Shown piece after piece: positions 1 through 64,000 of a stretch of 64,000 nt of DNA. Position numbers and translations under genes: made by a program. Source of the DNA: a virus (lineage: Duplodnaviria > Caudoviricetes). Every line of letters starts with the position of its first letter. The stretch's first letter is position 1. The notes below the pieces were generated by a model. The model searched no databases. It had not been told where the DNA came from and saw only the letters and a program-made list of their open reading frames with translations. Where the stretch lies: the IMG/VR virus record IMGVR_UViG_2595698902_000001, positions 160,001 to 224,000 of that record; one strand, 5' to 3'.

Positions 1-1
1 T

Positions 2-208
2 GTTGAGCCTATCAAACTGGGCGAACCTGTCGATATGCTGCATGCGGATGAATTGTGGTCGTACTTGGCGGTCCCTGAATACCCGGCGCCGCACTACGAC
101 GGCATTGCCGTTAGCGAACATGGTGTTAGCTCTTTGGGTGACAAATTCAAAGATGCAGATATCGCCTACGTTCCTCTGCATCCACAACAAATCCATTTGG
201 TGAAATAA
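2..208 (+). CDS. 3' end of a gene truncated by the window edge; possible ART-PolyVal-like ADP-ribosyltransferase C-terminus
   Basis: Frame 2 (not in the ORF track) is open from base 2: VEPIKLGEPVDMLHADELWSYLAVPEYPAPHYDGIAVSEHG...IAYVPLHPQQIHLVK*. Its TAA overlaps the next ATG (TAATG). The YDGI...YVxxxPxQI pattern resembles ART-PolyVal C-termini. Confidence 0.6.
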   Translation, partial: VEPIKLGEPVDMLHADELWSYLAVPEYPAPHYDGIAVSEHGVSSLGDKFKDADIAYVPLHPQQIHLVK

Positions 209-1124
209 TGAAAATCCAGCTGGCTGTTGCTGGATCGTCCGTGCTCTATCATTTGATCTACATGGAGCACGCGATTACAGCGCTGAAAAACGACAAGTTC
301 AAACTGGCCCCGGTTAATGAGGGCATCGAATCAGAGTTCGGTACTGCCCAGTATTTCCTGAGTCTGGCGCGTTCTAAGCATTCCGATTACTTCCTAAAAG
401 AGGCTGGTGATACCCACGTCGTTTTCGTGCTCGACGGGCAGAAAATGAATGCGAATTACCAGATCAAGGCCGTCGATTACTGGCACAAGCAGGCATTCGT
501 CGATGACGACGAAAAAGAAGATCGCCTGTTCGCAAACAAAATGTACATTCCGTGCATTCGCTACATCAAAGAAATCCACTTCATGAAAGAAAATCCGAAG
601 TGGAAGGTTAACGACTCGCTAACGCTGGCACTGCTAGCCAAACGTGCTGGGATTCCGCTGTTCCAGTATTCCAGCATGAACGCTTTCCGCATGTTGGATA
701 AACGCAAGACAATCAAACTTGAAGTTTCTGACAAAAAGAAACGCAAGTTCGGCACCAAAGTTTCCCAACCGTACACGACCGGCGAACTGGAGGCGTGGTA
801 CGTTGCATCGCAAATTGTTTTTAAAGGCAGCGAAACGCATTACACGCAATACCTGAAAGGCGCCCGCACCAAGCAAGAACAAAGCAGCCGCGATATGATT
901 GCCCGTCGTATCAAAACGATGATCAGCATGCACGACGTTGGCAGCCAGCCGGTGCGCGATTTCAACCGGCTGCTGGATGCTGCCAAGGAAGGGCCAGACT
1001 ACAATTCCTTGAGAAAATTAAACGTGTCAAACGTAGGCTGCGCGTCGATACCAAAGGCTTTTTGGATTATGTGCGCAAGCGCTGGATGACGCCCGAAGAA
1101 CGCGAACTACATGGACTAGAATAA
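208..1124 (+). CDS. ADP-ribosyltransferase-like protein with MKIQLAVA leader (apparent frameshift near 988-1000; uncorrected ORF ends at 1089)
   Basis: LYH...YFLSLARS...VFVLDG...VDYW...EKEDR resembles the H/S/ExE ART-fold motifs. The -1 frame continues LQFLEKIKRVKRR...ELHGLE* to a TAATG coupling with the next gene. Confidence 0.6.
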
Positions 1125-3053
1125 TGCGAATTCAACTCGCAGTAGCGGCGGTGCCTTTGAGTATCGCCCGCCCATACGTCAAAGGATGGAACCGGTTCGG
1201 TATTGGCGTGCAGGCCGTCCGCCGAACCATGCCGAAAGGAACCCGAGGCTATAACAAAGGGTATCGCCTGTATCTGCCGATCAAACCGGGAAAACGACCA
1301 AAAGTTGTGGTGCCGAAATTCATTGATCGAGCTATTTCTTCTGCTGGTTACAGAGTCGAGGATTACATTACCGGCATTGCGGTGGACATGGCCGGTAAGC
1401 GTCGAATAAAAATCGGCAAATTGCTCAAAGACGAAGAGCTGCGCAATCAGTTTGCAAACGACCCGCAGCGCGCTGCATTCAAAAACGATTATGTCTGTGT
1501 GATTTCCGCGCATCCTTACGATGTAATCGGTATGTCTACCGGTCGCCGCTGGGACGATACTTCCTGTATGAGATTGGCGCAGCCGGGTGTGCGCGGTGGC
1601 GCTTTCCAATCCACAGTCAAACACGACGTTGCCGAGGGCACGTTGGTTGCCTACGCGATTTCCCCGAACGATAAAAATATCAACAAACCGCATGGCCGTT
1701 TGTTGATTAAACCGTTCTACGATGAACACCGCAATATTCTGTTCCGCGTAGAAACCACGGTCTATGGTACGCCGGTTCCGGGCTTTGTCGAGACGGTGCA
1801 GCGCTGGCTGAAAAAGGTTAACAAAGACGCAGCGCAAGGCATTTACAAAATTGCGGATGGCCTTTACGACGATGGCGTCGGCGAAGCGTTTATCAACGTT
1901 GACGTAGATAAAAAGTCGGATGCAGAGTTGCTTGATTATTGGCGGAAATCCGACCACGCAGATCGCCGGATGCTGATGCGTTCTGATATTCGCTGGGCAA
2001 AACCTGCAATTCTTTTGACCATTGAGAATAATCAGGACGATCTAGACGGCTTGTCCTACGCGCTTGCGACCGTGTTGACCAGAAGCCATATTCTCTATGA
2101 TCAACCAACCTCCAAAAAGATTGCGAAAATCATAGACGAGGTTATGCCAGAAGACGTTGCACAACAGCTGATGTTGGAAATGCTGTCGCACGGTGGCGAA
2201 AAGGTGGTGAGATATTCCACCAAACTCAAGGCCGCAGCAGACACGTACTATGCGTATGATCCTAACAAGAAATTGCGACTTAGTGTGGCGGTGCAGTACG
2301 CCGCTTATGATCCGCGTTTCCTTGGCAACGTTGAAAGCCTTACTTCCGACGACGCACGCGGTATCTCTGGATTGGCACGGTCGTTTATTCGCGGCTCTTC
2401 CAAAGATACAAAAGAATTCCGCCGCTCCAAAATGGAAGGCTCTAAGCTTCTACGCAGGACGCTGGCTGTAATTGCCGCTGCGCTGATGAAAATTCCAAAG
2501 TCGCACAAAGACAAAGGCGAGCACATTGAGAAAATGGCGCGTTGGTTTAAAACCGACGAATTCTACGACGCTCAAGTGTGGAAAGTTCTACAGACTCGCG
2601 CCCTCGGTATGGTTAGCCGCAGCATCGACATAAGCAGCGGCAACCTCGCTGTCGGTTTGTGTGCTCTTGACGATTCGTGGCCGCGCCAGATTAACGAACT
2701 GGTCGAATCCACCGAGTACATCGAAGAAAGCCCCGAAGCGATGCAAAACGTTTGCAATTGCCGCAACACTGCCGCGCAAGGGCAATTGATCGTTAAGCTT
2801 CAAGCTGGTGGTTATATACGCGATCCCGGCTGGCTGCGCGAACATTCGTACATTATCGGCTTGTTGGAAACCATCGTCAAAGACGAAGATGGCGAATGGG
2901 ATGGCACCCGTATCCAGACAATGGCGCGCAATTCGCTGGATAAACTTGCCAAAGTCGCGCCAGCAAATGGAAGACATTTTCAACGAACTGAAAGACGCCG
3001 GATTTGATGACGAAGAGGACGACGAAAACGGCCTCTTCGATGATGAGGATTAA
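1124..3053 (+). CDS. Putative internal virion protein, paralogue 1 of the HPYD-MSTGR-SCM family (apparent frameshift near 2951; uncorrected ORF ends at 3007)
   Basis: MRIQLAVAA leader and an N-terminal domain shared with the genes at 3063 and 5797. The +1 frame gives an acidic tail ending at 3053, just before the next RBS. Confidence 0.75.
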
Positions 3054-3062
3054 GGGGAACCT

Positions 3063-5726
3063 ATGAAAATTCAACTAGCCACCGCAGCCGTAGCCTTACG
3101 CACTGCAATTCGCTACAGCAAAAACTGGAATAAAAACTCGCCGACCGTGCGCCTGTTGCAGTCGATGATGCCCGATGTTCCCGGCCAGAAAAAAGGTTAT
3201 CGTTATTACATCGACCTGAAACGCGATAACAAGCACTATTCGATTCCGCCTGCTGTAAGAAGCGCGGTGAAAAATGCCGGTTTTGTTATCACTGATTACC
3301 TCGCCAAGAAATGCGTAAAGGCCTCCGACAAAGAGCAGAAAAACGTATTCAACATTGGCAAGGTTATCGCCAAAGACCCGCACGCCAAAGCCGCGTTCGA
3401 CAACGATCCGCAATTGCAGAACAGTAAAACCAGCGAAATCAAAATCGTTGTTTCCTGCCACCCATACGACATTATCGGTATGTCCACTGGCCGGGACTGG
3501 GATAAACAATCCTGTATGCGACTCGACGACGGATATCGAAACGTCGGTGACGCTGGCGCCTACCACAGACATGTAGAGCACGACGTGGCCGAGGGCACAT
3601 TGGTGGCGTATGCAATTCGCGCCTCCGATACCAATATTCAAAAGCCGCTGGGCCGTTGCCTGATTAAACCTTTCCTGAATTCGGACGGGTACGAAGAGGG
3701 TGGTGAACATCACATTTTATTCCGTCGCGAAACTGCTATTTACGGAAACGGCGTGCCGGGTTTTGGTCGCGCATTAAATCTGTTTTTGCATAAACTGAAT
3801 GCCAAGGTTCCGTCCGGGTATTATGAGCGTGTACAGAGTCTGTACGATGACGGCGTAGGCGATGACCATCACCACGACGCTGACAGAGCACAAAGCGACA
3901 AAATCGCCGTGAGTGATGTTGTAGAAGATAATCGTTTGATTATCCCATACATGGATCAGATATTTGAGGAAGATGCTTCGGTGCGAGAGGCGTTAGCGCC
4001 CCTGCGAATGAAAGGTCTTGAGCTGCACGATACGGAAGTTACACATCTTGCCGGAATGTTCCGAGAAGATGATGAAGTAAAAGACGAATTGGATTATCTG
4101 ATTCGCAGCGGTCAAGCCACGACTGCGATTTACAAGCTGGCAAAAGCGTTGGACCTTACCCATAAGAATCAGCCATCTAACTATCGCGATATGTCCCGCA
4201 ACGAGCTTGTCGGCCAAGCGACGCTGAAAGACGAAAAAGCGATGGTGGAAATCCTGAATCGTTTGAATAACGAAGAGACTTCCAAATCTGATGCGGATAT
4301 GATTTATACCAGCTGGTGCAAATCCCGCCTGCCTCTGCCGTCGGCTGATCTACTGCTGAAATATCCAAAGGTTACAGTGAAGCTGGCAAGTCTCGCTAAA
4401 GCCAGTATGAACCTGCGTGCCTTCTTTGATGATGGCGACTTTGACGAATTCGCTTTTGCTTTCCGTGACCTGAATGTCGATCCGGCTTCCTACGGCGATC
4501 ACCGCCCGGAACCGGAAGATTTGCTGAATATGATGTACGCGATTGGTCACTACGAGCTGGCGCTGTGCTGCATCTACGAAGAGTACAAATGGTTGGGCGT
4601 CGTGATTTACGACACGGTAAACCACGACTACGCCGACCGCTTCGACAACCGCAAATTGTACCGCGCATTCAGCAAATTGTCCGATTCCAATATGGACGAT
4701 TACATGGATCGTATACGTGAGAAAATCTTTGAACGCATTATGGCGGGCAGCCGCCTCCAGTTCAAAGACGCAAAACCAGACGTACTGGCGCAGTATCTGA
4801 ACGATCCTGATTTGCTGCGTAACAAGGATCGGTGGGAACCTACGCACATTCATCGTTTGATTGATTTCAGCCTGCCACTAGCCATGATGCTGGACATTCC
4901 GAACGACAGTCTACTGCCTCGCGTTTTGCCTGAGTATTACAAGGCCTTGGTTGCCTACGAAGGCGAGCCGCTGGAAGTCCAATCGGTAAGCATGGAATGG
5001 GCAATGCAGCTGCTAGTTTACGCTAACAAGCTGACCAAAGAAAAACCGGATATTGCCAGCAAGATTGCCGAGTTTGAACCGCTTGATACCGCCACCCTGA
5101 TTGAGAAATATCGGGTACGTAATGCGAAGACATACAACTACGAAAAAACCCTTGCTGCTTTCTGCCTAAGTCTGAAAATCGGCCAAGCTGTAGACGGAGA
5201 ACGCCTTAGCGTGATGGACGATCCGGTCTATATGGCAACGGATTTCGATACTGCGGTTATTACCGCACCTCCGCATAAACTGGCGGAAAACATCCACACA
5301 ATTCTCAACAATCTCATTGAGCGTTCGGATATTCGTCAAATTGTGCGGATGCTGGAAACCGTATCGGAGTCCCTGAATTACCAGCCGGATTTCACGTCGC
5401 CCGACGACTACGCCAACGATAAAATGGAAGAAGAAGTCGTAGACGATTTCGACTACCATATTGTTCGTGAGCAATACGAAGAGGAAGGCCGCGATAGACT
5501 GGAAACTGAACTTGCGGCATTCAGGAAAGTTGCCGAGGCCCACGAAACCCTGCGCGAATTCGTTGGTTACGATGATTCCGAAGAAACATTGGATGTAGAT
5601 TTGCCAAACGTTTCTAAGGAAGATTTGGATCAGGCAGGCGGCGATATTTCCATGCTCATTCAAACCGTCAATGGCAACCAATACAGCATTGATGACTCGA
5701 TTATCGAAGCCGAAGGTATGCTGTAA
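3063..5726 (+). CDS. Putative internal virion protein, paralogue 2 of the HPYD-MSTGR-SCM family, acidic C-terminus
   Basis: 887-aa ORF with RBS GGGGA, MKIQLATAA leader and SCHPYDIIGMSTGRDWDKQSCMRL...EGTLVAYAI...GRCLIKPF. Confidence 0.85.
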   Translation: MKIQLATAAVALRTAIRYSKNWNKNSPTVRLLQSMMPDVPGQKKGYRYYIDLKRDNKHYSIPPAVRSAVKNAGFVITDYLAKKCVKASDKEQKNVFNIGKVIAKDPHAKAAFDNDPQLQNSKTSEIKIVVSCHPYDIIGMSTGRDWDKQSCMRLDDGYRNVGDAGAYHRHVEHDVAEGTLVAYAIRASDTNIQKPLGRCLIKPFLNSDGYEEGGEHHILFRRETAIYGNGVPGFGRALNLFLHKLNAKVPSGYYERVQSLYDDGVGDDHHHDADRAQSDKIAVSDVVEDNRLIIPYMDQIFEEDASVREALAPLRMKGLELHDTEVTHLAGMFREDDEVKDELDYLIRSGQATTAIYKLAKALDLTHKNQPSNYRDMSRNELVGQATLKDEKAMVEILNRLNNEETSKSDADMIYTSWCKSRLPLPSADLLLKYPKVTVKLASLAKASMNLRAFFDDGDFDEFAFAFRDLNVDPASYGDHRPEPEDLLNMMYAIGHYELALCCIYEEYKWLGVVIYDTVNHDYADRFDNRKLYRAFSKLSDSNMDDYMDRIREKIFERIMAGSRLQFKDAKPDVLAQYLNDPDLLRNKDRWEPTHIHRLIDFSLPLAMMLDIPNDSLLPRVLPEYYKALVAYEGEPLEVQSVSMEWAMQLLVYANKLTKEKPDIASKIAEFEPLDTATLIEKYRVRNAKTYNYEKTLAAFCLSLKIGQAVDGERLSVMDDPVYMATDFDTAVITAPPHKLAENIHTILNNLIERSDIRQIVRMLETVSESLNYQPDFTSPDDYANDKMEEEVVDDFDYHIVREQYEEEGRDRLETELAAFRKVAEAHETLREFVGYDDSEETLDVDLPNVSKEDLDQAGGDISMLIQTVNGNQYSIDDSIIEAEGML
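3324..3380 (+). repeat. 57-bp exact direct repeat, copy 1 (copy 2 at 6070-6126)
   Basis: TCCGACAAAGAGCAGAAAAACGTATTCAACATTGGCAAGGTTATCGCCAAAGACCCG is identical in both paralogues. Confidence 0.9.
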
Positions 5727-5748
5727 AACAATAATTTGATAGTAAACC

Positions 5749-5778
5749 AAGGGGATTTGGCGACAAGTCCCCTTTCTT
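5749..5778 (+). terminator. Intergenic hairpin or Rho-independent terminator
   Basis: AAGGGGATTTG-GCGA-CAAGTCCCCTT followed by TCTTT. Confidence 0.6.
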
Positions 5779-5796
5779 TACATTAGGGACGCACAA

Positions 5797-8496
5797 ATGA
5801 AAATTGCGCTCGATTTTATGGGCACCGCAGCCGTTTCTATGCGTAGCGCGTTGAAGTACCGCCGCAATTGGAACAAGGAAAGCCCAACCGTAAAGCTTTT
5901 GCGCACACTGATGCCAAAAGGCTCAAAAGGTTTTCGTGTTTATTCCCCTATCGGCGCAGGTGCCCACGTTAACCATAACGTTCCCCGTGTTCCGGTCGCT
6001 GTGCGTTTAGCCGTACAGCGCGCAGGTTTCCGCATTACCGATTACCTTGCAAAGAAGTGCGTTAAACGTTCCGACAAAGAGCAGAAAAACGTATTCAACA
6101 TTGGCAAGGTTATCGCCAAAGACCCGGTGGCGAAGGCAGCATTCGACAATGACCCGCAGCTGCAAAACAGTTCGACTTCGGAATTTACGCTGGTTGTTTC
6201 GTGCCACCCATACGACATTATCGGTATGTCTACCGGTCGTGATTGGGATAACACTAGCTGTATGCGGTTAAAAGACGACCGCAAAGGCTATAGCGACGGC
6301 TTTAACTCGCGTTATCTTAATCACGATATCTCTGAGGGCACATTGGTTGCGTATGCAATTCGCTCCAATGACCAGAATATTACTGCACCACTGGGCCGGT
6401 GCCTGCTCAAGCCTTTCCTACGCACCGATGACGACGGCAAACAGCTGGTTATGTATCGTAGGGAAACCAAGATTTACGGCAACCCTGTTCCCGGTATGCC
6501 GGAAGCGTTAAGTGTATTTCTTCGCCGCCTGAATGCTGGCGTTCCGACCGGCACGTATTACATGAATTCCCTTCTGTATAACGACGGCGTGGCCGACGTG
6601 CATGAGCACGACGAAGAAAAAGAAGGCAGCAGTAAAATCGATTGGCTGCACGCCAACGAATATGAGATTTTCCGCGACCGTCCGCAAATGTTCCCAGCAT
6701 ACGTGGAATGGATGGTCAAAAACATTAAAGCTGGCGAGGCCCCGGCCAGCAGCGCGGAAACGATGATCGTCACCTTTGCCGAAAACGTTCCGGCCCGCTA
6801 CGTCAAGCAAGCGGCACGCATGATTGATGATCGCGATTTGCTGATTGCGTTTGCTGACCATATGGTGCTTTCGTCCAGTGGCTCTGACGCGAAAACCTAT
6901 AGCAAATTCTGTGCGTCCAAAACTTTCCGCAAACGCTTGGCAGCTGTTGCCGACGAAGCCTATATGCCGGAAAGCTACGCTGTCCTGTCGCACCTTTCCG
7001 CGAAGTATGCACATAAGTTCTTTGAAGAAGAGAAAAGCCGTGGGGCACTAGACGACCACCGCGATTTGGTTAATCTGGCAATGAATACCATTTATGGTTA
7101 CAACAGCCTGACCAAAACCGACATTGAATCGCTGCCGATGCTGCATTCTCTTGTTTATCACTTTGCCAATTATGTGCGCGCCGCGTCCGTTTATGGCATG
7201 ACTGATTATCAGGAAAACGCGCACAAATACCTGTCGATTCTGGCCGAGCCGCAGCCGCTGCCAATCGAAGCTTATGTGTCTTTGCTGGATTACCTCCGAG
7301 ACGATAAAGCAAACGCGCCTATCCTGTTTGCGATGCTCATGGAAGCGATCAAAAACGACAAAGCAAATCAAATTGATTTGTGCCTGACTAGCGGCTTCGA
7401 CACTAAGCTTATGGCGTCGTGCTTGTACGAACGTCGTATGCGCCGCGCCTTGCTGAATCAGCGGAAAAACCTGAGTGCAAAAGGCGCAGAAATGCTGGCC
7501 GATGGCGTTGCGCAGGTTTATACGGATAGCGACGAAGACGAAAACCACAACGCGACCAGCGCGGCCCGCGAACTGACTGCCTACATTCAGAAAAATACGT
7601 TCGATGCTGTGTCGGCAGAAAACGCCCGCACCTTGCAATACAGCGCGCCAGAACTTATTCCGTATCTGTTTGCATCCGGTGTGCAGATCGACCGTGAAAA
7701 CGTCCTGACTGTGTTGGGCAATCAAATGTTTGCGAGGGCTGCTAGAAACATGCCGCGCAACGAGTCGAACAAAAACATCCTGAAAATCGCCGATACCTTT
7801 GTGGGTATTATTTCACCAAACACGGATTTCCAACGCAGAAGGAAAGATCGTCCAGAACCGAGTGACGAATTCCCAGCCGTGGTGGACCCGGAGGTTTTGG
7901 AGCTGATTCGTAAATCGCTGAACGATTTGCCCGCCTACACTTACGACCTAGACAAATACCCGCAGTTGTACAGCACGCAATTCTACAAGGAAGAGCGCCC
8001 GAACCTTTACACTCTGTACACGTCGGGCAAGCTGCAATCTGTGCTAAAACATATGGATTCGGAAGAGTCCGTAGCACTGATGCGTGCGATTGCTAGCGAT
8101 CTTTCTGGTTTATCGCCAGTGCTCGCAACCATGCGTAACGATGATCGAATGCTGGCCGATTCCTACGCCATGACGCAGCTGATGGGCCTTATGCGTTCGG
8201 CTAGTAAATCCGAGGCGATTGATGAATCCGCAAAAACGGTGCAATCCATTGTAAACGCTGTGCGTAATCTGGAAGCGATGGTGCGTGACGTATTCCCACC
8301 AGTTGGCGCGCATATCGACCAATGGCGCAAAGTTGTTCCACAGCTGGCTGATGCGGAATATCCGTTTGCAGATATCGCCGTAAAAGACATGCTGGAAGGC
8401 GTGCAATCGTTGAAGAAACAGACACGGATTTTTGAATTGCTCGATTCCGAGCTGGCGCAATACTACCCGGACGATTGGCCGAAGGTGACTGCATGA
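5797..8496 (+). CDS. Putative internal virion protein, paralogue 3 of the HPYD-MSTGR-SCM family
   Basis: 899-aa ORF starting MKIALDFMGTAAV, with the same N-terminal domain and an unrelated helical C-terminus. Confidence 0.85.
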   Translation: MKIALDFMGTAAVSMRSALKYRRNWNKESPTVKLLRTLMPKGSKGFRVYSPIGAGAHVNHNVPRVPVAVRLAVQRAGFRITDYLAKKCVKRSDKEQKNVFNIGKVIAKDPVAKAAFDNDPQLQNSSTSEFTLVVSCHPYDIIGMSTGRDWDNTSCMRLKDDRKGYSDGFNSRYLNHDISEGTLVAYAIRSNDQNITAPLGRCLLKPFLRTDDDGKQLVMYRRETKIYGNPVPGMPEALSVFLRRLNAGVPTGTYYMNSLLYNDGVADVHEHDEEKEGSSKIDWLHANEYEIFRDRPQMFPAYVEWMVKNIKAGEAPASSAETMIVTFAENVPARYVKQAARMIDDRDLLIAFADHMVLSSSGSDAKTYSKFCASKTFRKRLAAVADEAYMPESYAVLSHLSAKYAHKFFEEEKSRGALDDHRDLVNLAMNTIYGYNSLTKTDIESLPMLHSLVYHFANYVRAASVYGMTDYQENAHKYLSILAEPQPLPIEAYVSLLDYLRDDKANAPILFAMLMEAIKNDKANQIDLCLTSGFDTKLMASCLYERRMRRALLNQRKNLSAKGAEMLADGVAQVYTDSDEDENHNATSAARELTAYIQKNTFDAVSAENARTLQYSAPELIPYLFASGVQIDRENVLTVLGNQMFARAARNMPRNESNKNILKIADTFVGIISPNTDFQRRRKDRPEPSDEFPAVVDPEVLELIRKSLNDLPAYTYDLDKYPQLYSTQFYKEERPNLYTLYTSGKLQSVLKHMDSEESVALMRAIASDLSGLSPVLATMRNDDRMLADSYAMTQLMGLMRSASKSEAIDESAKTVQSIVNAVRNLEAMVRDVFPPVGAHIDQWRKVVPQLADAEYPFADIAVKDMLEGVQSLKKQTRIFELLDSELAQYYPDDWPKVTA
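6070..6126 (+). repeat. 57-bp exact direct repeat, copy 2
   Basis: Identical to 3324-3380. Confidence 0.9.
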
Positions 8497-8921
8497 AAAT
8501 TCAATTAGCTATTGCAACCGCTAGCGACGACATGAATGCGCGGGTTAGTACCGACGTGCGGGCAGTAATTGCCAAGTCGTACAGCTCGCTATTTTCCAAT
8601 GTATTTTATCAGGTGCTGGATATTCCCGACCGCAGCAAATCGGATATCCGTCTGGTAAAAGAAATGGAAGACGACTACATTCCTGTCGTGGTGACTGTCG
8701 AAGATCAAGACCATAACAAGGTCACGTTTGTTTTCGCGGCTCACCGGATGCAGCCAATGTTGGGTAACGCAAACCCAACTAGAGGCTGGCTGTTGCACGA
8801 AAATAAAGTCGATGAATTCACGCTGGAATCGCGAGTAATCAAGGTGCGCGGCATAGCGTTTGCAATTGCCGCAATGGTTGCCCGGCGTGCCTCCCGCTTT
8901 ATCGATTTTGGCAATAACTGA
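8493..8921 (+). CDS. Hypothetical protein with MKIQLAIATA leader
   Basis: The ATG at 8493 overlaps the upstream TGA (ATGA), and the leader motif fixes the start. Confidence 0.8.
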   Translation: MKIQLAIATASDDMNARVSTDVRAVIAKSYSSLFSNVFYQVLDIPDRSKSDIRLVKEMEDDYIPVVVTVEDQDHNKVTFVFAAHRMQPMLGNANPTRGWLLHENKVDEFTLESRVIKVRGIAFAIAAMVARRASRFIDFGNN

Positions 8922-9145
8922 TGAATATATTGCTCACCGTAGCCAAGTCCGGTTCTGCTGAGCGTTGGGACGCGTTGCCCTCTTCTGCTGAAAGATTTGA
9001 TAAGGCAAAAGAGGGCAGGGCGCTCAAAGCTAGTGGGAAAAAGAAATCGAAAAAGAAGCGCACACGTTCGGGCATAATTGACGCACCTACAACAGGTACG
9101 GAAATGCGCCAGACGGACGTTAGCTCAAGGGTAGGATTCCCCTAA
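8921..9145 (+). CDS. Small basic protein with MNILLTVA leader
   Basis: TGATG/TAATG coupling on both sides; Lys-rich. Confidence 0.7.
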   Translation: MNILLTVAKSGSAERWDALPSSAERFDKAKEGRALKASGKKKSKKKRTRSGIIDAPTTGTEMRQTDVSSRVGFP

Positions 9146-9402
9146 TGAAACTGACAATCAAAGGTCGCGCTCGCCAAGACGACACCACGGAAAACCCCAA
9201 GCATACTGGGGTTCGTGCTGCCGATTGGGAAGACGACGACAAAATGATCAAGAACATGCCGCCCGAAAAGAAGAAATCTTTGCTGCGAAATCAGCAAGAT
9301 ATTCCGAACAAAGGCGCGACCATGCCGCACGACTACATTGAGAAAATGCACGTCTCTAAATCGAACTGGCTTAGCCGGTTAGAGCGAGGGCGTGAACGAT
9401 GA
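9145..9402 (+). CDS. Small hypothetical protein
   Basis: Coupled to both neighbours; starts MKLTIKGRA. Confidence 0.7.
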   Translation: MKLTIKGRARQDDTTENPKHTGVRAADWEDDDKMIKNMPPEKKKSLLRNQQDIPNKGATMPHDYIEKMHVSKSNWLSRLERGRER

Positions 9403-9839
9403 AAATCATGCTTGCTGTTGCGTGCGGCCTGTGCAACGTCGAGATTCCAGAGGACGCGTTTTCTTACGTCGAACCGACTAAAGCTAAGCGCGTAAAAGGT
9501 ATCAGTGAGGACGCAGTAAAAAGCCTGCTGGACAACGAGCTGGCGCGTGCGTCTGATGCCACTTCAAAGCAGCAACACGCTGACCACAAAAAGGACGGCG
9601 CGCTGCAAAAGAAAGTGAAGACGGCACAAGATGCAAAGATGAAAAAGCAGCAAAGCTTGCGCGCTATGCAGTCACAGCTGGTTGCCCTCAACGGCAAGCG
9701 CCCAACTGATCCGAAAAAGATTCAGAATTGGACTAAACGCCGCCGCGCTTTAGCCGAAAAGATCACAGAGAAAAGAAACTCTATTCGCCTTTCCGATTCC
9801 CGTGTCGCTGGCATGAGAAAGGAAGTCCGTGAAAACTAA
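9399..9839 (+). CDS. Basic coiled-coil protein with MKIMLAVA leader
   Basis: ATGA coupling and a K/R/Q-rich helical C-terminal half. Confidence 0.75.
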   Translation: MKIMLAVACGLCNVEIPEDAFSYVEPTKAKRVKGISEDAVKSLLDNELARASDATSKQQHADHKKDGALQKKVKTAQDAKMKKQQSLRAMQSQLVALNGKRPTDPKKIQNWTKRRRALAEKITEKRNSIRLSDSRVAGMRKEVREN

Positions 9840-9859
9840 CGAATTGGAGACTGTTGCTC

Positions 9860-10333
9860 ATGGCTACAGCGAGAAAACGGCGGAAACCGCCAGTAAAGAA
9901 GACTAAACCAAAAGCCGGTAAGCCTACGGCTGCAAAGAAACGTTCAGGTTCCAAAAAAGCCAAAGTTAGCCCGGTAGCATCACGGGCGCGCAAACTCGGC
10001 TTAGAATCGATGGGGTACGGTCGCTGGGGTAAGTTGGGGCGTATCACGCACCGGACTGTCGGCGGTAAACTGGTCGAAGTAAAAGACAGTAAACACAACC
10101 GTATCAAAACGAAGGAAGGTAAAGACAAAGCAAAAGGTTTGCTGTCTAAGCTGATCCTGCAATCCACGCAAAAACTGGTCAAGATTCGCATGGCGCTGAA
10201 AAAGGCCGAAGGGCGGAATGACATTGAGCAAGTCAAGCATCTGAAAGCGTTGCTTGAAAAGACAAAGAAAGACACGACCAAAGCCCGCGAGCGTGCAGCT
10301 CAAGTGCATGGCCGTACAAGAAAGGCAGCATAA
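9860..10333 (+). CDS. Highly basic, histone-H1-like putative DNA-binding or condensing protein
   Basis: RBS GGAGA; MATARKRRKPPVKKTKPKAGKPTAAKKRSG...; contains ARKLGLESMGYGRWGK. Confidence 0.7.
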   Translation: MATARKRRKPPVKKTKPKAGKPTAAKKRSGSKKAKVSPVASRARKLGLESMGYGRWGKLGRITHRTVGGKLVEVKDSKHNRIKTKEGKDKAKGLLSKLILQSTQKLVKIRMALKKAEGRNDIEQVKHLKALLEKTKKDTTKARERAAQVHGRTRKAA

Positions 10334-10373
10334 AAAAAGCCCCCGCATCCACAAAAGGACCGGGGGCTTTTTT
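10332..10373. terminator. Bidirectional Rho-independent terminator at a convergent junction
   Basis: A7-GCCCCCG-15 nt-CGGGGGC-T6 between two convergent stop codons. Confidence 0.9.
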
Positions 10374-10375
10374 AT

Positions 10376-10897
10376 TTACATTGCGTATTCCACGATATCG
10401 AACTCTTTGACGCTTGCCAGATCGGTGCGCTGCAAACGATTAACCATAATGTGATTAAACACCGCTGGAGTGACGCGCACGTCGCAGTTGAAATCACCTT
10501 TAACATGCGTGATACGAACCAAGCTTGCTTTCGGCAGTGCCTGCTGAATCAAATTCGCGCCACCGATTACCCACGCAATATCCGATTCAAAACGGCGATG
10601 GCTGCTGTGAATCAAATACTCAGCGATTTTCAACGCAGTATCAAAACTCTCAGCCAGCCAAACGTCGGCGCCTTCCTCCATGTCAATTTGCTTTGGATTA
10701 GAGCTGACAACGATATGCGGGCGACCGGGCAGCGTTTTGCAGCCCAGCGATTCCCACGTTTTACGACCGAGGATAATCGGCTTGCCGTAAGTTGCAGCCT
10801 TGAAATGCTTCAACTCTTCTGGAAAGTGCCACGGCATAGTATTGTCGCGCCCGATACCGCCTGCTTCGTCACACGCAAAAATAATTCCCAGTTTCAT
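10376..10897 (-). CDS. folA: Dihydrofolate reductase
   Basis: GIGRDNTMPWHFPEELKHFKAAT, IILGRKTWESL, LPGRPHIVVS and VIGGA motifs. Confidence 0.95.
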   Translation of the reverse strand: MKLGIIFACDEAGGIGRDNTMPWHFPEELKHFKAATYGKPIILGRKTWESLGCKTLPGRPHIVVSSNPKQIDMEEGADVWLAESFDTALKIAEYLIHSSHRRFESDIAWVIGGANLIQQALPKASLVRITHVKGDFNCDVRVTPAVFNHIMVNRLQRTDLASVKEFDIVEYAM

Positions 10898-11175
10898 AGC
10901 AATTCCATGTTGATATGACAGACCAGAACGTCGCCAGCGTATTGACTGGCGGGCTTGCGCACGCGCACATAAACCATGCCGGATTTCAGCGGGGCACTGA
11001 CTTTCGGTTTCGTGAAATTGGAAGAAACTTCACGCTTGAAAGCTGCAATGCCTTTCTCGCTGCCACTGACTTCGACAGTGTACACCTTGGGCGCATTGCA
11101 GAACTCGGTAAGCATGGTGATTAGTGCGTCACGCGCCTTTTCTTTGGCGTTGGGCGCGTATTCAATTCCACTCAT
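10894..11175 (-). CDS. Hypothetical protein
   Basis: Overlap-coupled within the minus-strand operon. Confidence 0.65.
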   Translation of the reverse strand: MSGIEYAPNAKEKARDALITMLTEFCNAPKVYTVEVSGSEKGIAAFKREVSSNFTKPKVSAPLKSGMVYVRVRKPASQYAGDVLVCHINMELL

Positions 11176-11471
11176 TTTTTCGCTTTCCGTTTCGGCACGT
11201 CAATGTAGGAAGTTTCCCAGTAGCCACTGATTCGATTGTAACCAGCAGGCACGCCGTCATCCAGCACAATGCGATTTTCCAAAGTGTCAAAACCGAGCAA
11301 GGAATCGTAGAACTTTTTCTTGTCGGCGCTGACGTGTGGCGCGCAGTTGGTAATGATGATTTCCCTAACATCAGGGTCGTCGTGCGATACCAGCAAACCC
11401 TTACTCAACCACTCCGAAAAACCAAAAGGCAATGCGCGCTTTGTTTTGTCGCAGAGTAGGAAAAGTTTCAC
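11172..11471 (-). CDS. Hypothetical protein
   Basis: Overlap-coupled within the operon. Confidence 0.65.
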   Translation of the reverse strand: MKLFLLCDKTKRALPFGFSEWLSKGLLVSHDDPDVREIIITNCAPHVSADKKKFYDSLLGFDTLENRIVLDDGVPAGYNRISGYWETSYIDVPKRKAKK

Positions 11472-11800
11472 TTGTAGCGCTCCAGAATTTCGTAACCGCG
11501 AATGGACATGGCAGTAATCACACGAACCGGGGCACCAGACTTGAAATCCAGACGCGGCGAGAACATGGGCAGGCCGTTGAAATAGCCGAGGTGGCCGGGC
11601 GCTTTGGAATCAGCCACAAAGTAAACGTGATCTTTCATTTCCTTCAACATACCGTTGGTGTCGGAAACCACGATAGCCTTGGCGCCCTTGAACAGCTCTT
11701 CCCACTTTTCAGCGGACGGCATTTTGTGAACTTGTGTCCACGCGTTGGTGTGCTGGTAAATCAGGTCGGAAACAACGTTTGCGTCGAGTGCATTTTGCAT
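11468..11800 (-). CDS. Hypothetical protein (possible capsid-fold fragment)
   Basis: RBS GGAG and strong codon bias; AIVVS...GHLGYFNGLPMFS. Confidence 0.7.
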   Translation of the reverse strand: MQNALDANVVSDLIYQHTNAWTQVHKMPSAEKWEELFKGAKAIVVSDTNGMLKEMKDHVYFVADSKAPGHLGYFNGLPMFSPRLDFKSGAPVRVITAMSIRGYEILERYK

Positions 11801-11830
11801 GGTAATTACTCCGTTTGGTCAGTGTTGCGT

Positions 11831-12550
11831 TTAGTGTTTTGGTGCAATCCAGATTTCGCGGTGGAATGCGATTGGTTCGTCGGATTTACACAGCGCCGGA
11901 TGCAGACGGGAATCTGTGTATATCTCTACTTTACCATTTACAGTATTAAGCGTGCCGACGTAACCATTCATACTGCGCTCAGGAACGGCCTCGAAAGTAA
12001 ACATGCGACGTTCGACTTCACCGCTTACCAGTTTGGCGTCAAGGTCAGCAATAAAATCGGTGATATATTCACACGGAATGCTGATCGCTTTGACCAGCGT
12101 GAGATACGGCATCATGCCAGCCATCAGGCCATCGTAGGTCAGCGTTGCAGGCGACCACGTATAAGCGCGTTTTTCTTTCATGCCAAGGTATGGGCAACGC
12201 GACAATTCCAATTCGCGGACGTAAGCGCCTGTGAATTGACCGAACAGAACCGGGGCGCCTACTGGGTATTTGTCGGCAGAATAAATATCCGAGAAAATGT
12301 CAGTTCCCAAGTAGGTAGCCATGTAGCCGCCCGCTGTGTTTTCTGGCGTCATTTCTGCAAACTGGAAACCGTGGAATTGCCCAGCCCATTTTGCGACTAA
12401 GCCCCACTGGGTATCCGGCACCAGAACGTAGGCGGCATCGGGCGCCATGAGCCGGAATTGTTCCATAGCTTCAACGGAATCGTTCAGGAATAACGTTTTC
12501 CCGTCACGCGGCAAATCGCGGAAATTGAAACGGTCCTCAATCCTTTTCAT
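11831..12550 (-). CDS. Hypothetical protein (possible duplicated capsid-fold fragment)
   Basis: Two similar segments: YMATYLGTDIFSD and YVGTLNTVNGKVEIYTDSRLHP. Confidence 0.7.
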   Translation of the reverse strand: MKRIEDRFNFRDLPRDGKTLFLNDSVEAMEQFRLMAPDAAYVLVPDTQWGLVAKWAGQFHGFQFAEMTPENTAGGYMATYLGTDIFSDIYSADKYPVGAPVLFGQFTGAYVRELELSRCPYLGMKEKRAYTWSPATLTYDGLMAGMMPYLTLVKAISIPCEYITDFIADLDAKLVSGEVERRMFTFEAVPERSMNGYVGTLNTVNGKVEIYTDSRLHPALCKSDEPIAFHREIWIAPKH

Positions 12551-13002
12551 TGCTCCACCTTCACCAGAACTTCTGCCGCGTAAACGCCGGTAGTCATGGG
12601 GCCTACCAGCCCGCCGTTATCCGGGTGCGAATCGTAGGTTTCGCCGTTGTAGTAAATAACCGAATGATTTGTGCCGCGAACCGAGGTGCCAGAAAGCATG
12701 ATCGGAACGTCGATTTGAAAACTGAGATATTCCTTCACCACATCCCAGTCACCGACCAGCGTAACGCTAAACAAAACGTAGCCTTGCTCTTTCAGATAGG
12801 CACGCATCCGGTTAATGCAGGCGGCACCTTCAACGTCGGAATATTCCGGCTTGAAAGTCAGGCCTTCCGCAAAGTGCGGAACTTCCTCGACCGTTGGTTT
12901 GCATAGCAGGCTGGCTACCACGGTGCGCATACAATCGCCGTTCTGGTGCGGCGGGTTATGTTTGATAGTTTGTTTGTGGTGAATAAACGGCAGATTTTCC
13001 AT
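12547..13002 (-). CDS. Putative papain/C39-like Cys peptidase-fold protein
   Basis: Q...GDCMRTVVASLL...HSVIY...YDSHP gives Q-C-H-D order. Start placed at MENLPF. Confidence 0.5.
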   Translation of the reverse strand: MENLPFIHHKQTIKHNPPHQNGDCMRTVVASLLCKPTVEEVPHFAEGLTFKPEYSDVEGAACINRMRAYLKEQGYVLFSVTLVGDWDVVKEYLSFQIDVPIMLSGTSVRGTNHSVIYYNGETYDSHPDNGGLVGPMTTGVYAAEVLVKVEQ

Positions 13003-13010
13003 GTCAGTTC

Positions 13011-13439
13011 TCACAAGAAATAGTCGGACAAACGCGCTTGGGATTGCGCCATGCACATGCTGATATCGGCAGGGTCTTGCTCGCAGGACTCCAAATATTC
13101 ATCCCACTTCCACCACATGTTATCTACAAACGCTTTCGGACTGCCACGATCCACATAGCGTTTGTTGTAGTCGAATTTCAGGTCGCGCTTCGGGTAGAAA
13201 AGTGCGTATTTCATTCCGGCATCTTGCAGCGCTTTACGCAGCTGCGGCCACGTCGGCACCAGCACAGTAACGCCGGGGATTTTCAATGCTTCGCGGATTT
13301 GCTCCAGATACGGTCCCATGTCGCTTTTGTATTCGGGAAAATCCACGTCCACAAACGCGTAGCTTTGCTGGGCCAGCATGGATTTGCCGGTGCCCGGAAA
13401 TGCGCTAACGATCCGTGTATCGAGCGGCAGCTTTGACAT
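13011..13439 (-). CDS. Small P-loop (nucleotide-kinase-like) protein
   Basis: IVSAFPGTGKS Walker A and RYVDRGS lid. Start placed at MSKLPLD. Confidence 0.75.
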   Translation of the reverse strand: MSKLPLDTRIVSAFPGTGKSMLAQQSYAFVDVDFPEYKSDMGPYLEQIREALKIPGVTVLVPTWPQLRKALQDAGMKYALFYPKRDLKFDYNKRYVDRGSPKAFVDNMWWKWDEYLESCEQDPADISMCMAQSQARLSDYFL

Positions 13440-13440
13440 T

Positions 13441-13851
13441 TTATTTTCCAGTGATCGCATCGTTGAGTTTGATTTCTTCGCCGTCCGCCATTTTGCGGCT
13501 GAACAGTTCCATAGTGTAGCCAACGGTGCCGAACAAATCGGTGCCTGCATATTCCTCGGTATCGCGCACGAATTTATGCGCTTCGTCCTGCACCTCCTCC
13601 CACCAGAACAACCAGCAGCCAGTGGTCCCGGCGTCGATCATGTCGCTGATCTTTTGCAAGGTTTCGCGGGTGTGGTAAGCCTTCGGGTTATTGTGGCCGA
13701 GAATCTTTGCATCGAAATTCACATACGTGTTGAATTCCGGCAGGAAGTTGAAACCGGTATTGGTAAGCCAGCCGTGCTCATTTTCCAGCACTTCCAGCCA
13801 CGAGAAAATGTCACCTTCAAACTGCGAAAAATTCGGTACTTTCGGTTCCAT
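13441..13851 (-). CDS. Hypothetical acidic protein
   Basis: Fills the gap between thyA and the kinase gene with tight spacing. Confidence 0.65.
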   Translation of the reverse strand: MEPKVPNFSQFEGDIFSWLEVLENEHGWLTNTGFNFLPEFNTYVNFDAKILGHNNPKAYHTRETLQKISDMIDAGTTGCWLFWWEEVQDEAHKFVRDTEEYAGTDLFGTVGYTMELFSRKMADGEEIKLNDAITGK

Positions 13852-13853
13852 TA

Positions 13854-15134
13854 TTAGTTACCTGCGATAGGGGCTTTGATGGTTTCGTAAGATTCGTAGC
13901 CAACCAGATTAACGTCTTCCAGCTGGATATCCAGAATCGAGTTAACCGGACCGCTTTTGATTTCCAGTTTCGGCGATTTGTAGATGATCGGGCGGCTCAG
14001 CTGTTCGCGTACCTGCTCGACGTGGTTGGAATAAATGTGCGCATCGCCGATGGTAATGTGCATATTGCGAGCCTGCAAATCGTGTGCGTGGGCCAGCATT
14101 TCGGTAAGCATTGCGTACTGGGCAACGTTGAACGGCGCGCCCAAGAACATGTCATTGGAACGCATGTACAGCTTGCAATCCAAATAGTATTTTCCGTTCC
14201 CGTTTTTGTTGCTGCTAACGTACCACTGCGCCAGCGTATGGCAGGGCGGCAAACTCATTTCATCCAGCTGCGCAACGTTCCAGCCGGTCAGGATAATGCG
14301 ACGGCCCGCGCTGTGTTTTTCGATTTCGCCATTGTGGAAACGGATTTCGTTTTTGATCGCCTCTTCGACCGCTGCAATCTGGTCAACTTTGCGGCCAATG
14401 GCGATTTCCCAACCGTTAAACATTTTGCCGATAACGGAGTAACCTTTTGCAGCCCAGCCGTCTGGATCGGCACGCCAATCAGCGCTGTCGATAATACGTA
14501 TATCGTCCCATTCGCGCCACTGTTTCCCGTAGATCGGGCCAAGGTCGCCGCCGCTCAGTGCGCGTTCTGGAATGCCCCAGTTATTTAGCTGCAAATCCAG
14601 CTGTGCCCATTGCTCTTCGGTCGCTTTGTCCGTATCCAGAATGAAACCCACACCGGCCTCGATATTTTCAGGCAGCGCGTTTTCATTAACCGTAGACGGC
14701 ACGCCGATATCCCGCAGGAACTGTCGAGCTTTCATGCGTTGGCCGGACGTGCCCAAAAGCATACGCTCTTTTGCGTGCAGTTTTCTGCCTTCGTAAACTT
14801 CGGTGCCCGGTTTTACGTTCTGGTCCCAAATGTTTACGTTGATATCCTTCAACGTTTTCAGATCAGATTTGCCTTCCAGCATCCACTTAATCGTTTCCTT
14901 TTTCATGGTAACGAAGCGCAGAATTTTGGCAGTGATCGCCGGGAAGCCGTCGCGCAAATCCAGCGAGTAATTGACCGAACCGAACACGCTAATGGTTCCA
15001 GTTTTGGTGCGGTCATTGCGCACTTCGCCATGATCCAGAATGTGCTTGAGCACGCCCCGGAATTCAAAATCAAACGTGTTGTCTTCGTAGAAAACACGGT
15101 CCTCTGACGAACGAACCAAACCTGCGTAGAACAT
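13854..15134 (-). CDS. thyA: Thymidylate synthase with large insertions
   Basis: NDRTKTGT, GDLGPIYGKQWR, RRIILTGWN, LPPCH, YMRSNDMFLGAPFN and GDAHIYSNH. Confidence 0.95.
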   Translation of the reverse strand: MFYAGLVRSSEDRVFYEDNTFDFEFRGVLKHILDHGEVRNDRTKTGTISVFGSVNYSLDLRDGFPAITAKILRFVTMKKETIKWMLEGKSDLKTLKDINVNIWDQNVKPGTEVYEGRKLHAKERMLLGTSGQRMKARQFLRDIGVPSTVNENALPENIEAGVGFILDTDKATEEQWAQLDLQLNNWGIPERALSGGDLGPIYGKQWREWDDIRIIDSADWRADPDGWAAKGYSVIGKMFNGWEIAIGRKVDQIAAVEEAIKNEIRFHNGEIEKHSAGRRIILTGWNVAQLDEMSLPPCHTLAQWYVSSNKNGNGKYYLDCKLYMRSNDMFLGAPFNVAQYAMLTEMLAHAHDLQARNMHITIGDAHIYSNHVEQVREQLSRPIIYKSPKLEIKSGPVNSILDIQLEDVNLVGYESYETIKAPIAGN

Positions 15135-15183
15135 GTTAATGCCTCATTTACGTGGATTAAACAGGATAAATCACTGCATTGGT

Positions 15184-15190
15184 TAATTTA
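15184..15190 (+). promoter_or_regulatory. Candidate late promoter motif TAATTTA
   Basis: The same motif recurs upstream of structural genes at 22069, 30007, 40092 and 50971, with a variant at 5732. Confidence 0.5.
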
Positions 15191-15202
15191 TCGGTATATC
15201 AC

Positions 15203-15213
15203 ATATTTACAGT
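15203..15213 (-). promoter_or_regulatory. Candidate phage promoter motif ACTGTAAATAT upstream of thyA
   Basis: The identical 11-mer occurs at 58594-58604 and 58811-58821, both upstream of minus-strand genes. Confidence 0.6.
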
Positions 15214-15228
15214 ATTGGAGTGCCTGCG

Positions 15229-15522
15229 ATGGGTATGCCCAACATTCGACTAAAGATCGACAAATCCACTGGTCACGGCTGTTTCCCGCCGTCGCTGCCG
15301 GTCGCTGCGTCGATGAACGTTTTCTGCAATGGAATTCCAGAGGTGCGGGTAGGCGATGCGTACATGACGCACTGTTGCCCGTCGAAAGGTTGCCACCAAG
15401 GCACAGCATTAACCGGTGCCACAAAAACATTCACAAATGGCCGACTTGTTCACACTGCTGGCGGCGCAATTGACTGCGGCGACGTGGCGTCCAATGGTAG
15501 CCCAAACGTCTTTTCGGGGTAA
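15229..15522 (+). CDS. PAAR spike-tip protein (T4 gp5.4-like)
   Basis: GHGCFPP...NVFCNGIPEVRVGD...H...CGD...GSPNVF; RBS GGAG. Confidence 0.92.
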   Translation: MGMPNIRLKIDKSTGHGCFPPSLPVAASMNVFCNGIPEVRVGDAYMTHCCPSKGCHQGTALTGATKTFTNGRLVHTAGGAIDCGDVASNGSPNVFSG

Positions 15523-15525
15523 CAA

Positions 15526-15915
15526 ATGGTAGAGCGTTCGACGTATCTTTTTTCAGACATTAGCCTAGAGCCAAACCAAACCCAAAGCGCGCTGGTCTAC
15601 GACACCGATGCAATCAATCAAAACCTTTTGATGATTTTCCTGTCGCCTCCGCGTACTGCATGGTTTGATCCCATGATCGGCTCGCTGATCCTCACATTCC
15701 TTTTCGATCCGGTGGATGATTTTCAGGCGGATAAAATTCGCGACGAAATTATGTCGGTACTCCCACGCAATGGCGAAACACGGGTGATCATTACCGGCTG
15801 TGTGGTGGCTCCAATCCCCGACGATCAAATCTACTACGTGAGCATTCAATACGACGTTCCGCAGCTGAATGCCAAGGACGTTGTTTTCAATTTTAACTTG
15901 GGCAGAAACCTATGA
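15526..15915 (+). CDS. Baseplate wedge/sheath initiator (T4 gp25-like)
   Basis: DAINQNLLMIFLSPP...FDPMIGSLILTFLFDP...ETRV; follows the PAAR gene. Confidence 0.85.
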   Translation: MVERSTYLFSDISLEPNQTQSALVYDTDAINQNLLMIFLSPPRTAWFDPMIGSLILTFLFDPVDDFQADKIRDEIMSVLPRNGETRVIITGCVVAPIPDDQIYYVSIQYDVPQLNAKDVVFNFNLGRNL

Positions 15916-17369
15916 CGGACCGTTTCGATTTTCCTACTTCCATCACGGACATTGACGAGGCCGTTGGTTTCTTCCGCGAAAAGCTGAAAGAAACCGGTAC
16001 TTGGGATGACATGTTGCCCACCAACGTCGGCGCATTTATCACACGTATTTTTGGTGGTATGTCGGTAAGCCACCAGCATTCGATTTTGATGGGTGCGCGG
16101 AACGCCTATTTCAAAACCGCAAATCGCGATTCGTCGGTTTACGCACTGACTCGCGGCCAAGGCGTTTTCATTGAACGTCGCAATGGCGCCAGCGCAACTG
16201 TGCGTATGCGTAACGGTGCAAATTCCGCTGTTTTTGTTGCGCCTTACCGCCAGCATTTCGTGGACAAAGTTCCGTTCTACAATCCGCAACAATACTACGT
16301 GATCGCCGGGGAAACTCAGGACGTTATCCTTACCCAAGGTCTGGTGAAAACCAAAACGTTCGACCTCGACACAATCACCAATTTGCAGTTGCATGAATTC
16401 CTGCTGGACGAACCGGGCTTTAACGTTAGCAATGATTTGTACGTTTACACCACGGACAAAAACACCGGTAATACCCAGCTTTGGGAAGCCACTGATCGCG
16501 GCATGTTTGAGCACACTGCTGACGACCGTGTTTATTACCACATGACCACGGCTAACGGTGACGCTTCGTTGGTATTTGGAACGGGTGAATACGGCGCACG
16601 CTTGCCTGCCCGTGCAACCATGACCGTTCGTTACGTTGTAAACGAAGGCACGCGTCACAATTCTATGCTGCCGGGTGTGCGTTCGGTCTATTCGGAAAAC
16701 CCACTTATTCAAGGCGAAACGCTGGAAACTACAGCGGGCGGTGCTGATCCAAAAGAGGCGTCTTTTTATCGCCAATATTCTCCCGTGCTTTATCGCTCGC
16801 GGGATAAGTGGATTAGTCAGGAAGAAATCAAAGCGGGCGTGCGTTCTTATCCGGGCGTTGCGGACTGTGCGGTACTGGGCCAGCGTGATATTGCCCCTGA
16901 TGATAAAACGTGGATGAACACAATTCGGATTTGTGTGCTGCCCGTGAATACCGATACTTGGGGCGGTGGCGATATCAACCCGAAGTCGGCCAGCTGGCAA
17001 CAATTCCTGAAATGGCTTATGCCACATTTGCACGGCTCCATAGAAGTGCAGACGTGGAATCCGACCAAGGTATTTATCAAGGTTCACGTTGCCGTTGCGC
17101 TCTTCGAGTGGGCAGCAAACGACAGCGATAAAATTAAACAGACGATCAATGAAAACATCCTAAAGCTTTTCCGCAAACGGCCCGATATTCTCAACCGTCG
17201 CGTGTCCCGTTCGGATATTGAAAAAGCTTGCCGGGTGAATGGCGTAGACTATATCGAAGTGCTTAGCCCGCTTGAGCGTTCAATCGTTTTGAACGACCCG
17301 ACTTCGTATTGTGTGCTGGCAGAAACGCCGCTCATTGATATCACACTTTCGGAACGCGTAGATGAATAA
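15912..17369 (+). CDS. Baseplate wedge protein (T4 gp6/P2 J-like)
   Basis: YFKTANRDSSVY, LVFGTGEYG and AGGADPKE motifs; gene order. Confidence 0.85.
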   Translation: MTDRFDFPTSITDIDEAVGFFREKLKETGTWDDMLPTNVGAFITRIFGGMSVSHQHSILMGARNAYFKTANRDSSVYALTRGQGVFIERRNGASATVRMRNGANSAVFVAPYRQHFVDKVPFYNPQQYYVIAGETQDVILTQGLVKTKTFDLDTITNLQLHEFLLDEPGFNVSNDLYVYTTDKNTGNTQLWEATDRGMFEHTADDRVYYHMTTANGDASLVFGTGEYGARLPARATMTVRYVVNEGTRHNSMLPGVRSVYSENPLIQGETLETTAGGADPKEASFYRQYSPVLYRSRDKWISQEEIKAGVRSYPGVADCAVLGQRDIAPDDKTWMNTIRICVLPVNTDTWGGGDINPKSASWQQFLKWLMPHLHGSIEVQTWNPTKVFIKVHVAVALFEWAANDSDKIKQTINENILKLFRKRPDILNRRVSRSDIEKACRVNGVDYIEVLSPLERSIVLNDPTSYCVLAETPLIDITLSERVDE

Positions 17370-20300
17370 GATCGACTTTTCCAGTCTTGACTTTGAATTC
17401 ATCAGGAACGAGCCTATTTGGGGTTCGTTCCTTGAGGCTTTGCAGGAATTCTACACGGAACAAGTGCGGGAACCACTGTCGCAATTGCAGGAAATTCGCG
17501 ACCTGAAAGCGACCACGCCTTTAGTATTCGTAAAGCAGGCGCTTAACGACCTCGGGATTACCCTTCCGCCCGACATGATTGTCGATCCTGAGCGCCTGTA
17601 CAATTCGGTTTATATGCTGCCTTTGATGCACCAGCAATTAGGCCGGGAATCTGCATACAGAATGATTGCGTATATTCTCGGTCGCCGGGTGACTGTTTAC
17701 CCGCTATACACCGAGGATTATGCAACGTTTTATGAGGAACCGCTGGGCGCCCTGCGAATCGACGGCGGTACGTGGTACAAAACCACGCATATCAATCTGG
17801 AAATGCAGAAAGTTCCAGCCGACCAGAATATCAAACTCCCTACAGGCACAACGCTGAAAGATCGATTCTTGTCAGCGTTTTTTTCGTTGGCGCCAATCAA
17901 TCTGGTTATCGATCAATTCTTTTTCAGCATTGAAGTCGAAAACACAGAAGACCTCGGGCTTACCGGTGTGGTTTATCGCCAGCCGGTGCGCCGCCTGATT
18001 TGTGACGCTGATTACAGCCTAGACAACGCGGTATTTACGCTGGATGGACCGGACGAAGTTTATACCGGTTTTTCTGCATCGTATGTGCTGCGCGCAAAAG
18101 GCCAAGTGTTTGAATCGAATAGCTGGACTTCTACGCACCCCGGCAACGTTTCCATTAGCCAAGGGCACGCTACGTTCTCCGGTTTCACACAGGATACGCT
18201 GGTAACAATTAGCGCCACCATTCGCGGCCAGACTGTCACCAAAGACATTAACGTGCGTCTCGGTATGCAGGATATTCGCCGATTGGAAATTGTCGGCCCG
18301 GATGAAATCTCTAGCGAACAAACTGGTGATTACACGGTTATCGCGTACCACAGCGAAGGCGCCGATCAACTCACGGTAGACCTGAGCGTTTTGAGTCCGT
18401 ATGCGTATTTTGCGGGCGGTACGCTGCACACGCGCCATATGCGAGAAGATCAAACCGTAACGATTCACTGCAAAACCACAATCAACTCGATTCCGTATAC
18501 CGCTGCCAAGAAAGTAAAACTGAAATACATTGATCCTAATGTGCATTTGGTTGGCCTGACGGTTAGCGGTTCCGACCGGATGAAAGAAGGTACGCAACAT
18601 CAGCTGTACTCGACCGCGCATTTCTCTGACGGTTCGACTATGGATGTTTTGTCGCGTTGGGCCTCCAGTAGTCCTGCGGTAGTCGTGGAAAATGGATTGG
18701 CTTCGACAATGCTGGTGGCCGGGGAAACCAATGTAGAAATCACCGCTGAATTTGGTTTCCGCAATCTCGTTATGCGAGCCGATCATGCGGCGGTTGTTTA
18801 TCCTGAATTCGTGGGAGTCGCCGCACTCAACATTCTCGGCCCAGCCCGCGTAACAGAAAACACCAAAGCATCGTATACCTGCATGGCGGTAATGACAGAT
18901 GGTTCCAGCACGCTTGTAACGCCGGAATGGTTTACCAATCAGTTTTATATCACTGATACTGGCAACCTCCACGCGGGCCTGATCAACCAGCCGGAAATCG
19001 ATGCAGAAGTTCGCGCCAGTTATGGTGGGATTTATGCTGCTCTGCCTATCACAATTGCGCGTCCTGTAACCATGCTGGAATCCCTGATTATTCTCGGTTC
19101 CGATTCGATTAAAGAAGGCGACGTAAACCGGTACATTGCCTACGCACAATACACCGACGGACGTGTGCTGAAAATCGAACCAGAATGGAGCGTAACGCCC
19201 GAAACCGACTGGGCCACGATTATCAATGGTGAATTGATTATCGACAAACCAGAAGACGGCCTGATTAGCATCCAGATTACCTATGAGGAAGACGGGCAAA
19301 CTTACACGCAAAACAAAACGATTGTTTGTGTGAGCGCCACCAACTCTTTGACCGGTCTGATCATCACCGGGCCTAATTCGGTAAACGCGCTGGATCGGGT
19401 AATTCTCACGGCGACCGCTGTTTACGAGGACGGCAGCTTTGCCAGCGTTAACCCGAAATGGGAAGTTTACACGCTCGATGCAAACGCGGAATTTATTGCT
19501 GCGGATGTTGCTGGTTATGGTGTGGTGACGGGTCGTAACGTCGATTTCGATATGGACGTTATTGTGCGGGCCACATATTTCCGCGAAGTCGCGGAATATC
19601 CAATGACCGTTAAATACATTCCAACCCTCGGCCCTGATGTTCCGGTTAGCTCGCGTATCATTGGCAACGCGGTTATTTATTCGACGCAGGTTGCTTCTTT
19701 CTCGCAGGCTATCCTGTTTGAAAACTGCCCGAACGAGCTGCTTGTTTCTTCTGATTGGGCGGTCGATAACCCAAACATTACCGTGGATGAAAACGGGTTT
19801 GTTACATGCAAACTAAACGTTGATATGACGTTCACCATTACCGCGACGTGGAATTGCGGCGGGCGTATCGTTATTGATTCGATGGCGGTTACTGTTGTGC
19901 CAATCGATGCCGCCTATACCGGCCTTGGGATTCGCGGCCCCGACACAATACAAATCGGAGTAAAAGAACGCTATTCGGCGGAAGCCTACACGCCCGACAC
20001 CGGCAACGAAGAAGGCAAAGGTTTACCGATTACTCCGAACTGGGAAATCCTTTCCGATTCGCTGAATCTGGTTGTACTTGCGGATGGTTCGCTGCTGGTG
20101 CAAAACAGCGTAGTAAATCAGGTTATTACGCTGGCTGCGAATTTCACCTACGAAAACACGCTGGTTGAAGCGACAAAAACCATTCGTGTTCTCGGCTCCG
20201 GTCCTGTGTACTGTGTAGGCCAACCGGAAACGGTCGATTATGAATCGCTGTTCCCGCTAAGCCTGATGATTTCGGAATCTGCTTTCCGCGATGATGTGCA

Positions 20301-20520
20301 GGGATACGGGTACATGATGGTTCCGGCGGTGTTCGGCTACGTCACATTCTACGACGCAACGAATAATCAAATTTCGCCAGACTGGGCTGGGCCTGATGGT
20401 TCCAATACGCCAGCCGTGCATAAACACATGCAAAACGGTGTGGAAACTACATGGTACGTTTACCGAACCATTAGTGCCGACCTCGGCCAGCGTTCCTACC
20501 GCATTGCGTTTAACGTGTGA
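17362..20520 (+). CDS. Baseplate wedge (gp7/P2 I-like) protein with tandem Ig-like repeats
   Basis: Follows the gp6-like gene; repeated LxIxGPxxV...A.YxDGS...W modules. Confidence 0.7.
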   Translation: MNKIDFSSLDFEFIRNEPIWGSFLEALQEFYTEQVREPLSQLQEIRDLKATTPLVFVKQALNDLGITLPPDMIVDPERLYNSVYMLPLMHQQLGRESAYRMIAYILGRRVTVYPLYTEDYATFYEEPLGALRIDGGTWYKTTHINLEMQKVPADQNIKLPTGTTLKDRFLSAFFSLAPINLVIDQFFFSIEVENTEDLGLTGVVYRQPVRRLICDADYSLDNAVFTLDGPDEVYTGFSASYVLRAKGQVFESNSWTSTHPGNVSISQGHATFSGFTQDTLVTISATIRGQTVTKDINVRLGMQDIRRLEIVGPDEISSEQTGDYTVIAYHSEGADQLTVDLSVLSPYAYFAGGTLHTRHMREDQTVTIHCKTTINSIPYTAAKKVKLKYIDPNVHLVGLTVSGSDRMKEGTQHQLYSTAHFSDGSTMDVLSRWASSSPAVVVENGLASTMLVAGETNVEITAEFGFRNLVMRADHAAVVYPEFVGVAALNILGPARVTENTKASYTCMAVMTDGSSTLVTPEWFTNQFYITDTGNLHAGLINQPEIDAEVRASYGGIYAALPITIARPVTMLESLIILGSDSIKEGDVNRYIAYAQYTDGRVLKIEPEWSVTPETDWATIINGELIIDKPEDGLISIQITYEEDGQTYTQNKTIVCVSATNSLTGLIITGPNSVNALDRVILTATAVYEDGSFASVNPKWEVYTLDANAEFIAADVAGYGVVTGRNVDFDMDVIVRATYFREVAEYPMTVKYIPTLGPDVPVSSRIIGNAVIYSTQVASFSQAILFENCPNELLVSSDWAVDNPNITVDENGFVTCKLNVDMTFTITATWNCGGRIVIDSMAVTVVPIDAAYTGLGIRGPDTIQIGVKERYSAEAYTPDTGNEEGKGLPITPNWEILSDSLNLVVLADGSLLVQNSVVNQVITLAANFTYENTLVEATKTIRVLGSGPVYCVGQPETVDYESLFPLSLMISESAFRDDVQGYGYMMVPAVFGYVTFYDATNNQISPDWAGPDGSNTPAVHKHMQNGVETTWYVYRTISADLGQRSYRIAFNV

Positions 20521-20527
20521 GAAATCT

Positions 20528-22051
20528 ATGATTGCACTGACTCCAAACCTGCGGTTAATTAAACCGCTTTCGCGTTATATGGAGCTGCGCATTCGGATGT
20601 ACGGGCGACAAAGGATCGCCCGTTCTTTCGAGTCAAATCGCTCTAATCAATCCTCCGTTGTTTTACCGTTTACTCCGTATAGCCCTGATAAAGTCGAGGT
20701 TTACCTTGATGAAGTGCGCATGGTGGGAGGCTATACGATTGCAGGAAAAACCGTAACGTTTACGCCAACTGTTAGTGGTAAACTGCTGTTTATCGAAGAC
20801 GACGATTTTCCCAACATGAATGACAAATGGCTGGTTATTCCTACGCCGTCGCTTTTGCATTCTGACGACACAAAGGAAGCTGGTTACGGCACCGACCGCC
20901 GCACCGGCCCGCTCATTGCAACCAAAGCAAAACCTATCTGCATTACCCAAGGCGTATTAGGTTTTTGTCGCCCCAGTGCAGACGGTGATCAACTGCTATA
21001 CTGCCCGTACTACGGTATTTACGGACGCGATTCGATTACCTACGCAATCAAATCGGATTTGGGCCAACTCTCCGACTACCGCTGTATTGATATTCGCGTG
21101 CGTGACCCGAACTATATTCCGACCGTGCGTTTGTGTGCCCTGAGTATGACCTCATCGCCTGTGAAATCAGACGGTGTGGTTTACGACATTACCCCGGATG
21201 GTTTTTGGCAGATTTATGGGGAAATCCGTACCGGCGCCAACATCCAATTGCCTAACATCGTTAACGAAACTCTGCGCGAATTCCATTTCGTTATTCAAGG
21301 TGCGGATGAAAATGGCGATTGGTTTGAATTGTCTGAATATTTCGATCCAGAAGATTACAATCTAAACGTTATTGGCGCCATTGGTACGACCGTAACCTAC
21401 GTGGGACCGGCAGACGCATACGGCCACCCTAACGCGGTGCTGATTTCGTTAATGTGCGATTTGAAAGGATCGCAGGCCACAGTAAACCTGACCATTAATG
21501 GAAATCAATCGCTATTCAGTGGGCGTATTTATAGCAATGGTGTTACTGCGCTGGATACGTTGAAGCCTGTTATTGAAAACGAAAGCGTTTCGCTTAATCC
21601 GGGCGTGGCTGAGCCTGATCAAGTGCTTTCGTGGGCGTATAATCCAACGTGGATTTCTGAGAATGGGATTAGCCTCGGTACGACGTGGACAAACTCCGTA
21701 AACGAAACGCGAAATGCAGCAGCCACCATTGCAGCCGATGTTTCGCTGCCTGTGCTTTATGATCCAGTTGCAAAAGCAGATAAAACGTTTACGTTTGCTG
21801 TTAACGGAACGCATAACGGTTCGTTTACTACCGCAGAAGACCCGTCAGAAAACGTCGTGGTTATGCCAGAAAACTTTACCGTTACGACCGGCGATGACAA
21901 GTATTACTGGCAGAATTCCGATCCGTTTAGTGCAGTGTATTCCGGCGTTAAAGAATTCCCGGTTGCATTCAATTGGGATATCTCTCCATACGTTCCGCCA
22001 CCGCCGGAACCCGAGCCGGAACCGGAACCAACACCGCCTGAAAACCCATAG
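20528..22051 (+). CDS. Virion structural protein with Pro/Glu tail
   Basis: Start placed at MIALTPNL; beta-rich; ends PPPPEPEPEPEPTPPENP. Confidence 0.7.
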   Translation: MIALTPNLRLIKPLSRYMELRIRMYGRQRIARSFESNRSNQSSVVLPFTPYSPDKVEVYLDEVRMVGGYTIAGKTVTFTPTVSGKLLFIEDDDFPNMNDKWLVIPTPSLLHSDDTKEAGYGTDRRTGPLIATKAKPICITQGVLGFCRPSADGDQLLYCPYYGIYGRDSITYAIKSDLGQLSDYRCIDIRVRDPNYIPTVRLCALSMTSSPVKSDGVVYDITPDGFWQIYGEIRTGANIQLPNIVNETLREFHFVIQGADENGDWFELSEYFDPEDYNLNVIGAIGTTVTYVGPADAYGHPNAVLISLMCDLKGSQATVNLTINGNQSLFSGRIYSNGVTALDTLKPVIENESVSLNPGVAEPDQVLSWAYNPTWISENGISLGTTWTNSVNETRNAAATIAADVSLPVLYDPVAKADKTFTFAVNGTHNGSFTTAEDPSENVVVMPENFTVTTGDDKYYWQNSDPFSAVYSGVKEFPVAFNWDISPYVPPPPEPEPEPEPTPPENP

Positions 22052-22083
22052 AAATAGTTTAAAAGCCTTAATTTAACCCTAAC

Positions 22084-22114
22084 AAAGCCCACTTAATTGC
22101 GGGCTTTCCTATTT
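22084..22114 (+). terminator. Intergenic hairpin
   Basis: AAAGCCC-ACTTAATTGC-GGGCTTT. Confidence 0.5.
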
Positions 22115-22130
22115 CTAGGGAGACTCAAAA

Positions 22131-22355
22131 ATGCGTGATATCGTCAATCCCCTCCAGCTGCTGGAACAGATCGCCACGGCCTCCGCTGCCGAAAAAGCTG
22201 AGCAGGCAGAAACTTTGGCTACCGCGTCCGCACTGACCAACATGAATCCCTCCATTTGCCCTAAGTGCGGCGTGACAATGGGTAAGGCATTTTTGTTTGA
22301 TCGTACCCAAGTTTTCTACTGCGACGTTGATCGCGTAACGCAGCCAATGGAATAA
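22131..22355 (+). CDS. Small Zn-ribbon-like protein with two (I/L)ATASA motifs
   Basis: RBS GGGAGA; CPKC...YCDVD; IATASA and LATASA. Confidence 0.75.
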   Translation: MRDIVNPLQLLEQIATASAAEKAEQAETLATASALTNMNPSICPKCGVTMGKAFLFDRTQVFYCDVDRVTQPME

Positions 22356-22359
22356 CAAA

Positions 22360-24669
22360 ATGGCCGATAAACTGGTTTTACTTGATGCCGGGGAAGCGGC
22401 CTTGCTCAATGCGAGCATTGGCGGCATTCTCATTAAACCGGAATCTTTCCGCGTTGGTGACTCCGGTGCATATGCTTCAAATACCCAGCACACTGATATC
22501 GTCGGCAACTTCGTTTGTGGTGGTGATATTCACCACGTCGAAACCCTGAGTTCTCGCGTTGCGCGTTTTGTTTTGTCGTTTGATACGCGCCTGATTACCC
22601 AGCCGACAACCATTCGCGAAGTTGTGGTTTTCTTTGAGGGCAGGATTGCGTTCGGTCGTGCTGTTTTTGCGCAACCGTTTATTCTGATGCCGAATGAGCC
22701 AACCCGCCTTTCCGTTGTGCTGGCTACCACTCGCGCAGATTTGACGCTGATTGACGTTAGCGTGGGCGAGCATGATTCGATTCCTGCTACGCCTTTCCTG
22801 TATCAATTGCCGTCTCCGGGCAATTCTGAGTTCAACGCTATTTCCGTTTTGAACGGTAAGCGTAACCCGGATGGCACCAGTTCCCCAGTGCTCGCGCAGC
22901 GTTACGGCACCGGTAGTTTCCAGTGGGGTTTTACCGACCATTCCCGTGTGTTCAATGGCCGACCAACTTCGGCCACTTCAACCACGTTTAAAATCAGCAC
23001 TTCGGTTTCTTTTGCTGCTGATGAACAGGTAATTGTCCACGTTGTTTCCGGTAGCGGTGAAGGGCAAACCAGACGCTACCGCTACAACGCTGGCGCACAG
23101 GAGTTCCGCGACCCTGATTCTAAACCGCTTCCCAATCTGGCAGCTTCCACAATTGTTATTTGGAAATTGCTGGCAGGTGCTACTAGCGGTTCTGGTGGTG
23201 GCGGAAATCTGGAAATTCCACCGACTACCGAAATCCCACCTGATTGGGTACTGACTCCGGGCGCAGATGGTTCACTGGTGTGGCAACCGCCAAAAGCTGC
23301 AAGTCGGATTATTTCAACATTGTTTACTGAGCCTTCGCGGCTGGAAGTAAACGCGCTGGCGCTTATGGGCACTGGTGATGAATCGCGCTACAGCACGGGC
23401 GAATTGGTGCCGGAAAACGCCAACTATGTTTATCCGGCTGTTGGTCTGGTGACGCAGCACCGTTCGGCTTTCCAGCTGTCTGCATCGGAAATTGAATTTG
23501 CGGAAAACATTCCGTCAAACGTGAGTATCGATCTGCGGGTTTTCACTAAATCGCCGAGCACCGGTACACGCGCAATTTTCACCACGCTGGAATTCATTAG
23601 CGACGGCTCCAAAGTAGAATTCGATTTAGGGCAAACCGTAGAAACCCAAGCGCATGTATTTGCCTTTGTGGAGTCCACGCTGCAACCGTCGTCTACCTAC
23701 ACAATCGACAACGTGACGAAAAAGATTCGATTTAACAGTCCGTATGAGCCGGGTGTAAATATCGAATTGAAGCTGCTGTCGTATGTGTCGGAAACTGGCT
23801 ACAGCACGCGAATTGTCACGCGCACTTACGTTACCAAAGGTGATACGTTCTTCCTCAAACTGCCGACCACTCCGCAGTCCATTGAGCAGGTATTTGTTAG
23901 CCAGTCCGGTGCGCATATTCACCAGAAAAACTATTCGCTGATTGACGACGCACTGGTATTCACTGACAGTCTGGAACCCGACGTAGAAGTCGAGGTGATG
24001 ATTTTCGAGAATATTCAGGCGCAGGGATCGGAACAAACCGGCCTGAACGGCATTGTTGTGGACGGTTATGTTTCCAACCAAACGTTTACCCTGCTGCGCC
24101 ACGGTGCGCCGCCAATTGATTTGCCAATTCCACCGCCTGCAATTTCTGTAGGCGATGGTTTGAGTGTGGACACGTCGAGCGGTGTGGCACACATTTCCAT
24201 TCGTGAAGACGCTTTCCCGGCACAACGGGCAGTGCGTCGCTGGGAAGCGAATCAATCGTTTAAATCGCCTGACGGTCTAATTACTCAGACGATTACTTTG
24301 ACGCCGAACAAACCGTCGATTTACATGGTGGTTGCAGATTTCAGTGTGCGCCTCGGTCCCGGTTACATGAGCGCGGAAGGTACGGAAAATATCGAATATG
24401 TTGTAGGCGTTCGATCCGCACAATCCACCGAGCCTGCTTTCGGTCGGCAAATTCGCGGTACTGGTCAAGCTGGTTTGATTTCTAACGATTCGTCGGGCGG
24501 CATGGCATACGCCAACGCTTCCATGACGCAGACTTACGAAATCGACCCGGTAAACCACAACACCGAGACGATTGATATCGTGGCAAAAGTGCGCGTGAAT
24601 AACGCCAACACTTCTCAGTTTAGCGTGATGGTTAACGTCAACCTGAATATTCTGGAAATCCCGGTGTAA
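22360..24669 (+). CDS. Tail fibre / baseplate-attached structural protein
   Basis: The N-terminus (LLDAGEAAL...FRVGD) resembles tail-fibre attachment domains; internal beta repeats. Confidence 0.65.
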   Translation: MADKLVLLDAGEAALLNASIGGILIKPESFRVGDSGAYASNTQHTDIVGNFVCGGDIHHVETLSSRVARFVLSFDTRLITQPTTIREVVVFFEGRIAFGRAVFAQPFILMPNEPTRLSVVLATTRADLTLIDVSVGEHDSIPATPFLYQLPSPGNSEFNAISVLNGKRNPDGTSSPVLAQRYGTGSFQWGFTDHSRVFNGRPTSATSTTFKISTSVSFAADEQVIVHVVSGSGEGQTRRYRYNAGAQEFRDPDSKPLPNLAASTIVIWKLLAGATSGSGGGGNLEIPPTTEIPPDWVLTPGADGSLVWQPPKAASRIISTLFTEPSRLEVNALALMGTGDESRYSTGELVPENANYVYPAVGLVTQHRSAFQLSASEIEFAENIPSNVSIDLRVFTKSPSTGTRAIFTTLEFISDGSKVEFDLGQTVETQAHVFAFVESTLQPSSTYTIDNVTKKIRFNSPYEPGVNIELKLLSYVSETGYSTRIVTRTYVTKGDTFFLKLPTTPQSIEQVFVSQSGAHIHQKNYSLIDDALVFTDSLEPDVEVEVMIFENIQAQGSEQTGLNGIVVDGYVSNQTFTLLRHGAPPIDLPIPPPAISVGDGLSVDTSSGVAHISIREDAFPAQRAVRRWEANQSFKSPDGLITQTITLTPNKPSIYMVVADFSVRLGPGYMSAEGTENIEYVVGVRSAQSTEPAFGRQIRGTGQAGLISNDSSGGMAYANASMTQTYEIDPVNHNTETIDIVAKVRVNNANTSQFSVMVNVNLNILEIPV

Positions 24670-24673
24670 GCTT

Positions 24674-25087
24674 ATGAAATATTGGTACGTCGATGGTAGC
24701 CTACGCAAAGGCGATTGGGTGCAGGGTGCAATTGAAATCAGTGCAGCGCAATTTGATTTCTACTCTGCGAATCTTGATACGTTGATGTTGTTTGTGCGGA
24801 ATGGCCGCGTGGTTCACCAAATCGACATGGCTGCTTATCGACGTGCCGCCCTAGCCAAGCTTGAAAACAAAAACTTTGTCGTTGTGGACGGAACGAAATA
24901 CTTTGACGACGAGTTGGGTTATTTGAGCGAAAACTACATCGTTCGATCAGGCGGTCCGTGCCGAATCAGTAAGGAAAAAATGATTGCGCTGGTGACAGAA
25001 AGGAATCGCATTTACACAATGCGCCGTTCTGGAATTCAGACTGCTAGAACACCAGAGGAAGTGGACGAATTATGTCAAATGAATTAA
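24674..25087 (+). CDS. Putative tail fibre assembly chaperone
   Basis: GAIEISAAQF near the N-terminus and IQTARTPEEVD at the C-terminus; lies after a fibre gene. Confidence 0.5.
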   Translation: MKYWYVDGSLRKGDWVQGAIEISAAQFDFYSANLDTLMLFVRNGRVVHQIDMAAYRRAALAKLENKNFVVVDGTKYFDDELGYLSENYIVRSGGPCRISKEKMIALVTERNRIYTMRRSGIQTARTPEEVDELCQMN

Positions 25088-25873
25088 CAATTGCCGTCTT
25101 AGACAACAAGTCGGTGACTGTACCCATTGGCGTGACAGTCCTGACAAACAAAAAGAGTCAAAATAGCCTGAAAGTGCAAGACGGCCATGACCGGTGAAAA
25201 GGTTGTGGCTTTGCCTTTCACCAGCATTGACGCGCCGGGCTATGAAGGCGAACAGGCATTCCGCGATAACAGCAGCCAAGTTTATTTTGGAACGCCTGTA
25301 GACCGCCGAGCGCTGCGCACCGTTGAGGCTGTTTTTAACGATGAAACCGGCGTACTGACTTTCTATCGGCAGAACGGGAAAAGTTACGAAATCACTTCGC
25401 TAATGCGGCAGATTGATTTCGGTATCGGTCCCACTGGGCCGCGTGGTGATCCGGGGCGTCCGGGGCGTGATGCCGAAGATGGAAAAGATGGAAAAGATGG
25501 GCAAGCAGGCTGCGCAGGTCCACGCGGGCCAGAAGGGCGCCCCGGTCCTATGGGTGATCCCGGTATTGAAGGCGAAGTAGGTGCGCCCGGTCCATACGGT
25601 CCGCTAGGTCCAACCGGACCGCGTGGTGATATTGGTTTTGCTGGTCCTCCCGGTTTTGAAGGTAAGCGCGGATTGTGTGGTTTTTCTTGCCCCACAACTT
25701 CACGCGGACCGTGTGGGCCACAAGGCAATACCATGAACAAAAACGTTGCGATTGGACCGTATCCAACGCACCTCGATTTGATTTGGGCGGCAGCAGAGGA
25801 TTGTTTGTGTCCGGTTTATCCGAACGAATATGATCTGACTCCTATTACCAATAACCCGGCTGTGTTCCAGTGA
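25072..25873 (+). CDS. Collagen-like fibre protein 1 (apparent frameshift near 25183; downstream ORF is 25187-25873)
   Basis: Gly-X-Y run and Cys-rich end. A 41-aa ORF from ATG 25072 (RBS GAGG) joins in frame if one base is removed. Confidence 0.75.
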
Positions 25874-25883
25874 GAAATGAACC

Positions 25884-28376
25884 ATGACAAATTGCAGCAC
25901 TTTGCCGGTTATTGTTAACACGCCGCTAGAGCCGCAAAAGATTGTAGCGCAGTGCGATAACTGGATTACTTTGTGTGGCAAAGGCAAGCATAAAATTTCC
26001 TACTTCCTCGGCCAGCTAAACGGCCCGGTGACAATCTGGTACGACCGTGAAAGTCTCGAAGACGAAATTTACGTCTATCAGAATGGGGAGGTTATTGCTG
26101 CTGCACCGTTAAAAGATCAGAAAGGTTCGATGACCTTCGATTATGCTCCAGTGCATGATGGTCCGGGCGGTGACGAGATTGTTTTAACGCACGAAGGCAT
26201 GACCAAAACCTCGCGTGTGCATATTCACCTGCTTTGTCCGGTTGATCCGTGCTTGCCGGAATTCGCGGCAAAACCGGAACCGATTGATACCGTTACGCCA
26301 TGCGGTCGCGCTTGGCACCAGTCTGGATACGTGCGTAAAAACACATTCGATTTAGGTGACAAGCCGGGGCGTGTGGATGTTATTTGGAGCGTGGTTGGTT
26401 CGTCGCTGGTGGTTATTTATCAGGACAACCAACCGCTGTTGACAATGGAGCCTGATCGAGAAGGGTTTTTCCAGTTCGATTATGATCCAGAAAAAGGCGA
26501 AGTTTACGCAATCACACAGGGCATCGGTTCTGTCGATTATGTGTTTACCTGTCCGTATCTGGAAGAGACTCCAGAAGAGGAAGTTTTCCGCTTCGCGTGT
26601 GGTGCTGCCGATTACTACGTCTTCAACGCGCCGCAATTAACGCAAGTAGATTTTCCTGTAATGGAAGGCACCATTGAATTCAGTGCGTCCGTGGTTGAAA
26701 CTGCGCAGCTGGTTTTCTCGCAAAACAACGTGCCGTTTTACGTGGTGTCCGGGCATACCGGCGTTGTGGATTTCACCTTTGATTACATGCCCGACAAAGG
26801 CAAAATCACAATCAACACGCAGGGTTACGGTGAAATCAAAGTAAAGGCGAAATGTCCTTATACGGCGCCCGATCCAATTCCAGAAGAGCTGGATGCGGAT
26901 TGCGGTTCGACGCTAAACACTTACCCCGGTTTCAGTAATATTCGCCTCGATTTGAAAGGCATTAGCGGTGACGCGTTGCTTGACCTAGTGCTGACTGATA
27001 CGACGGTCGGCGTGGTGCATACTGGCACGCAATTAATCACGAAATCCGGTACGTACCCAATCGTTTACGACAAAACGGTGCCGCTGATTTTGCAGGCACG
27101 CGGAAACGATTTCCAAATGCGGATTAGTTGCCCAGTCAGAAAGCCGATTGAGGCCACGCTTGATTGCGGCGTAATTCGCAACTTTGATTCACTGGCAAAT
27201 ATCACGGTGCGCTACGGTTCAACGCCGGGTAATACCACGATTACGACTAGCCAAGACGTGACAGTTTATCGCGACGGTGTGCTGGTTGGTTTTGGTCGCA
27301 ACGTGACGTTTTTCTATCCGGGTTCTGGTGTAGTTCTAGTCAAGTGTGATGTGCTGGATGAATACCTGACAATTAGCGCAACTTGCCCGTCTGTTCAGCA
27401 AATCCATTGCGGCGATCCAATCAAGCAATTCAACGCGGGCGATGTTGTGGACGTAGTTTTCAATACGCCTGCAATTACCGGCCATGTCGCGGTCACTGTA
27501 GAAATCACAGGAAATACAACTGTCGATTTCCGCCTCGGTAACAACGTGGTGAAAACAGTTACACAAACTGAAACGTTTGAAGCGATCTGGAATACCGCTT
27601 CTGCCCTACGCGTAGTCTCGCGTGGTACTGGTCAATTCAAGCTATCGATTGGTTGTGCGCGACCGATTTATATCGTTAACGACGTGGTGAAAACAGAAAA
27701 GGTAAACTGCCAACCGGGTGAAACCGCCGGAGGCTTACCGAACGGAGATACTTTCGTTACTGCAACGTGGCACGAAATTACATGGTCGGACGGTCGTGTA
27801 GAAGTGACGCCGAAAACTTACGATGGGGTGTGCAAACCCGTGGCAGAAATCCCAATTCCACCTGCGCGTTGGGGCGTTGCAATGTTTGCAAACCGTTTGT
27901 TTACTGGCGGTCCAATTGCAGCGGAAATTACCGAGGAAGAAGCCGCATATGGCGTGGTCGCAAACCCAAGCCCGAGCGGAAAGAATTACCAGCACTGGAC
28001 GGGAATTCAGCAATTCTGCGATCAGGTAATGACGCATGAGTTTTCGCCGACTACCGCTGTCGCTGCGCAGATTGAAACCACGATTACCGTGGATGATTTC
28101 CTGTATGTCATGTGGGATAAACGTGCTGCTCAGGCAATCCACATTATCAACCTCGGCAACAGTTTTGAAGTAACATTTGACGGCATTTTGTGGCGTAACG
28201 ATTTGCTTGGCAACTATTCGGGAATGCCTGAATACGATCCTAATCTGCCGAAATATCTGACCGTTCAGTATGACGACGGTACAGGTCTGCGTGATTGGGT
28301 TATTGTTCGTCAAGAAACCACGACGCTGCCGCAATTCAGTCCGCGTACCGACAAATACGCGATTAAATACGTGTGA
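25884..28376 (+). CDS. Cys-rich repetitive virion protein
   Basis: Repeated beta modules each flanked by CG...CP; the C-terminal domain resembles that of 17362-20520. Confidence 0.75.
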   Translation: MTNCSTLPVIVNTPLEPQKIVAQCDNWITLCGKGKHKISYFLGQLNGPVTIWYDRESLEDEIYVYQNGEVIAAAPLKDQKGSMTFDYAPVHDGPGGDEIVLTHEGMTKTSRVHIHLLCPVDPCLPEFAAKPEPIDTVTPCGRAWHQSGYVRKNTFDLGDKPGRVDVIWSVVGSSLVVIYQDNQPLLTMEPDREGFFQFDYDPEKGEVYAITQGIGSVDYVFTCPYLEETPEEEVFRFACGAADYYVFNAPQLTQVDFPVMEGTIEFSASVVETAQLVFSQNNVPFYVVSGHTGVVDFTFDYMPDKGKITINTQGYGEIKVKAKCPYTAPDPIPEELDADCGSTLNTYPGFSNIRLDLKGISGDALLDLVLTDTTVGVVHTGTQLITKSGTYPIVYDKTVPLILQARGNDFQMRISCPVRKPIEATLDCGVIRNFDSLANITVRYGSTPGNTTITTSQDVTVYRDGVLVGFGRNVTFFYPGSGVVLVKCDVLDEYLTISATCPSVQQIHCGDPIKQFNAGDVVDVVFNTPAITGHVAVTVEITGNTTVDFRLGNNVVKTVTQTETFEAIWNTASALRVVSRGTGQFKLSIGCARPIYIVNDVVKTEKVNCQPGETAGGLPNGDTFVTATWHEITWSDGRVEVTPKTYDGVCKPVAEIPIPPARWGVAMFANRLFTGGPIAAEITEEEAAYGVVANPSPSGKNYQHWTGIQQFCDQVMTHEFSPTTAVAAQIETTITVDDFLYVMWDKRAAQAIHIINLGNSFEVTFDGILWRNDLLGNYSGMPEYDPNLPKYLTVQYDDGTGLRDWVIVRQETTTLPQFSPRTDKYAIKYV

Positions 28377-28385
28377 GAATAAACC

Positions 28386-29435
28386 ATGCCGATGACGAGA
28401 GTTCCAACGAATATGATTCGTGCTCCCGGCGAGCGCGATGCAAGTATTCTTGAAGTTAAAAACGAACGTCTTTCTGCAACCGCTCCAGTAGACGCAGACG
28501 TATCGGAAATTTCCGGTGGCCTTTATGACGAAACGCAGGGTGTAATTACTTTGCGTTTTTACAATGGCCAAGAATTGCGTATTACTGGCCTTCCAGTTCC
28601 GTCGCGAATTCCTGTAGGCCCTACGGGGCCGCAGGGTTTGCCGGGATTGGATGGGAAAAATGGTAAAGACGGACGCGACGGTGCGCCCGGTCCTGCTGGC
28701 TGCGAAGGCCCTCAAGGTGTAATTGGTCAAACTGGGCCAAAAGGTGAAACCGGGCGAACTGGACAACCGGGGCCAGCTGGACCTACCGGGCCAACCGGAC
28801 CGCAAGGTTTACAAGGTCCAATGGGGCCAACCGGACCACAAGGGCCAGAGGGACCACAGGGGCCACGCGGCGAACAAGGCCCGCAGGGAAGGCCCGGACC
28901 AAAAGGCCCGGAAGGTTATATGAACATTATTGTTTCCACGACCGAACCGGAAGAAAAAGATCGTGTAGATGGTTTACTTTGGGTAAATCCAAACGCAGAT
29001 TATGCGTGTGGTGACGAACCTATCTCTACGCGCCCAAGTCGTATCGCTGACGTTGCGTCGGATTTGATTTGCGGCCCGGCTAGCGTGTATTACACCCAAG
29101 GCCCGGCAGGCGTAACCAACGCACAAAAAGACCAAATCATTCAAGCGTATTACACAATTCCAAATGGCCTTGGCCGTTGCCCGGAATTGGATGGTTGGAT
29201 TTTCTGGCAAAACCACTTGGTCGGTCTGCCGCCTGCGCAAAAAGTGTTTACCATTGCGGAGGTTGTTGCACTTATCCATAAAGCTGGCGTTGAAAACAAC
29301 GAAGGTGGCAGTAAAAGCCGCGCCACTGTTAACGCGAAATGTCGTGCATCTGCTGACGCGTTGCTTGGCGCTGGTACTTACTCGGACGCTACGTTTATTG
29401 TTGGTTCCGGCAACCAGTGCGCCATTACCTATTAA
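28386..29435 (+). CDS. Collagen-like fibre protein 2 with DUF4214-like C-terminus
   Basis: Long Gly-X-Y run; IIQAYY...[13 protein letters not shown]. Confidence 0.8.
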
Positions 29436-29444
29436 AGGTGTCGT

Positions 29445-29966
29445 ATGTCTAGTTCTTTAACGAAATTGCCAGTCAATATGCTGGTCGCTCGCGGACGTAC
29501 AGGCGGAAACCTAAAAAATACAGGTTCCTCGGTACAGGTTGCGCAAAGCGACGATGCTGAATTTCCGGTGCTTGTTTCGGGATCGGTGAACCAGTTAAAT
29601 GGTACATTGGTTCTAGTAATGTCCAACGGAGAAAAGATTGAGATTAGCGGATTGTTTACCGCAAACTCAATTGTGCAAGGCCCGCCCGGTCCGCGTGGTT
29701 TTCCCGGTAATGACGGGCGCGACGGAACAAACGGGCGCGATGGTGAACAGGGTGCAACAGGTTGCCAAGGCCCACCCGGTCCTCGCGGTGATACAGGCCC
29801 CGAAGGTCCACGCGGTCCGCAAGGTATCCAAGGCCCGCCCGGTCCAAAAGGTGAACCGGGACCGCGTGGTTCTGATGGCTTTGTGCAGGTTTATATTCAA
29901 TCGCAAGACCCCAGTGCGCAGGAAGGTAGCGTAGTAAAAGCCGGTGCGCTCTGGATAAAGCCGTAA
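29445..29966 (+). CDS. Collagen-like fibre protein 3
   Basis: Gly-X-Y run, shared N-terminal module, ends GALWIKP. Confidence 0.85.
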
Positions 29967-29969
29967 TGG

Positions 29970-29997
29970 AAAAGGGGCCTTAAAAAGCCCCTTTTTT
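29970..29997 (+). terminator. Rho-independent terminator
   Basis: AAAAGGGGC-CTTAAAAA-GCCCCTTTTTT. Confidence 0.8.
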
Positions 29998-30042
29998 GTT
30001 TGCGAATAATTTAAATGTATTAAACAACTGTGGGACTTACCA

Positions 30043-33000
30043 ATGAGCGATTTAAGAGCGCTGTCTCCGAACGGCGCATGGCTCAACATTTGCGAAAGCG
30101 AATGGAAAGTTTTGCAAGAGGATGGAACGTGGAAGGAGATTGAGCCGGGCAATGATTTGCGCGTGCGCCACGGTTCCAACGATTATTGGCTGCAAATTAA
30201 TTGCGATTTAGATGTGGGTTATTGCCCACCAGAACAGCTTGCTGGTTGCTGGCCCGGTTACAGCGGAAACTTTGATTCTGCTGAATTCAAAATCGGTGGC
30301 CCGACTGGTTATCTCGTTTGCGATTGCGACGGCCTGAATTGCAAAACATACACTGGCCACACGCCGGATTATGATAAGGCGGGCGGTCGCTTTTTCTCTA
30401 CTGCGCCAGTTGTCGAAAACACGGTTGCGCATTCCCTGCCTACGACTTTGTTTGGTTCGTCTGAGGCAGAAATCACTGAAATGTTGGTATATGCTGGTGA
30501 ACGATCTGGACACATTGAAGTCAGTTTGCATGATCTTGACCCCGGTGTGCGTGTACGTATTTACAACGATTGCGTTCTACTCGGGGACTCGGACGTAAGC
30601 GGTCCGTTTTTCAACGTTTTCTTTACCACGGAAATTCCGAAAAAAGCGGTAGAGGAAGACCCGTGCGGCGATCCGCCTGTACCGAATAAATTCTTGACCG
30701 TTCGTGTGGATGCTCCGACCGGTCGCCGCTGGCGTGTAAAACTGGGTGCGGTTTCCGTAGTGCAGGCCACCAACTATGAACGCCCAGCGCCGTGCTTTGG
30801 CACTTTCGGTCCTAGCTTGCCTTGCTTTGTAAACGATCAAAACAACGTTATTCCGGGCGAAGCCGTTTACGAAAACGTGCATATCCTTGAAGGCATTTCT
30901 GGCCGTGTTGATATCGACCTGACTGTTAACGGCCCCGAGCCTGTTAAGTTCGAGGTTTTCTACAACGGTGGTTTGATCGGTACTCACGTAACAGGCAATA
31001 GTGAAACGCTTCTGAAATTCGCGTCTACTCTGACGTTCAATTTCAATCCGGTTGGCGGTGATCAGTTTATTGTCGTTCGGTATAGCGCTCCGCGTGCGTA
31101 CAATTCGTGGACATATTCCATGTATTGCCCGACCATGCAGGGTTCGCGTATCAACATGCGCCGCCCTATGCAGGTTCCGAACGACGTTTTGTGTTTGCCG
31201 CTGAATGAAAGTTTGGCGCCAGCGCATGCGGTTACTGGTCGAGGTGCGCACACTTCTGATATTTACTACAATTACGCTGGCTACAGTTTGGGCGATATTG
31301 TCGTAGAATTCTTTGCGCCGGACGAAGTGCAATTCGTATTTTTCCAAGGCAATTACCCGAACGAGACAATTCTATCTGGCACCACGTCCGTGGTTAACGG
31401 CCATCGTCGTTTCTATTTCCGCTTTGATCCGCGAAATGGTACGACCGTTCACGTTCGCGTAGTTGGCCCGTGCTGCCCTGATTGGATTTTCACAATGTCC
31501 AATCCTGTACCGCCGCCAGTTATTGACGTTTTTGATGCGTCGATTGTGCGCGGTCGTGCTGGTCAAGTTTCTCTGCTTTGCTTCGACGTGAAGCTGCGAA
31601 ACAAAACACCAAAACGCGTTACGTTCGATTGGAATACAGCGCCATTAACTGCAATTGTTTCCACTGACGGCACCTGTACTGTAACTGAGGATGTTCCTGA
31701 TTCGCCGTTCTGTAATATCGTCGGCACGGGTGGCGTGCGTGGCGGCAGTTATTCCAACGACCACAATATCGGATATTCCTGCTCGCGAATTTCCAGTACG
31801 TTGCATAGTCCCAACTGCGCGCAAGGTGGCCAGTATTATGTGGTAGAAACGGATTTCAATTTTCCGTATACCGGCACATATACCGTGGTTGGTACGGCGG
31901 ATGACTGTATCGACGTTTACGTTGCCTGTAAGCACGTTCTGGCAGGCCCTCGCGGCACCGGCCAATGGGAACGAACTCACAGAGCCACGTTTACCGCAGA
32001 AGCTGGATGGAATACCGTTTCCGCAATGTACCTCAACATTCCGAACTGTACGCCGGGCTGGGTTAAGTTCGTTATTTTGAATAGCAGCGGACAAGTTATT
32101 TTTGCAACCAATCCAGACGCGTACACATGGCGCTCTAAAGCAGGCGCAATTACCGTCGAACCTCCACCTGTGCCAATGGTTTACGGTGCCGATTACAATC
32201 AGGTAAAAGGCAGCGGCGCAATTGAACCGTGTACCGATTCCACGCGGGTTTGTGTGCCTATTTGCGGCACGAATTTGATGGGGCCTGACGTTACGTTCCA
32301 GCTCAGTTTGAGCAAAGTTGTAAACGCAGAAATTGGCGATCTTGTCGCAATCGGCACAATCAAAAACGGCAACCAGTACAGCTGCGATCAAAATACGTCG
32401 CTCACTGTATATGATGCAGGTTTGAATGGCTACGTAAACCGTGGCGCGCATTCCATGTTTGTTAATCAATTGATTGGCAACTCTGGTGCAACCTACGTGA
32501 TGGATGCGGATATTAATATTCCTGCATCTGGTTTGTACACGATTTATTTCCACGGTATCGACTACGCGGAATTTTTCATTGACTGCAATCGGGTAGCGGT
32601 GTCCTCGGGTTCGGCTGTTCGTATTCGTACACCGCTGAATAGTGGTGTGCGGAAATGCCATATCAACTACTCCACTGCATCGCTAAACGGTTTGCGTACC
32701 GGCTATGCTGCTGTGGCAATTGTTGACTCGTTAAACCGTGTAGTTTACGCGTCTCTTCCTGCGCACTGGCGTGGACGCATTGCGAGTGCAGGTTCGCCAC
32801 CCAGCTGTGTGCAATTCCCACCATGCGCGCCGATTAGTGGTAACTCGATTCAACAACAAAATTCTGGCGGTGGCGGTTCTACCAACTTCACCGTCGGTTA
32901 CGGCGCCGTGCAGGTGCGTAGTTCTTTGCATGGAAACGGCTCACAGCCGAACGGCGTTAGCTACACGTTGCAATTTAGGCCGACATTACCGGCAGGCTCG

Positions 33001-33693
33001 TATACGTTGGTGTGGTCGTGTGACGATGAAGGTGATTTCTATGTGAATTGCCAACACGTTGCATCGAAGCGTTCCGGTTGGCGTACAATTCAGCGAAATG
33101 CGTTCTACATTTCCGATGGATCAAAACCGACAACCATGTCCCTCGTCTACAGAAACACGGGCGGTTCTGTTATGTGGACGAACTTTGCAATTCTCAACGC
33201 GGCGGGAACCGCTGTATTGGTTTCTAGCCCAAGTCTGCCAAATGGTGCGTCGGCGGCAGGAAACGCAGTGGCTGCAACTAGCGCGGCGCCGCTTTACGAA
33301 ACCAATATGGGCGGACGTTATGTGCAGCATTACAGCACGTCGGCATACGGTGGTGGCCCTTCGTACCAGTGGTATATCGCAGAACAAGAAATCAATATTC
33401 CTGCTAACGGCCAATACCGTTTGGTAATGGGGCAGGATTTGGAATCTATGCAGATTTATATTGATTGCGCTCTGCGCGGCCAAGCGTTGGATACCACGTC
33501 GGGTTCCTCCGGTTTGTTCACGCTGCGCGCCGGTCCTAACCGATTCATTGTGCGGAAATATAACGCCCGCTCCGACAAACAAGACTGGTGGTGGTTCGAT
33601 CTGTACGATGCTGCCGGTAATCTGGTTTATCGTAGCCGCGCCGCTGGTTGGAAAGCTGCCGCACGCGACATGAATTTCTCGGGTATTTCTTAA
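30043..33693 (+). CDS. Cys-rich adhesin-like virion protein with a Calx-beta-like domain and four PA14-like modules
   Basis: GTYTVVGTADD, GLYTIYFHGID, GSYTLVWSCDD and GQYRLVMGQD repeats; split Calx-beta signature. Confidence 0.7.
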   Translation: MSDLRALSPNGAWLNICESEWKVLQEDGTWKEIEPGNDLRVRHGSNDYWLQINCDLDVGYCPPEQLAGCWPGYSGNFDSAEFKIGGPTGYLVCDCDGLNCKTYTGHTPDYDKAGGRFFSTAPVVENTVAHSLPTTLFGSSEAEITEMLVYAGERSGHIEVSLHDLDPGVRVRIYNDCVLLGDSDVSGPFFNVFFTTEIPKKAVEEDPCGDPPVPNKFLTVRVDAPTGRRWRVKLGAVSVVQATNYERPAPCFGTFGPSLPCFVNDQNNVIPGEAVYENVHILEGISGRVDIDLTVNGPEPVKFEVFYNGGLIGTHVTGNSETLLKFASTLTFNFNPVGGDQFIVVRYSAPRAYNSWTYSMYCPTMQGSRINMRRPMQVPNDVLCLPLNESLAPAHAVTGRGAHTSDIYYNYAGYSLGDIVVEFFAPDEVQFVFFQGNYPNETILSGTTSVVNGHRRFYFRFDPRNGTTVHVRVVGPCCPDWIFTMSNPVPPPVIDVFDASIVRGRAGQVSLLCFDVKLRNKTPKRVTFDWNTAPLTAIVSTDGTCTVTEDVPDSPFCNIVGTGGVRGGSYSNDHNIGYSCSRISSTLHSPNCAQGGQYYVVETDFNFPYTGTYTVVGTADDCIDVYVACKHVLAGPRGTGQWERTHRATFTAEAGWNTVSAMYLNIPNCTPGWVKFVILNSSGQVIFATNPDAYTWRSKAGAITVEPPPVPMVYGADYNQVKGSGAIEPCTDSTRVCVPICGTNLMGPDVTFQLSLSKVVNAEIGDLVAIGTIKNGNQYSCDQNTSLTVYDAGLNGYVNRGAHSMFVNQLIGNSGATYVMDADINIPASGLYTIYFHGIDYAEFFIDCNRVAVSSGSAVRIRTPLNSGVRKCHINYSTASLNGLRTGYAAVAIVDSLNRVVYASLPAHWRGRIASAGSPPSCVQFPPCAPISGNSIQQQNSGGGGSTNFTVGYGAVQVRSSLHGNGSQPNGVSYTLQFRPTLPAGSYTLVWSCDDEGDFYVNCQHVASKRSGWRTIQRNAFYISDGSKPTTMSLVYRNTGGSVMWTNFAILNAAGTAVLVSSPSLPNGASAAGNAVAATSAAPLYETNMGGRYVQHYSTSAYGGGPSYQWYIAEQEINIPANGQYRLVMGQDLESMQIYIDCALRGQALDTTSGSSGLFTLRAGPNRFIVRKYNARSDKQDWWWFDLYDAAGNLVYRSRAAGWKAAARDMNFSGIS

Positions 33694-33702
33694 AGGTGAT
33701 TT

Positions 33703-35730
33703 ATGCCCCGGTTAACTAAAATTTCGCCGTCGATGATTTCCACACAGGGATCGAATGTCGGCGACGTGCTCAAGGATGACGGGATTAAATATTCCCCGAA
33801 TCCTGAGCGTGTGCATATTACTGGCGCTGTAAAAAGCGCCTCGTATGACAAAGAAACTGGCGTATTTCGTATCGTAAACAGTGACGACTCTGAAATCGTT
33901 GTAACTGGTTTGCCTACTTCGTCAAATATTGGGGTTGGCGCTACCGGCCCAACTGGCCCGCAAGGCGCAAAAGGAGATAACGGAAGAAATGGTAAAGATG
34001 GGCGCGATGGTCCTGCGGGCTGTATTGGCCCGAAAGGTGATGCAGGCCCTGCTGGTCCTCCCGGTGGTTATGGCGGTATCGGCCCCCGTGGCCCAGTAGG
34101 CGCAACAGGTCCGCAAGGCCCGCAAGGTTTACCCGGTGAAAAAGGCCCGATTGGTCCTACCGGGCCTGCTGGCCCTACGGGGCCTAGCGGTGGCGCTGGT
34201 CAAATTGGCCCTACCGGTCCACAAGGAATTATTGGTTTAACTGGTGCAACCGGTCCAACTGGCCCGCAAGGCGAAATTGGCCCGATTGGTCCTACTGGTC
34301 CAAAAGGTGAAAGCGGAACGGAAGGTGCAACCGGTTTGCAAGGCCCGCCCGGTGAACCCGGTCCTGCTGGCGTTGGTTTGCCCGGTCCGCCCGGAGCATC
34401 TGCAATTTTCACCAATGATTTTTGGACGCACGAAAACCCGTCTGTTGGTCGCTACGGTTCCATTGAAGTCGGCGACAAAACAATGGAAATTATGGGCACC
34501 TATAAATCCAGTTCGTCGGTGCAGGATATTTCTCTAACACTGCCGTTTAATGGAAAGGGTGCGCGTCGTGCAATTGCGTACATTAGTTTCAACAAATTCC
34601 CTACGGAATTGCGCACGACCGGTAACTACACGGCGACCGTTGAAAACACGATAGACGGTGATACTTCCTGTACGTTGAAGTTCAACGGCACGGTTCCTTT
34701 TGCGTCCCTTGATTTCAACTGGCGTGTGGCTCTGCTTTCCACTTCGCCTACGCCAGATTTGAATGCGCAAAATGGTTATCTTGATGTTGAGCGTCCGGGC
34801 GCCGGATACACCGCGCCTATGACGTTCTCGATTGCAGCCACTGCGGAATCTGATGAAACAATCGTGACTGAATACGAAACTGTTTCTGATACCAGTGTCG
34901 GCACCATGATCGATGCACCAAATACCGTGGATATTTTCAACCGCTGGCAGCGTGCGGCGGGTGGTGATTACTTCGGCACTTCGGTAACGGTTCCGCTGTC
35001 GAACGATGCTTCCACTTTGCTGTTCGATAATAACCGAATTGAAGTGCAGCGCAATACCACAAACTACACCATGCTGCTGTCGCCCGTTTCTTACAAGAAA
35101 TTCGATTATCAATGTGTTGTAGGTTCGCAGGACAACGATGACGATGCCATCGGTATGGTTGTCGCGTTTGCCCGCGTGGATGGCGTAAACCATTCCATTC
35201 TGGCAATGCGTAACCGTGGTGGCGCGGGTGGCCTCGCTCCGCTGAAAAACTTCATGCTGATTTACGTGCGCAATAACACAATTGTGCGCAACCTCGGCTC
35301 GGCGGATATTGGTACGGGTACTGGCGCATGGCGTGACCACACGACGAAAATTCGTGTAGTGCGAAATGGCGATTCCGTGCAGTGCTACGCAACGCCGTTT
35401 GATTCGACCGTTTTCGATCCTACGCCGCTGACTGTCGATTTGAGCAGCTCGCCAGACCTCGCCGTCTTCCGCGACTTCTGCCGGTTTGGTTTTGTTGCTT
35501 ACTCGCAAGCATTTGCCTACTTTGACGATATCGATTTTGTGCAGCCTGCAAATCCTGATTATGTCACTACGTATGGTTCGGTCGCAATTGCGCCGGGCGA
35601 TATCGAGGCAGAAGTGGCAGTGACCATTAACGGCACCGATGCAGTTCCGAACACTGGTTCTGTAATGCTGCGAATTGCAAACGCAAGAAATGCCAAGATT
35701 GTTAACGCAATCGGCACCGGCAATTTCTGA
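33703..35730 (+). CDS. Collagen-like fibre protein 4 with Calx-beta-like and thrombospondin-C-like lectin domains
   Basis: Longest Gly-X-Y run; [13 protein letters not shown]; [26 protein letters not shown]. Confidence 0.75.
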
Positions 35731-35734
35731 CGAT

Positions 35735-35773
35735 AGGGGCCTTCGATAAGGGGGCCTTTTTCTAGGCCCCTTT
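35735..35773 (+). terminator. Intergenic hairpin(s)
   Basis: GGGGCCT...AGGCCCCTTT with two possible 5' arms, next to RBS GGAG. Confidence 0.55.
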
Positions 35774-35782
35774 GGAGTTTTT

Positions 35783-38700
35783 ATGGCAAAACTTATAGGC
35801 ACCGCGCAGGCCACATCATCGTTTCCTGATTATGGATCGGGCGCAGCCGCTTCCGTACAAGACGGCAATATTGCAACCGCGTGGTCTTCTGGCACCGCAT
35901 ACGCGGCGACTGATATTATTGCTTTTGTTTTTCCAGAAGCAGTAAAACTACGAACGCTTAAAGTTCTATTTCGTTCGTGGGCACGAACTATCCAAATCGG
36001 CTATGCAGACGCATGGTCTACAAGCAAAGCTGCGTATACCATTGCCCGCACAGTTGATACGCACGCTACGGCCTCTACTACCGGCGACAGCACCGATGCC
36101 AACGGCAAAGCGTGGTATGCGCCTGCCGGGCCTGCTAGTAGCTATGATGCGGCAAACGTTATCGCACTTCCTGATAATGAAGTTTACGCAAAAGTTTGGG
36201 CGCTTTTTGCTCCCAACGTAGCCTCCGGTTTGGGAGGTGCCACAGGCTCCGTAGACCGGCTGCGTATTTATGAAATGGAAATGTTTGATGACGATAGTTT
36301 GGTATCGTTTGAAAGGCGTCCCGTAAACCCAAGGGTTCCTTTGCCGGCTCCGTCCGCTCCGTATACGGCAGTTCCTAACTCCAAATGGACACGCACGGAA
36401 TATTCCACGGTCGGGCAGCATTCGTTTACGCCGAAACCTGATACCACGCTGGTATTAGCTATCGCAGTTGGTGCCGGTGCGGCTGGTTTTATTGAAACTG
36501 ACGTAGACGGGAATAGCAGCCCGCTAACTTCGTCTTTGTTCGGCGGAAATACCAAAGTTTCTAACGCTGCCGGTCCTATTTTGGAAGCGGGCGGCGGTGG
36601 TGATCGCAGCGCTCCGCTTTTATCGTGGCAAGGCGGCACAATAGTAAACGATGTTAACGGCAGTTCCTCGGACTGGATTAGCGGCCAAGACTTACTAGGC
36701 AACAGCGCACCTTCTGGCGCACCTTCCAATTTCACCAATGGTACAGGCGGCGCAAACAGCAAAATTGGTGGTTTGGGCGGTACTGGTGGATTTACTATAC
36801 CCGCGGGCGCAATGAATGGCGACCTGCTATCCACCACAACGTTTACAGGCAGCGCAGCAATTGTCGGTATTTCCGTACAAAGCCAAGTAAACTTTTTCCG
36901 CGACGTTTCTTACGGGTATCGCAGTAACGGTTCCGTTAACGCAGGTGCAGGCTCCATTACCTTCACCCCGATTAAAATGGTCGCTGGGCAGAAACTTGTT
37001 TTAAACTTCACGAAAGTTTCTAACGGTGCGACCTACGCCTACATGAACGGCGTTCAGTTCGGTGTGGTAGGCGGAACGTCGGGCGGTTCATTTACGTTTA
37101 ACTGTACCGTGACGGGCATGTATACGTTGCAATACGTGCAAAACGGTTCGAGTACCGGACATTTTTCTGCAATTACCAGCCTTTCCATAACCTCTTACGG
37201 GTATGGCAGAAGCTCAGGCGGCGGCTCTGGTGGTGCAGCACTTGCGTATTTAATCCCCGAACCTTTGACGATTGACGTTGGTGCAGGCGGCACGCCTCTA
37301 ACTAGCGGTTATACAATTCCCGCAAATGCTGCGGGTGCGCGTGGTGGTGGCGGTGCGGCGGGCGGTGCTGGCGGTGACGGCGTTGTAATTGTTTACGAAT
37401 ATAGCGGACCTTTGCCTTCAGCGGTTCCGCCCGCACCAGTTTTTTCCAACTACAACACCGCACCGGGATCAACTGTAGCTGGTACATTCCGAACTGATTA
37501 TTTAGGCGAACGATCCACGGCCCTTTACAAAGACCCGACGCTGTATAATCACAGACTGCGGCCTTCGACAAAAACCGTTTTGTTTGTGATGGTTGGCGCG
37601 GGTGGTGGTGGCAACCTTGGCGCTAGTCTGAATTCCCCGCCGACAAAAGTAACGATTGGCGATAAACAATTTATTGCAGAGTCTGGTACTGGTGGGGGCA
37701 ACAGTGGTGGTGCCGGTGGTACGTTTAGTTCCGTACCGGGCGACATTGTAATTATGTCTTCTTCCGGCTCTGGCGGCATGGCTAGCTATCAGGGTTCGAC
37801 GTTACCGGATCAGGCTGTGGTTGCAGGTCGTTATGGTGGCGCGACCAGTAACACGTCGAGTTCAGTTAGTGGTGGTGGTACAGGTGCATATGCGTTTGCG
37901 GCCACTCAAGATTTGCCAGAAGACGGAATTATTCAGATTGAAGTAGCGAATACTTACCCGTCTAATGGTTTTGCTTACAGCAATATGGGTGGTGCGGTTT
38001 TCGTATATGAATCTGAAAGCGATTTCGGTCCGTTTATTTCGCAACTCAGCGAACAAACGCTGATCAAAAGCCCAACCTTTTCGCAGACACAAACCACTCA
38101 GGTTAGCGAGCAGGTTCTGGTAAAGGAAAAACAAACTGCTACGCAAATTTCGCAGGTTAGCGAGCAGACATTTATTCGCGCACGCTGGGCTGATACATGG
38201 ATTTCGCAGCTGTCCGAGCAGGTTTTAATCAGGGAAGATGAAAGCAATAACCCGCTGCAAGTTTCCTATGCAGACGTGGCTTACGTTGTCGATGCAACCG
38301 ATCCAGAAACGGCAGTAACACAACTTTCTCAGCAATCGTTGGTGCGGGATAAAGTAGCGGATACGTGGACTACGAATTCTGTACAGCAAATCCTGCTTAA
38401 AGCGTTCCCTGCAACTTTCCGATTTACGCAGGTTCCACAGCAGGTTTTGATTGCAGAAAACCCGTCCGTTTTCTTCATGAATTTCGGCACGCTGGAAAAC
38501 CCACGAAAGCACGTTTTGTATGATTCTCGGACAGCGCGTGCCACCTCGGTTCCCGAAGGCGCGGTCATTCAGCTGGAGGGCAATTTTGCGCCCGGTTCGT
38601 ACATGGTGATTAACGGTGTAAACGTCGGCCTGTCTAGTCCGATTTCCAATAACGATCAGGTGTCGCTGCATTCCGGCGTTACCAACTACTACCAAAAGTC

Positions 38701-40084
38701 TATTAACGTTTACGCGTATTTCCTGATTAATGGTGAAACTACCCGTGAAATGGTTGGTATCTGGAACGTCATTCAGCCGGATTTGAAACCTGTTGTAACC
38801 CGTGCTTATTCCATTCACTGGACCGCGAAATCGTTCCTGTTCCTGCCTGCGAAATCCACACTTGCCACTGCTGCTAAGTCGGTATTTGCTAGCGCCCGGA
38901 CAATGCTGGCTGCGCTCGTTGAAATCCTCGTTGGTTCCAATAACAGCAAAGCTGTGCAGCTGGTGGAAATCCTGTTTGCGCGTGCGAATATCTCTACCGC
39001 TGCTTCGATGGAATCTGTTTTCACCAAAGCGTTGTCCGCCGCTTCCGATGCAATGGAATCTGTTTTCACCAAAGCGTTGTCCACCGCTTCCGATGCAATG
39101 GGATATGTTTTCACCAAAGCAAAAATTGCGCTGTCCAATCCGTTTAAGTGGGATTACACGCAAGCCAAAGTGGACAAGTTTAAGGCTGACAAATTCGTTG
39201 GCACAGCTGCCTACTACGGCACCTTTGATTCCACGAAAAACTTTGTGCAAACCAAAGATGGGGCTTCGTTTGTACTTCCTGAATACCTCGAAACCAAAGC
39301 CGGTTACGGGAATTATGACAACGCTACGTTTGAACAAAGTTCGGTTAATGACTCTGATTTCAAAATCACGGAGTCGGATCACACTACTGCATATTCAGCA
39401 TTCGACGGAACTGATTATGAGTATAACGACGTAGGAAAATCCACTGAATCCAGCGTTACATGGACTGCTATTCTCGGTTCTGGCTTTGCGCGTCTGTTTG
39501 AAGTCGGCACACTGGGCACAATTGCCTATAGCGTATTGAGCGGCGTTAAATACGAAAAAGGCGGTGGCGTTTCGCTCGATTGGTGGGCAATGCCTACCGG
39601 TACAGCAGCAATAACCAAAGCTGTTTACGGCATGTTTGGCGCCAACGGAATGGATAATGCGAAGTCCAAAATCTCGATGTTTGAGCAAGGGTCTATCGCA
39701 CGTAAATCGGAAAACTTTGATACGTTCCCGACTACACCACTTTGGTTGCAACGGCATAGCTCGACGTTCCAAGCGAAGACGGAAAAGACTCAGCAGCATT
39801 CGAGTATTTTCAACGTCAAGCCGATCTACACAACCAACAGTCACAAACTCGCAGCGCTCTATCCGTATTTGAAATCCGAATTGGTTGTTAAGGGCAATGC
39901 GCCTGCGCTGACCTACATGGGCTTCAATACGCGACAAGACGCGCTTGATTTCACAGAAAACTTCTACGGCGTTAGCGTACTTAATGCCTACAACGGATTC
40001 ATCTACAATCTAGACGTAGACCGTTCGTTCATTTGTGAAATTTCCTACGTTGGACCTATTTCCGGTTTAATGCAGGGCGGTTAA
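35783..40084 (+). CDS. Large fibre-like virion protein (discoidin-like N-terminus, Gly-rich domains, internal repeats)
   Basis: QDGNIATAWSS...LRIYEMEMF; VGAGGGG...GGDGVVIVYE; SQxSEQ repeats. Confidence 0.8.
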   Translation: MAKLIGTAQATSSFPDYGSGAAASVQDGNIATAWSSGTAYAATDIIAFVFPEAVKLRTLKVLFRSWARTIQIGYADAWSTSKAAYTIARTVDTHATASTTGDSTDANGKAWYAPAGPASSYDAANVIALPDNEVYAKVWALFAPNVASGLGGATGSVDRLRIYEMEMFDDDSLVSFERRPVNPRVPLPAPSAPYTAVPNSKWTRTEYSTVGQHSFTPKPDTTLVLAIAVGAGAAGFIETDVDGNSSPLTSSLFGGNTKVSNAAGPILEAGGGGDRSAPLLSWQGGTIVNDVNGSSSDWISGQDLLGNSAPSGAPSNFTNGTGGANSKIGGLGGTGGFTIPAGAMNGDLLSTTTFTGSAAIVGISVQSQVNFFRDVSYGYRSNGSVNAGAGSITFTPIKMVAGQKLVLNFTKVSNGATYAYMNGVQFGVVGGTSGGSFTFNCTVTGMYTLQYVQNGSSTGHFSAITSLSITSYGYGRSSGGGSGGAALAYLIPEPLTIDVGAGGTPLTSGYTIPANAAGARGGGGAAGGAGGDGVVIVYEYSGPLPSAVPPAPVFSNYNTAPGSTVAGTFRTDYLGERSTALYKDPTLYNHRLRPSTKTVLFVMVGAGGGGNLGASLNSPPTKVTIGDKQFIAESGTGGGNSGGAGGTFSSVPGDIVIMSSSGSGGMASYQGSTLPDQAVVAGRYGGATSNTSSSVSGGGTGAYAFAATQDLPEDGIIQIEVANTYPSNGFAYSNMGGAVFVYESESDFGPFISQLSEQTLIKSPTFSQTQTTQVSEQVLVKEKQTATQISQVSEQTFIRARWADTWISQLSEQVLIREDESNNPLQVSYADVAYVVDATDPETAVTQLSQQSLVRDKVADTWTTNSVQQILLKAFPATFRFTQVPQQVLIAENPSVFFMNFGTLENPRKHVLYDSRTARATSVPEGAVIQLEGNFAPGSYMVINGVNVGLSSPISNNDQVSLHSGVTNYYQKSINVYAYFLINGETTREMVGIWNVIQPDLKPVVTRAYSIHWTAKSFLFLPAKSTLATAAKSVFASARTMLAALVEILVGSNNSKAVQLVEILFARANISTAASMESVFTKALSAASDAMESVFTKALSTASDAMGYVFTKAKIALSNPFKWDYTQAKVDKFKADKFVGTAAYYGTFDSTKNFVQTKDGASFVLPEYLETKAGYGNYDNATFEQSSVNDSDFKITESDHTTAYSAFDGTDYEYNDVGKSTESSVTWTAILGSGFARLFEVGTLGTIAYSVLSGVKYEKGGGVSLDWWAMPTGTAAITKAVYGMFGANGMDNAKSKISMFEQGSIARKSENFDTFPTTPLWLQRHSSTFQAKTEKTQQHSSIFNVKPIYTTNSHKLAALYPYLKSELVVKGNAPALTYMGFNTRQDALDFTENFYGVSVLNAYNGFIYNLDVDRSFICEISYVGPISGLMQGG
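39008..39120 (+). repeat. 45-bp coding tandem repeat, about 2.5 copies
   Basis: ATGGAATCTGTTTTCACCAAAGCGTTGTCCRCCGCTTCCGATGCA twice plus a partial copy (MESVFTKALSxASDA). Confidence 0.9.
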
Positions 40085-40126
40085 TTCGTGATAATTTAAA
40101 CAAAATGGCCTTTCTTGGATGACACC

Positions 40127-40546
40127 ATGCTTATACCAAAGAAAAGGCTCAGCGAGGTAGGCAACCGAGTACGACAAAAGTTCAACTTTGTTACGACACT
40201 GTTGACACCGGGAGCACACGAAGACTTTGTATTGGAAAGCGGCGCGTCCGCAATCGTGCAACGTCTTCGTGTTTCTTCTCCGTGCGTGGTGGAATTTTTC
40301 GGGACCGAAGACCACAGCCCGATTATTGACCCCACGCCGTATCGGTTTAAAGCCGTAGCTGGGCACCTGATGGATGACGGCACAACGCAAATGTCGGATG
40401 GAACCGTCATTAAATCGCGACAATATTCCAACTTTATCAACCTTGAAGACCCAGTAAAACCACGGGTTTACGGGCGGATAACAAATACTCAGCCAGTGAA
40501 TGCAACCATTACACTGGACCTGCTTTTTCTGACTGTAGAGGATTAA
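40127..40546 (+). CDS. Hypothetical (probably structural) protein
   Basis: ATG at 40127, downstream of a TAATTTAA motif. Confidence 0.7.
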   Translation: MLIPKKRLSEVGNRVRQKFNFVTTLLTPGAHEDFVLESGASAIVQRLRVSSPCVVEFFGTEDHSPIIDPTPYRFKAVAGHLMDDGTTQMSDGTVIKSRQYSNFINLEDPVKPRVYGRITNTQPVNATITLDLLFLTVED

Positions 40547-40549
40547 AGA

Positions 40550-41740
40550 ATGGGCATTGCAATCATGAAAGAAAAGTTCACAACTGCGGGGGAAATCACC
40601 CTCGACATTGTGAACGCTATGATCGCGAATGGTTTTAAAGCGATTTTCCCTGTAGACGAAGGTGGGGTTTTCAAACCGCCTGTTGGTTCTGCAATTGATA
40701 AATGGATTTGCGTGCTGGAAGCAACCGGCGATGTTGACCCGCTGAATAAAACCGAGGTTGTTACTAAGCAACCTTGGCGCATTGCGTTTCAGGTTTATAA
40801 CAACGCCACTATGGGCATGTTTGCTGGTAGTGCGCAGGCGCTGAAAGATGACGGTACTTTGCCGTACACTACTGCAATTGTTCCAGTTGGTTCTCAGGGT
40901 ACGAAAACTACCAAAGTTATTGGCGCTCGCGGTATCATCGGCGACGACTACTCCCCGTATAAAGCTAGCACTACCGACCCAACCAACTACTTCACCGACC
41001 TAGATAAATTCCAGCCACACTGGAACCAAAAAACAGAAGGGTTTATCGACCGTCGTACTAAGGTTTGGGTAGACGCTATTTCCAGCCCGGCCTCCAGCGG
41101 CACTGAAACCCCGCCGGTTCAGCCGACCGATCCGCTGAAAGACGTATCGAACACTTACCCAATGTCGTACTATTTGGTAATTGGTCCGCATGGTTTCTTC
41201 CTGTCGGTTTGGCAGGGCGCCGCAACCAACATGAAAGGTACGGATTTCTCGTGGGTTCTGGTGCAACGCCCCGTTAAACGCGATACCGGCGCCGTTGTTA
41301 CCGAGGGCAAAGCCCCTGTATTCTGTGTTAACAGCGTTGGTAACGTTATTAACCGTTTTGTTGTACGCGAAGCCGACCTGTCGGACGCCAGTGCAATTAC
41401 TCTGGCAACCGAAGACACCAAAGACGGCACCGCGATTATCAACGACAAGAAACAAATCGGCGTTTCTGAAAATAACCAGTACATTGTAAACTATCCGTCG
41501 CGCCTCAACACCCCGCGCTACGCTTACACTTACGAACTGGATATGATCGGTTATGCGTCTGCTACCGTGGTTTCTGGCACTACCGAAATTCCACAAACGC
41601 TTTACGGCGAAAGCACCCCGCGTACCTACATCGGTATGCACTCCAACCTCGAAAACAACAACGGCATGCGCATTGTTGCCGTAAAGGTTGCTCCGGGTAT
41701 TGATAAGCTCGGTGGCCTGCTGGCTCCGCCTGCACCTTAA
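40550..41740 (+). CDS. Abundant virion structural protein, paralogue A
   Basis: Strong codon bias; shares QPWRI, QRPVxRDTG, KAPVFCV and PSRLNTxRYAYTYELDM with the next gene. Confidence 0.8.
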   Translation: MGIAIMKEKFTTAGEITLDIVNAMIANGFKAIFPVDEGGVFKPPVGSAIDKWICVLEATGDVDPLNKTEVVTKQPWRIAFQVYNNATMGMFAGSAQALKDDGTLPYTTAIVPVGSQGTKTTKVIGARGIIGDDYSPYKASTTDPTNYFTDLDKFQPHWNQKTEGFIDRRTKVWVDAISSPASSGTETPPVQPTDPLKDVSNTYPMSYYLVIGPHGFFLSVWQGAATNMKGTDFSWVLVQRPVKRDTGAVVTEGKAPVFCVNSVGNVINRFVVREADLSDASAITLATEDTKDGTAIINDKKQIGVSENNQYIVNYPSRLNTPRYAYTYELDMIGYASATVVSGTTEIPQTLYGESTPRTYIGMHSNLENNNGMRIVAVKVAPGIDKLGGLLAPPAP

Positions 41741-41771
41741 CTGATCGCCGAAGAAATAGAGGGTAAAACAA

Positions 41772-42848
41772 ATGGCAGTTTCTGGATTCTATGTTCGTCG
41801 CAGCGGTTATTCGCACGTTGGCGAACTCATGCTTGCTGTAATTAACGACCTGACAGCAAACGGGTTTTCTACTCGTTTTCCTGCTAACTGGGTTCCGCCT
41901 GTAGACCCAGCTGGCCGCGCAGCTTTTTCGGTTTTGCTGGAAGCTGGCGAAAAGGTCGATCCGTTGAATGAAACTTCGCTGCAAAATAAGCAGCCGTGGC
42001 GCATTCACATTCAGGTTTTTGACAAACACACCTGTGGCATTACTGCCGGTTCTCAGCAATCTCTGCGTACCGACGGCACCATGTCGTATACCACTACGGG
42101 CACCACTACCAAAACCCTGCAAGGTCCGCTCGGCGCAATGGGTGGTTACTACACCAAAAACAATAACAACCTCGCAACTTTCTGCCCGGATGATACAAAA
42201 CCTGCCGAAGGTTTTATTAACCGGAAATCGCGTGTAACTATCGGCACCAACGGCGCTACTGATTTGTCGGAATCTTTCCCGATGACCTACAGCCTGTCGA
42301 TCACTCCACGCGGTATTGTTTTCTGCGTGTGGGAAGACTTCCTGTCGGATAACAGCGCTGGTGCAATTTCGTGGTTCCTGATTCAACGTCCGGTAAACCG
42401 CGACACTGGCGCGGTAATCAAAGACGGTAAAGCTCCGGTCTTCTGCGTGTACGGAGCTAACGGCAAGATTAACCGTTTTGTTGTGCGTGAATCTGACGTG
42501 CTGCGTCCGTCCGAACCGGTAGACGCCACCAAAGACACCGATTACAACAACGCGATTATCAACGGTATGGAACAGGTAGCGATTTCGGAGGGCAACCGCT
42601 ATGTGGTTAGTTTCCCTTCGCGCCTGAATACCACGCGTTATGCCTATACCTACGAACTGGATATGCTGGGTTACACCTCGGCAGACGTGGTATCGGAAAA
42701 CACTGATATTCCGCTTCTGGTTTACGGCGAGAAAAACGCTGGCGTCGATGCTCCGCGCACCTACGTTTCGCTGATGGCTAACGGTCCGTCTAACACCGGT
42801 ATGCGTATTGCAGCACTCAAACTCGGCGGCGGGATTTCGCTGACTTAA
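41772..42848 (+). CDS. Abundant virion structural protein, paralogue B
   Basis: Tandem paralogue of 40550-41740. Confidence 0.8.
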   Translation: MAVSGFYVRRSGYSHVGELMLAVINDLTANGFSTRFPANWVPPVDPAGRAAFSVLLEAGEKVDPLNETSLQNKQPWRIHIQVFDKHTCGITAGSQQSLRTDGTMSYTTTGTTTKTLQGPLGAMGGYYTKNNNNLATFCPDDTKPAEGFINRKSRVTIGTNGATDLSESFPMTYSLSITPRGIVFCVWEDFLSDNSAGAISWFLIQRPVNRDTGAVIKDGKAPVFCVYGANGKINRFVVRESDVLRPSEPVDATKDTDYNNAIINGMEQVAISEGNRYVVSFPSRLNTTRYAYTYELDMLGYTSADVVSENTDIPLLVYGEKNAGVDAPRTYVSLMANGPSNTGMRIAALKLGGGISLT

Positions 42849-42871
42849 TACGGGGAAATAAAGCCCCTTTG

Positions 42872-42905
42872 AAGGGGACTCTTTGTAGTCCCCTTTCTTT
42901 TTTCT
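42872..42905 (+). terminator. Rho-independent terminator
   Basis: AAGGGGACT-CTTTGT-AGTCCCCTT followed by a T-tract. Confidence 0.8.
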
Positions 42906-42920
42906 TCTGGAGATTTTTAT

Positions 42921-44018
42921 ATGTCTCTTTTGCAACAAGATGGTTTCGACCACTACGGCACGACCGCGTTTCAATCTGCCACCGCTGTTGCGTCTATTCT
43001 GCTGGTTAGTGGCGGCTATATTCTGCCTACCGGTACATGCAGCGCCGCCACTACCTACGGTAAAAACACCGGTAGCCTTGGCGTTGGTTTGACCGCATCT
43101 ACTGCCGATTTGATCTGGCTGAAAAAAGCAGTAAAACCGCAGAAATGGTTTGCCGAAGGTGGCACCTACGATCCTGCAACAAAATCCACAATTGTTGCGG
43201 GCGCTGCCATTCGCTTCCCGATTAACCCGACTGGCCGTCTGCATTTCGCCAAGCTGGGCAATATCGACATTTTCCTCGGCACTGACTGGTATGTTTATGT
43301 CGGCGACGTTTCCACTGGCTACCAGTGCGAACTGAACATTTGGAACTTCGTTGAACTGGAAATCGATTATACCGCTGGCAAATTCCGCCTGTGGATGACC
43401 GATGCCAACGTGTTTGAAATGAATTTACCCGGTGATTTTGTTGCCGATTTTTGGGAACTTAAAGCTCGCTACGTTACCGGTTCTGGTTCGGGCGTTGTGG
43501 TACACGTTGACGATTTCTACATGATCGACGGTGCAGGCACTTACAATAACCAGCGCGTCGGGAAATCCTACACGCTGACCCGTATGCCAACCGCTGACGC
43601 TGAAATTCAAATGACGCCAAACACCGGCACAAACAACTACAGCCGGGTATCGGAAGTAACGCCAGATTTGGATAGTTCGTATGTGACTTCCTCGACTCCG
43701 GGCGCAACTGATTTTTACACAAACCTTACTGCATTCCCAACCGTGGACGAAGGCGCAGTGCGGGCTGTAACTATTGTGCCTTGCGTGCGAATGCTGGAAC
43801 CGGATTCCCTGTCTGTTACCGCTGTTGTAAAAGTCGGTACAGCTGTGTCGGAAGGCTACCGCATGAAATTGAAAGCGGCGACCTACACTTCCCAAGGCCA
43901 CATTTTTGAAGTGAACCCGCAAACCAACATGCCGTGGAGTCCTTCGGAAGTTCAGAACGCTAAATTCGGTCAGAAGATTCTGGCTAAAGCGCCTGCGCAA
44001 CCTCCGGTAACTCCGTAA
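42921..44018 (+). CDS. Virion structural protein with ConA/LamG-like N-domain
   Basis: DGFDHY...WNFVELEID...VDDFY. Confidence 0.7.
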   Translation: MSLLQQDGFDHYGTTAFQSATAVASILLVSGGYILPTGTCSAATTYGKNTGSLGVGLTASTADLIWLKKAVKPQKWFAEGGTYDPATKSTIVAGAAIRFPINPTGRLHFAKLGNIDIFLGTDWYVYVGDVSTGYQCELNIWNFVELEIDYTAGKFRLWMTDANVFEMNLPGDFVADFWELKARYVTGSGSGVVVHVDDFYMIDGAGTYNNQRVGKSYTLTRMPTADAEIQMTPNTGTNNYSRVSEVTPDLDSSYVTSSTPGATDFYTNLTAFPTVDEGAVRAVTIVPCVRMLEPDSLSVTAVVKVGTAVSEGYRMKLKAATYTSQGHIFEVNPQTNMPWSPSEVQNAKFGQKILAKAPAQPPVTP

Positions 44019-44034
44019 CAGTTAAGGAGCGAAA

Positions 44035-45417
44035 ATGGCAATTATTTTCGCAGACGATTTCCAACAATGGCCCGCTGCCCTCGGTAGCGGGTTCGTCGGT
44101 TCGTCTAGTCCGTTCTTAATCACGGAAATGTCAAACCTTCATCTGGTTTATCAGCGTGTCGAGGCAATGGGTTTTCATTTGCCTGCGCTCGGCTATAGCA
44201 GCAACGGCGGCGCGTGGAGTTATCCGACCGTCTACTACGATATCAACAAAAAATTGCTGCAAATCAGTGACTACCGACCGTCCCGCAATCAGTACGCATT
44301 TAGCGGTGCGTCTGGTCTGCGCAGAACAATTTCGTACAAAGGCGATAAACTGTACGCAAGTTTTGCACTGGAATTCGGCGGCGCGGCCACTGATAAAGGC
44401 GATTTCCTTTTGTTCGGCACAGTGCCTGCCGGGCCGAATGACTACACAGCATTCAACGCGGTTCCGCAGCCGTTTCTGTATGCGGTTGGCATTGACGCAA
44501 ACGGCTTCTACACGTTCAACGGTATTTCCACCGAGGCGCAGGCGTTTTATCGCCCTGCGTCTGTGCGCGCTTTTATCGACGTTGTTTTTGCTTCGGATTA
44601 CATGGAGCTTTGGGTTAACGACGTGATGGTTTCGCGACAAGATAGTCTCGGTATTATGCCAACTGAAATTGCGCTAACTATGGGCAAGATTGGTGGCACC
44701 AACGGAACTAGCGGCGTCGTTATTTGGGTGCATAGCTACATGCTTTCGGATAATTCCGGTGGCTTTGGTCAGCGTATGGGCCGCAAGGTCGTGAAAACCC
44801 AACAGGTCCAAGCGATAACTACCGACGCCACGGTTTCCGCGTCTCCGGCAAACTCTACCGCGCTTTCTGTAATTCGGAAATATGCGGATGATCCGGCGGC
44901 TTTGACCAGCACCAATATGATCGGCCATTTGACCTCAAGCGCTGGCTACACAAATATGGAATTTACCGTGCCTGCTTACACCGGAAATGGGAACGTATAT
45001 GCTGTGATTGTACATGCACAGTTTAAACGCCTTACTCCGTCCGGCGACGGTTTAGGATTGCGTCCATATGCTACGGTTTCCGGCACCAAAAAATGGGGCA
45101 ATGTCACGGCACCTAGCTCGACGTGGAAGCTGCACACATTGGAACTGGAAGCTGTACCAAAAGACACAACCACTTTTGGATTCCTGTACGACTATGCAGA
45201 CACTAACAAGCTGTATATTTCCGACGTGGAAAAAGTCGAAGTGTATGGCAACCCTGCGCCCGCACATAAACTATATTCGTATCTAGGACAGCCCACCTTT
45301 AATCTGACGGGCGCGGAGACTGCGACGTTCGATGCCTACGTGTTCGATTACGCGCGTAGCAATCTCAGCCTGACAAAAACAGATATTCAGAACATTTCGT
45401 TTATGCAAAATCAGTAA
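44035..45417 (+). CDS. Virion structural protein, distant paralogue of the previous gene
   Basis: FADDFQ start; ELWVND...QRMGRK parallels RLWMTD...QRVGKS. Confidence 0.7.
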   Translation: MAIIFADDFQQWPAALGSGFVGSSSPFLITEMSNLHLVYQRVEAMGFHLPALGYSSNGGAWSYPTVYYDINKKLLQISDYRPSRNQYAFSGASGLRRTISYKGDKLYASFALEFGGAATDKGDFLLFGTVPAGPNDYTAFNAVPQPFLYAVGIDANGFYTFNGISTEAQAFYRPASVRAFIDVVFASDYMELWVNDVMVSRQDSLGIMPTEIALTMGKIGGTNGTSGVVIWVHSYMLSDNSGGFGQRMGRKVVKTQQVQAITTDATVSASPANSTALSVIRKYADDPAALTSTNMIGHLTSSAGYTNMEFTVPAYTGNGNVYAVIVHAQFKRLTPSGDGLGLRPYATVSGTKKWGNVTAPSSTWKLHTLELEAVPKDTTTFGFLYDYADTNKLYISDVEKVEVYGNPAPAHKLYSYLGQPTFNLTGAETATFDAYVFDYARSNLSLTKTDIQNISFMQNQ

Positions 45418-45430
45418 GGAGTAGCCCGCT

Positions 45431-46822
45431 ATGGCTTTCGTTTCAATAGATAACCCTGCTGGAATCCTACACCATGGCGGGCAGATGGCGTGGGATGCTG
45501 TATCAGACGAGCGCGTTGTGATGATCACGTTCACAAAGAATTACAAAGCTCTGATTCAGGAAATCAACTTTGTTGCAGGGGCGCCCGTCGTGGGCGTTCC
45601 TTCTTTCATTGCGGATATTTCCAGCACGCCCGGCATCGCTGAAAGATTCCACCTGCGCCCAAAAGTCAAAGCCATTGCCGGAACAAACTACGTTTTTGCA
45701 ATGATTCCTTCTGCGTTTTTGCCAGCGTCTAGTTCTACGATCAAACTCACCGGTAGTACAGCGGCTCTAGCTTACATGGGTGCTGGGGCTGGCCGTATGT
45801 ATATGCCTTCTGTTTACACAGGTTATATTTTGGAACGCGCAGGAGACGGCACGTACAGCGTTAAATCCAGTGCGACTATAAATATGCCGGTCGGTGCCAT
45901 TTCCAGTGGTTCCTTTGGTGTTGGCGTATCTGTTTTTATCGAAGAGGCAACCGCCACCTCGATAAAAATCAAAATTCCCGGTTACATCAACTCGTATGAT
46001 AACCAATATCATCAGGTCACGACTGCAACCATTAACAACGGCGTCCTTTCTGCATTTACAAACGCGATTCAAGGTTTCGGCACCGGCCAGCGCCAGATCA
46101 TTTGGATGGTTTACGACGCAAAACGTGTACGTGACATAAAGGGGCGTTACAAAGATTTGCAGGTAACGGGCAGCGCTTTGCAGGCGCTCGAAACCACAGC
46201 AAACCGAACCGTAGTTACCGGTATGTATGACCCGACCGGTTATAAATTTACCTACATTTGCCGAAGAGACGCAGCCAGCACAAACGTTGGCGTAGGTGAT
46301 AACTACCACTACGGCGCCTCCATTGCCAACACAGTTTTGATCGACGGTGATATTAACGAAAAAGCGTATTATTCTGTCGGCCACAACGCAGCTGGACAGA
46401 ATGCGCTGCTCGCTTCGACGGCATTCAGCTATCTGGCTGGCGTGACTCCCGTTTATTCTCCGCTGGATACAGGCTTTGTTCACAGCTCCGGTACAGTTTG
46501 CGTAGTCGGAGGACAAACCGATCCTACTTATGCTAGTTATTTCGACATTGATTTGGCATACGCGATTGATTTCGCTGCGTCTGGCGGTTCGCCGGGTGCT
46601 GCTATTCCGTTGCGCTTGTCATTCCGGCAGATTACGGGCCTCGGCCACTATGCAGGCCCGTTCGATCCAATTCAAACGGGTTATCATTACAATCCATATC
46701 ACAACAATAATCAGATTTTGCACAAAGTAAGCGACTCGCAATTCTGGCTGATTGGTTGCTTTATGGATTCGCCGACCGCTGATCCAAAACTTGGCGTTAT
46801 TTCTGTAAGCCCTCCAGCCTAA
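45431..46822 (+). CDS. Virion structural protein
   Basis: RBS AAGGAG; beta-rich; within the structural operon. Confidence 0.7.
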   Translation: MAFVSIDNPAGILHHGGQMAWDAVSDERVVMITFTKNYKALIQEINFVAGAPVVGVPSFIADISSTPGIAERFHLRPKVKAIAGTNYVFAMIPSAFLPASSSTIKLTGSTAALAYMGAGAGRMYMPSVYTGYILERAGDGTYSVKSSATINMPVGAISSGSFGVGVSVFIEEATATSIKIKIPGYINSYDNQYHQVTTATINNGVLSAFTNAIQGFGTGQRQIIWMVYDAKRVRDIKGRYKDLQVTGSALQALETTANRTVVTGMYDPTGYKFTYICRRDAASTNVGVGDNYHYGASIANTVLIDGDINEKAYYSVGHNAAGQNALLASTAFSYLAGVTPVYSPLDTGFVHSSGTVCVVGGQTDPTYASYFDIDLAYAIDFAASGGSPGAAIPLRLSFRQITGLGHYAGPFDPIQTGYHYNPYHNNNQILHKVSDSQFWLIGCFMDSPTADPKLGVISVSPPA

Positions 46823-46833
46823 GTGAGGCATTC

Positions 46834-48714
46834 ATGCAGTTACTAAATACGATTGCAAAACCAAACTCGTTGGTCGCACACGCGCTAGACTACGTGGCGA
46901 TTTACAGCGATCCAAAAGTTAGCCTGTACAAAAAGCTGCCAGACACTAACGATTTGTCGCTTGTCACCGAATACACACTGGCTGGCGTAAAGCGGCTGGC
47001 GCTTTCTGACAACGGCCAAGTTTTAAGTGCGCAAACCGCAACGCAAACGCATAGGCTTTCCGTTGCTGGCGCCAGCCCATACGACGTTGTAGGTCAATTG
47101 GCTGTAGCTGATAGAAACTACACGGTTGTTTTAACGCCTACCGCTGTGCAGGTAATTCGTGAAACCGTTGTGAATATGAACACCACGCTAGGCACGGGCG
47201 ACCGTGTGGTTTGTGGTTTGAAAACCTTCGTGGTTTACAACAGTTCCCGCTCCATTTTGGGTTCCTATGACGCTGGTTTGCAGGCCCCGGTTTCGCCCGG
47301 ACGGACAATCAGTCATGTGGCGCACATAGGCGGGGATAAATTCGCGTATTTTTATTTGGATGGAACCGTGAGTGTCGGCGCTGCCGTGCGGGCCTCCGCT
47401 GCATTGATGGGGCACCGGGATTCCGGGCGGCATATCGTGGCCAACAACAATACGCACGAATATGCGTATATGAAAAATGCGCCACTCACGGCGCCCGTGC
47501 TGGTGCGGCCTTTCACCCCGCCACCAATTCCTAACGAAATGTTCTCGATTGTTTCGGAAAGTGCTGCTCCGACTTTCACAATTGAACGAACGATTGGCGC
47601 ATCCGTAGAAGACCCTCCGAGTCTCGGCGTTGCCTCTGTAATCATTGCGCATGGCGGACAGGATAACGTCAGATTCGTTTTGGATCAGCCGTTAAATCTG
47701 GCGTCCACCGATTGGACTCTGGAATGGTCGTCGCTGAATTTGTCTGGTGCAGACGGCAATTATTATGCGGAAATCGCATTGCTACCAACTACTGGAAATA
47801 ACGGACTTACTGCGCGCTGGGGTGATGGTGGATTCCAGAACCGTTTGCAGTTTGGCGGTCGCGTAGACTTGGCGTCCAACAACTACAACGTAAACCTGAC
47901 AAAAGCTGCGGTCGTTAACGTACTGAAAAAATACAGATTGGTAAAACAAGGCGTAAATGTCGAGGCTTACATAGACGACGTGCGCCAGAATTTTGCAGCT
48001 GGTACTGGCACCACCTACGACATGGCCACGTTCCCGCTCGATACCGATTTGTCTGCAATTAAACACATTGTTATCGGTGCCTTCGCTTGGGGCGGTTACG
48101 CGCTCGGTGCAATACGCGGCCCGGTTAAGCTAACACTGGCTGCCGTCCGACCGCCATTTAGCATGATTACTGACGGCACTTTGAATCCTTCGCTGACGCC
48201 AGTAGGATCGCCTGTAATTATCGGAAACGAAATCCAGTTTGGTTCTGGTAAGTATTTGTCGATGCCTGCCACTTCCGCGCCTACTCTGGGTACGAGCGAT
48301 TTCGAGATTTACGCCGAAGTTAACTTAGTTAGTTCTAACGCCGCAGCCGGGTCGTCACTGTTCCCAATTATTTATTGGGGCACATGGGCCGCACCGGGTC
48401 AGCCTATAAACTTTGAGTTTTACTACAACGACGACACAAACTCGTGGGGCTTTGCGAACGATTTTAGCACGTATGCTTTATTCCCTCACGACACGTCTAA
48501 ATCGGCATGGCACAAAGTTCGTCTTACCCGCATAGCTGGGGTTATGACGGTGACAGTTGATGACGTTGTAATTGGCACGCAAGCGTACCCGCATAACATT
48601 TCGTTTGACGCAAACGTTCCGCTGACTATCGGACGCCGCGCAGGCGGAACATCCGGTAACGTCGTTTGGTATGCAAACATGGCTATACGCGCACTGGATA
48701 TAAAATTTTTATAA
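46834..48714 (+). CDS. Putative receptor-binding protein with C-terminal ConA/LamG-like domains
   Basis: LGTSDFEIYAEV...WHKVRLTRIAGVMTVTVDD...LTIGR. Confidence 0.7.
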   Translation: MQLLNTIAKPNSLVAHALDYVAIYSDPKVSLYKKLPDTNDLSLVTEYTLAGVKRLALSDNGQVLSAQTATQTHRLSVAGASPYDVVGQLAVADRNYTVVLTPTAVQVIRETVVNMNTTLGTGDRVVCGLKTFVVYNSSRSILGSYDAGLQAPVSPGRTISHVAHIGGDKFAYFYLDGTVSVGAAVRASAALMGHRDSGRHIVANNNTHEYAYMKNAPLTAPVLVRPFTPPPIPNEMFSIVSESAAPTFTIERTIGASVEDPPSLGVASVIIAHGGQDNVRFVLDQPLNLASTDWTLEWSSLNLSGADGNYYAEIALLPTTGNNGLTARWGDGGFQNRLQFGGRVDLASNNYNVNLTKAAVVNVLKKYRLVKQGVNVEAYIDDVRQNFAAGTGTTYDMATFPLDTDLSAIKHIVIGAFAWGGYALGAIRGPVKLTLAAVRPPFSMITDGTLNPSLTPVGSPVIIGNEIQFGSGKYLSMPATSAPTLGTSDFEIYAEVNLVSSNAAAGSSLFPIIYWGTWAAPGQPINFEFYYNDDTNSWGFANDFSTYALFPHDTSKSAWHKVRLTRIAGVMTVTVDDVVIGTQAYPHNISFDANVPLTIGRRAGGTSGNVVWYANMAIRALDIKFL

Positions 48715-48725
48715 GGGATTAAGGC

Positions 48726-49529
48726 GTGAAGACGATAATTGCATGTTTGTTTTTGTGTATAAGCTCGGTGCAGGCCGCGCCCCCGCCAGTCAAGGAAACC
48801 ACGCCTACCAAACTGACGATTCAGTCACAAACAATCACAGACCTTTACGGGTTCAATTTCCTGTACGCTTTAAACGCCGACAAAGCCATATTGCTTAACC
48901 GTGGGCCGCGCCAGCAAGACGTTTTCCACACGGTTACGCAATATGCAACCACACACAACTATGTCATAACTGATTTCACGGTTATTGGGCAGTTTCAAAA
49001 GCTTGAAGGCCAACATTATCCAGTCCTTACGCAATTCGACATTCCTGAATTCCTAAAGAAGGGCGATCCAGTCTATATCCTCCAAGGAAAGACAAAATTG
49101 GAAGATGAAAGATCAAAGCTTTTTTCTAATTTGAATCCAAAGCCTCAAGTTTTCCCAATCCGCACTATGCACGACCTGTCCAAAACCTTAGTCGCGCTAA
49201 AGAAACAGCCGCCCGGATTCCTGATTCTGGACGTGTTCGGCGTGACTGATGAATGGGGCGACAAGCGTTCATATTTGGCGATTGAGGAAACTGTTTTAAG
49301 CCACCGCCTGCCTCATGTCGAAGTGGGCGTTTGCTACCGAGGATTCAAAACAGCATTAGCTTTAGGTCCGACCTATTCGCATGAAGATGCGGCGCTTATC
49401 ACACAACATAAAAATTCATCCAGCATCTGCGCAAACCTAGATCGCTTGCGTGCGTTAGGTAGACTGGACCTGTATATTCAGTCTGCTGGGAAATTCTATC
49501 GTGTCAAGGATAAACCAAACCCGCATTAG
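48726..49529 (+). CDS. Secreted/periplasmic protein
   Basis: Sec-type signal MKTIIACLFLCISSVQA; GTG start. Confidence 0.7.
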   Translation: MKTIIACLFLCISSVQAAPPPVKETTPTKLTIQSQTITDLYGFNFLYALNADKAILLNRGPRQQDVFHTVTQYATTHNYVITDFTVIGQFQKLEGQHYPVLTQFDIPEFLKKGDPVYILQGKTKLEDERSKLFSNLNPKPQVFPIRTMHDLSKTLVALKKQPPGFLILDVFGVTDEWGDKRSYLAIEETVLSHRLPHVEVGVCYRGFKTALALGPTYSHEDAALITQHKNSSSICANLDRLRALGRLDLYIQSAGKFYRVKDKPNPH

Positions 49530-49785
49530 CAAATGGATTGTATTGGCGCTGATTGGGGTGATGTTCTACATTTTCATCCTCAGTCTGCAAAGAGAAAAAG
49601 AAGAAGAGGTTGTAAACGAAATACATGCTTGCGTCACGTCCGTGTGTTATGAGCTAGAAGGGGCCGGGCTAGCTTGCAGTATCCAAAAACCAAGAATAAC
49701 TAAAATAACAATAAGTAGATTTGAAGGCGCAGTGACATATAGATTCACACCAACCACAGATAGGTGCGCCGATGGGAGCGATTGA
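49501..49785 (+). CDS. Small single-TM membrane protein
   Basis: KWIVLALIGVMFYIFILSL; four Cys in the C-terminal part. Confidence 0.6.
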   Translation: MSRINQTRISKWIVLALIGVMFYIFILSLQREKEEEVVNEIHACVTSVCYELEGAGLACSIQKPRITKITISRFEGAVTYRFTPTTDRCADGSD

Positions 49786-50278
49786 CGTTCTTTACTCCAG
49801 TCCAATCCCTGTTGCCTTGGCTATGGGTTTCAATGTAATTCTGCTCGCAGTGTTTTACTTTTACGTTTTTCCTTTGCAGGAAGAGGTAAAAGCGTTGCGA
49901 CTCCGCTCTGCCGACTTTGACGCAAAATATATGGACTCCGTTACCACCATTTCGGAGTCCGTCGAAGTGATCGAACAAATGAGCGGTAAGCTCAGTGAGA
50001 TTCACGTCTTTCTAAAAACGCCTAGCGCCGACGTGGCCGCTTTAGCTTCGGTCTGCACCAGCATCCTCGCGGTCGTACAGGATATCCGTTCCAGCGCAAG
50101 CCACGGCGATCCTAGAAAACATGCAGAATTGTTGTCGTTAATCGAAGCACTGGGACGTAACTCCGAACGGATTCTGCGTACTGTTTCTGATGTAAGCGAT
50201 AAACAAAGTCAGGTAACTGGCATCATGTTAGGCATGGGTATGCAGCGCCATTCGGGGGACGGCCCGCGTGGCGTCTGA
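49772..50278 (+). CDS. Single-TM coiled-coil protein
   Basis: VALAMGFNVILLAVFYFYVF followed by heptad-like helices. Confidence 0.7.
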   Translation: MGAIDVLYSSPIPVALAMGFNVILLAVFYFYVFPLQEEVKALRLRSADFDAKYMDSVTTISESVEVIEQMSGKLSEIHVFLKTPSADVAALASVCTSILAVVQDIRSSASHGDPRKHAELLSLIEALGRNSERILRTVSDVSDKQSQVTGIMLGMGMQRHSGDGPRGV

Positions 50279-50293
50279 CCTTCGAGGCTTCCA

Positions 50294-51079
50294 ATGGTAA
50301 CATTCACTCCGAACAACATTCGTTATAGATCGGTTGCAGCGTGTGCCCTAGAACATTTCTATGGGGCGAAGTCGTACATGCTTAACGTGGTTATAAACGA
50401 ACAAAACCAGTTCAGCGAAACAGCAAAGGAAACTTTGCTTTTGCTGTTCAATTCGTACTGCAAGTGGGCGCAGGAAGTCGAATCTCTTTTCCTAAACAGG
50501 CCGACACTAACTGACAAGGAAGTCGGTGCCTGCATAGAACTCGCAAACGAGATTCAGAGCGATCACTTGCAAATCTTCGCTGAAAATCCGCAAATCTTTG
50601 AACCTCGGTTTATAGAAATTTGGTGGCAGGCGAATACGGGCACTAGGCAAGCTTTCCGCTCAGCGGTTAAGGGCACCGAAGGCCAGTCCCATCTGGAAGC
50701 CTACCCGCTAATCATTTCGGCACTTAGTTCTGCGTTGCAAATGTGCATGTACGAGCTGTACGAAATTGATTGTTTACTGGGTTCTGATTTGGTCGCCGAC
50801 CAATGCAGTACCAACCGCACTAATAGAAATCGAATGATTCTCTATGTAAACAATTACGCAATAGAATGCTATAAAGCCACGGGCGTTTTCATGTGCGCGG
50901 AACGCCTAAAGATTTACCGGCGTTATACGTGCAGCCGAATCCCGGTTTTGATAAAAAACCATTCGTCGAGTAATTTAACGTATAACGGAATTATCGAAGG
51001 GGACGAGCCACTCGCGTCCTTAATCCGTCAATGTGTAGGTGAAAACATCGACATTGTTGACATTGAAACACCAATGTAA
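50294..51079 (+). CDS. Hypothetical protein
   Basis: RBS GAGG; 261-aa helical ORF. Confidence 0.7.
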   Translation: MVTFTPNNIRYRSVAACALEHFYGAKSYMLNVVINEQNQFSETAKETLLLLFNSYCKWAQEVESLFLNRPTLTDKEVGACIELANEIQSDHLQIFAENPQIFEPRFIEIWWQANTGTRQAFRSAVKGTEGQSHLEAYPLIISALSSALQMCMYELYEIDCLLGSDLVADQCSTNRTNRNRMILYVNNYAIECYKATGVFMCAERLKIYRRYTCSRIPVLIKNHSSSNLTYNGIIEGDEPLASLIRQCVGENIDIVDIETPM

Positions 51080-51093
51080 AGAGGAAATAAAGC

Positions 51094-52086
51094 ATGGCAA
51101 ATATTAACGGTGATTTGCAGGTCGTAGGTAAACACCTTGATCTGAAACTGGAAGCGCTGGGCGTTGACCCCGGCTCTCCCGTAGCTGGCCGCGTCTGGTT
51201 CGACACCGTAACTGGCAACATTAAGTTCGGTAATGGTACTGTCGCAAAAGCGGTTGGTGAAGTTACCAACGCCCAGCTGACTGCCGCTACCGCTGGTTTC
51301 GTAACTGAATCGGCAATGGATAGCGCAATTGAAAACGCGCTGGCCGGTCTGGATTTCCAAGCTGACGTTCTCGGCAAGGAAACCGATTTCGTCGATGCTG
51401 CTGGTCGTTACATTTACGTCGATGGCACCACCTTCGCAACCGGCGTTGCTGCCGCTGCTGGTGATATCGTCGAAGTCGATGCTGCTGGTGTAATTCTGTC
51501 GGTTGCTTACGACGTTTCTGTCGCCGGTCCGGGCGCCCTTTCGTGGAACCGCACCGATTCCAAATGGTATCGTTGGGACGGCGCCACTTGGGATGTTTTC
51601 GGTGGCCTGTCGGGTAATACCGCTGGTAACGGTTTGCAGGATACCGCTGGCACTTTCAGCGTTAAACCTGCGGACGCTACCATTGTTGTCGATGCTTCTG
51701 GTGTAAAAGTTGGTGATTTGTCGGGCACTTATGTGACCCCGGCTGCACAAACTGCCGCACTGGCCGACTACGACACCAGCACCGAAGTAGATGGTAAAAT
51801 CAGCACCGCCGTTTCTGGTCTGGCTACTGCCGCATCGGTTACTGCTGTTTCTGATCGTCTGGTAGGTTCGTGGTACACCGTTACCACTTCCGCACCAAAC
51901 ACCACTCACACCGTAACTCACAACATCGGCAACCGTTATCCGGTTGTTCAAGTTGTGGACAAAGCAACCAATAAACCGGTTGTTCCAGACTCCATCGAGT
52001 TCACTACCGATAACGAATTCGTGATTACTTTCGCGAGCGCTATCGACGTGATTGTTTCGGTGGTCGGTCTGAAACCAGCTGCCTAA
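51094..52086 (+). CDS. Abundant virion fibre/decoration-like protein
   Basis: DPGSPVAGRVWFDT and TVTHNIGNRYPVVQV; very strong codon bias; own terminator. Confidence 0.75.
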   Translation: MANINGDLQVVGKHLDLKLEALGVDPGSPVAGRVWFDTVTGNIKFGNGTVAKAVGEVTNAQLTAATAGFVTESAMDSAIENALAGLDFQADVLGKETDFVDAAGRYIYVDGTTFATGVAAAAGDIVEVDAAGVILSVAYDVSVAGPGALSWNRTDSKWYRWDGATWDVFGGLSGNTAGNGLQDTAGTFSVKPADATIVVDASGVKVGDLSGTYVTPAAQTAALADYDTSTEVDGKISTAVSGLATAASVTAVSDRLVGSWYTVTTSAPNTTHTVTHNIGNRYPVVQVVDKATNKPVVPDSIEFTTDNEFVITFASAIDVIVSVVGLKPAA

Positions 52087-52099
52087 TCTAGGCATTGAG

Positions 52100-52128
52100 A
52101 AAGGGGCCTAGCGCCCCTTTTTCTTTTT
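52100..52128 (+). terminator. Rho-independent terminator
   Basis: AAAGGGGC-CTAGC-GCCCCTTTTTCTTTTT. Confidence 0.85.
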
Positions 52129-52143
52129 CGGGGGAAAATAAAG

Positions 52144-52317
52144 ATGATGGTTTTGATTGATACTCAGCCGATTAAAAACAAGGTCGTGCTGGCGCGGATG
52201 AAACGGCTGAATCGCCGCAAGATGCTCAATCGTCAAGATACCGTGGACGACGAAGGCGAGAAGGTGGGTTCGGACCGTGGCGGAAAAGAAGCGACTTTCA
52301 CTAAGCGGAGTATGTGA
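52144..52317 (+). CDS. Small basic hypothetical protein (57 aa, below the ORF-track cutoff)
   Basis: MMVLIDTQPIKNKVVLARMKRLNRRKMLNRQ...KRSM*; RBS GGGGG; fills the gap exactly. Confidence 0.55.
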   Translation: MMVLIDTQPIKNKVVLARMKRLNRRKMLNRQDTVDDEGEKVGSDRGGKEATFTKRSM

Positions 52318-52319
52318 CC

Positions 52320-52586
52320 ATGTGGGGATGGTTGAAGACTAGAGCAAACTGGAAATACGTTGTAGGATCACTGATCTTCTTTGTGAGTTTGTTCGCCATT
52401 GTTTTTCAGCGCAAAGAAACGCCAGAACCGGATAACTACAAAGGCGATGCGCTAGAATCTCAGGTGAACGTGGCGCCAATCGAAAAAGCGCACAAGGAAA
52501 TCTCGGACGTACTCAAGCCAGTACCTAGCACCAAATCAAACGAAATTGATGACGCCATAAGGACGTGGAAGAATCTAGGAGGCTAA
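52320..52586 (+). CDS. Single-TM protein, possible i-spanin
   Basis: N-terminal TM YVVGSLIFFVSLFAIVF followed by a soluble helical part; lysis-like context. Confidence 0.5.
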   Translation: MWGWLKTRANWKYVVGSLIFFVSLFAIVFQRKETPEPDNYKGDALESQVNVAPIEKAHKEISDVLKPVPSTKSNEIDDAIRTWKNLGG

Positions 52587-52590
52587 AAAT

Positions 52591-53088
52591 ATGGAATTCA
52601 TTATAACCAGCATTGAGAAGGCAATCGAAGTGCCTCTCGATGAAGCATTCGGTTATTTCTTTATCACCCTATGCGGTGTACTTGTTAGCTGGATTTACAA
52701 GTGCCGACGCGAAGGGATCAAACTGTCGTCGTACTGGCTGGAAAACGTGTGGAGTTCGCTGGGCGTTTTCAGCGCGGCACTCGCTGCGTTTCTGGTGACG
52801 ATTATCACAGAACCGGGCGTGGGAAAAATAACGTATCTTGCAATCGGTTTGGCTGCGGATTCCATGCTGAATAAACCGCCGCTGCCAATTGCCGTGCGTG
52901 ACGCCCTGACGAAAATTCAGGCGGTACAAAATGAGAACGCTAATCCTACTGGCACTGTTGTTCCTCCCGGCGTGCTCAAGCCAGATGCCACAAACGCCGC
53001 AATCGAACATGCAATTGAAAAAGTTGGACGAACTTACGTTGCAGGCGTCCCTACCGGCGCGGCCCAGTCCGATAGCGATCCAAAATAA
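52591..53088 (+). CDS. Multi-TM protein, possible holin
   Basis: Two to three hydrophobic segments; next to a lipoprotein and an M15-like gene. Confidence 0.5.
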   Translation: MEFIITSIEKAIEVPLDEAFGYFFITLCGVLVSWIYKCRREGIKLSSYWLENVWSSLGVFSAALAAFLVTIITEPGVGKITYLAIGLAADSMLNKPPLPIAVRDALTKIQAVQNENANPTGTVVPPGVLKPDATNAAIEHAIEKVGRTYVAGVPTGAAQSDSDPK

Positions 53089-53377
53089 CGGCGTTTCGTA
53101 TGCTGGTTTTACTGTGTCCCAGTTAGACCAGCTTACCGACTACGCCAAGCAGGCAGAAGCAAATACCAAAGCTTTGAATTTGCTGGCGGATGCGCACAAC
53201 AGCACAATCCGGCAGTACAATTTAATGGTGGATATTGCGAAGCAGCAGGAAGCACGGGCGAACGAAAACTATAGTCGCTACGTGCAGGAATTTGAAGCGC
53301 ACCAGAGTGACAAGCACTGGTGGGCAATTGAGAAAGTTTTCTGGCAGGCGCTAGCCATTATCGGCCTAGCGTTATAA
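52931..53377 (+). CDS. Lipoprotein with coiled coil and hydrophobic C-terminus, spanin-like
   Basis: MRTLILLALLFLPAC lipobox; ends VFWQALAIIGLAL. Confidence 0.65.
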   Translation: MRTLILLALLFLPACSSQMPQTPQSNMQLKKLDELTLQASLPARPSPIAIQNNGVSYAGFTVSQLDQLTDYAKQAEANTKALNLLADAHNSTIRQYNLMVDIAKQQEARANENYSRYVQEFEAHQSDKHWWAIEKVFWQALAIIGLAL

Positions 53378-53402
53378 GGCGGGATTTGCGAGGGGAATAG
53401 TT

Positions 53403-53849
53403 GTGAAAATCAGTGAACACTACACCGACCTAGACGTTAGCTTTGACTTGCTGGCGCTCAAATCAAAGATCGACAACACGCCATCGCGTGCGGTCCTGAT
53501 CAATGCGGAAGTTTTGGCCGCAAACATTCTGGAACCGCTGCGCGACGAAGGATTTGATTTCAGGATTGCCAGCTGGTACAGAAGCAATGCGCTGGAACGC
53601 GAATATTGCAAACTGAGTTTCCACAACTGGACCCGTGAACAGGGGTTGCCATTTAACGAATCCAGCTGGGCGCAATACCTGCGAGACAAACAGCACATTC
53701 ACGGTTACGCCGTGGCGATTGTATCCAACGATTCACAACAGATTTTCGAGTGGCTGCAAAACCACACGTTCGACCTGTTGCAGCTGCGCAACGGATATAT
53801 CTACGTCTCGTATGTAGATGGTAAAAACCGTAAGATGGTACTGAAATAA
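53403..53849 (+). CDS. Peptidase M15A-like (endolysin-fold) protein, apparently degenerate
   Basis: KISEHYT...IDNTP...ILEPLR...SWYRS...QH..GYAV; two expected Zn ligands are substituted. Confidence 0.75.
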   Translation: MKISEHYTDLDVSFDLLALKSKIDNTPSRAVLINAEVLAANILEPLRDEGFDFRIASWYRSNALEREYCKLSFHNWTREQGLPFNESSWAQYLRDKQHIHGYAVAIVSNDSQQIFEWLQNHTFDLLQLRNGYIYVSYVDGKNRKMVLK

Positions 53850-53887
53850 AAAAGCCCCCGTTTCCTTCGTGGATTCGGGGGCTTTTT
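53848..53887. terminator. Bidirectional Rho-independent terminator at a convergent junction
   Basis: A6-GCCCCCG-15 nt-CGGGGGC-T5. Confidence 0.9.
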
Positions 53888-53892
53888 CGTTT

Positions 53893-54339
53893 CTAGCCTA
53901 CAGCAATTTCGTCTTCAAAGCCTTGCTCAAGCGCACCCAAGAAAATCTTGGGCGTGTGGGCTGTAGGTTCGCGCAATTTCTCAAGCAGCTTCACAATGTC
54001 ATCGCTGGGTTTATTCCAACGGAAATCTACGGTTTCGCGGTCGATGCGTACCACGTCCACCGTGATAGCAACTGCAACAAACTCGGAAAGTTTGCGTTTG
54101 CTGTGCAGCATGAATTTTTGTACGTCGTTTAAGACGATTGGAACAAACAGCATGTTAGTAGGGTTGCCGCCGTGTTCCAGAATCCCGTTGCGCACGTCGA
54201 GGAACTGGTGCGTGCCCCCGAGCACTAGCACACGTCCGCTCTTTGTGGAATGCGCGATCATGGACAGTAATGCAAAGGTTTTACCGGAGCGTTGGGCACC
54301 GATAAACATGCAGGTTCTTTTTGGTACTTTGACTTCCAT
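53893..54339 (-). CDS. Small P-loop-containing protein
   Basis: MFIGAQRSGKT. Confidence 0.6.
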   Translation of the reverse strand: MEVKVPKRTCMFIGAQRSGKTFALLSMIAHSTKSGRVLVLGGTHQFLDVRNGILEHGGNPTNMLFVPIVLNDVQKFMLHSKRKLSEFVAVAITVDVVRIDRETVDFRWNKPSDDIVKLLEKLREPTAHTPKIFLGALEQGFEDEIAVG

Positions 54340-54367
54340 AAAACGATCCTCTTATTTGGGATTTTGT

Positions 54368-54934
54368 TTAGATTTGCCACTTGGAGCGCAGCAGCTCAAA
54401 CAGTTTTTCAACCGTGAGTTCTGTAGCGCCCATAATCGCGTCGAGATTGTCGCGATTCATGTTCGGCTGCGTGCAAAGATTTCGGAACGCAATCAGGTCT
54501 TCATGCTTCAACATCAGCAGGAAATTGGCGTCGGCTTTTGCATCTTTTTCGTCGTGGACTTCGGCAGCGAGGAACTGCACACGCGGCGACTTTTCAGAGG
54601 ACGCGACGACCGGGCGACGAATTGCTTTCAGCAGAGATTTATACAAACGATCCATGCCGCCCGCGATCATATCCTGTACGCTCAGGTACGCATACGACGG
54701 GAAGAAATCTACAGGACCGACAGAATCGATTTTGTGAATTTGCGAGCCGATAAACAGGTTTGGCGTATCGTGGAAAACCGGGATATCGCCAACATGAATT
54801 CGCGCAGCCGGATCACCGTCACAGGCGTGGACGTAGAAGGGCACACCGTCTTTTGTGTACGACGGGAACAGTGCGAGATTTCCGTCTTCTTTCAGGATGC
54901 GATTCAGCTGGGCAGCGGAAACAATAAACGACAT
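54368..54934 (-). CDS. Hypothetical protein
   Basis: Abuts the upstream gene; operon context. Confidence 0.65.
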   Translation of the reverse strand: MSFIVSAAQLNRILKEDGNLALFPSYTKDGVPFYVHACDGDPAARIHVGDIPVFHDTPNLFIGSQIHKIDSVGPVDFFPSYAYLSVQDMIAGGMDRLYKSLLKAIRRPVVASSEKSPRVQFLAAEVHDEKDAKADANFLLMLKHEDLIAFRNLCTQPNMNRDNLDAIMGATELTVEKLFELLRSKWQI

Positions 54935-55618
54935 TTATTCGCCCTCTTCTCGGTTGTAGGTTGGGAGCGCAGCAGCCGTGCGGTACTTGGCTTTTTCGCC
55001 CATGATGAAATTGTAGAATGCTCGGCTAGGCGGAACGCCCAAGCGAATGTATTCCAGATAACCGGCAGGCCAAGACCAGCCGTTGAATTCGTATTCGCCA
55101 CAGCCACGATTTACGTTGGTGAGTCGGCAGAAACTCATACCGCGATACAGCACCTGCTCCAAAACTTCTTCGATTTCGACCAGATGGTTGATGAAATCTT
55201 GGCGGTCAAATTCTGGAATATCCATGACGACCGGCCACGGATAAAGCGAAACTTCTTTTTCGTAGTGCGTGCGGAAACTGGAACGGCCACTTTGGATAGG
55301 CGCGGGCAGCTCTTCTTTGTTGCGCCAGTAGCCTTCGATACGCTTGGGGAATCTCGACGTAGCATTCAGCGCTTCAAACTGCCGCTTCTGCGCGCTGTAC
55401 GTTGCGTGCTTCAAAGCCTCGATACCCATGTCGGTCGGCTCTACCAGTTTCACAAAACGATATTCGCTTTGTGGATATTCGCCGTCCAAAGAATATTCGT
55501 GCTCGTTACCGGTATAGCAGTAGGTGCGGTCGTCATATAGGCGCACAATAGCGGGCTTATCTACCGGTGTCAGCAGCCAGTAATAACCGGGTTCCTTCAC
55601 TTCATACCATTGCAGCAT
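54935..55618 (-). CDS. Hypothetical protein (EPGYYW N-module; C-terminal YRGMSFCRL...EYEFNGWSWP domain)
   Basis: Shares its N-terminal module with the adjacent gene at 55602-55859. Confidence 0.7.
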   Translation of the reverse strand: MLQWYEVKEPGYYWLLTPVDKPAIVRLYDDRTYCYTGNEHEYSLDGEYPQSEYRFVKLVEPTDMGIEALKHATYSAQKRQFEALNATSRFPKRIEGYWRNKEELPAPIQSGRSSFRTHYEKEVSLYPWPVVMDIPEFDRQDFINHLVEIEEVLEQVLYRGMSFCRLTNVNRGCGEYEFNGWSWPAGYLEYIRLGVPPSRAFYNFIMGEKAKYRTAAALPTYNREEGE

Positions 55619-55859
55619 TTTTCGCTTCCTTTTCTGCGACCAGCTTGGCCATTTCTGCTTTCGGGAAATCGATCTTTACGTAGTATTTGAAATCGTCCTG
55701 CTCGGTCAGCTCTTCGCCGCGTTCATCGGACGGCGTGAACATTCGCCCCTCCCACAGCTCGGCAACTACAGCAGTAAGAAATTCAGGATCGTTTTTCTGA
55801 AAAATCCAGTAGTAGCCCGGCTCTTCCAGATTTACTTCGTGCCATTCCAACAGTTTCAT
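55602..55859 (-). CDS. Small hypothetical protein (EPGYYW module)
   Basis: Start MKLLEW is ATGA-coupled to the DUF4326 gene. Confidence 0.65.
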   Translation of the reverse strand: MKLLEWHEVNLEEPGYYWIFQKNDPEFLTAVVAELWEGRMFTPSDERGEELTEQDDFKYYVKIDFPKAEMAKLVAEKEAKNAAMV

Positions 55860-56185
55860 GATGCACCCATGATTAATTTGCGGATGGTTTGACCGTGGCA
55901 GCGCTTTGGGTAGCAGTGACAAAGCAGACGTAGTTTTGCGCCTGCTAAATATTGCTGCCGCAAAGCAAGAATCCTGCGGCGATACTTACTTTTCGGTTTC
56001 CTCATGCGAGAAAACGCCCAAGCTTCGTATCGGTCGCAGGATTCTTTTCGGCTGCCTGTCAGGCTTATGGGAAATTTGTTCCCGAATATGGTCTTTCTAT
56101 CAATGCGCACATCTACAAAACCAGCTAGCGGTGCGTCACTAACTTTCCCTATCCGTATTTCCCCATTTCCAAACAGGCCCGCCAA
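55856..56185 (-). CDS. DUF4326-family protein
   Basis: VRIDRKTIFGNKF...LLCHCYPKRCHG. Confidence 0.8.
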   Translation of the reverse strand: MAGLFGNGEIRIGKVSDAPLAGFVDVRIDRKTIFGNKFPISLTGSRKESCDRYEAWAFSRMRKPKSKYRRRILALRQQYLAGAKLRLLCHCYPKRCHGQTIRKLIMGAS

Positions 56186-57220
56186 TTACAGCGATTTGAA
56201 CGGAGTGAAGCTGTACGAATCCGGGCCTTCCTTACGGAAAACACCAGAGGTCAGCAGCAGGCCGGTGCCTTTGCGCCACAGCAGCCAAGGCTTGTCGGCC
56301 TCGACAGCTTTGGTCACTTGCTCAGCTTTCAGAATATCGTTTACATCCTCGGTAGTAACGAATTCGCCGTTACGCCAGAATTTGTAACCGTCTTCCATAA
56401 CGCGCAGCAACAGAATTTCCGCGCAATCCGCCAGAACGAAATCGACCAACGGAACGTCGTGGTGATACGACGGGCGCTGTACGAGATTGTGGCGGAACAT
56501 GTGCATCGGAATTGCTGCGAGTCGTTGCTGAACTTTGGTGCAGGCACCGATATGCCAAACCTTGGCAATCTTTGCAGTTTTTTCCAGCATACGCAGGTAA
56601 TTAGCCGCATGTTGGAAATCAGTCATCAGGATTTCATCTTGACGACTGCCCACGCCGGATTTGTAACGGATGCTGTACGCTTGCTTACTCGGCACAACGG
56701 TAATGGTGATAACGCCACCAGTACCGCTAGCTTTGTAGGTTTGAATCTTGCGCAGCTCCCGCTCGGTCAGCTCCACGCCTTTCGGTGCGCGAGTTTTAAT
56801 CGAGTCAGAGAATCCAACTGGCGAACCAATATACTCAGCTGCCATTTGCATGAATTCTTTGAGGCCGAAGTAGCACTCACGATCCCGCTTAGAAGCAGCG
56901 AGAATTTTCTCCTTCATTTCCTCGACTTTCGACAGTTGCATGTTTTCTTTTTCTGGATGGGAGAACATCAGTTCACCGTCCGAGTACAGATGCACGCTGA
57001 ACTTGAATTGAGCATCGTTGTAGGCGTCGTACATATCGTACATTACACCAACAAATTTGCGACCTTCGTGTTCACCATCGAACGGCAGGATTTTGCCGTC
57101 TACGCTGTAAGCCGTGTTACGGGCAGGCAGCGCGAAATCAAGAATGCTGTCCAGTTCGGTTCGCAGGGCGATAGTTTCTGCGGCCAGCACAGGAGTTTCA
57201 GCAGTCATAGTCGAAGTCAT
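56186..57220 (-). CDS. Hypothetical protein
   Basis: 344-aa ORF with RBS AGGGA and good codon bias. Confidence 0.75.
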   Translation of the reverse strand: MTSTMTAETPVLAAETIALRTELDSILDFALPARNTAYSVDGKILPFDGEHEGRKFVGVMYDMYDAYNDAQFKFSVHLYSDGELMFSHPEKENMQLSKVEEMKEKILAASKRDRECYFGLKEFMQMAAEYIGSPVGFSDSIKTRAPKGVELTERELRKIQTYKASGTGGVITITVVPSKQAYSIRYKSGVGSRQDEILMTDFQHAANYLRMLEKTAKIAKVWHIGACTKVQQRLAAIPMHMFRHNLVQRPSYHHDVPLVDFVLADCAEILLLRVMEDGYKFWRNGEFVTTEDVNDILKAEQVTKAVEADKPWLLWRKGTGLLLTSGVFRKEGPDSYSFTPFKSL

Positions 57221-57265
57221 GATTTTTCCCTTTGGTATTTTGGGTTAACTGGGATTGGATTATCC

Positions 57266-58009
57266 CTAGTTTGCTTCTACAAAAATTTCCGTCATAGGCA
57301 TGTAGCGCTCACGGAAATATTGCTCATGGCGACCGCTATCGGGTGCGTTGTGCGTGTACTGCACTTTCACTTCGATAACTTTCGTCAAGCCTTTGGTTTG
57401 CAGATAGGCGGCGGTTTTCCCGGTAGGAGGCATGATGCGCCGTCCCTCTTCTACAAAACATTTAATCGGGTCTTTCAGTGGACGATCCGTAGCGGATTTA
57501 AACCAGCGATCAACCGAACCCAACAAGAAAGGTTCCGTCGAGCCTTGCGGGTGAATCAGCAGGCCTTGGCCCTCGGCAGTTACGCCAATGCGCAGCGCTT
57601 CGATGCTGGTGCCGTGCAGCTGAATAATCGTCATTGGGCGGTGACGATAAATCGTAGGAATCTCTTCCACAAAACGTCGAATATGCGAGCGCGCCTGCTT
57701 CACAATAGCGGCCAGACAATCTTGGTAATGCGGATGATCGAATTGCGCGCGGCTGTAGCATTGCTGGATTTGATCCAGAACATCCTCGGCGCGCAAATCT
57801 TTTGGCAAGAAAAGGGAGCCGGAGTTGTAAATTACATGGATCAAACCGCGCCCATTGTTGACGAGAAACCGACCGTCGTTTTCTTTTGTGGAATCCTCGA
57901 TGCTAACAGTCATCAGGTCGCTTTGGCATTCGTGATTTTTATTCGCGTAGTGCCAACCAGCTCCGCCGTTAATCTTTGAGATATGCCGCATCAGATCATT
58001 CAGGTCCAT
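57266..58009 (-). CDS. Hypothetical protein
   Basis: 247-aa ORF in the minus-strand block. Confidence 0.7.
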   Translation of the reverse strand: MDLNDLMRHISKINGGAGWHYANKNHECQSDLMTVSIEDSTKENDGRFLVNNGRGLIHVIYNSGSLFLPKDLRAEDVLDQIQQCYSRAQFDHPHYQDCLAAIVKQARSHIRRFVEEIPTIYRHRPMTIIQLHGTSIEALRIGVTAEGQGLLIHPQGSTEPFLLGSVDRWFKSATDRPLKDPIKCFVEEGRRIMPPTGKTAAYLQTKGLTKVIEVKVQYTHNAPDSGRHEQYFRERYMPMTEIFVEAN

Positions 58010-58027
58010 CGTCGTCTACCTTTTCGT

Positions 58028-58534
58028 TTATGCTGCGTTTAAATTTTTCGGCTTGGGTATCTTGAAAGCTGGCGTTGAATCTTTACGCGGCAGCTCTTTG
58101 ATTGCGTCAAGGAACTTGTGGTGTTCGCGGCTCAGCTTATCGCGAGCTTCTGGCAGAGTGAACCACTTGCGTTTGCGCATGTGTTTTTCTTGCCACGAAT
58201 CGAACTGCGATAGGTATTCCATTGCGTACATGACGACGACTTGTTTCATGCCGTCTTTTTCGTATTCAAAGGTTCCGATCTTTTTGGTACATGTGCCGGT
58301 GACGCCTGCCTCTTCAAAGCATTCTTTCGCTGCGTTTTCCCGCGCGTCAAGGTGCTTTTCTTGACCGCCTTTAGTGAATCCCCACCACGCACTTTTCTTC
58401 AACTTTTTAACCAGCAGAACCTGCCGGATACCGTCCTTGTCACGGTAAGGAATACAACCCGATTGCTTGCGTACTTTGAGTTTTGTTTTCGGCAGCTCAG
58501 CGGGGGAAGCTTGAAGCGAAACCATCATCTGCAA
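58028..58534 (-). CDS. Nudix hydrolase
   Basis: QSGCIPYR...WGFTKGGQEKHLDARENAAKECFEEAGV Nudix box. Confidence 0.9.
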   Translation of the reverse strand: MQMMVSLQASPAELPKTKLKVRKQSGCIPYRDKDGIRQVLLVKKLKKSAWWGFTKGGQEKHLDARENAAKECFEEAGVTGTCTKKIGTFEYEKDGMKQVVVMYAMEYLSQFDSWQEKHMRKRKWFTLPEARDKLSREHHKFLDAIKELPRKDSTPAFKIPKPKNLNAA

Positions 58535-58579
58535 ATCCTCTAGGTATTAGTCGGGTACGCCGCTGTGCAACGTACCTTC

Positions 58580-58604
58580 TTAAATTACACCTTATATTTA
58601 CAGT
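58580..58604 (-). promoter_or_regulatory. Tandem ACTGTAAATAT and TAATTTAA motifs upstream of the Nudix gene
   Basis: The minus strand reads ACTGTAAATAT-AAGGTG-TAATTTAA. Confidence 0.55.
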
Positions 58605-58774
58605 TAACGGCGCATGTCGTGAATGGCTTGCTCAGCCGCATCCACAAACGTCAAACCGCTATGGCCCCACGACCACGGCGCGGTCCAATCGGGATGGGAA
58701 ATCAACTTTTTGCGGAAGCAAACGGTCAGCTTGAGGTCTTCCAAATCTTCAAGGAGTATCCGGTAATCAATCAT
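58604..58774 (-). CDS. Small hypothetical protein (56 aa, below the ORF-track cutoff)
   Basis: MIDYRILLEDLEDLKLTVCFRKKLISHPDWTAPWSWGHSGLTFVDAAEQAIHDMRR*, lying between two promoter motifs. Confidence 0.55.
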   Translation of the reverse strand: MIDYRILLEDLEDLKLTVCFRKKLISHPDWTAPWSWGHSGLTFVDAAEQAIHDMRR

Positions 58775-58810
58775 TTTATTCTCAGTGCGAGAGCGTTGTG
58801 GTTATACTGT

Positions 58811-58821
58811 ATATTTACAGT
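58811..58821 (-). promoter_or_regulatory. Candidate promoter motif ACTGTAAATAT
   Basis: Intergenic third copy of the 11-mer. Confidence 0.55.
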
Positions 58822-58822
58822 T

Positions 58823-59677
58823 TTACGAACGGAAGGTAATGATGAATTTTGGCTCTTTGTAAACGCTTTCAGGCGAATCAAGCAAGGCCGCGACGTGCGG
58901 GTCAGCGGAACCCAAAACAACCTCGACCATTTCGTGCTTAACGGATTCCAGACCACGCGCCAGCATATCGAACAGGAAATAACTCGGCTGGTGCATTGTC
59001 ACGAAACTATTACCGACTTCCACTTGGCGGCGGTGTGGTTTGGACAAAGCTGCATCGGCAGTCAGGCCAGCGATAACATCGTCAAAGTTTTTGACCAGAG
59101 CGCTAGTCGAATCTTCGATGTATCTATAGAAATCGCTGTAGCGGTCGTTTGCGAACGACGCATCCATTTGTGCATCAGGGTGGCGGTGCGCGTAAAACGC
59201 AATCGACAAGATGAAGTGTTTGTCGTTATCTCTTGCGTCCGGTTTACCGAGGTACAGATCGATACTCTGACCGACTTGCGTTTGGTACGTTTCGATACCG
59301 GCTAGACCGAACACATCTTGCACCTGCGCTACGATAGCTTTTACTTTCGTTTCCAGAACGCCGGAACGCTCAGCCAAATCGACAACGTGCGCAACCAATT
59401 GTTGGCGCGTTTTTTCGTCGGTGATGTTGTGGCCCGACCATTCCTGTTTACCGCCACCAACCACAGCGAATCTGCGCGCTCCGTCTTCGACTTTGTAGAA
59501 CCAAATACCGTAACCGTTTTTGACCAGACGGCGATGGGAATCCGGGCCGCTGTTAACCCACGCATTGCTGTCTGTGTGTTGGTTAGGGCGTTTGTGGGAA
59601 ACGCTCACAAAACCCAGCTCTTCCAACTCCGTCATCAGCTGGTTGGCGACTTCGACGGAAATGATATTTTTACTCAT
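58823..59677 (-). CDS. Hypothetical protein
   Basis: Start placed at MSKNIIS, overlapping the upstream stop. Confidence 0.7.
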   Translation of the reverse strand: MSKNIISVEVANQLMTELEELGFVSVSHKRPNQHTDSNAWVNSGPDSHRRLVKNGYGIWFYKVEDGARRFAVVGGGKQEWSGHNITDEKTRQQLVAHVVDLAERSGVLETKVKAIVAQVQDVFGLAGIETYQTQVGQSIDLYLGKPDARDNDKHFILSIAFYAHRHPDAQMDASFANDRYSDFYRYIEDSTSALVKNFDDVIAGLTADAALSKPHRRQVEVGNSFVTMHQPSYFLFDMLARGLESVKHEMVEVVLGSADPHVAALLDSPESVYKEPKFIITFRS

Positions 59678-60581
59678 TGGGTTCGCCCACAAAAGGTTGT
59701 TTGAACAGAATGCGTGTATCGGTGACTTTGTAGCTTGCCGCGTCAAGGTCTTGCTTAACCAACAAACCGTCGATTGTAGCATTGCCGGTTGTCGATCTTA
59801 CGGTGTGTTCTTTGCTGCCAACGCCCAGCACGCCAAGGTCGAGCATGTATTGCAGATATTCGCCGGGGCAACCGAGCGTAACGATCAGGCCGTTACCTTC
59901 GTTCGCACAAATCAGGAATTTTTTGAAGCGGTCGTGCTGGTCGCGAATCACGCGCAGGCAGTCTTCCAGCGTTTCGACTTTATTCCGGGGAGTATCGTCG
60001 TCTTCGCATTCGCCGTCGTCCGGTTCGGCGCAGCCTGTATCCTCGAAAATGCGCCAGTCATTACCGACGAAAATTGCAGACTGCAAAACCATTGCGCCGG
60101 GGCGGTTGAATTTCAAGGTAAACAGATCGGGTTTTGCGTCCGAGTCCGCGTCTTCCAACGGCAGCGCCGGGCTGATATCCAGCTTGAAATGAATTCGTTC
60201 TTTTTTCTCGACGCGCAGGAAAGGAATACCTGCCGCTTCCAGCACAGGCGCCAATTGATCAGCCAGTGCATTGAGTGCGGCGTGTTTCCGATCCAGACTG
60301 TTGGCTGCGCTGATAATGCGTTCGGCCAACTTGTTCACGTCTTTGGCCTGCTTCGGACCGCATATTCTGAACTTAGGAACAAACGCAGTAAAACTAGCTT
60401 CTTTTTTCGGCGTCGTGTAGTAGGAAGTGCGTACCCACGCGAGGCCGCGACGGTACATGTTTTCGGTGCGAGCGGTACGCGATTCAGCGTTGCCCGTTTC
60501 TACGCCGTGCTCAGTGCAAATAAAACCGGCATCGTGCAGCAGGGCTTCCAGTTGCTGGATAAATTCTACTTCATAGCGCAT
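59670..60581 (-). CDS. Hypothetical protein
   Basis: 303-aa ORF in the operon. Confidence 0.7.
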   Translation of the reverse strand: MRYEVEFIQQLEALLHDAGFICTEHGVETGNAESRTARTENMYRRGLAWVRTSYYTTPKKEASFTAFVPKFRICGPKQAKDVNKLAERIISAANSLDRKHAALNALADQLAPVLEAAGIPFLRVEKKERIHFKLDISPALPLEDADSDAKPDLFTLKFNRPGAMVLQSAIFVGNDWRIFEDTGCAEPDDGECEDDDTPRNKVETLEDCLRVIRDQHDRFKKFLICANEGNGLIVTLGCPGEYLQYMLDLGVLGVGSKEHTVRSTTGNATIDGLLVKQDLDAASYKVTDTRILFKQPFVGEPNE

Positions 60582-60890
60582 TTAATTTGCCTCCACGGCT
60601 GTTCTGTTCCACTGGCTTGCGTTGCGAATCAATACGTCGTCAATCTCGCCGCGAGAATCCAAATCCAAAGTTTCCGAACGCCCGTGGCAATTAGGATCGC
60701 CGCTGACTTCGCAGAAACCTGCGCTAACCACATTCAGCGTTGGCTTGATATCGCCGCCTGTACGATCCATTGCGCGAATCGTCATTTGCGACATTACATC
60801 GTGGTTGATGCACTTTGGAAAAATGATCGGCAGTTCGTGAATCACGCCGGTCTGATAATCGCGTCCTTGCATAACAATGTACTTCATCAT
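60582..60890 (-). CDS. Hypothetical phage protein
   Basis: MKYIV...PIIFP...H...VVSAGF...CHGRSETL, a recurrent small phage-protein pattern. Confidence 0.7.
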   Translation of the reverse strand: MMKYIVMQGRDYQTGVIHELPIIFPKCINHDVMSQMTIRAMDRTGGDIKPTLNVVSAGFCEVSGDPNCHGRSETLDLDSRGEIDDVLIRNASQWNRTAVEAN

Positions 60891-60905
60891 TTCTCGTTTT
60901 CCTTG

Positions 60906-61040
60906 TTAACGACGAATAGCGAAACCGGAATGCCCAGTTTGTGCAGCGAATCCCTTGGAGACTTTTGGTTCGTTGCAACCGATCAACGCGACAAGCGCGA
61001 AGACCGGCAACAGCGGCATAATATTGCGGAGATTTTTCAT
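60906..61040 (-). CDS. Mini-lipoprotein (44 aa, below the ORF-track cutoff)
   Basis: MKNLRNIMPLLPVFALVALIGC lipobox; ATGA-coupled to the upstream gene. Confidence 0.55.
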   Translation of the reverse strand: MKNLRNIMPLLPVFALVALIGCNEPKVSKGFAAQTGHSGFAIRR

Positions 61041-61468
61041 AGCAATACTTTCCTAAACCCTTGGTCAAAGAAAATCGTTACGCCTTGTGTTTTGGAGCCG
61101 TGGCCTGTGATGCACACTGCACCGGGACTGCGTGAAATCTTGTGCTCGAAATCTACCCGTTTGAACAAAGCGCCATTCTCTTTGCAGCGCGCTTTCATTT
61201 TATTTACAGTTTCGTAGGAGAAGCGTGGCGGCTCACGGAGCTGGAATTCTGTGTACCAATACTGCGCCCACTCTTCGCGCTTCTGCACATCCCTTGCACG
61301 TTCTGCGTGGCGTTCGGAATAGCCGTTAAACGAATTACTCTTTGGGCCGTTTATGTACCACACAATCCCGAGGAAAAACAGCAAGGCAAACACAGCAAGG
61401 AACAGAGCGGTCAGGGCATCGCTCTTAGCATGACGGTCGCATTTGCAACAGCAACATTTAGTCGTCAT
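61037..61468 (-). CDS. Single-TM membrane protein with Cys-rich N-terminus
   Basis: MTTKCCCCKC...LTALFLAVFALLFFLGIVWYI. Confidence 0.65.
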   Translation of the reverse strand: MTTKCCCCKCDRHAKSDALTALFLAVFALLFFLGIVWYINGPKSNSFNGYSERHAERARDVQKREEWAQYWYTEFQLREPPRFSYETVNKMKARCKENGALFKRVDFEHKISRSPGAVCITGHGSKTQGVTIFFDQGFRKVLL

Positions 61469-61772
61469 TTTTGCACACCTTTTTGAAGCCTTGGCCTAGC
61501 GGCGGAATACCCGGCATCGCAGGCCAGTGTGCGTTAATGCGTTTGATCGAACCGTCTGGCGCTTCGCACACAGCAAACACAGGCGTAGGGGCGTTGGCTC
61601 GCAAATCGGTTTCTTTGCCTTGGTATTTCAGGCCTTCCAATTCACAAGTTTTCTTTGCAGAATCGCCCCACGGGTCTTTCGACAAATCACGCTGCGCAGG
61701 AGGCACGCACTCTTCTTTGGAACAGCCAACCAGCGCCAGCGCTACAGCCAAAACAATAGAAATCTTTTTCAC
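61458..61772 (-). CDS. Lipoprotein
   Basis: GTG start with RBS GAGG; (M)KKISIVLAVALALVGC lipobox. Confidence 0.7.
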   Translation of the reverse strand: MKKISIVLAVALALVGCSKEECVPPAQRDLSKDPWGDSAKKTCELEGLKYQGKETDLRANAPTPVFAVCEAPDGSIKRINAHWPAMPGIPPLGQGFKKVCKNDD

Positions 61773-61825
61773 GTCATCTGCCTCTTTCGTGGTTGGTGCC
61801 CGCCGAAGCAGGCACCGTTTACTTT

Positions 61826-62041
61826 TTACTTGTTGAATTTCTGCCGGATTTTCTGAGCGAGAATACCCAGCCCGGAATGGGCAACATACGCAAACTCGGC
61901 GGCACTGAGCACAAAGCCCAGCAGCACCATGACTGCGAAATCGCCAGCGCCCGACCGACTGTGCTGCCATGCGTATTTAAACGCGGAGTAAATCCACATG
62001 GACAGGACAACCAGCAGGAAAAGAGCAAGAATACGCATCAC
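61826..62041 (-). CDS. Small two-TM membrane protein
   Basis: Two hydrophobic segments; overlaps the stop of the GspS-like gene. Confidence 0.6.
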   Translation of the reverse strand: MMRILALFLLVVLSMWIYSAFKYAWQHSRSGAGDFAVMVLLGFVLSAAEFAYVAHSGLGILAQKIRQKFNK

Positions 62042-63426
62042 AGATATTCCTCTTCATCGTCATCTTCGTCTTCGATATCGTCGATCAGAATGTGTGGAAT
62101 GAACCGCTCATTTTTCCACGACAAAGTAGGCGATTCAAATTCACGAATGCACAGCGTAGCGGCAGTGGATTCGCGCATGGTGACGTAGTTGGTCGAAACA
62201 TCCGGCACCATAAACATGCCGATGATGAAATTGTTGCGGCCCGGAACTTGGAACGGCGGCGCGTACATTTGATAAACTACGTCGTCACCATCGTATGCGC
62301 CATCGGTCGAATAATTATGCGAACCGTCAGCATTGAAAATGGTGATGTTGTTCGACATGCGTCCGATTTTTGGCTTGCTTACGAATTTCTCGCCAACTTG
62401 CAGGAAGCGCTGGTTGTTGAGGTAGGTCGGCAGCACCGGAACGTTTTCATAACGAAGCCGGAAATCTTCGTCGGTTTCGATCAGGTGGGTGATGAATGCC
62501 CAAATGCCTTTGTTCGACGCAAACCAGCGCCATGCAGGCTCAAGGAAGGTAACGTGTTGGCCCCAGTTCGTCCATTCCTTGAATGCGTGCGGCGCAACTT
62601 TCACCATCGATTCAATCATTTCTTCCCACGGCAGCAGGGCGAAAATAACCGACGCCGGGGTATCGCCAATCACAAACGGATTGGAGCGGTTGGTGAAGTC
62701 GTAATCCATTTCGGTAATGTCGGCGAACATACATTCGTTTTCTTCACCGAGAATTTGCTGGATAACTTCACTGGTCGCCACGTCTTCAAACGTGTTGTGG
62801 TCACAGATTACGGCGGCGGTGCCGGGGATAGCGCCCATGTTGCGGATCAGTTCTTGTAGCGTCGGATAGAAACTATTCAACTGCAAGAAATTGTCGCCGG
62901 TCAGCGTTTCGCAAATCATGTTTTGCTGCGAAACAGCTTCAAACAGCATGGTCGGCGTATCGCCGTTGAATTCGTAGATGCCTTCGACTTGATTGGTGTC
63001 AGGATTCAGCGTGGCGTCGAAGCGGCCATAAATTGCTTGGCGGGCACTTCCAACATCGCGGTAAGTGAAGCGGGCATAGTCGAGGAAATACGGGTGGCGG
63101 CGCAGGAAAGCGCAACCCATATATTTCATGACTTCTGCATCAGGAAGCGCGAACAATTTGCCGACAGCTTCGACCAGCATTGCGTAAGCATTCTCGAATG
63201 TGGTTTCGATTTCTGCACACGCGGAAAGCGGCAGTTCGTAGACCGGCATATTGCGCGAATTTTTGAGGGTAAAATCGAAATAATCATGCACGTCTTTGTA
63301 GAACGCTGCGTCGCACGCGGCTTGGCTTTGGCCGGGAGCTTGGCGGTAGAAGGCCTGCGTATACGGCAGTTCTTCGTTCATCATTTTGTTCAGATCGAAA
63401 TTGATATCGTAGTGCGTGCAGTGCAT
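62038..63426 (-). CDS. Glutathionylspermidine-synthase-like ATP-grasp ligase (YgiC/YjfC family)
   Basis: YGRFD, YEFNGDTPTMLFEA, PWEEM, EPAW...SNKG, SKPKIGR, VYQ and FIPH. Confidence 0.92.
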   Translation of the reverse strand: MHCTHYDINFDLNKMMNEELPYTQAFYRQAPGQSQAACDAAFYKDVHDYFDFTLKNSRNMPVYELPLSACAEIETTFENAYAMLVEAVGKLFALPDAEVMKYMGCAFLRRHPYFLDYARFTYRDVGSARQAIYGRFDATLNPDTNQVEGIYEFNGDTPTMLFEAVSQQNMICETLTGDNFLQLNSFYPTLQELIRNMGAIPGTAAVICDHNTFEDVATSEVIQQILGEENECMFADITEMDYDFTNRSNPFVIGDTPASVIFALLPWEEMIESMVKVAPHAFKEWTNWGQHVTFLEPAWRWFASNKGIWAFITHLIETDEDFRLRYENVPVLPTYLNNQRFLQVGEKFVSKPKIGRMSNNITIFNADGSHNYSTDGAYDGDDVVYQMYAPPFQVPGRNNFIIGMFMVPDVSTNYVTMRESTAATLCIREFESPTLSWKNERFIPHILIDDIEDEDDDEEEYL

Positions 63427-63497
63427 AAATCACTAATCCTTAGAGAAAGAGAATGAGCGGCCCGTTCTCTGAGCCGCTTTTGTAGCTTTGATTTTAA

Positions 63498-64000
63498 TCA
63501 GCTCGACGAACCGCCATGCGCCGAACTACGGCCACCGCCACCGGATGCAAATATCGCTTTTGCACGCGATTGCGTAGCACTTTGTACCGAGGCCGGGGCA
63601 CTGGAAGGCGAAGCGCGCCATTGCGAAACACGGGAATTCAGGTTTTGTCGGTAGTTCGGCGCAGCGCGGACAGCTGCGCGATTTTGGTTCATCATCGCAG
63701 CCGCATAACCTGCGGTGTTGCTGTTACGGCAACGGCGGCGTTCGTCGCGATTATCACACTGCGTTGTTTGCAGCGGTTGGTGCTGTTGCTGGTATTGCTG
63801 TACGCCCCCGGAACTGGTCATTGCTTTTGCCAGCAGATAACCGCCCAGCGCACCAGCACCAGCAGAGGCAACCATCGGCCACACGGAATCACTGCTTTGT
63901 CCGTTCGCTTCTTCGCGGACAACGTGCATTTGCTTTTTGCCGTTTTCATCCAAGGTAAAGTAAACGTCTTTTACCGTTGGGTCTTGCGCTTGCAATTCCT
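63498..64000 (-). CDS. YgiB/YjfM (DUF1190)-like protein, 5' truncated by the window edge
   Basis: WPMV...GGYLLAKAM segment and a low-complexity Gly/Ser tail (GGGGRSSAHGGSSS), directly upstream of the YgiC-like gene as in bacterial ygiBC. Confidence 0.6.
   Translation of the reverse strand, partial: ELQAQDPTVKDVYFTLDENGKKQMHVVREEANGQSSDSVWPMVASAGAGALGGYLLAKAMTSSGGVQQYQQQHQPLQTTQCDNRDERRRCRNSNTAGYAAAMMNQNRAAVRAAPNYRQNLNSRVSQWRASPSSAPASVQSATQSRAKAIFASGGGGRSSAHGGSSS

Follow-up and report, generated by a model that had tools for sequence, protein, structure and literature searches.

The window, a 64,000-nucleotide stretch covering positions 160,001 to 224,000 of the 280,538-bp genome of a jumbo phage, opens with a block of genes on the + strand, many of which begin with the same short peptide tag (Table 1). 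All eight gene starts listed in an earlier note on this DNA were correctly placed, and seven of them (208, 1124, 3063, 5797, 8493, 8921 and 9399) carried the tag. The eighth, read as a tag MATA at 9860, was rejected since the start codon of this gene is ambiguous (TTG at 9854 or ATG at 9860) and its orthologue in the relative HRDY3 starts MAIKKAKPVKK. The 3' end of the 293-aa gene was frameshifted near 1003, with the other frame reading the C-terminus of the family and stopping just before 1124. The start of the 142-aa gene overlaps the stop of the preceding gene, its ATG lying 18 nt inside a TTG-started ORF. The hairpin between paralogues 2 and 3 was one feature of a scan that overall detected no excess of terminator-like sites (22, compared with 25.2 in shuffles).

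Table 1. Features at the start of the window (window positions; the arrow marks the putative cut)
Feature	Position	Strand	Tag or leader	Remarks
3' part of 150-aa tagged gene	2..208	+	(M)KIQLAVAT	start upstream of window, genome 159,756, GTG
293-aa tagged gene	208..1089	+	208-231, MKIQLAVA↓G	
627-aa tagged paralogue 1	1124..3007	+	1124-1147, MRIQLAVA↓A	
887-aa tagged paralogue 2	3063..5726	+	3063-3086, MKIQLATA↓A	
Terminator-like hairpin	5749..5774	+		11 pairs, then T-rich tail; between paralogues 2 and 3
899-aa tagged paralogue 3	5797..8496	+	5797-5829, variant leader of 11 residues, MKIALDFMGTA↓A	start MKIALDFMGTAA
142-aa tagged gene	8493..8921	+	8493-8516, MKIQLAIA↓T	start MKIQLAIATAS
74-aa basic tagged gene	8921..9145	+	8921-8944, MNILLTVA↓K	pI 10.5
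85-aa untagged array gene	9145..9402	+		start MKLTIKGRA
146-aa basic tagged gene	9399..9839	+	9399-9422, MKIMLAVA↓C	pI 10.0
157-aa Lys-rich gene	9860..10333	+		untagged; last of co-oriented block

The tag is N-terminal, comprises eight residues in most cases and has the consensus M-[KR]-I-Q-L-A-x-A. At least 17 ORFs of the genome, encoding mostly unrelated proteins, begin with it: 14 lie in one array, and three further ones neighbor the head protease. The tagged array genes are all co-oriented and many are translationally coupled; untagged genes inside the array are those at window 9145 and 9860 and at genome 156,597 and 159,002. The earlier note had proposed a scan of all N-termini in the genome. 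In six frames of the whole genome, the strict pattern M[KRNT]I.[LI][ASTDG].[AS] was matched 10 times, compared with 0.55 matches expected from residue frequencies, and all 10 were starts of + strand ORFs within one 13-kb array (genome 156,291-169,399); six of them fall in the window and the other four just upstream of it. Two array genes escape this pattern but are counted among the 14, one starting with GTG at genome 159,756 and the other having the variant leader at window 5797. A looser pattern, M-x3-[LIM]-[AST]-x-A, was present in 18 of 365 called ORFs, compared with a mean of 1.19 and a maximum of 5 when residues 2-30 were shuffled over 500 rounds; 16 of the 18 belong to the array (13) or the head module (3), and the other two look like chance. 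The C-terminal end of the tag is hydrophobic-Ala-x-Ala, typically L-A-x-A, and Glu is absent from the tags. The site of paralogue 3, M-G-T-A, retains the hydrophobic-small-x-Ala form. As a tetrapeptide of small residues, hydrophobic-A-x-A is a low-information motif.

Comparison of the 17 tagged proteins by blastp (first 12 residues removed, E<=0.01) bore out the earlier description of unrelated bodies, linking only two paralogue sets, one at genome 161124/163063/165797 (window 1124/3063/5797) and one at genome 156980/158064/160208; the 17 ORFs represent at least 13 sequence families. Amino-acid identity among the tagged proteins was 0.83 over residues 2-8 and 0.10 over residues 10-24. At positions with identical residues, the same codon was used in 102 of 260 pairs (39.2%), compared with 35.0% expected from genome codon usage, and no conservation of the DNA upstream of the tagged genes was found. 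Thus, as the earlier note had held, the tag is conserved as a peptide and not as a DNA repeat. The combination of near-random synonymous sites with an 83% identical peptide points to purifying selection on the peptide. It is therefore very improbable that the tag is a functionless relic, left when recombination placed captured or shuffled genes behind a shared 5' cassette. The clustering of the genes in one array and the local duplication seen in the two paralogue sets fit such an origin, but selection on the peptide and the retention of the tag, in diverged form, in many phages and metagenomic relatives argue against it.

We also considered a role outside the capsid, either as a translation-start or N-terminal stability signal for a co-regulated operon or as a sorting signal, for example for export. 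The co-orientation and frequent translational coupling of the tagged array genes are in keeping with such a role, and the A-x-A end resembles a signal peptidase I site. However, the free variation of codons and the unconserved upstream DNA argue that the tag is not an RNA element. Sec signal peptides have a hydrophobic core, roughly 7-15 residues long, ahead of the A-x-A site; the tag does not fit this form, having 8 residues in all. Within the first 30 residues, hydrophobic runs reached at most 3-6 residues in six of seven window proteins, which is too short for a Sec signal, and 10 in the remaining one. We regard a role outside the capsid as improbable.

Among the proteins that bear the tag are three with an ADP-ribosyltransferase (ART) fold and one resembling ART-PolyVal; others are a type IB topoisomerase, the three large paralogues, which include an unnamed enzyme-like domain, and several small basic proteins. 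In the AF2 model of the 293-aa protein (pLDDT 77), residues about 6-165 adopt an ART fold, and residues 1-7 are disordered, ahead of the first strand. Foldseek matched this model to DarT (E 6.9e-4), and VIA matched it to Tpt1 (7yw4; Z 11.0, rmsd 2.4, 110 aa) and to DarT (Z 9.0-10.2 over 140-148 aa); the top 27 VIA rows were all Tpt1/KptA, DarT or CC0527 entries. Residues H15, S52, R55, E102 and E104 are invariant, and no Pfam or PHROG family was found for the protein. The 150-aa protein covered positions 7-130 of the 140 in the ART-PolyVal profile PF18760 with a score of 22.9 bits (E 1.6e-4), below the Pfam cut-off of 31.2. Thus, the ART-like assignment of the earlier note holds as a fold for the 293-aa protein, whereas the match of the 150-aa protein is below threshold. 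The 561-aa tagged protein at genome 154,604 contains the catalytic core of a type IB topoisomerase (PF01028 Topoisom_I, 47.6 bits compared with a cut-off of 23.7, E 1.7e-12). In paralogue 1, the N-terminal ~260 aa form a conserved domain and the tail is divergent; this paralogue is linked to the other two with E values of 7e-53 and 3e-53; paralogue 2 has 118 homologues. The term SCM domain in the earlier note was a label of its author's own for a domain that matches no family; no Pfam or PHROG family was found for paralogue 1. The description of some proteins as basic and DNA-binding in that note reflects composition (pI); a pI >9 was computed for 10 of the 17 tagged proteins. Many of the cargo proteins are potentially toxic enzymes.

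The three tagged ORFs outside the array flank the head protease (genome 49,704, 425 aa; 45,093, 446 aa; and 41,683, 120 aa), and their HRDY3 orthologues are also tagged. In PaBG, the array adjoins the scaffold and capsid genes. The fold predicted for the head protease is that of T4 gp21 and herpes assemblin: its AF2 model (pLDDT 80.7) matched T4 gp21 (5jbl) with a Z of 10.0 and an rmsd of 3.1 over 137 residues, and the VZV, PRV, HSV, HCMV, EBV and KSHV proteases with a Z of 5-6.7, about equal to that of unrelated MlaD/MCE rows. Foldseek E-values were weak (best 0.024). H136 and S190 were invariant in 44 sequences. Profile searches of the genome for S77, S78 and ClpP gave no match (PF03420, none at E<=1), and no Pfam family was assigned to the protease protein.

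The motif at the end of the tag recurs in the head proteins. The pattern [LIV][AT][VTILA]A was present 10 times in the 634-aa scaffold-like protein, compared with 1.42 expected, the highest of 365 ORFs, and each of the 11 scaffold sites that were checked by eye in the alignment had an HRDY3 counterpart, in places amid diverged sequence. Residues 68-73 of the capsid protein read V-A-T-A-S-S (I-A-T-A-S-S in HRDY3) and are followed by an indel. A cut at V-A-T-A would remove 71 of 364 residues (19.5%), and the PaBG capsid protein is reported to undergo a mass drop of ~20% on maturation (PMC7412058 section 3.2); the PaBG capsid junction is R-A-P-S-A, not V-A-T-A. The portal proteins of this phage and of HRDY3 contain L-A-T-A↓A where a poorly conserved N-extension gives way to a highly conserved body.

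A homologue of the cargo has been recovered from virions of a Ralstonia jumbo phage, RsoM2USA. Paralogue 2 matched RsoM2USA ORF132 by tblastn (query 9-254, 37.5% identity, E 9e-35), and ORF132 is a homologue of all three large window paralogues. Its computed mass of 76,624 Da equals that of the 76.64-kDa protein, an abundant virion protein identified by LC-MS/MS from a virion band (PMC8504454 section 25). Both ORF132 and ORF89, which has the leader MKTFKQFLSE and a computed mass of 28,562 Da, are among the LC-MS/MS identifications in RsoM2USA virion bands (PMC8504454). Presence in virions was thus established by others, for the RsoM2USA homologue only. The support from RsoM2USA covers one cargo family.

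Because the tag ends in a motif that recurs in the capsid, scaffold and portal proteins, it most probably designates proteins to be loaded into the head and trimmed inside it, as a T4-like capsid-targeting and cleavage tag of different chemistry, and we hold this reading with moderate confidence. The core of the earlier note's proposal, an Ala-ending head tag, is supported by this shared motif, by the predicted fold of the protease, by the tagged genes beside it and by the virion homologue in RsoM2USA. A role outside the capsid would leave the recurrence of the motif among scaffold, capsid and portal proteins unexplained, as well as the tagged genes beside the protease and the virion location of the RsoM2USA homologue. 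For packaging in this phage, the position of cleavage, the action of the tag as an address and ejection, we infer the following course. The tagged proteins would be made together with the head and packaging genes, and the tag would bring them into the assembling procapsid core. There, the gp21/assemblin-fold protease would cut after the second Ala, at a hydrophobic-[Ala/Ser/Gly]-x-Ala↓small site. The same protease would remove the 71-residue propeptide of the capsid protein (V-A-T-A↓S-S), break up the scaffold and trim the N-extension of the portal (L-A-T-A↓A). The trimmed proteins would remain in the head and probably exit with the DNA.

Alignment of the homologues of the large paralogues indicates that the site keeps its position relative to the body rather than to the N-terminus. 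Leaders were 6-20 aa long in the 88 homologues that could be anchored, and the site always directly preceded the conserved body. P4 was L, I, M or V in 82 of the 88, P3 was A, G or S in all 88, and P1 was A in 80, S in 7 and G in 1. An invariant four-residue site behind a leader of variable length would also be expected if the tag were solely a propeptide removed by the protease, such as a latency peptide that holds enzymes like the ARTs and the topoisomerase inactive before they enter the head, with the address elsewhere in the protein or in a partner. The potential toxicity of many of the cargo enzymes is consistent with this alternative, and the residues of the capsid targeting sequence (CTS) that serve targeting in T4 IPIII are not those that serve processing (PMC9026906 section 2.6). 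However, residues 2-5 are conserved within a phage and change in concert from one phage to another (K-I-Q-L here, E-M-M-L in HRDY3 and E-I-V-V in Yoloswag), although a bare site needs none of them, and separate addresses would be required in at least 13 unrelated families. A propeptide without addressing function is thus unlikely, if less so than the other alternatives to a head-loading tag.

Among relatives, a MEMMLALA-type tag was found on 12 of 21 HRDY3 CDS listed. The HRDY3 orthologue of the 142-aa gene starts MELMLALAA and that of the 74-aa gene MEVLISLAG; the orthologue of the untagged 85-aa gene (MPKLTIKGRA) is likewise untagged. A M-E-I-V-V-S-L-S-type tag was found on 4 of 34 CDS in Yoloswag and 9 of 31 in JA29. 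In PaBG, the one relative for which a band proteome has been published, the tags are weak or unclear (MKVSFSL, MHTSLSAV, MELAIAS). Scaffolds were enriched in A-x-A in this phage (31 observed, 16.2 expected), HRDY3 (37, 16.8) and PaBG (27, 12.9), with no enrichment of S-x-S in any of the three. S-x-S was enriched in the scaffolds of Yoloswag (27, 10.5) and JA29 (27, 11.3; each p=0.0005); A-x-A was not enriched in Yoloswag (8, 7.1) and was mildly enriched in JA29 (11, 5.6; p=0.02). Across 36 dereplicated further loci, tag type correlated with scaffold motif type (Spearman 0.65), a correlation whose p-value overstates the support since the loci are related to one another. Middle lineages (L049-L070) combine clear S-x-S tags with scaffolds about equally enriched in A-x-A and S-x-S, and one locus, L095, is discordant, having an S-x-S tag and a scaffold with 2.47-fold A-x-A and 0.68-fold S-x-S. 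The covariation is not clean, and a protease that simply accepts small residues, combined with lineage drift, would also fit it.

Several known systems resemble the one proposed here. The maturation and release sites of herpesvirus assemblin are (V/L/I)-x-Ala↓Ser, and the resemblance extends to a P1 Ala, a P1' that is often Ser, a hydrophobic P3/P4, scaffold cleavage and a possibly related fold. However, this is a eukaryotic virus system in which the sites lie in the scaffold and protease precursor and not in an N-terminal cargo tag, and the fold match is middling. Polyvalent proteins of phages and conjugative elements carry effector enzyme domains thought to travel with incoming DNA. The full-length, sub-threshold PF18760 match of the 150-aa protein recalls them, but the genes here are separate and small, each tagged, in contrast to the domains of one giant protein. 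In the head ejection and inner-body proteins of phiKZ and SPN3US, which are likewise jumbo phages, the cleavage consensus is S/A/G-x-E, and the sites differ from those proposed here in ending in Glu. According to the abstracts of the reports on these phages (PMC5694885, PMC10052503, PMC7411985), many proteins are packed with the DNA and their N-terminal propeptides are trimmed by a gp21-like protease (gp175/gp245), a likeness to our model; no single common leader of ~8 residues is described in these abstracts.

A close parallel is with the CTS of T4 (IPI, IPII and IPIII, the Alt propeptide and gp21), also a short N-terminal propeptide on unrelated, mostly basic proteins, of 10-19 residues or, for Alt, 7 (PMC9026906). 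The T4 internal proteins are basic, and Alt is an ART that is packaged (PMC9026906). Both systems have an ART among the cargo and a propeptide that ends in the motif, putative here, of the head protease, present also in the scaffold and capsid protein; the protease here has a predicted gp21 fold (Z 10.0). The T4 site is L/I-x-E, whereas the putative site here is hydrophobic-A-x-A↓small, and the protease has no Pfam S77 match. The number of tagged genes, at least 17 with 14 in a single array, is a further difference, as is the presence among their products of a type IB topoisomerase and of proteins 600-900 aa long. The earlier note had called the tag independent of T4. The difference in chemistry agrees with this; the predicted likeness in protease fold does not, nor does the sharing of one cargo family with a phage that has a T4-type head.

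In that phage, RsoM2USA, the leader of the homologue ORF132, MKTFKQFLNTLME↓A, looks cleavable and occupies the same place in the alignment, with L-M-E at P3-P1. The RsoM2USA head is of T4 type (Peptidase_S77, 85 bits; Gp23, 327 bits; Portal_T4, 313 bits), and its head proteins gave no match to this genome by tblastn at E<=1e-3. Its leaders likewise differ from the tag described here in being of T4 type (MKTFKQFL...E). Consistent with this T4-type protease, the ORF132 leader ends in L-x-E.

The tag, an N-terminal leader mostly of eight residues (M-[KR]-I-Q-L-A-x-A), was sought in a six-frame translation of the entire genome with the strict pattern M[KRNT]I.[LI][ASTDG].[AS]. Ten matches were found in the six frames of this single-contig genome of 280,538 bp, of which bases 160,001-224,000 form the window, compared with 0.55 expected. 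All ten are plus-strand ORF starts between genome positions 156,291 and 169,399, with six inside the window and four directly upstream. Four genes outside the strict pattern emerged from reading the plus-strand ORFs between 150 and 171 kb: one at 159,756 that starts with GTG, one with the variant leader at window 5797, and two whose tags have diverged, MKLYLTTAS at 154,182 and MNVHIAVAA at 154,604. The resulting array comprises 14 tagged, co-oriented genes downstream of a terminase/portal/Vgr block. A looser form, M-x3-[LIM]-[AST]-x-A, was matched by 18 of 365 called ORFs against a shuffle mean of 1.19 (maximum, 5); 13 of these ORFs lie in the array and three in the head module, while two look like chance matches. 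The tag pattern is real, extends beyond what was first noted and is far from random. Pseudomonas phage HRDY3 is the nearest named relative of this phage, with 85% identity in the capsid protein and 33% in the 887-aa protein (across 97% of its length), followed at a greater distance by PaBG, the Erwinia/Dickeya jumbo phages Yoloswag, Y3, JA29 and AD1, and phiRSL1. A scan of N-termini found the tag concentrated in the array and head module, and tagged starts were also present in HRDY3, Yoloswag and JA29. The eight starts listed in the earlier note (window 208, 1124, 3063, 5797, 8493, 8921, 9399 and 9860) were all located, and seven are tagged; the exception is the MATA start at 9860, whose HRDY3 orthologue begins MAIKKAKPVKK.

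The earlier note had also held that codons vary among the tags and that the bodies behind them are unrelated, and both observations were borne out. Leu, Ala, Ile, Gln and Val codons all differ, and the same codon was used at 102 of 260 residue-identical tag positions (39.2%), where genome codon usage predicts 35.0%. Amino-acid identity among the tagged proteins was 0.83 over residues 2-8 and 0.10 over residues 10-24, and after tag removal just two paralogue sets were detectable among the 17 tagged proteins. Comparison of the 30 bases upstream of the tagged starts revealed no conservation. The varying codons and unconserved upstream DNA rule out a DNA repeat or RNA element as the origin of the tag. 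A Sec or lipoprotein signal was likewise ruled out, by length. The L-A-V-A-C at window 9399 does not fit the usual lipobox form, and it is absent from the HRDY3 counterpart.

A search for near-identical DNA with window 1-12000 against the phage collection gave no match, and predicted promoters and terminators were no more numerous in the array than in shuffles. The sole strong plus-strand terminator-like site of the array is a G+C-rich hairpin of 11 pairs with a T-rich tail at window 5749-5774, between the 887-aa and 899-aa paralogues, with a promoter-like site 3' of it at approximately 5777-5804. Within the array but upstream of the window, at genome 156,597-156,983, a 128-aa gene that lacks the tag encodes a collagen-like Gly-X-Y stretch, for which the Pfam Collagen match (E 8e-4) is below cut-off. 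Beyond the array, dihydrofolate reductase-like and thymidylate synthase-like genes occupy the minus strand at window 10376-15134, as they do in HRDY3.

The position of the putative cleavage site was examined in 118 homologues of the three large paralogues (627, 887 and 899 aa), 71 of which begin with the eight-residue form. In the 88 homologues that could be placed by an anchor, leader length ranged from 6 to 20 residues. The residues directly before the conserved body, numbered P4 to P1 ahead of the proposed cut, were nonetheless narrowly constrained: P4 was L, I, M or V in 82, P3 was A, G or S in all 88, and P1 was A in 80, S in seven and G in one, with A at P1' in 82. Among the 30 homologues outside the anchor pattern, 29 had the eight-residue form as judged by eye and one was truncated. 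Judging from these alignments, a cleavage-type site is fixed to the body and leader length is variable. The odd leader at window 5797 (MKIALDFMGTA|A) would thus reflect a site kept before the body while the length of the leader varies.

The head module was located by mapping annotated HRDY3 head genes onto this genome, and its features are listed in the table.

Head-module features of this phage (L011, the piece of this genome that holds the head module)
Feature	Location	Strand	Assignment
Head module	genome 34.7-49.7 kb	minus	HRDY3 gene mapping
Head protease	L011:8570-9424	minus	PHROG 18299
Scaffold-like protein, 634 aa, acidic	genome 39,347-41,251 (L011:5347-7251)	minus	labelled 'ATPase' by PHROGs and HRDY3
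Virion structural protein, 247 aa	head module	minus	HRDY3 mapping
Capsid protein	head module	minus	PHROG 2522
Tagged ORF MIISLAAA, 425 aa	head module	minus	KMPT-N domain; HRDY3 orthologue tagged
Tagged ORF MFISIAWA, 446 aa	head module	minus	HRDY3 orthologue tagged
Tagged ORF MKVYLAIA, 120 aa	between protease and scaffold	minus	HRDY3 orthologue tagged

The 634-aa protein contained no ATPase motif in Pfam and looks like a scaffold. Its sequence includes a long run of Asp/Glu and numerous sites of the protease motif, and its gene lies between those of the protease and the capsid protein; the HRDY3 counterpart is annotated as two ORFs, the second beginning MATAS. The motif [LIV][AT][VTILA]A occurs ten times in this protein versus 1.42 expected, the highest ranking among the 365 ORFs, and its sites are retained in HRDY3 despite diverged flanks (for example, HVAVASAR versus ELATASAQ). 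The same motif recurs in the capsid protein, where residues 68-73 are V-A-T-A-S-S (I-A-T-A-S-S in HRDY3), followed by an indel. A cut after A71 was computed to remove 19.5% of the chain. This fits the approximately 20% loss of mass of the PaBG capsid protein on maturation given in the PaBG report (PMC7412058), in which several PaBG virion proteins also occur in multiple bands; the PaBG capsid protein is 61% identical to that of this phage. In the portal proteins of this phage and HRDY3, L-A-T-A|A marks the exact border between a poorly conserved N-extension of approximately 57 residues and a nearly invariant body. The proposal that V-A-T-A|S corresponds to the mature N-terminus of the phage G capsid protein (PDB match 6wkk) was dropped, since that chain is almost full precursor; PMC5646251 gives 282 aa for the precursor and 255 for the mature protein. 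The match shows solely that capsid residues 1-72 are an extension absent from phage G. A second tblastn locus for the HRDY3 and PaBG capsid proteins, at genome 77,519-78,184, contains copies of an internal capsid-protein segment.

No match to Pfam protease families was found, either in genome searches with S77, S78 and ClpP or by comparison of the head protease with Pfam. An AF2 model built with 44 homologues (pLDDT 80.7) was nearest to T4 gp21, with a Foldseek probability of 0.97 but an E value of just 0.024; VIA gave Z 10.0 and an rmsd of 3.1 over 137 residues. Herpesvirus proteases came next, with Z scores of 5-6.7 that are equalled by unrelated MCE-domain chains. Six residues do not vary among the 44 homologues: H136, S190, C200, C203, C215 and H217. 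The last four look like a metal-binding, probably zinc-binding, insert of a kind not known from T4 gp21. Herpesvirus assemblin cuts at Ala|Ser sites, and the sites of this phage resemble these in their small P1 and frequent Ser at P1'.

Tags and scaffold motifs were compared across phages. HRDY3 carries tags such as MEMMLALA, MELQLALA and MNFELAVA on 12 of 21 CDS listed, including one annotated as GNAT and a type I topoisomerase; its genome holds 28 loose matches with 50 or more codons after them, 14 of these in the array (12 gene starts and two internal) and two in the head module. Yoloswag has S-x-S tags (MEIVVSLS, MEILISLS, MEIVISFS and MEKVVSLS; 4 of 34 CDS), and nine of 31 JA29 CDS start with M-x-[IVL]-x-[VIF]-S-[LI]-S. 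Leaders in the array region of PaBG showed no clear tag. Scaffolds of this phage, HRDY3 and PaBG are enriched in A-x-A and not in S-x-S. Conversely, S-x-S is enriched in the scaffolds of Yoloswag (27 versus 10.5 expected) and JA29 (27 versus 11.3), with A-x-A not enriched in the former and mildly so in the latter (11 versus 5.6, p=0.02). A conserved spot near capsid residue 30 reads L-S-S-A|T-G-E in this phage and HRDY3 versus L-S-E-S|T-G-E in Yoloswag and JA29.

This comparison was extended to 79 viral-contig loci around protease homologues, in which scaffolds were found by tblastn and tags were called automatically, chance hits included. A usable non-duplicate scaffold was obtained in 41 loci, 36 of which had an A-x-A or S-x-S tag. 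Close relatives (L020-L037) had A-x-A tags and scaffolds 2.1-2.4-fold enriched in A-x-A, and an Erwinia/Dickeya-like group (L073-L098) had S-x-S tags and 2.3-3.0-fold enrichment in S-x-S. Middle lineages (L049-L070) had clear S-x-S tags (six in L053) and about equal scaffold enrichment for both motifs, and L095 was discordant. Spearman's rho between tag type and scaffold motif was 0.65 in the 36 dereplicated loci, which are mutually related, so that the nominal p overstates support. Scaffold motif thus tracks tag type, although not perfectly; the safest reading is that the protease accepts small residues at P1 and P3, with preferences by lineage.

RsoM2USA has among its virion proteins RsoM2USA_132 (674 aa; 76,624 Da as computed), which is homologous to the 887-aa protein of the window (E 9e-35). 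It appears in PMC8504454 as ORF132 (76.64 kDa), identified by LC-MS/MS from one of the roughly ten bands that purified virions gave on Coomassie staining. In its leader, MKTFKQFLNTLME|A, the aligned P3-P1 positions are L-M-E, and the head of RsoM2USA is of true T4 type (Peptidase_S77, Gp23 and Portal_T4). These data suggest that the same cargo family bears, in each phage, a leader whose end motif suits the resident protease. A tblastn search of this genome at E<=1e-3 with six RsoM2USA head-module proteins, from portal to capsid protein, gave no match, so the two phages have the cargo family in common but no detectably shared head module. A second RsoM2USA virion protein, ORF89 (28.57 kDa in PMC8504454; computed, 28,562 Da), starts MKTFKQFLSE. 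In PaBG, gp83 (gp083; PaBG 54,998-55,960, on the PaBG piece L014) is a virion band protein of 35.1 kDa and unknown function with the N-terminus MLIKINLLEAVAAK. Its gene occupies the place that the tagged array has, with the type IB topoisomerase gene on one side and the scaffold gene on the other, and gp83 had no match in this genome.

On balance, we favor the tag as a T4-like signal for head loading and cleavage with Ala/Ser chemistry. The better-supported part of this reading is that the tag ends in a site for the head protease and that its bearers lie inside the head; an address role for the tag itself and injection of the cargo are steps we infer. The closest system is the T4 capsid-targeting sequence, in which propeptides of 10-19 residues (seven for Alt) direct unrelated internal proteins to the core and are removed by gp21, according to PMC9026906. 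The two are alike in logic, predicted protease fold and the presence of an ART-fold protein among the proposed cargo. They differ in the small residues without Glu at the tag end, in the protease sequence family, in how many genes are tagged and their grouping into one array, and in which enzymes are carried. No description of a shared leader or capsid-targeting tag for the PaBG/Yoloswag/Lu11 group was found in the openly accessible literature searched. If the tag is as it appears, the virion cargo of this phage would include approximately 17 proteins that have no known role, and a leader search would reveal the internal or injected proteome of an entire poorly known jumbo-phage clade.

More tentatively, jumbo phages of the PaBG/Lu11/Yoloswag/HRDY3 kind may possess a portable N-terminal code of approximately eight residues, read by a protease of gp21/assemblin fold that has shifted from Glu to small residues. 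This code would have at least three states (L-x-E, A-x-A and S-x-S) with the same cargo family kept, and changeable enzymes, namely DarT/Tpt1-like ARTs, a type IB topoisomerase and large enzyme-like proteins, would be loaded into the head and delivered with the DNA. On this view the tag would be a natural, re-targetable address for protein delivery with a specificity legible in the genome. Even on the simpler reading of the tag as it appears, the genome would allow the specificity of the protease to be predicted, since one motif is seen in scaffold, capsid junction, portal and tags. The tag would then amount to a second natural capsid-targeting system beside that of T4, in Pseudomonas, Erwinia and Dickeya phages, with which reporters or enzymes could be packaged, and the passage from L-x-E to A-x-A and S-x-S would illustrate how a protease and its substrates change in step.

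The earlier suggestion of ART-like proteins was upheld, at the level of fold, for the 293-aa protein, the model of which has a predicted ART fold (Tpt1, Z 11.0; DarT, Z 9.0-10.2) common to two upstream paralogues. For the 150-aa protein whose gene ends at window 208, the ART-PolyVal match was full-length but below threshold. The 561-aa tagged protein is a predicted type IB topoisomerase, and 10 of the 17 tagged proteins have a pI above 9. Comparison of nine window proteins with Pfam and PHROGs gave nothing usable, and an Atlas search with the 293-aa protein returned no usable feature match. No family was found for the N-terminal domain of approximately 260 aa common to the large paralogues; Atlas gave just viral clusters without a name and, as a weak lead, PcfJ (score 0.86, 29% of members). 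As cargo, the DarT/Tpt1-related ART-fold proteins, the topoisomerase and this unnamed enzyme-like family offer a lead to functions in early host take-over or anti-defence. The 293-aa gene (window 208-1089) is frameshifted near codon 265 (window 990-1123): from approximately 1003 the other frame encodes the conserved C-terminus of the family (...LQFLEKIKRVKRRLRVDTKGFLDYVRKRWMTPEERELHGLE), with a stop directly before the ATG at 1124. This could be an assembly indel or a genuine frameshift.
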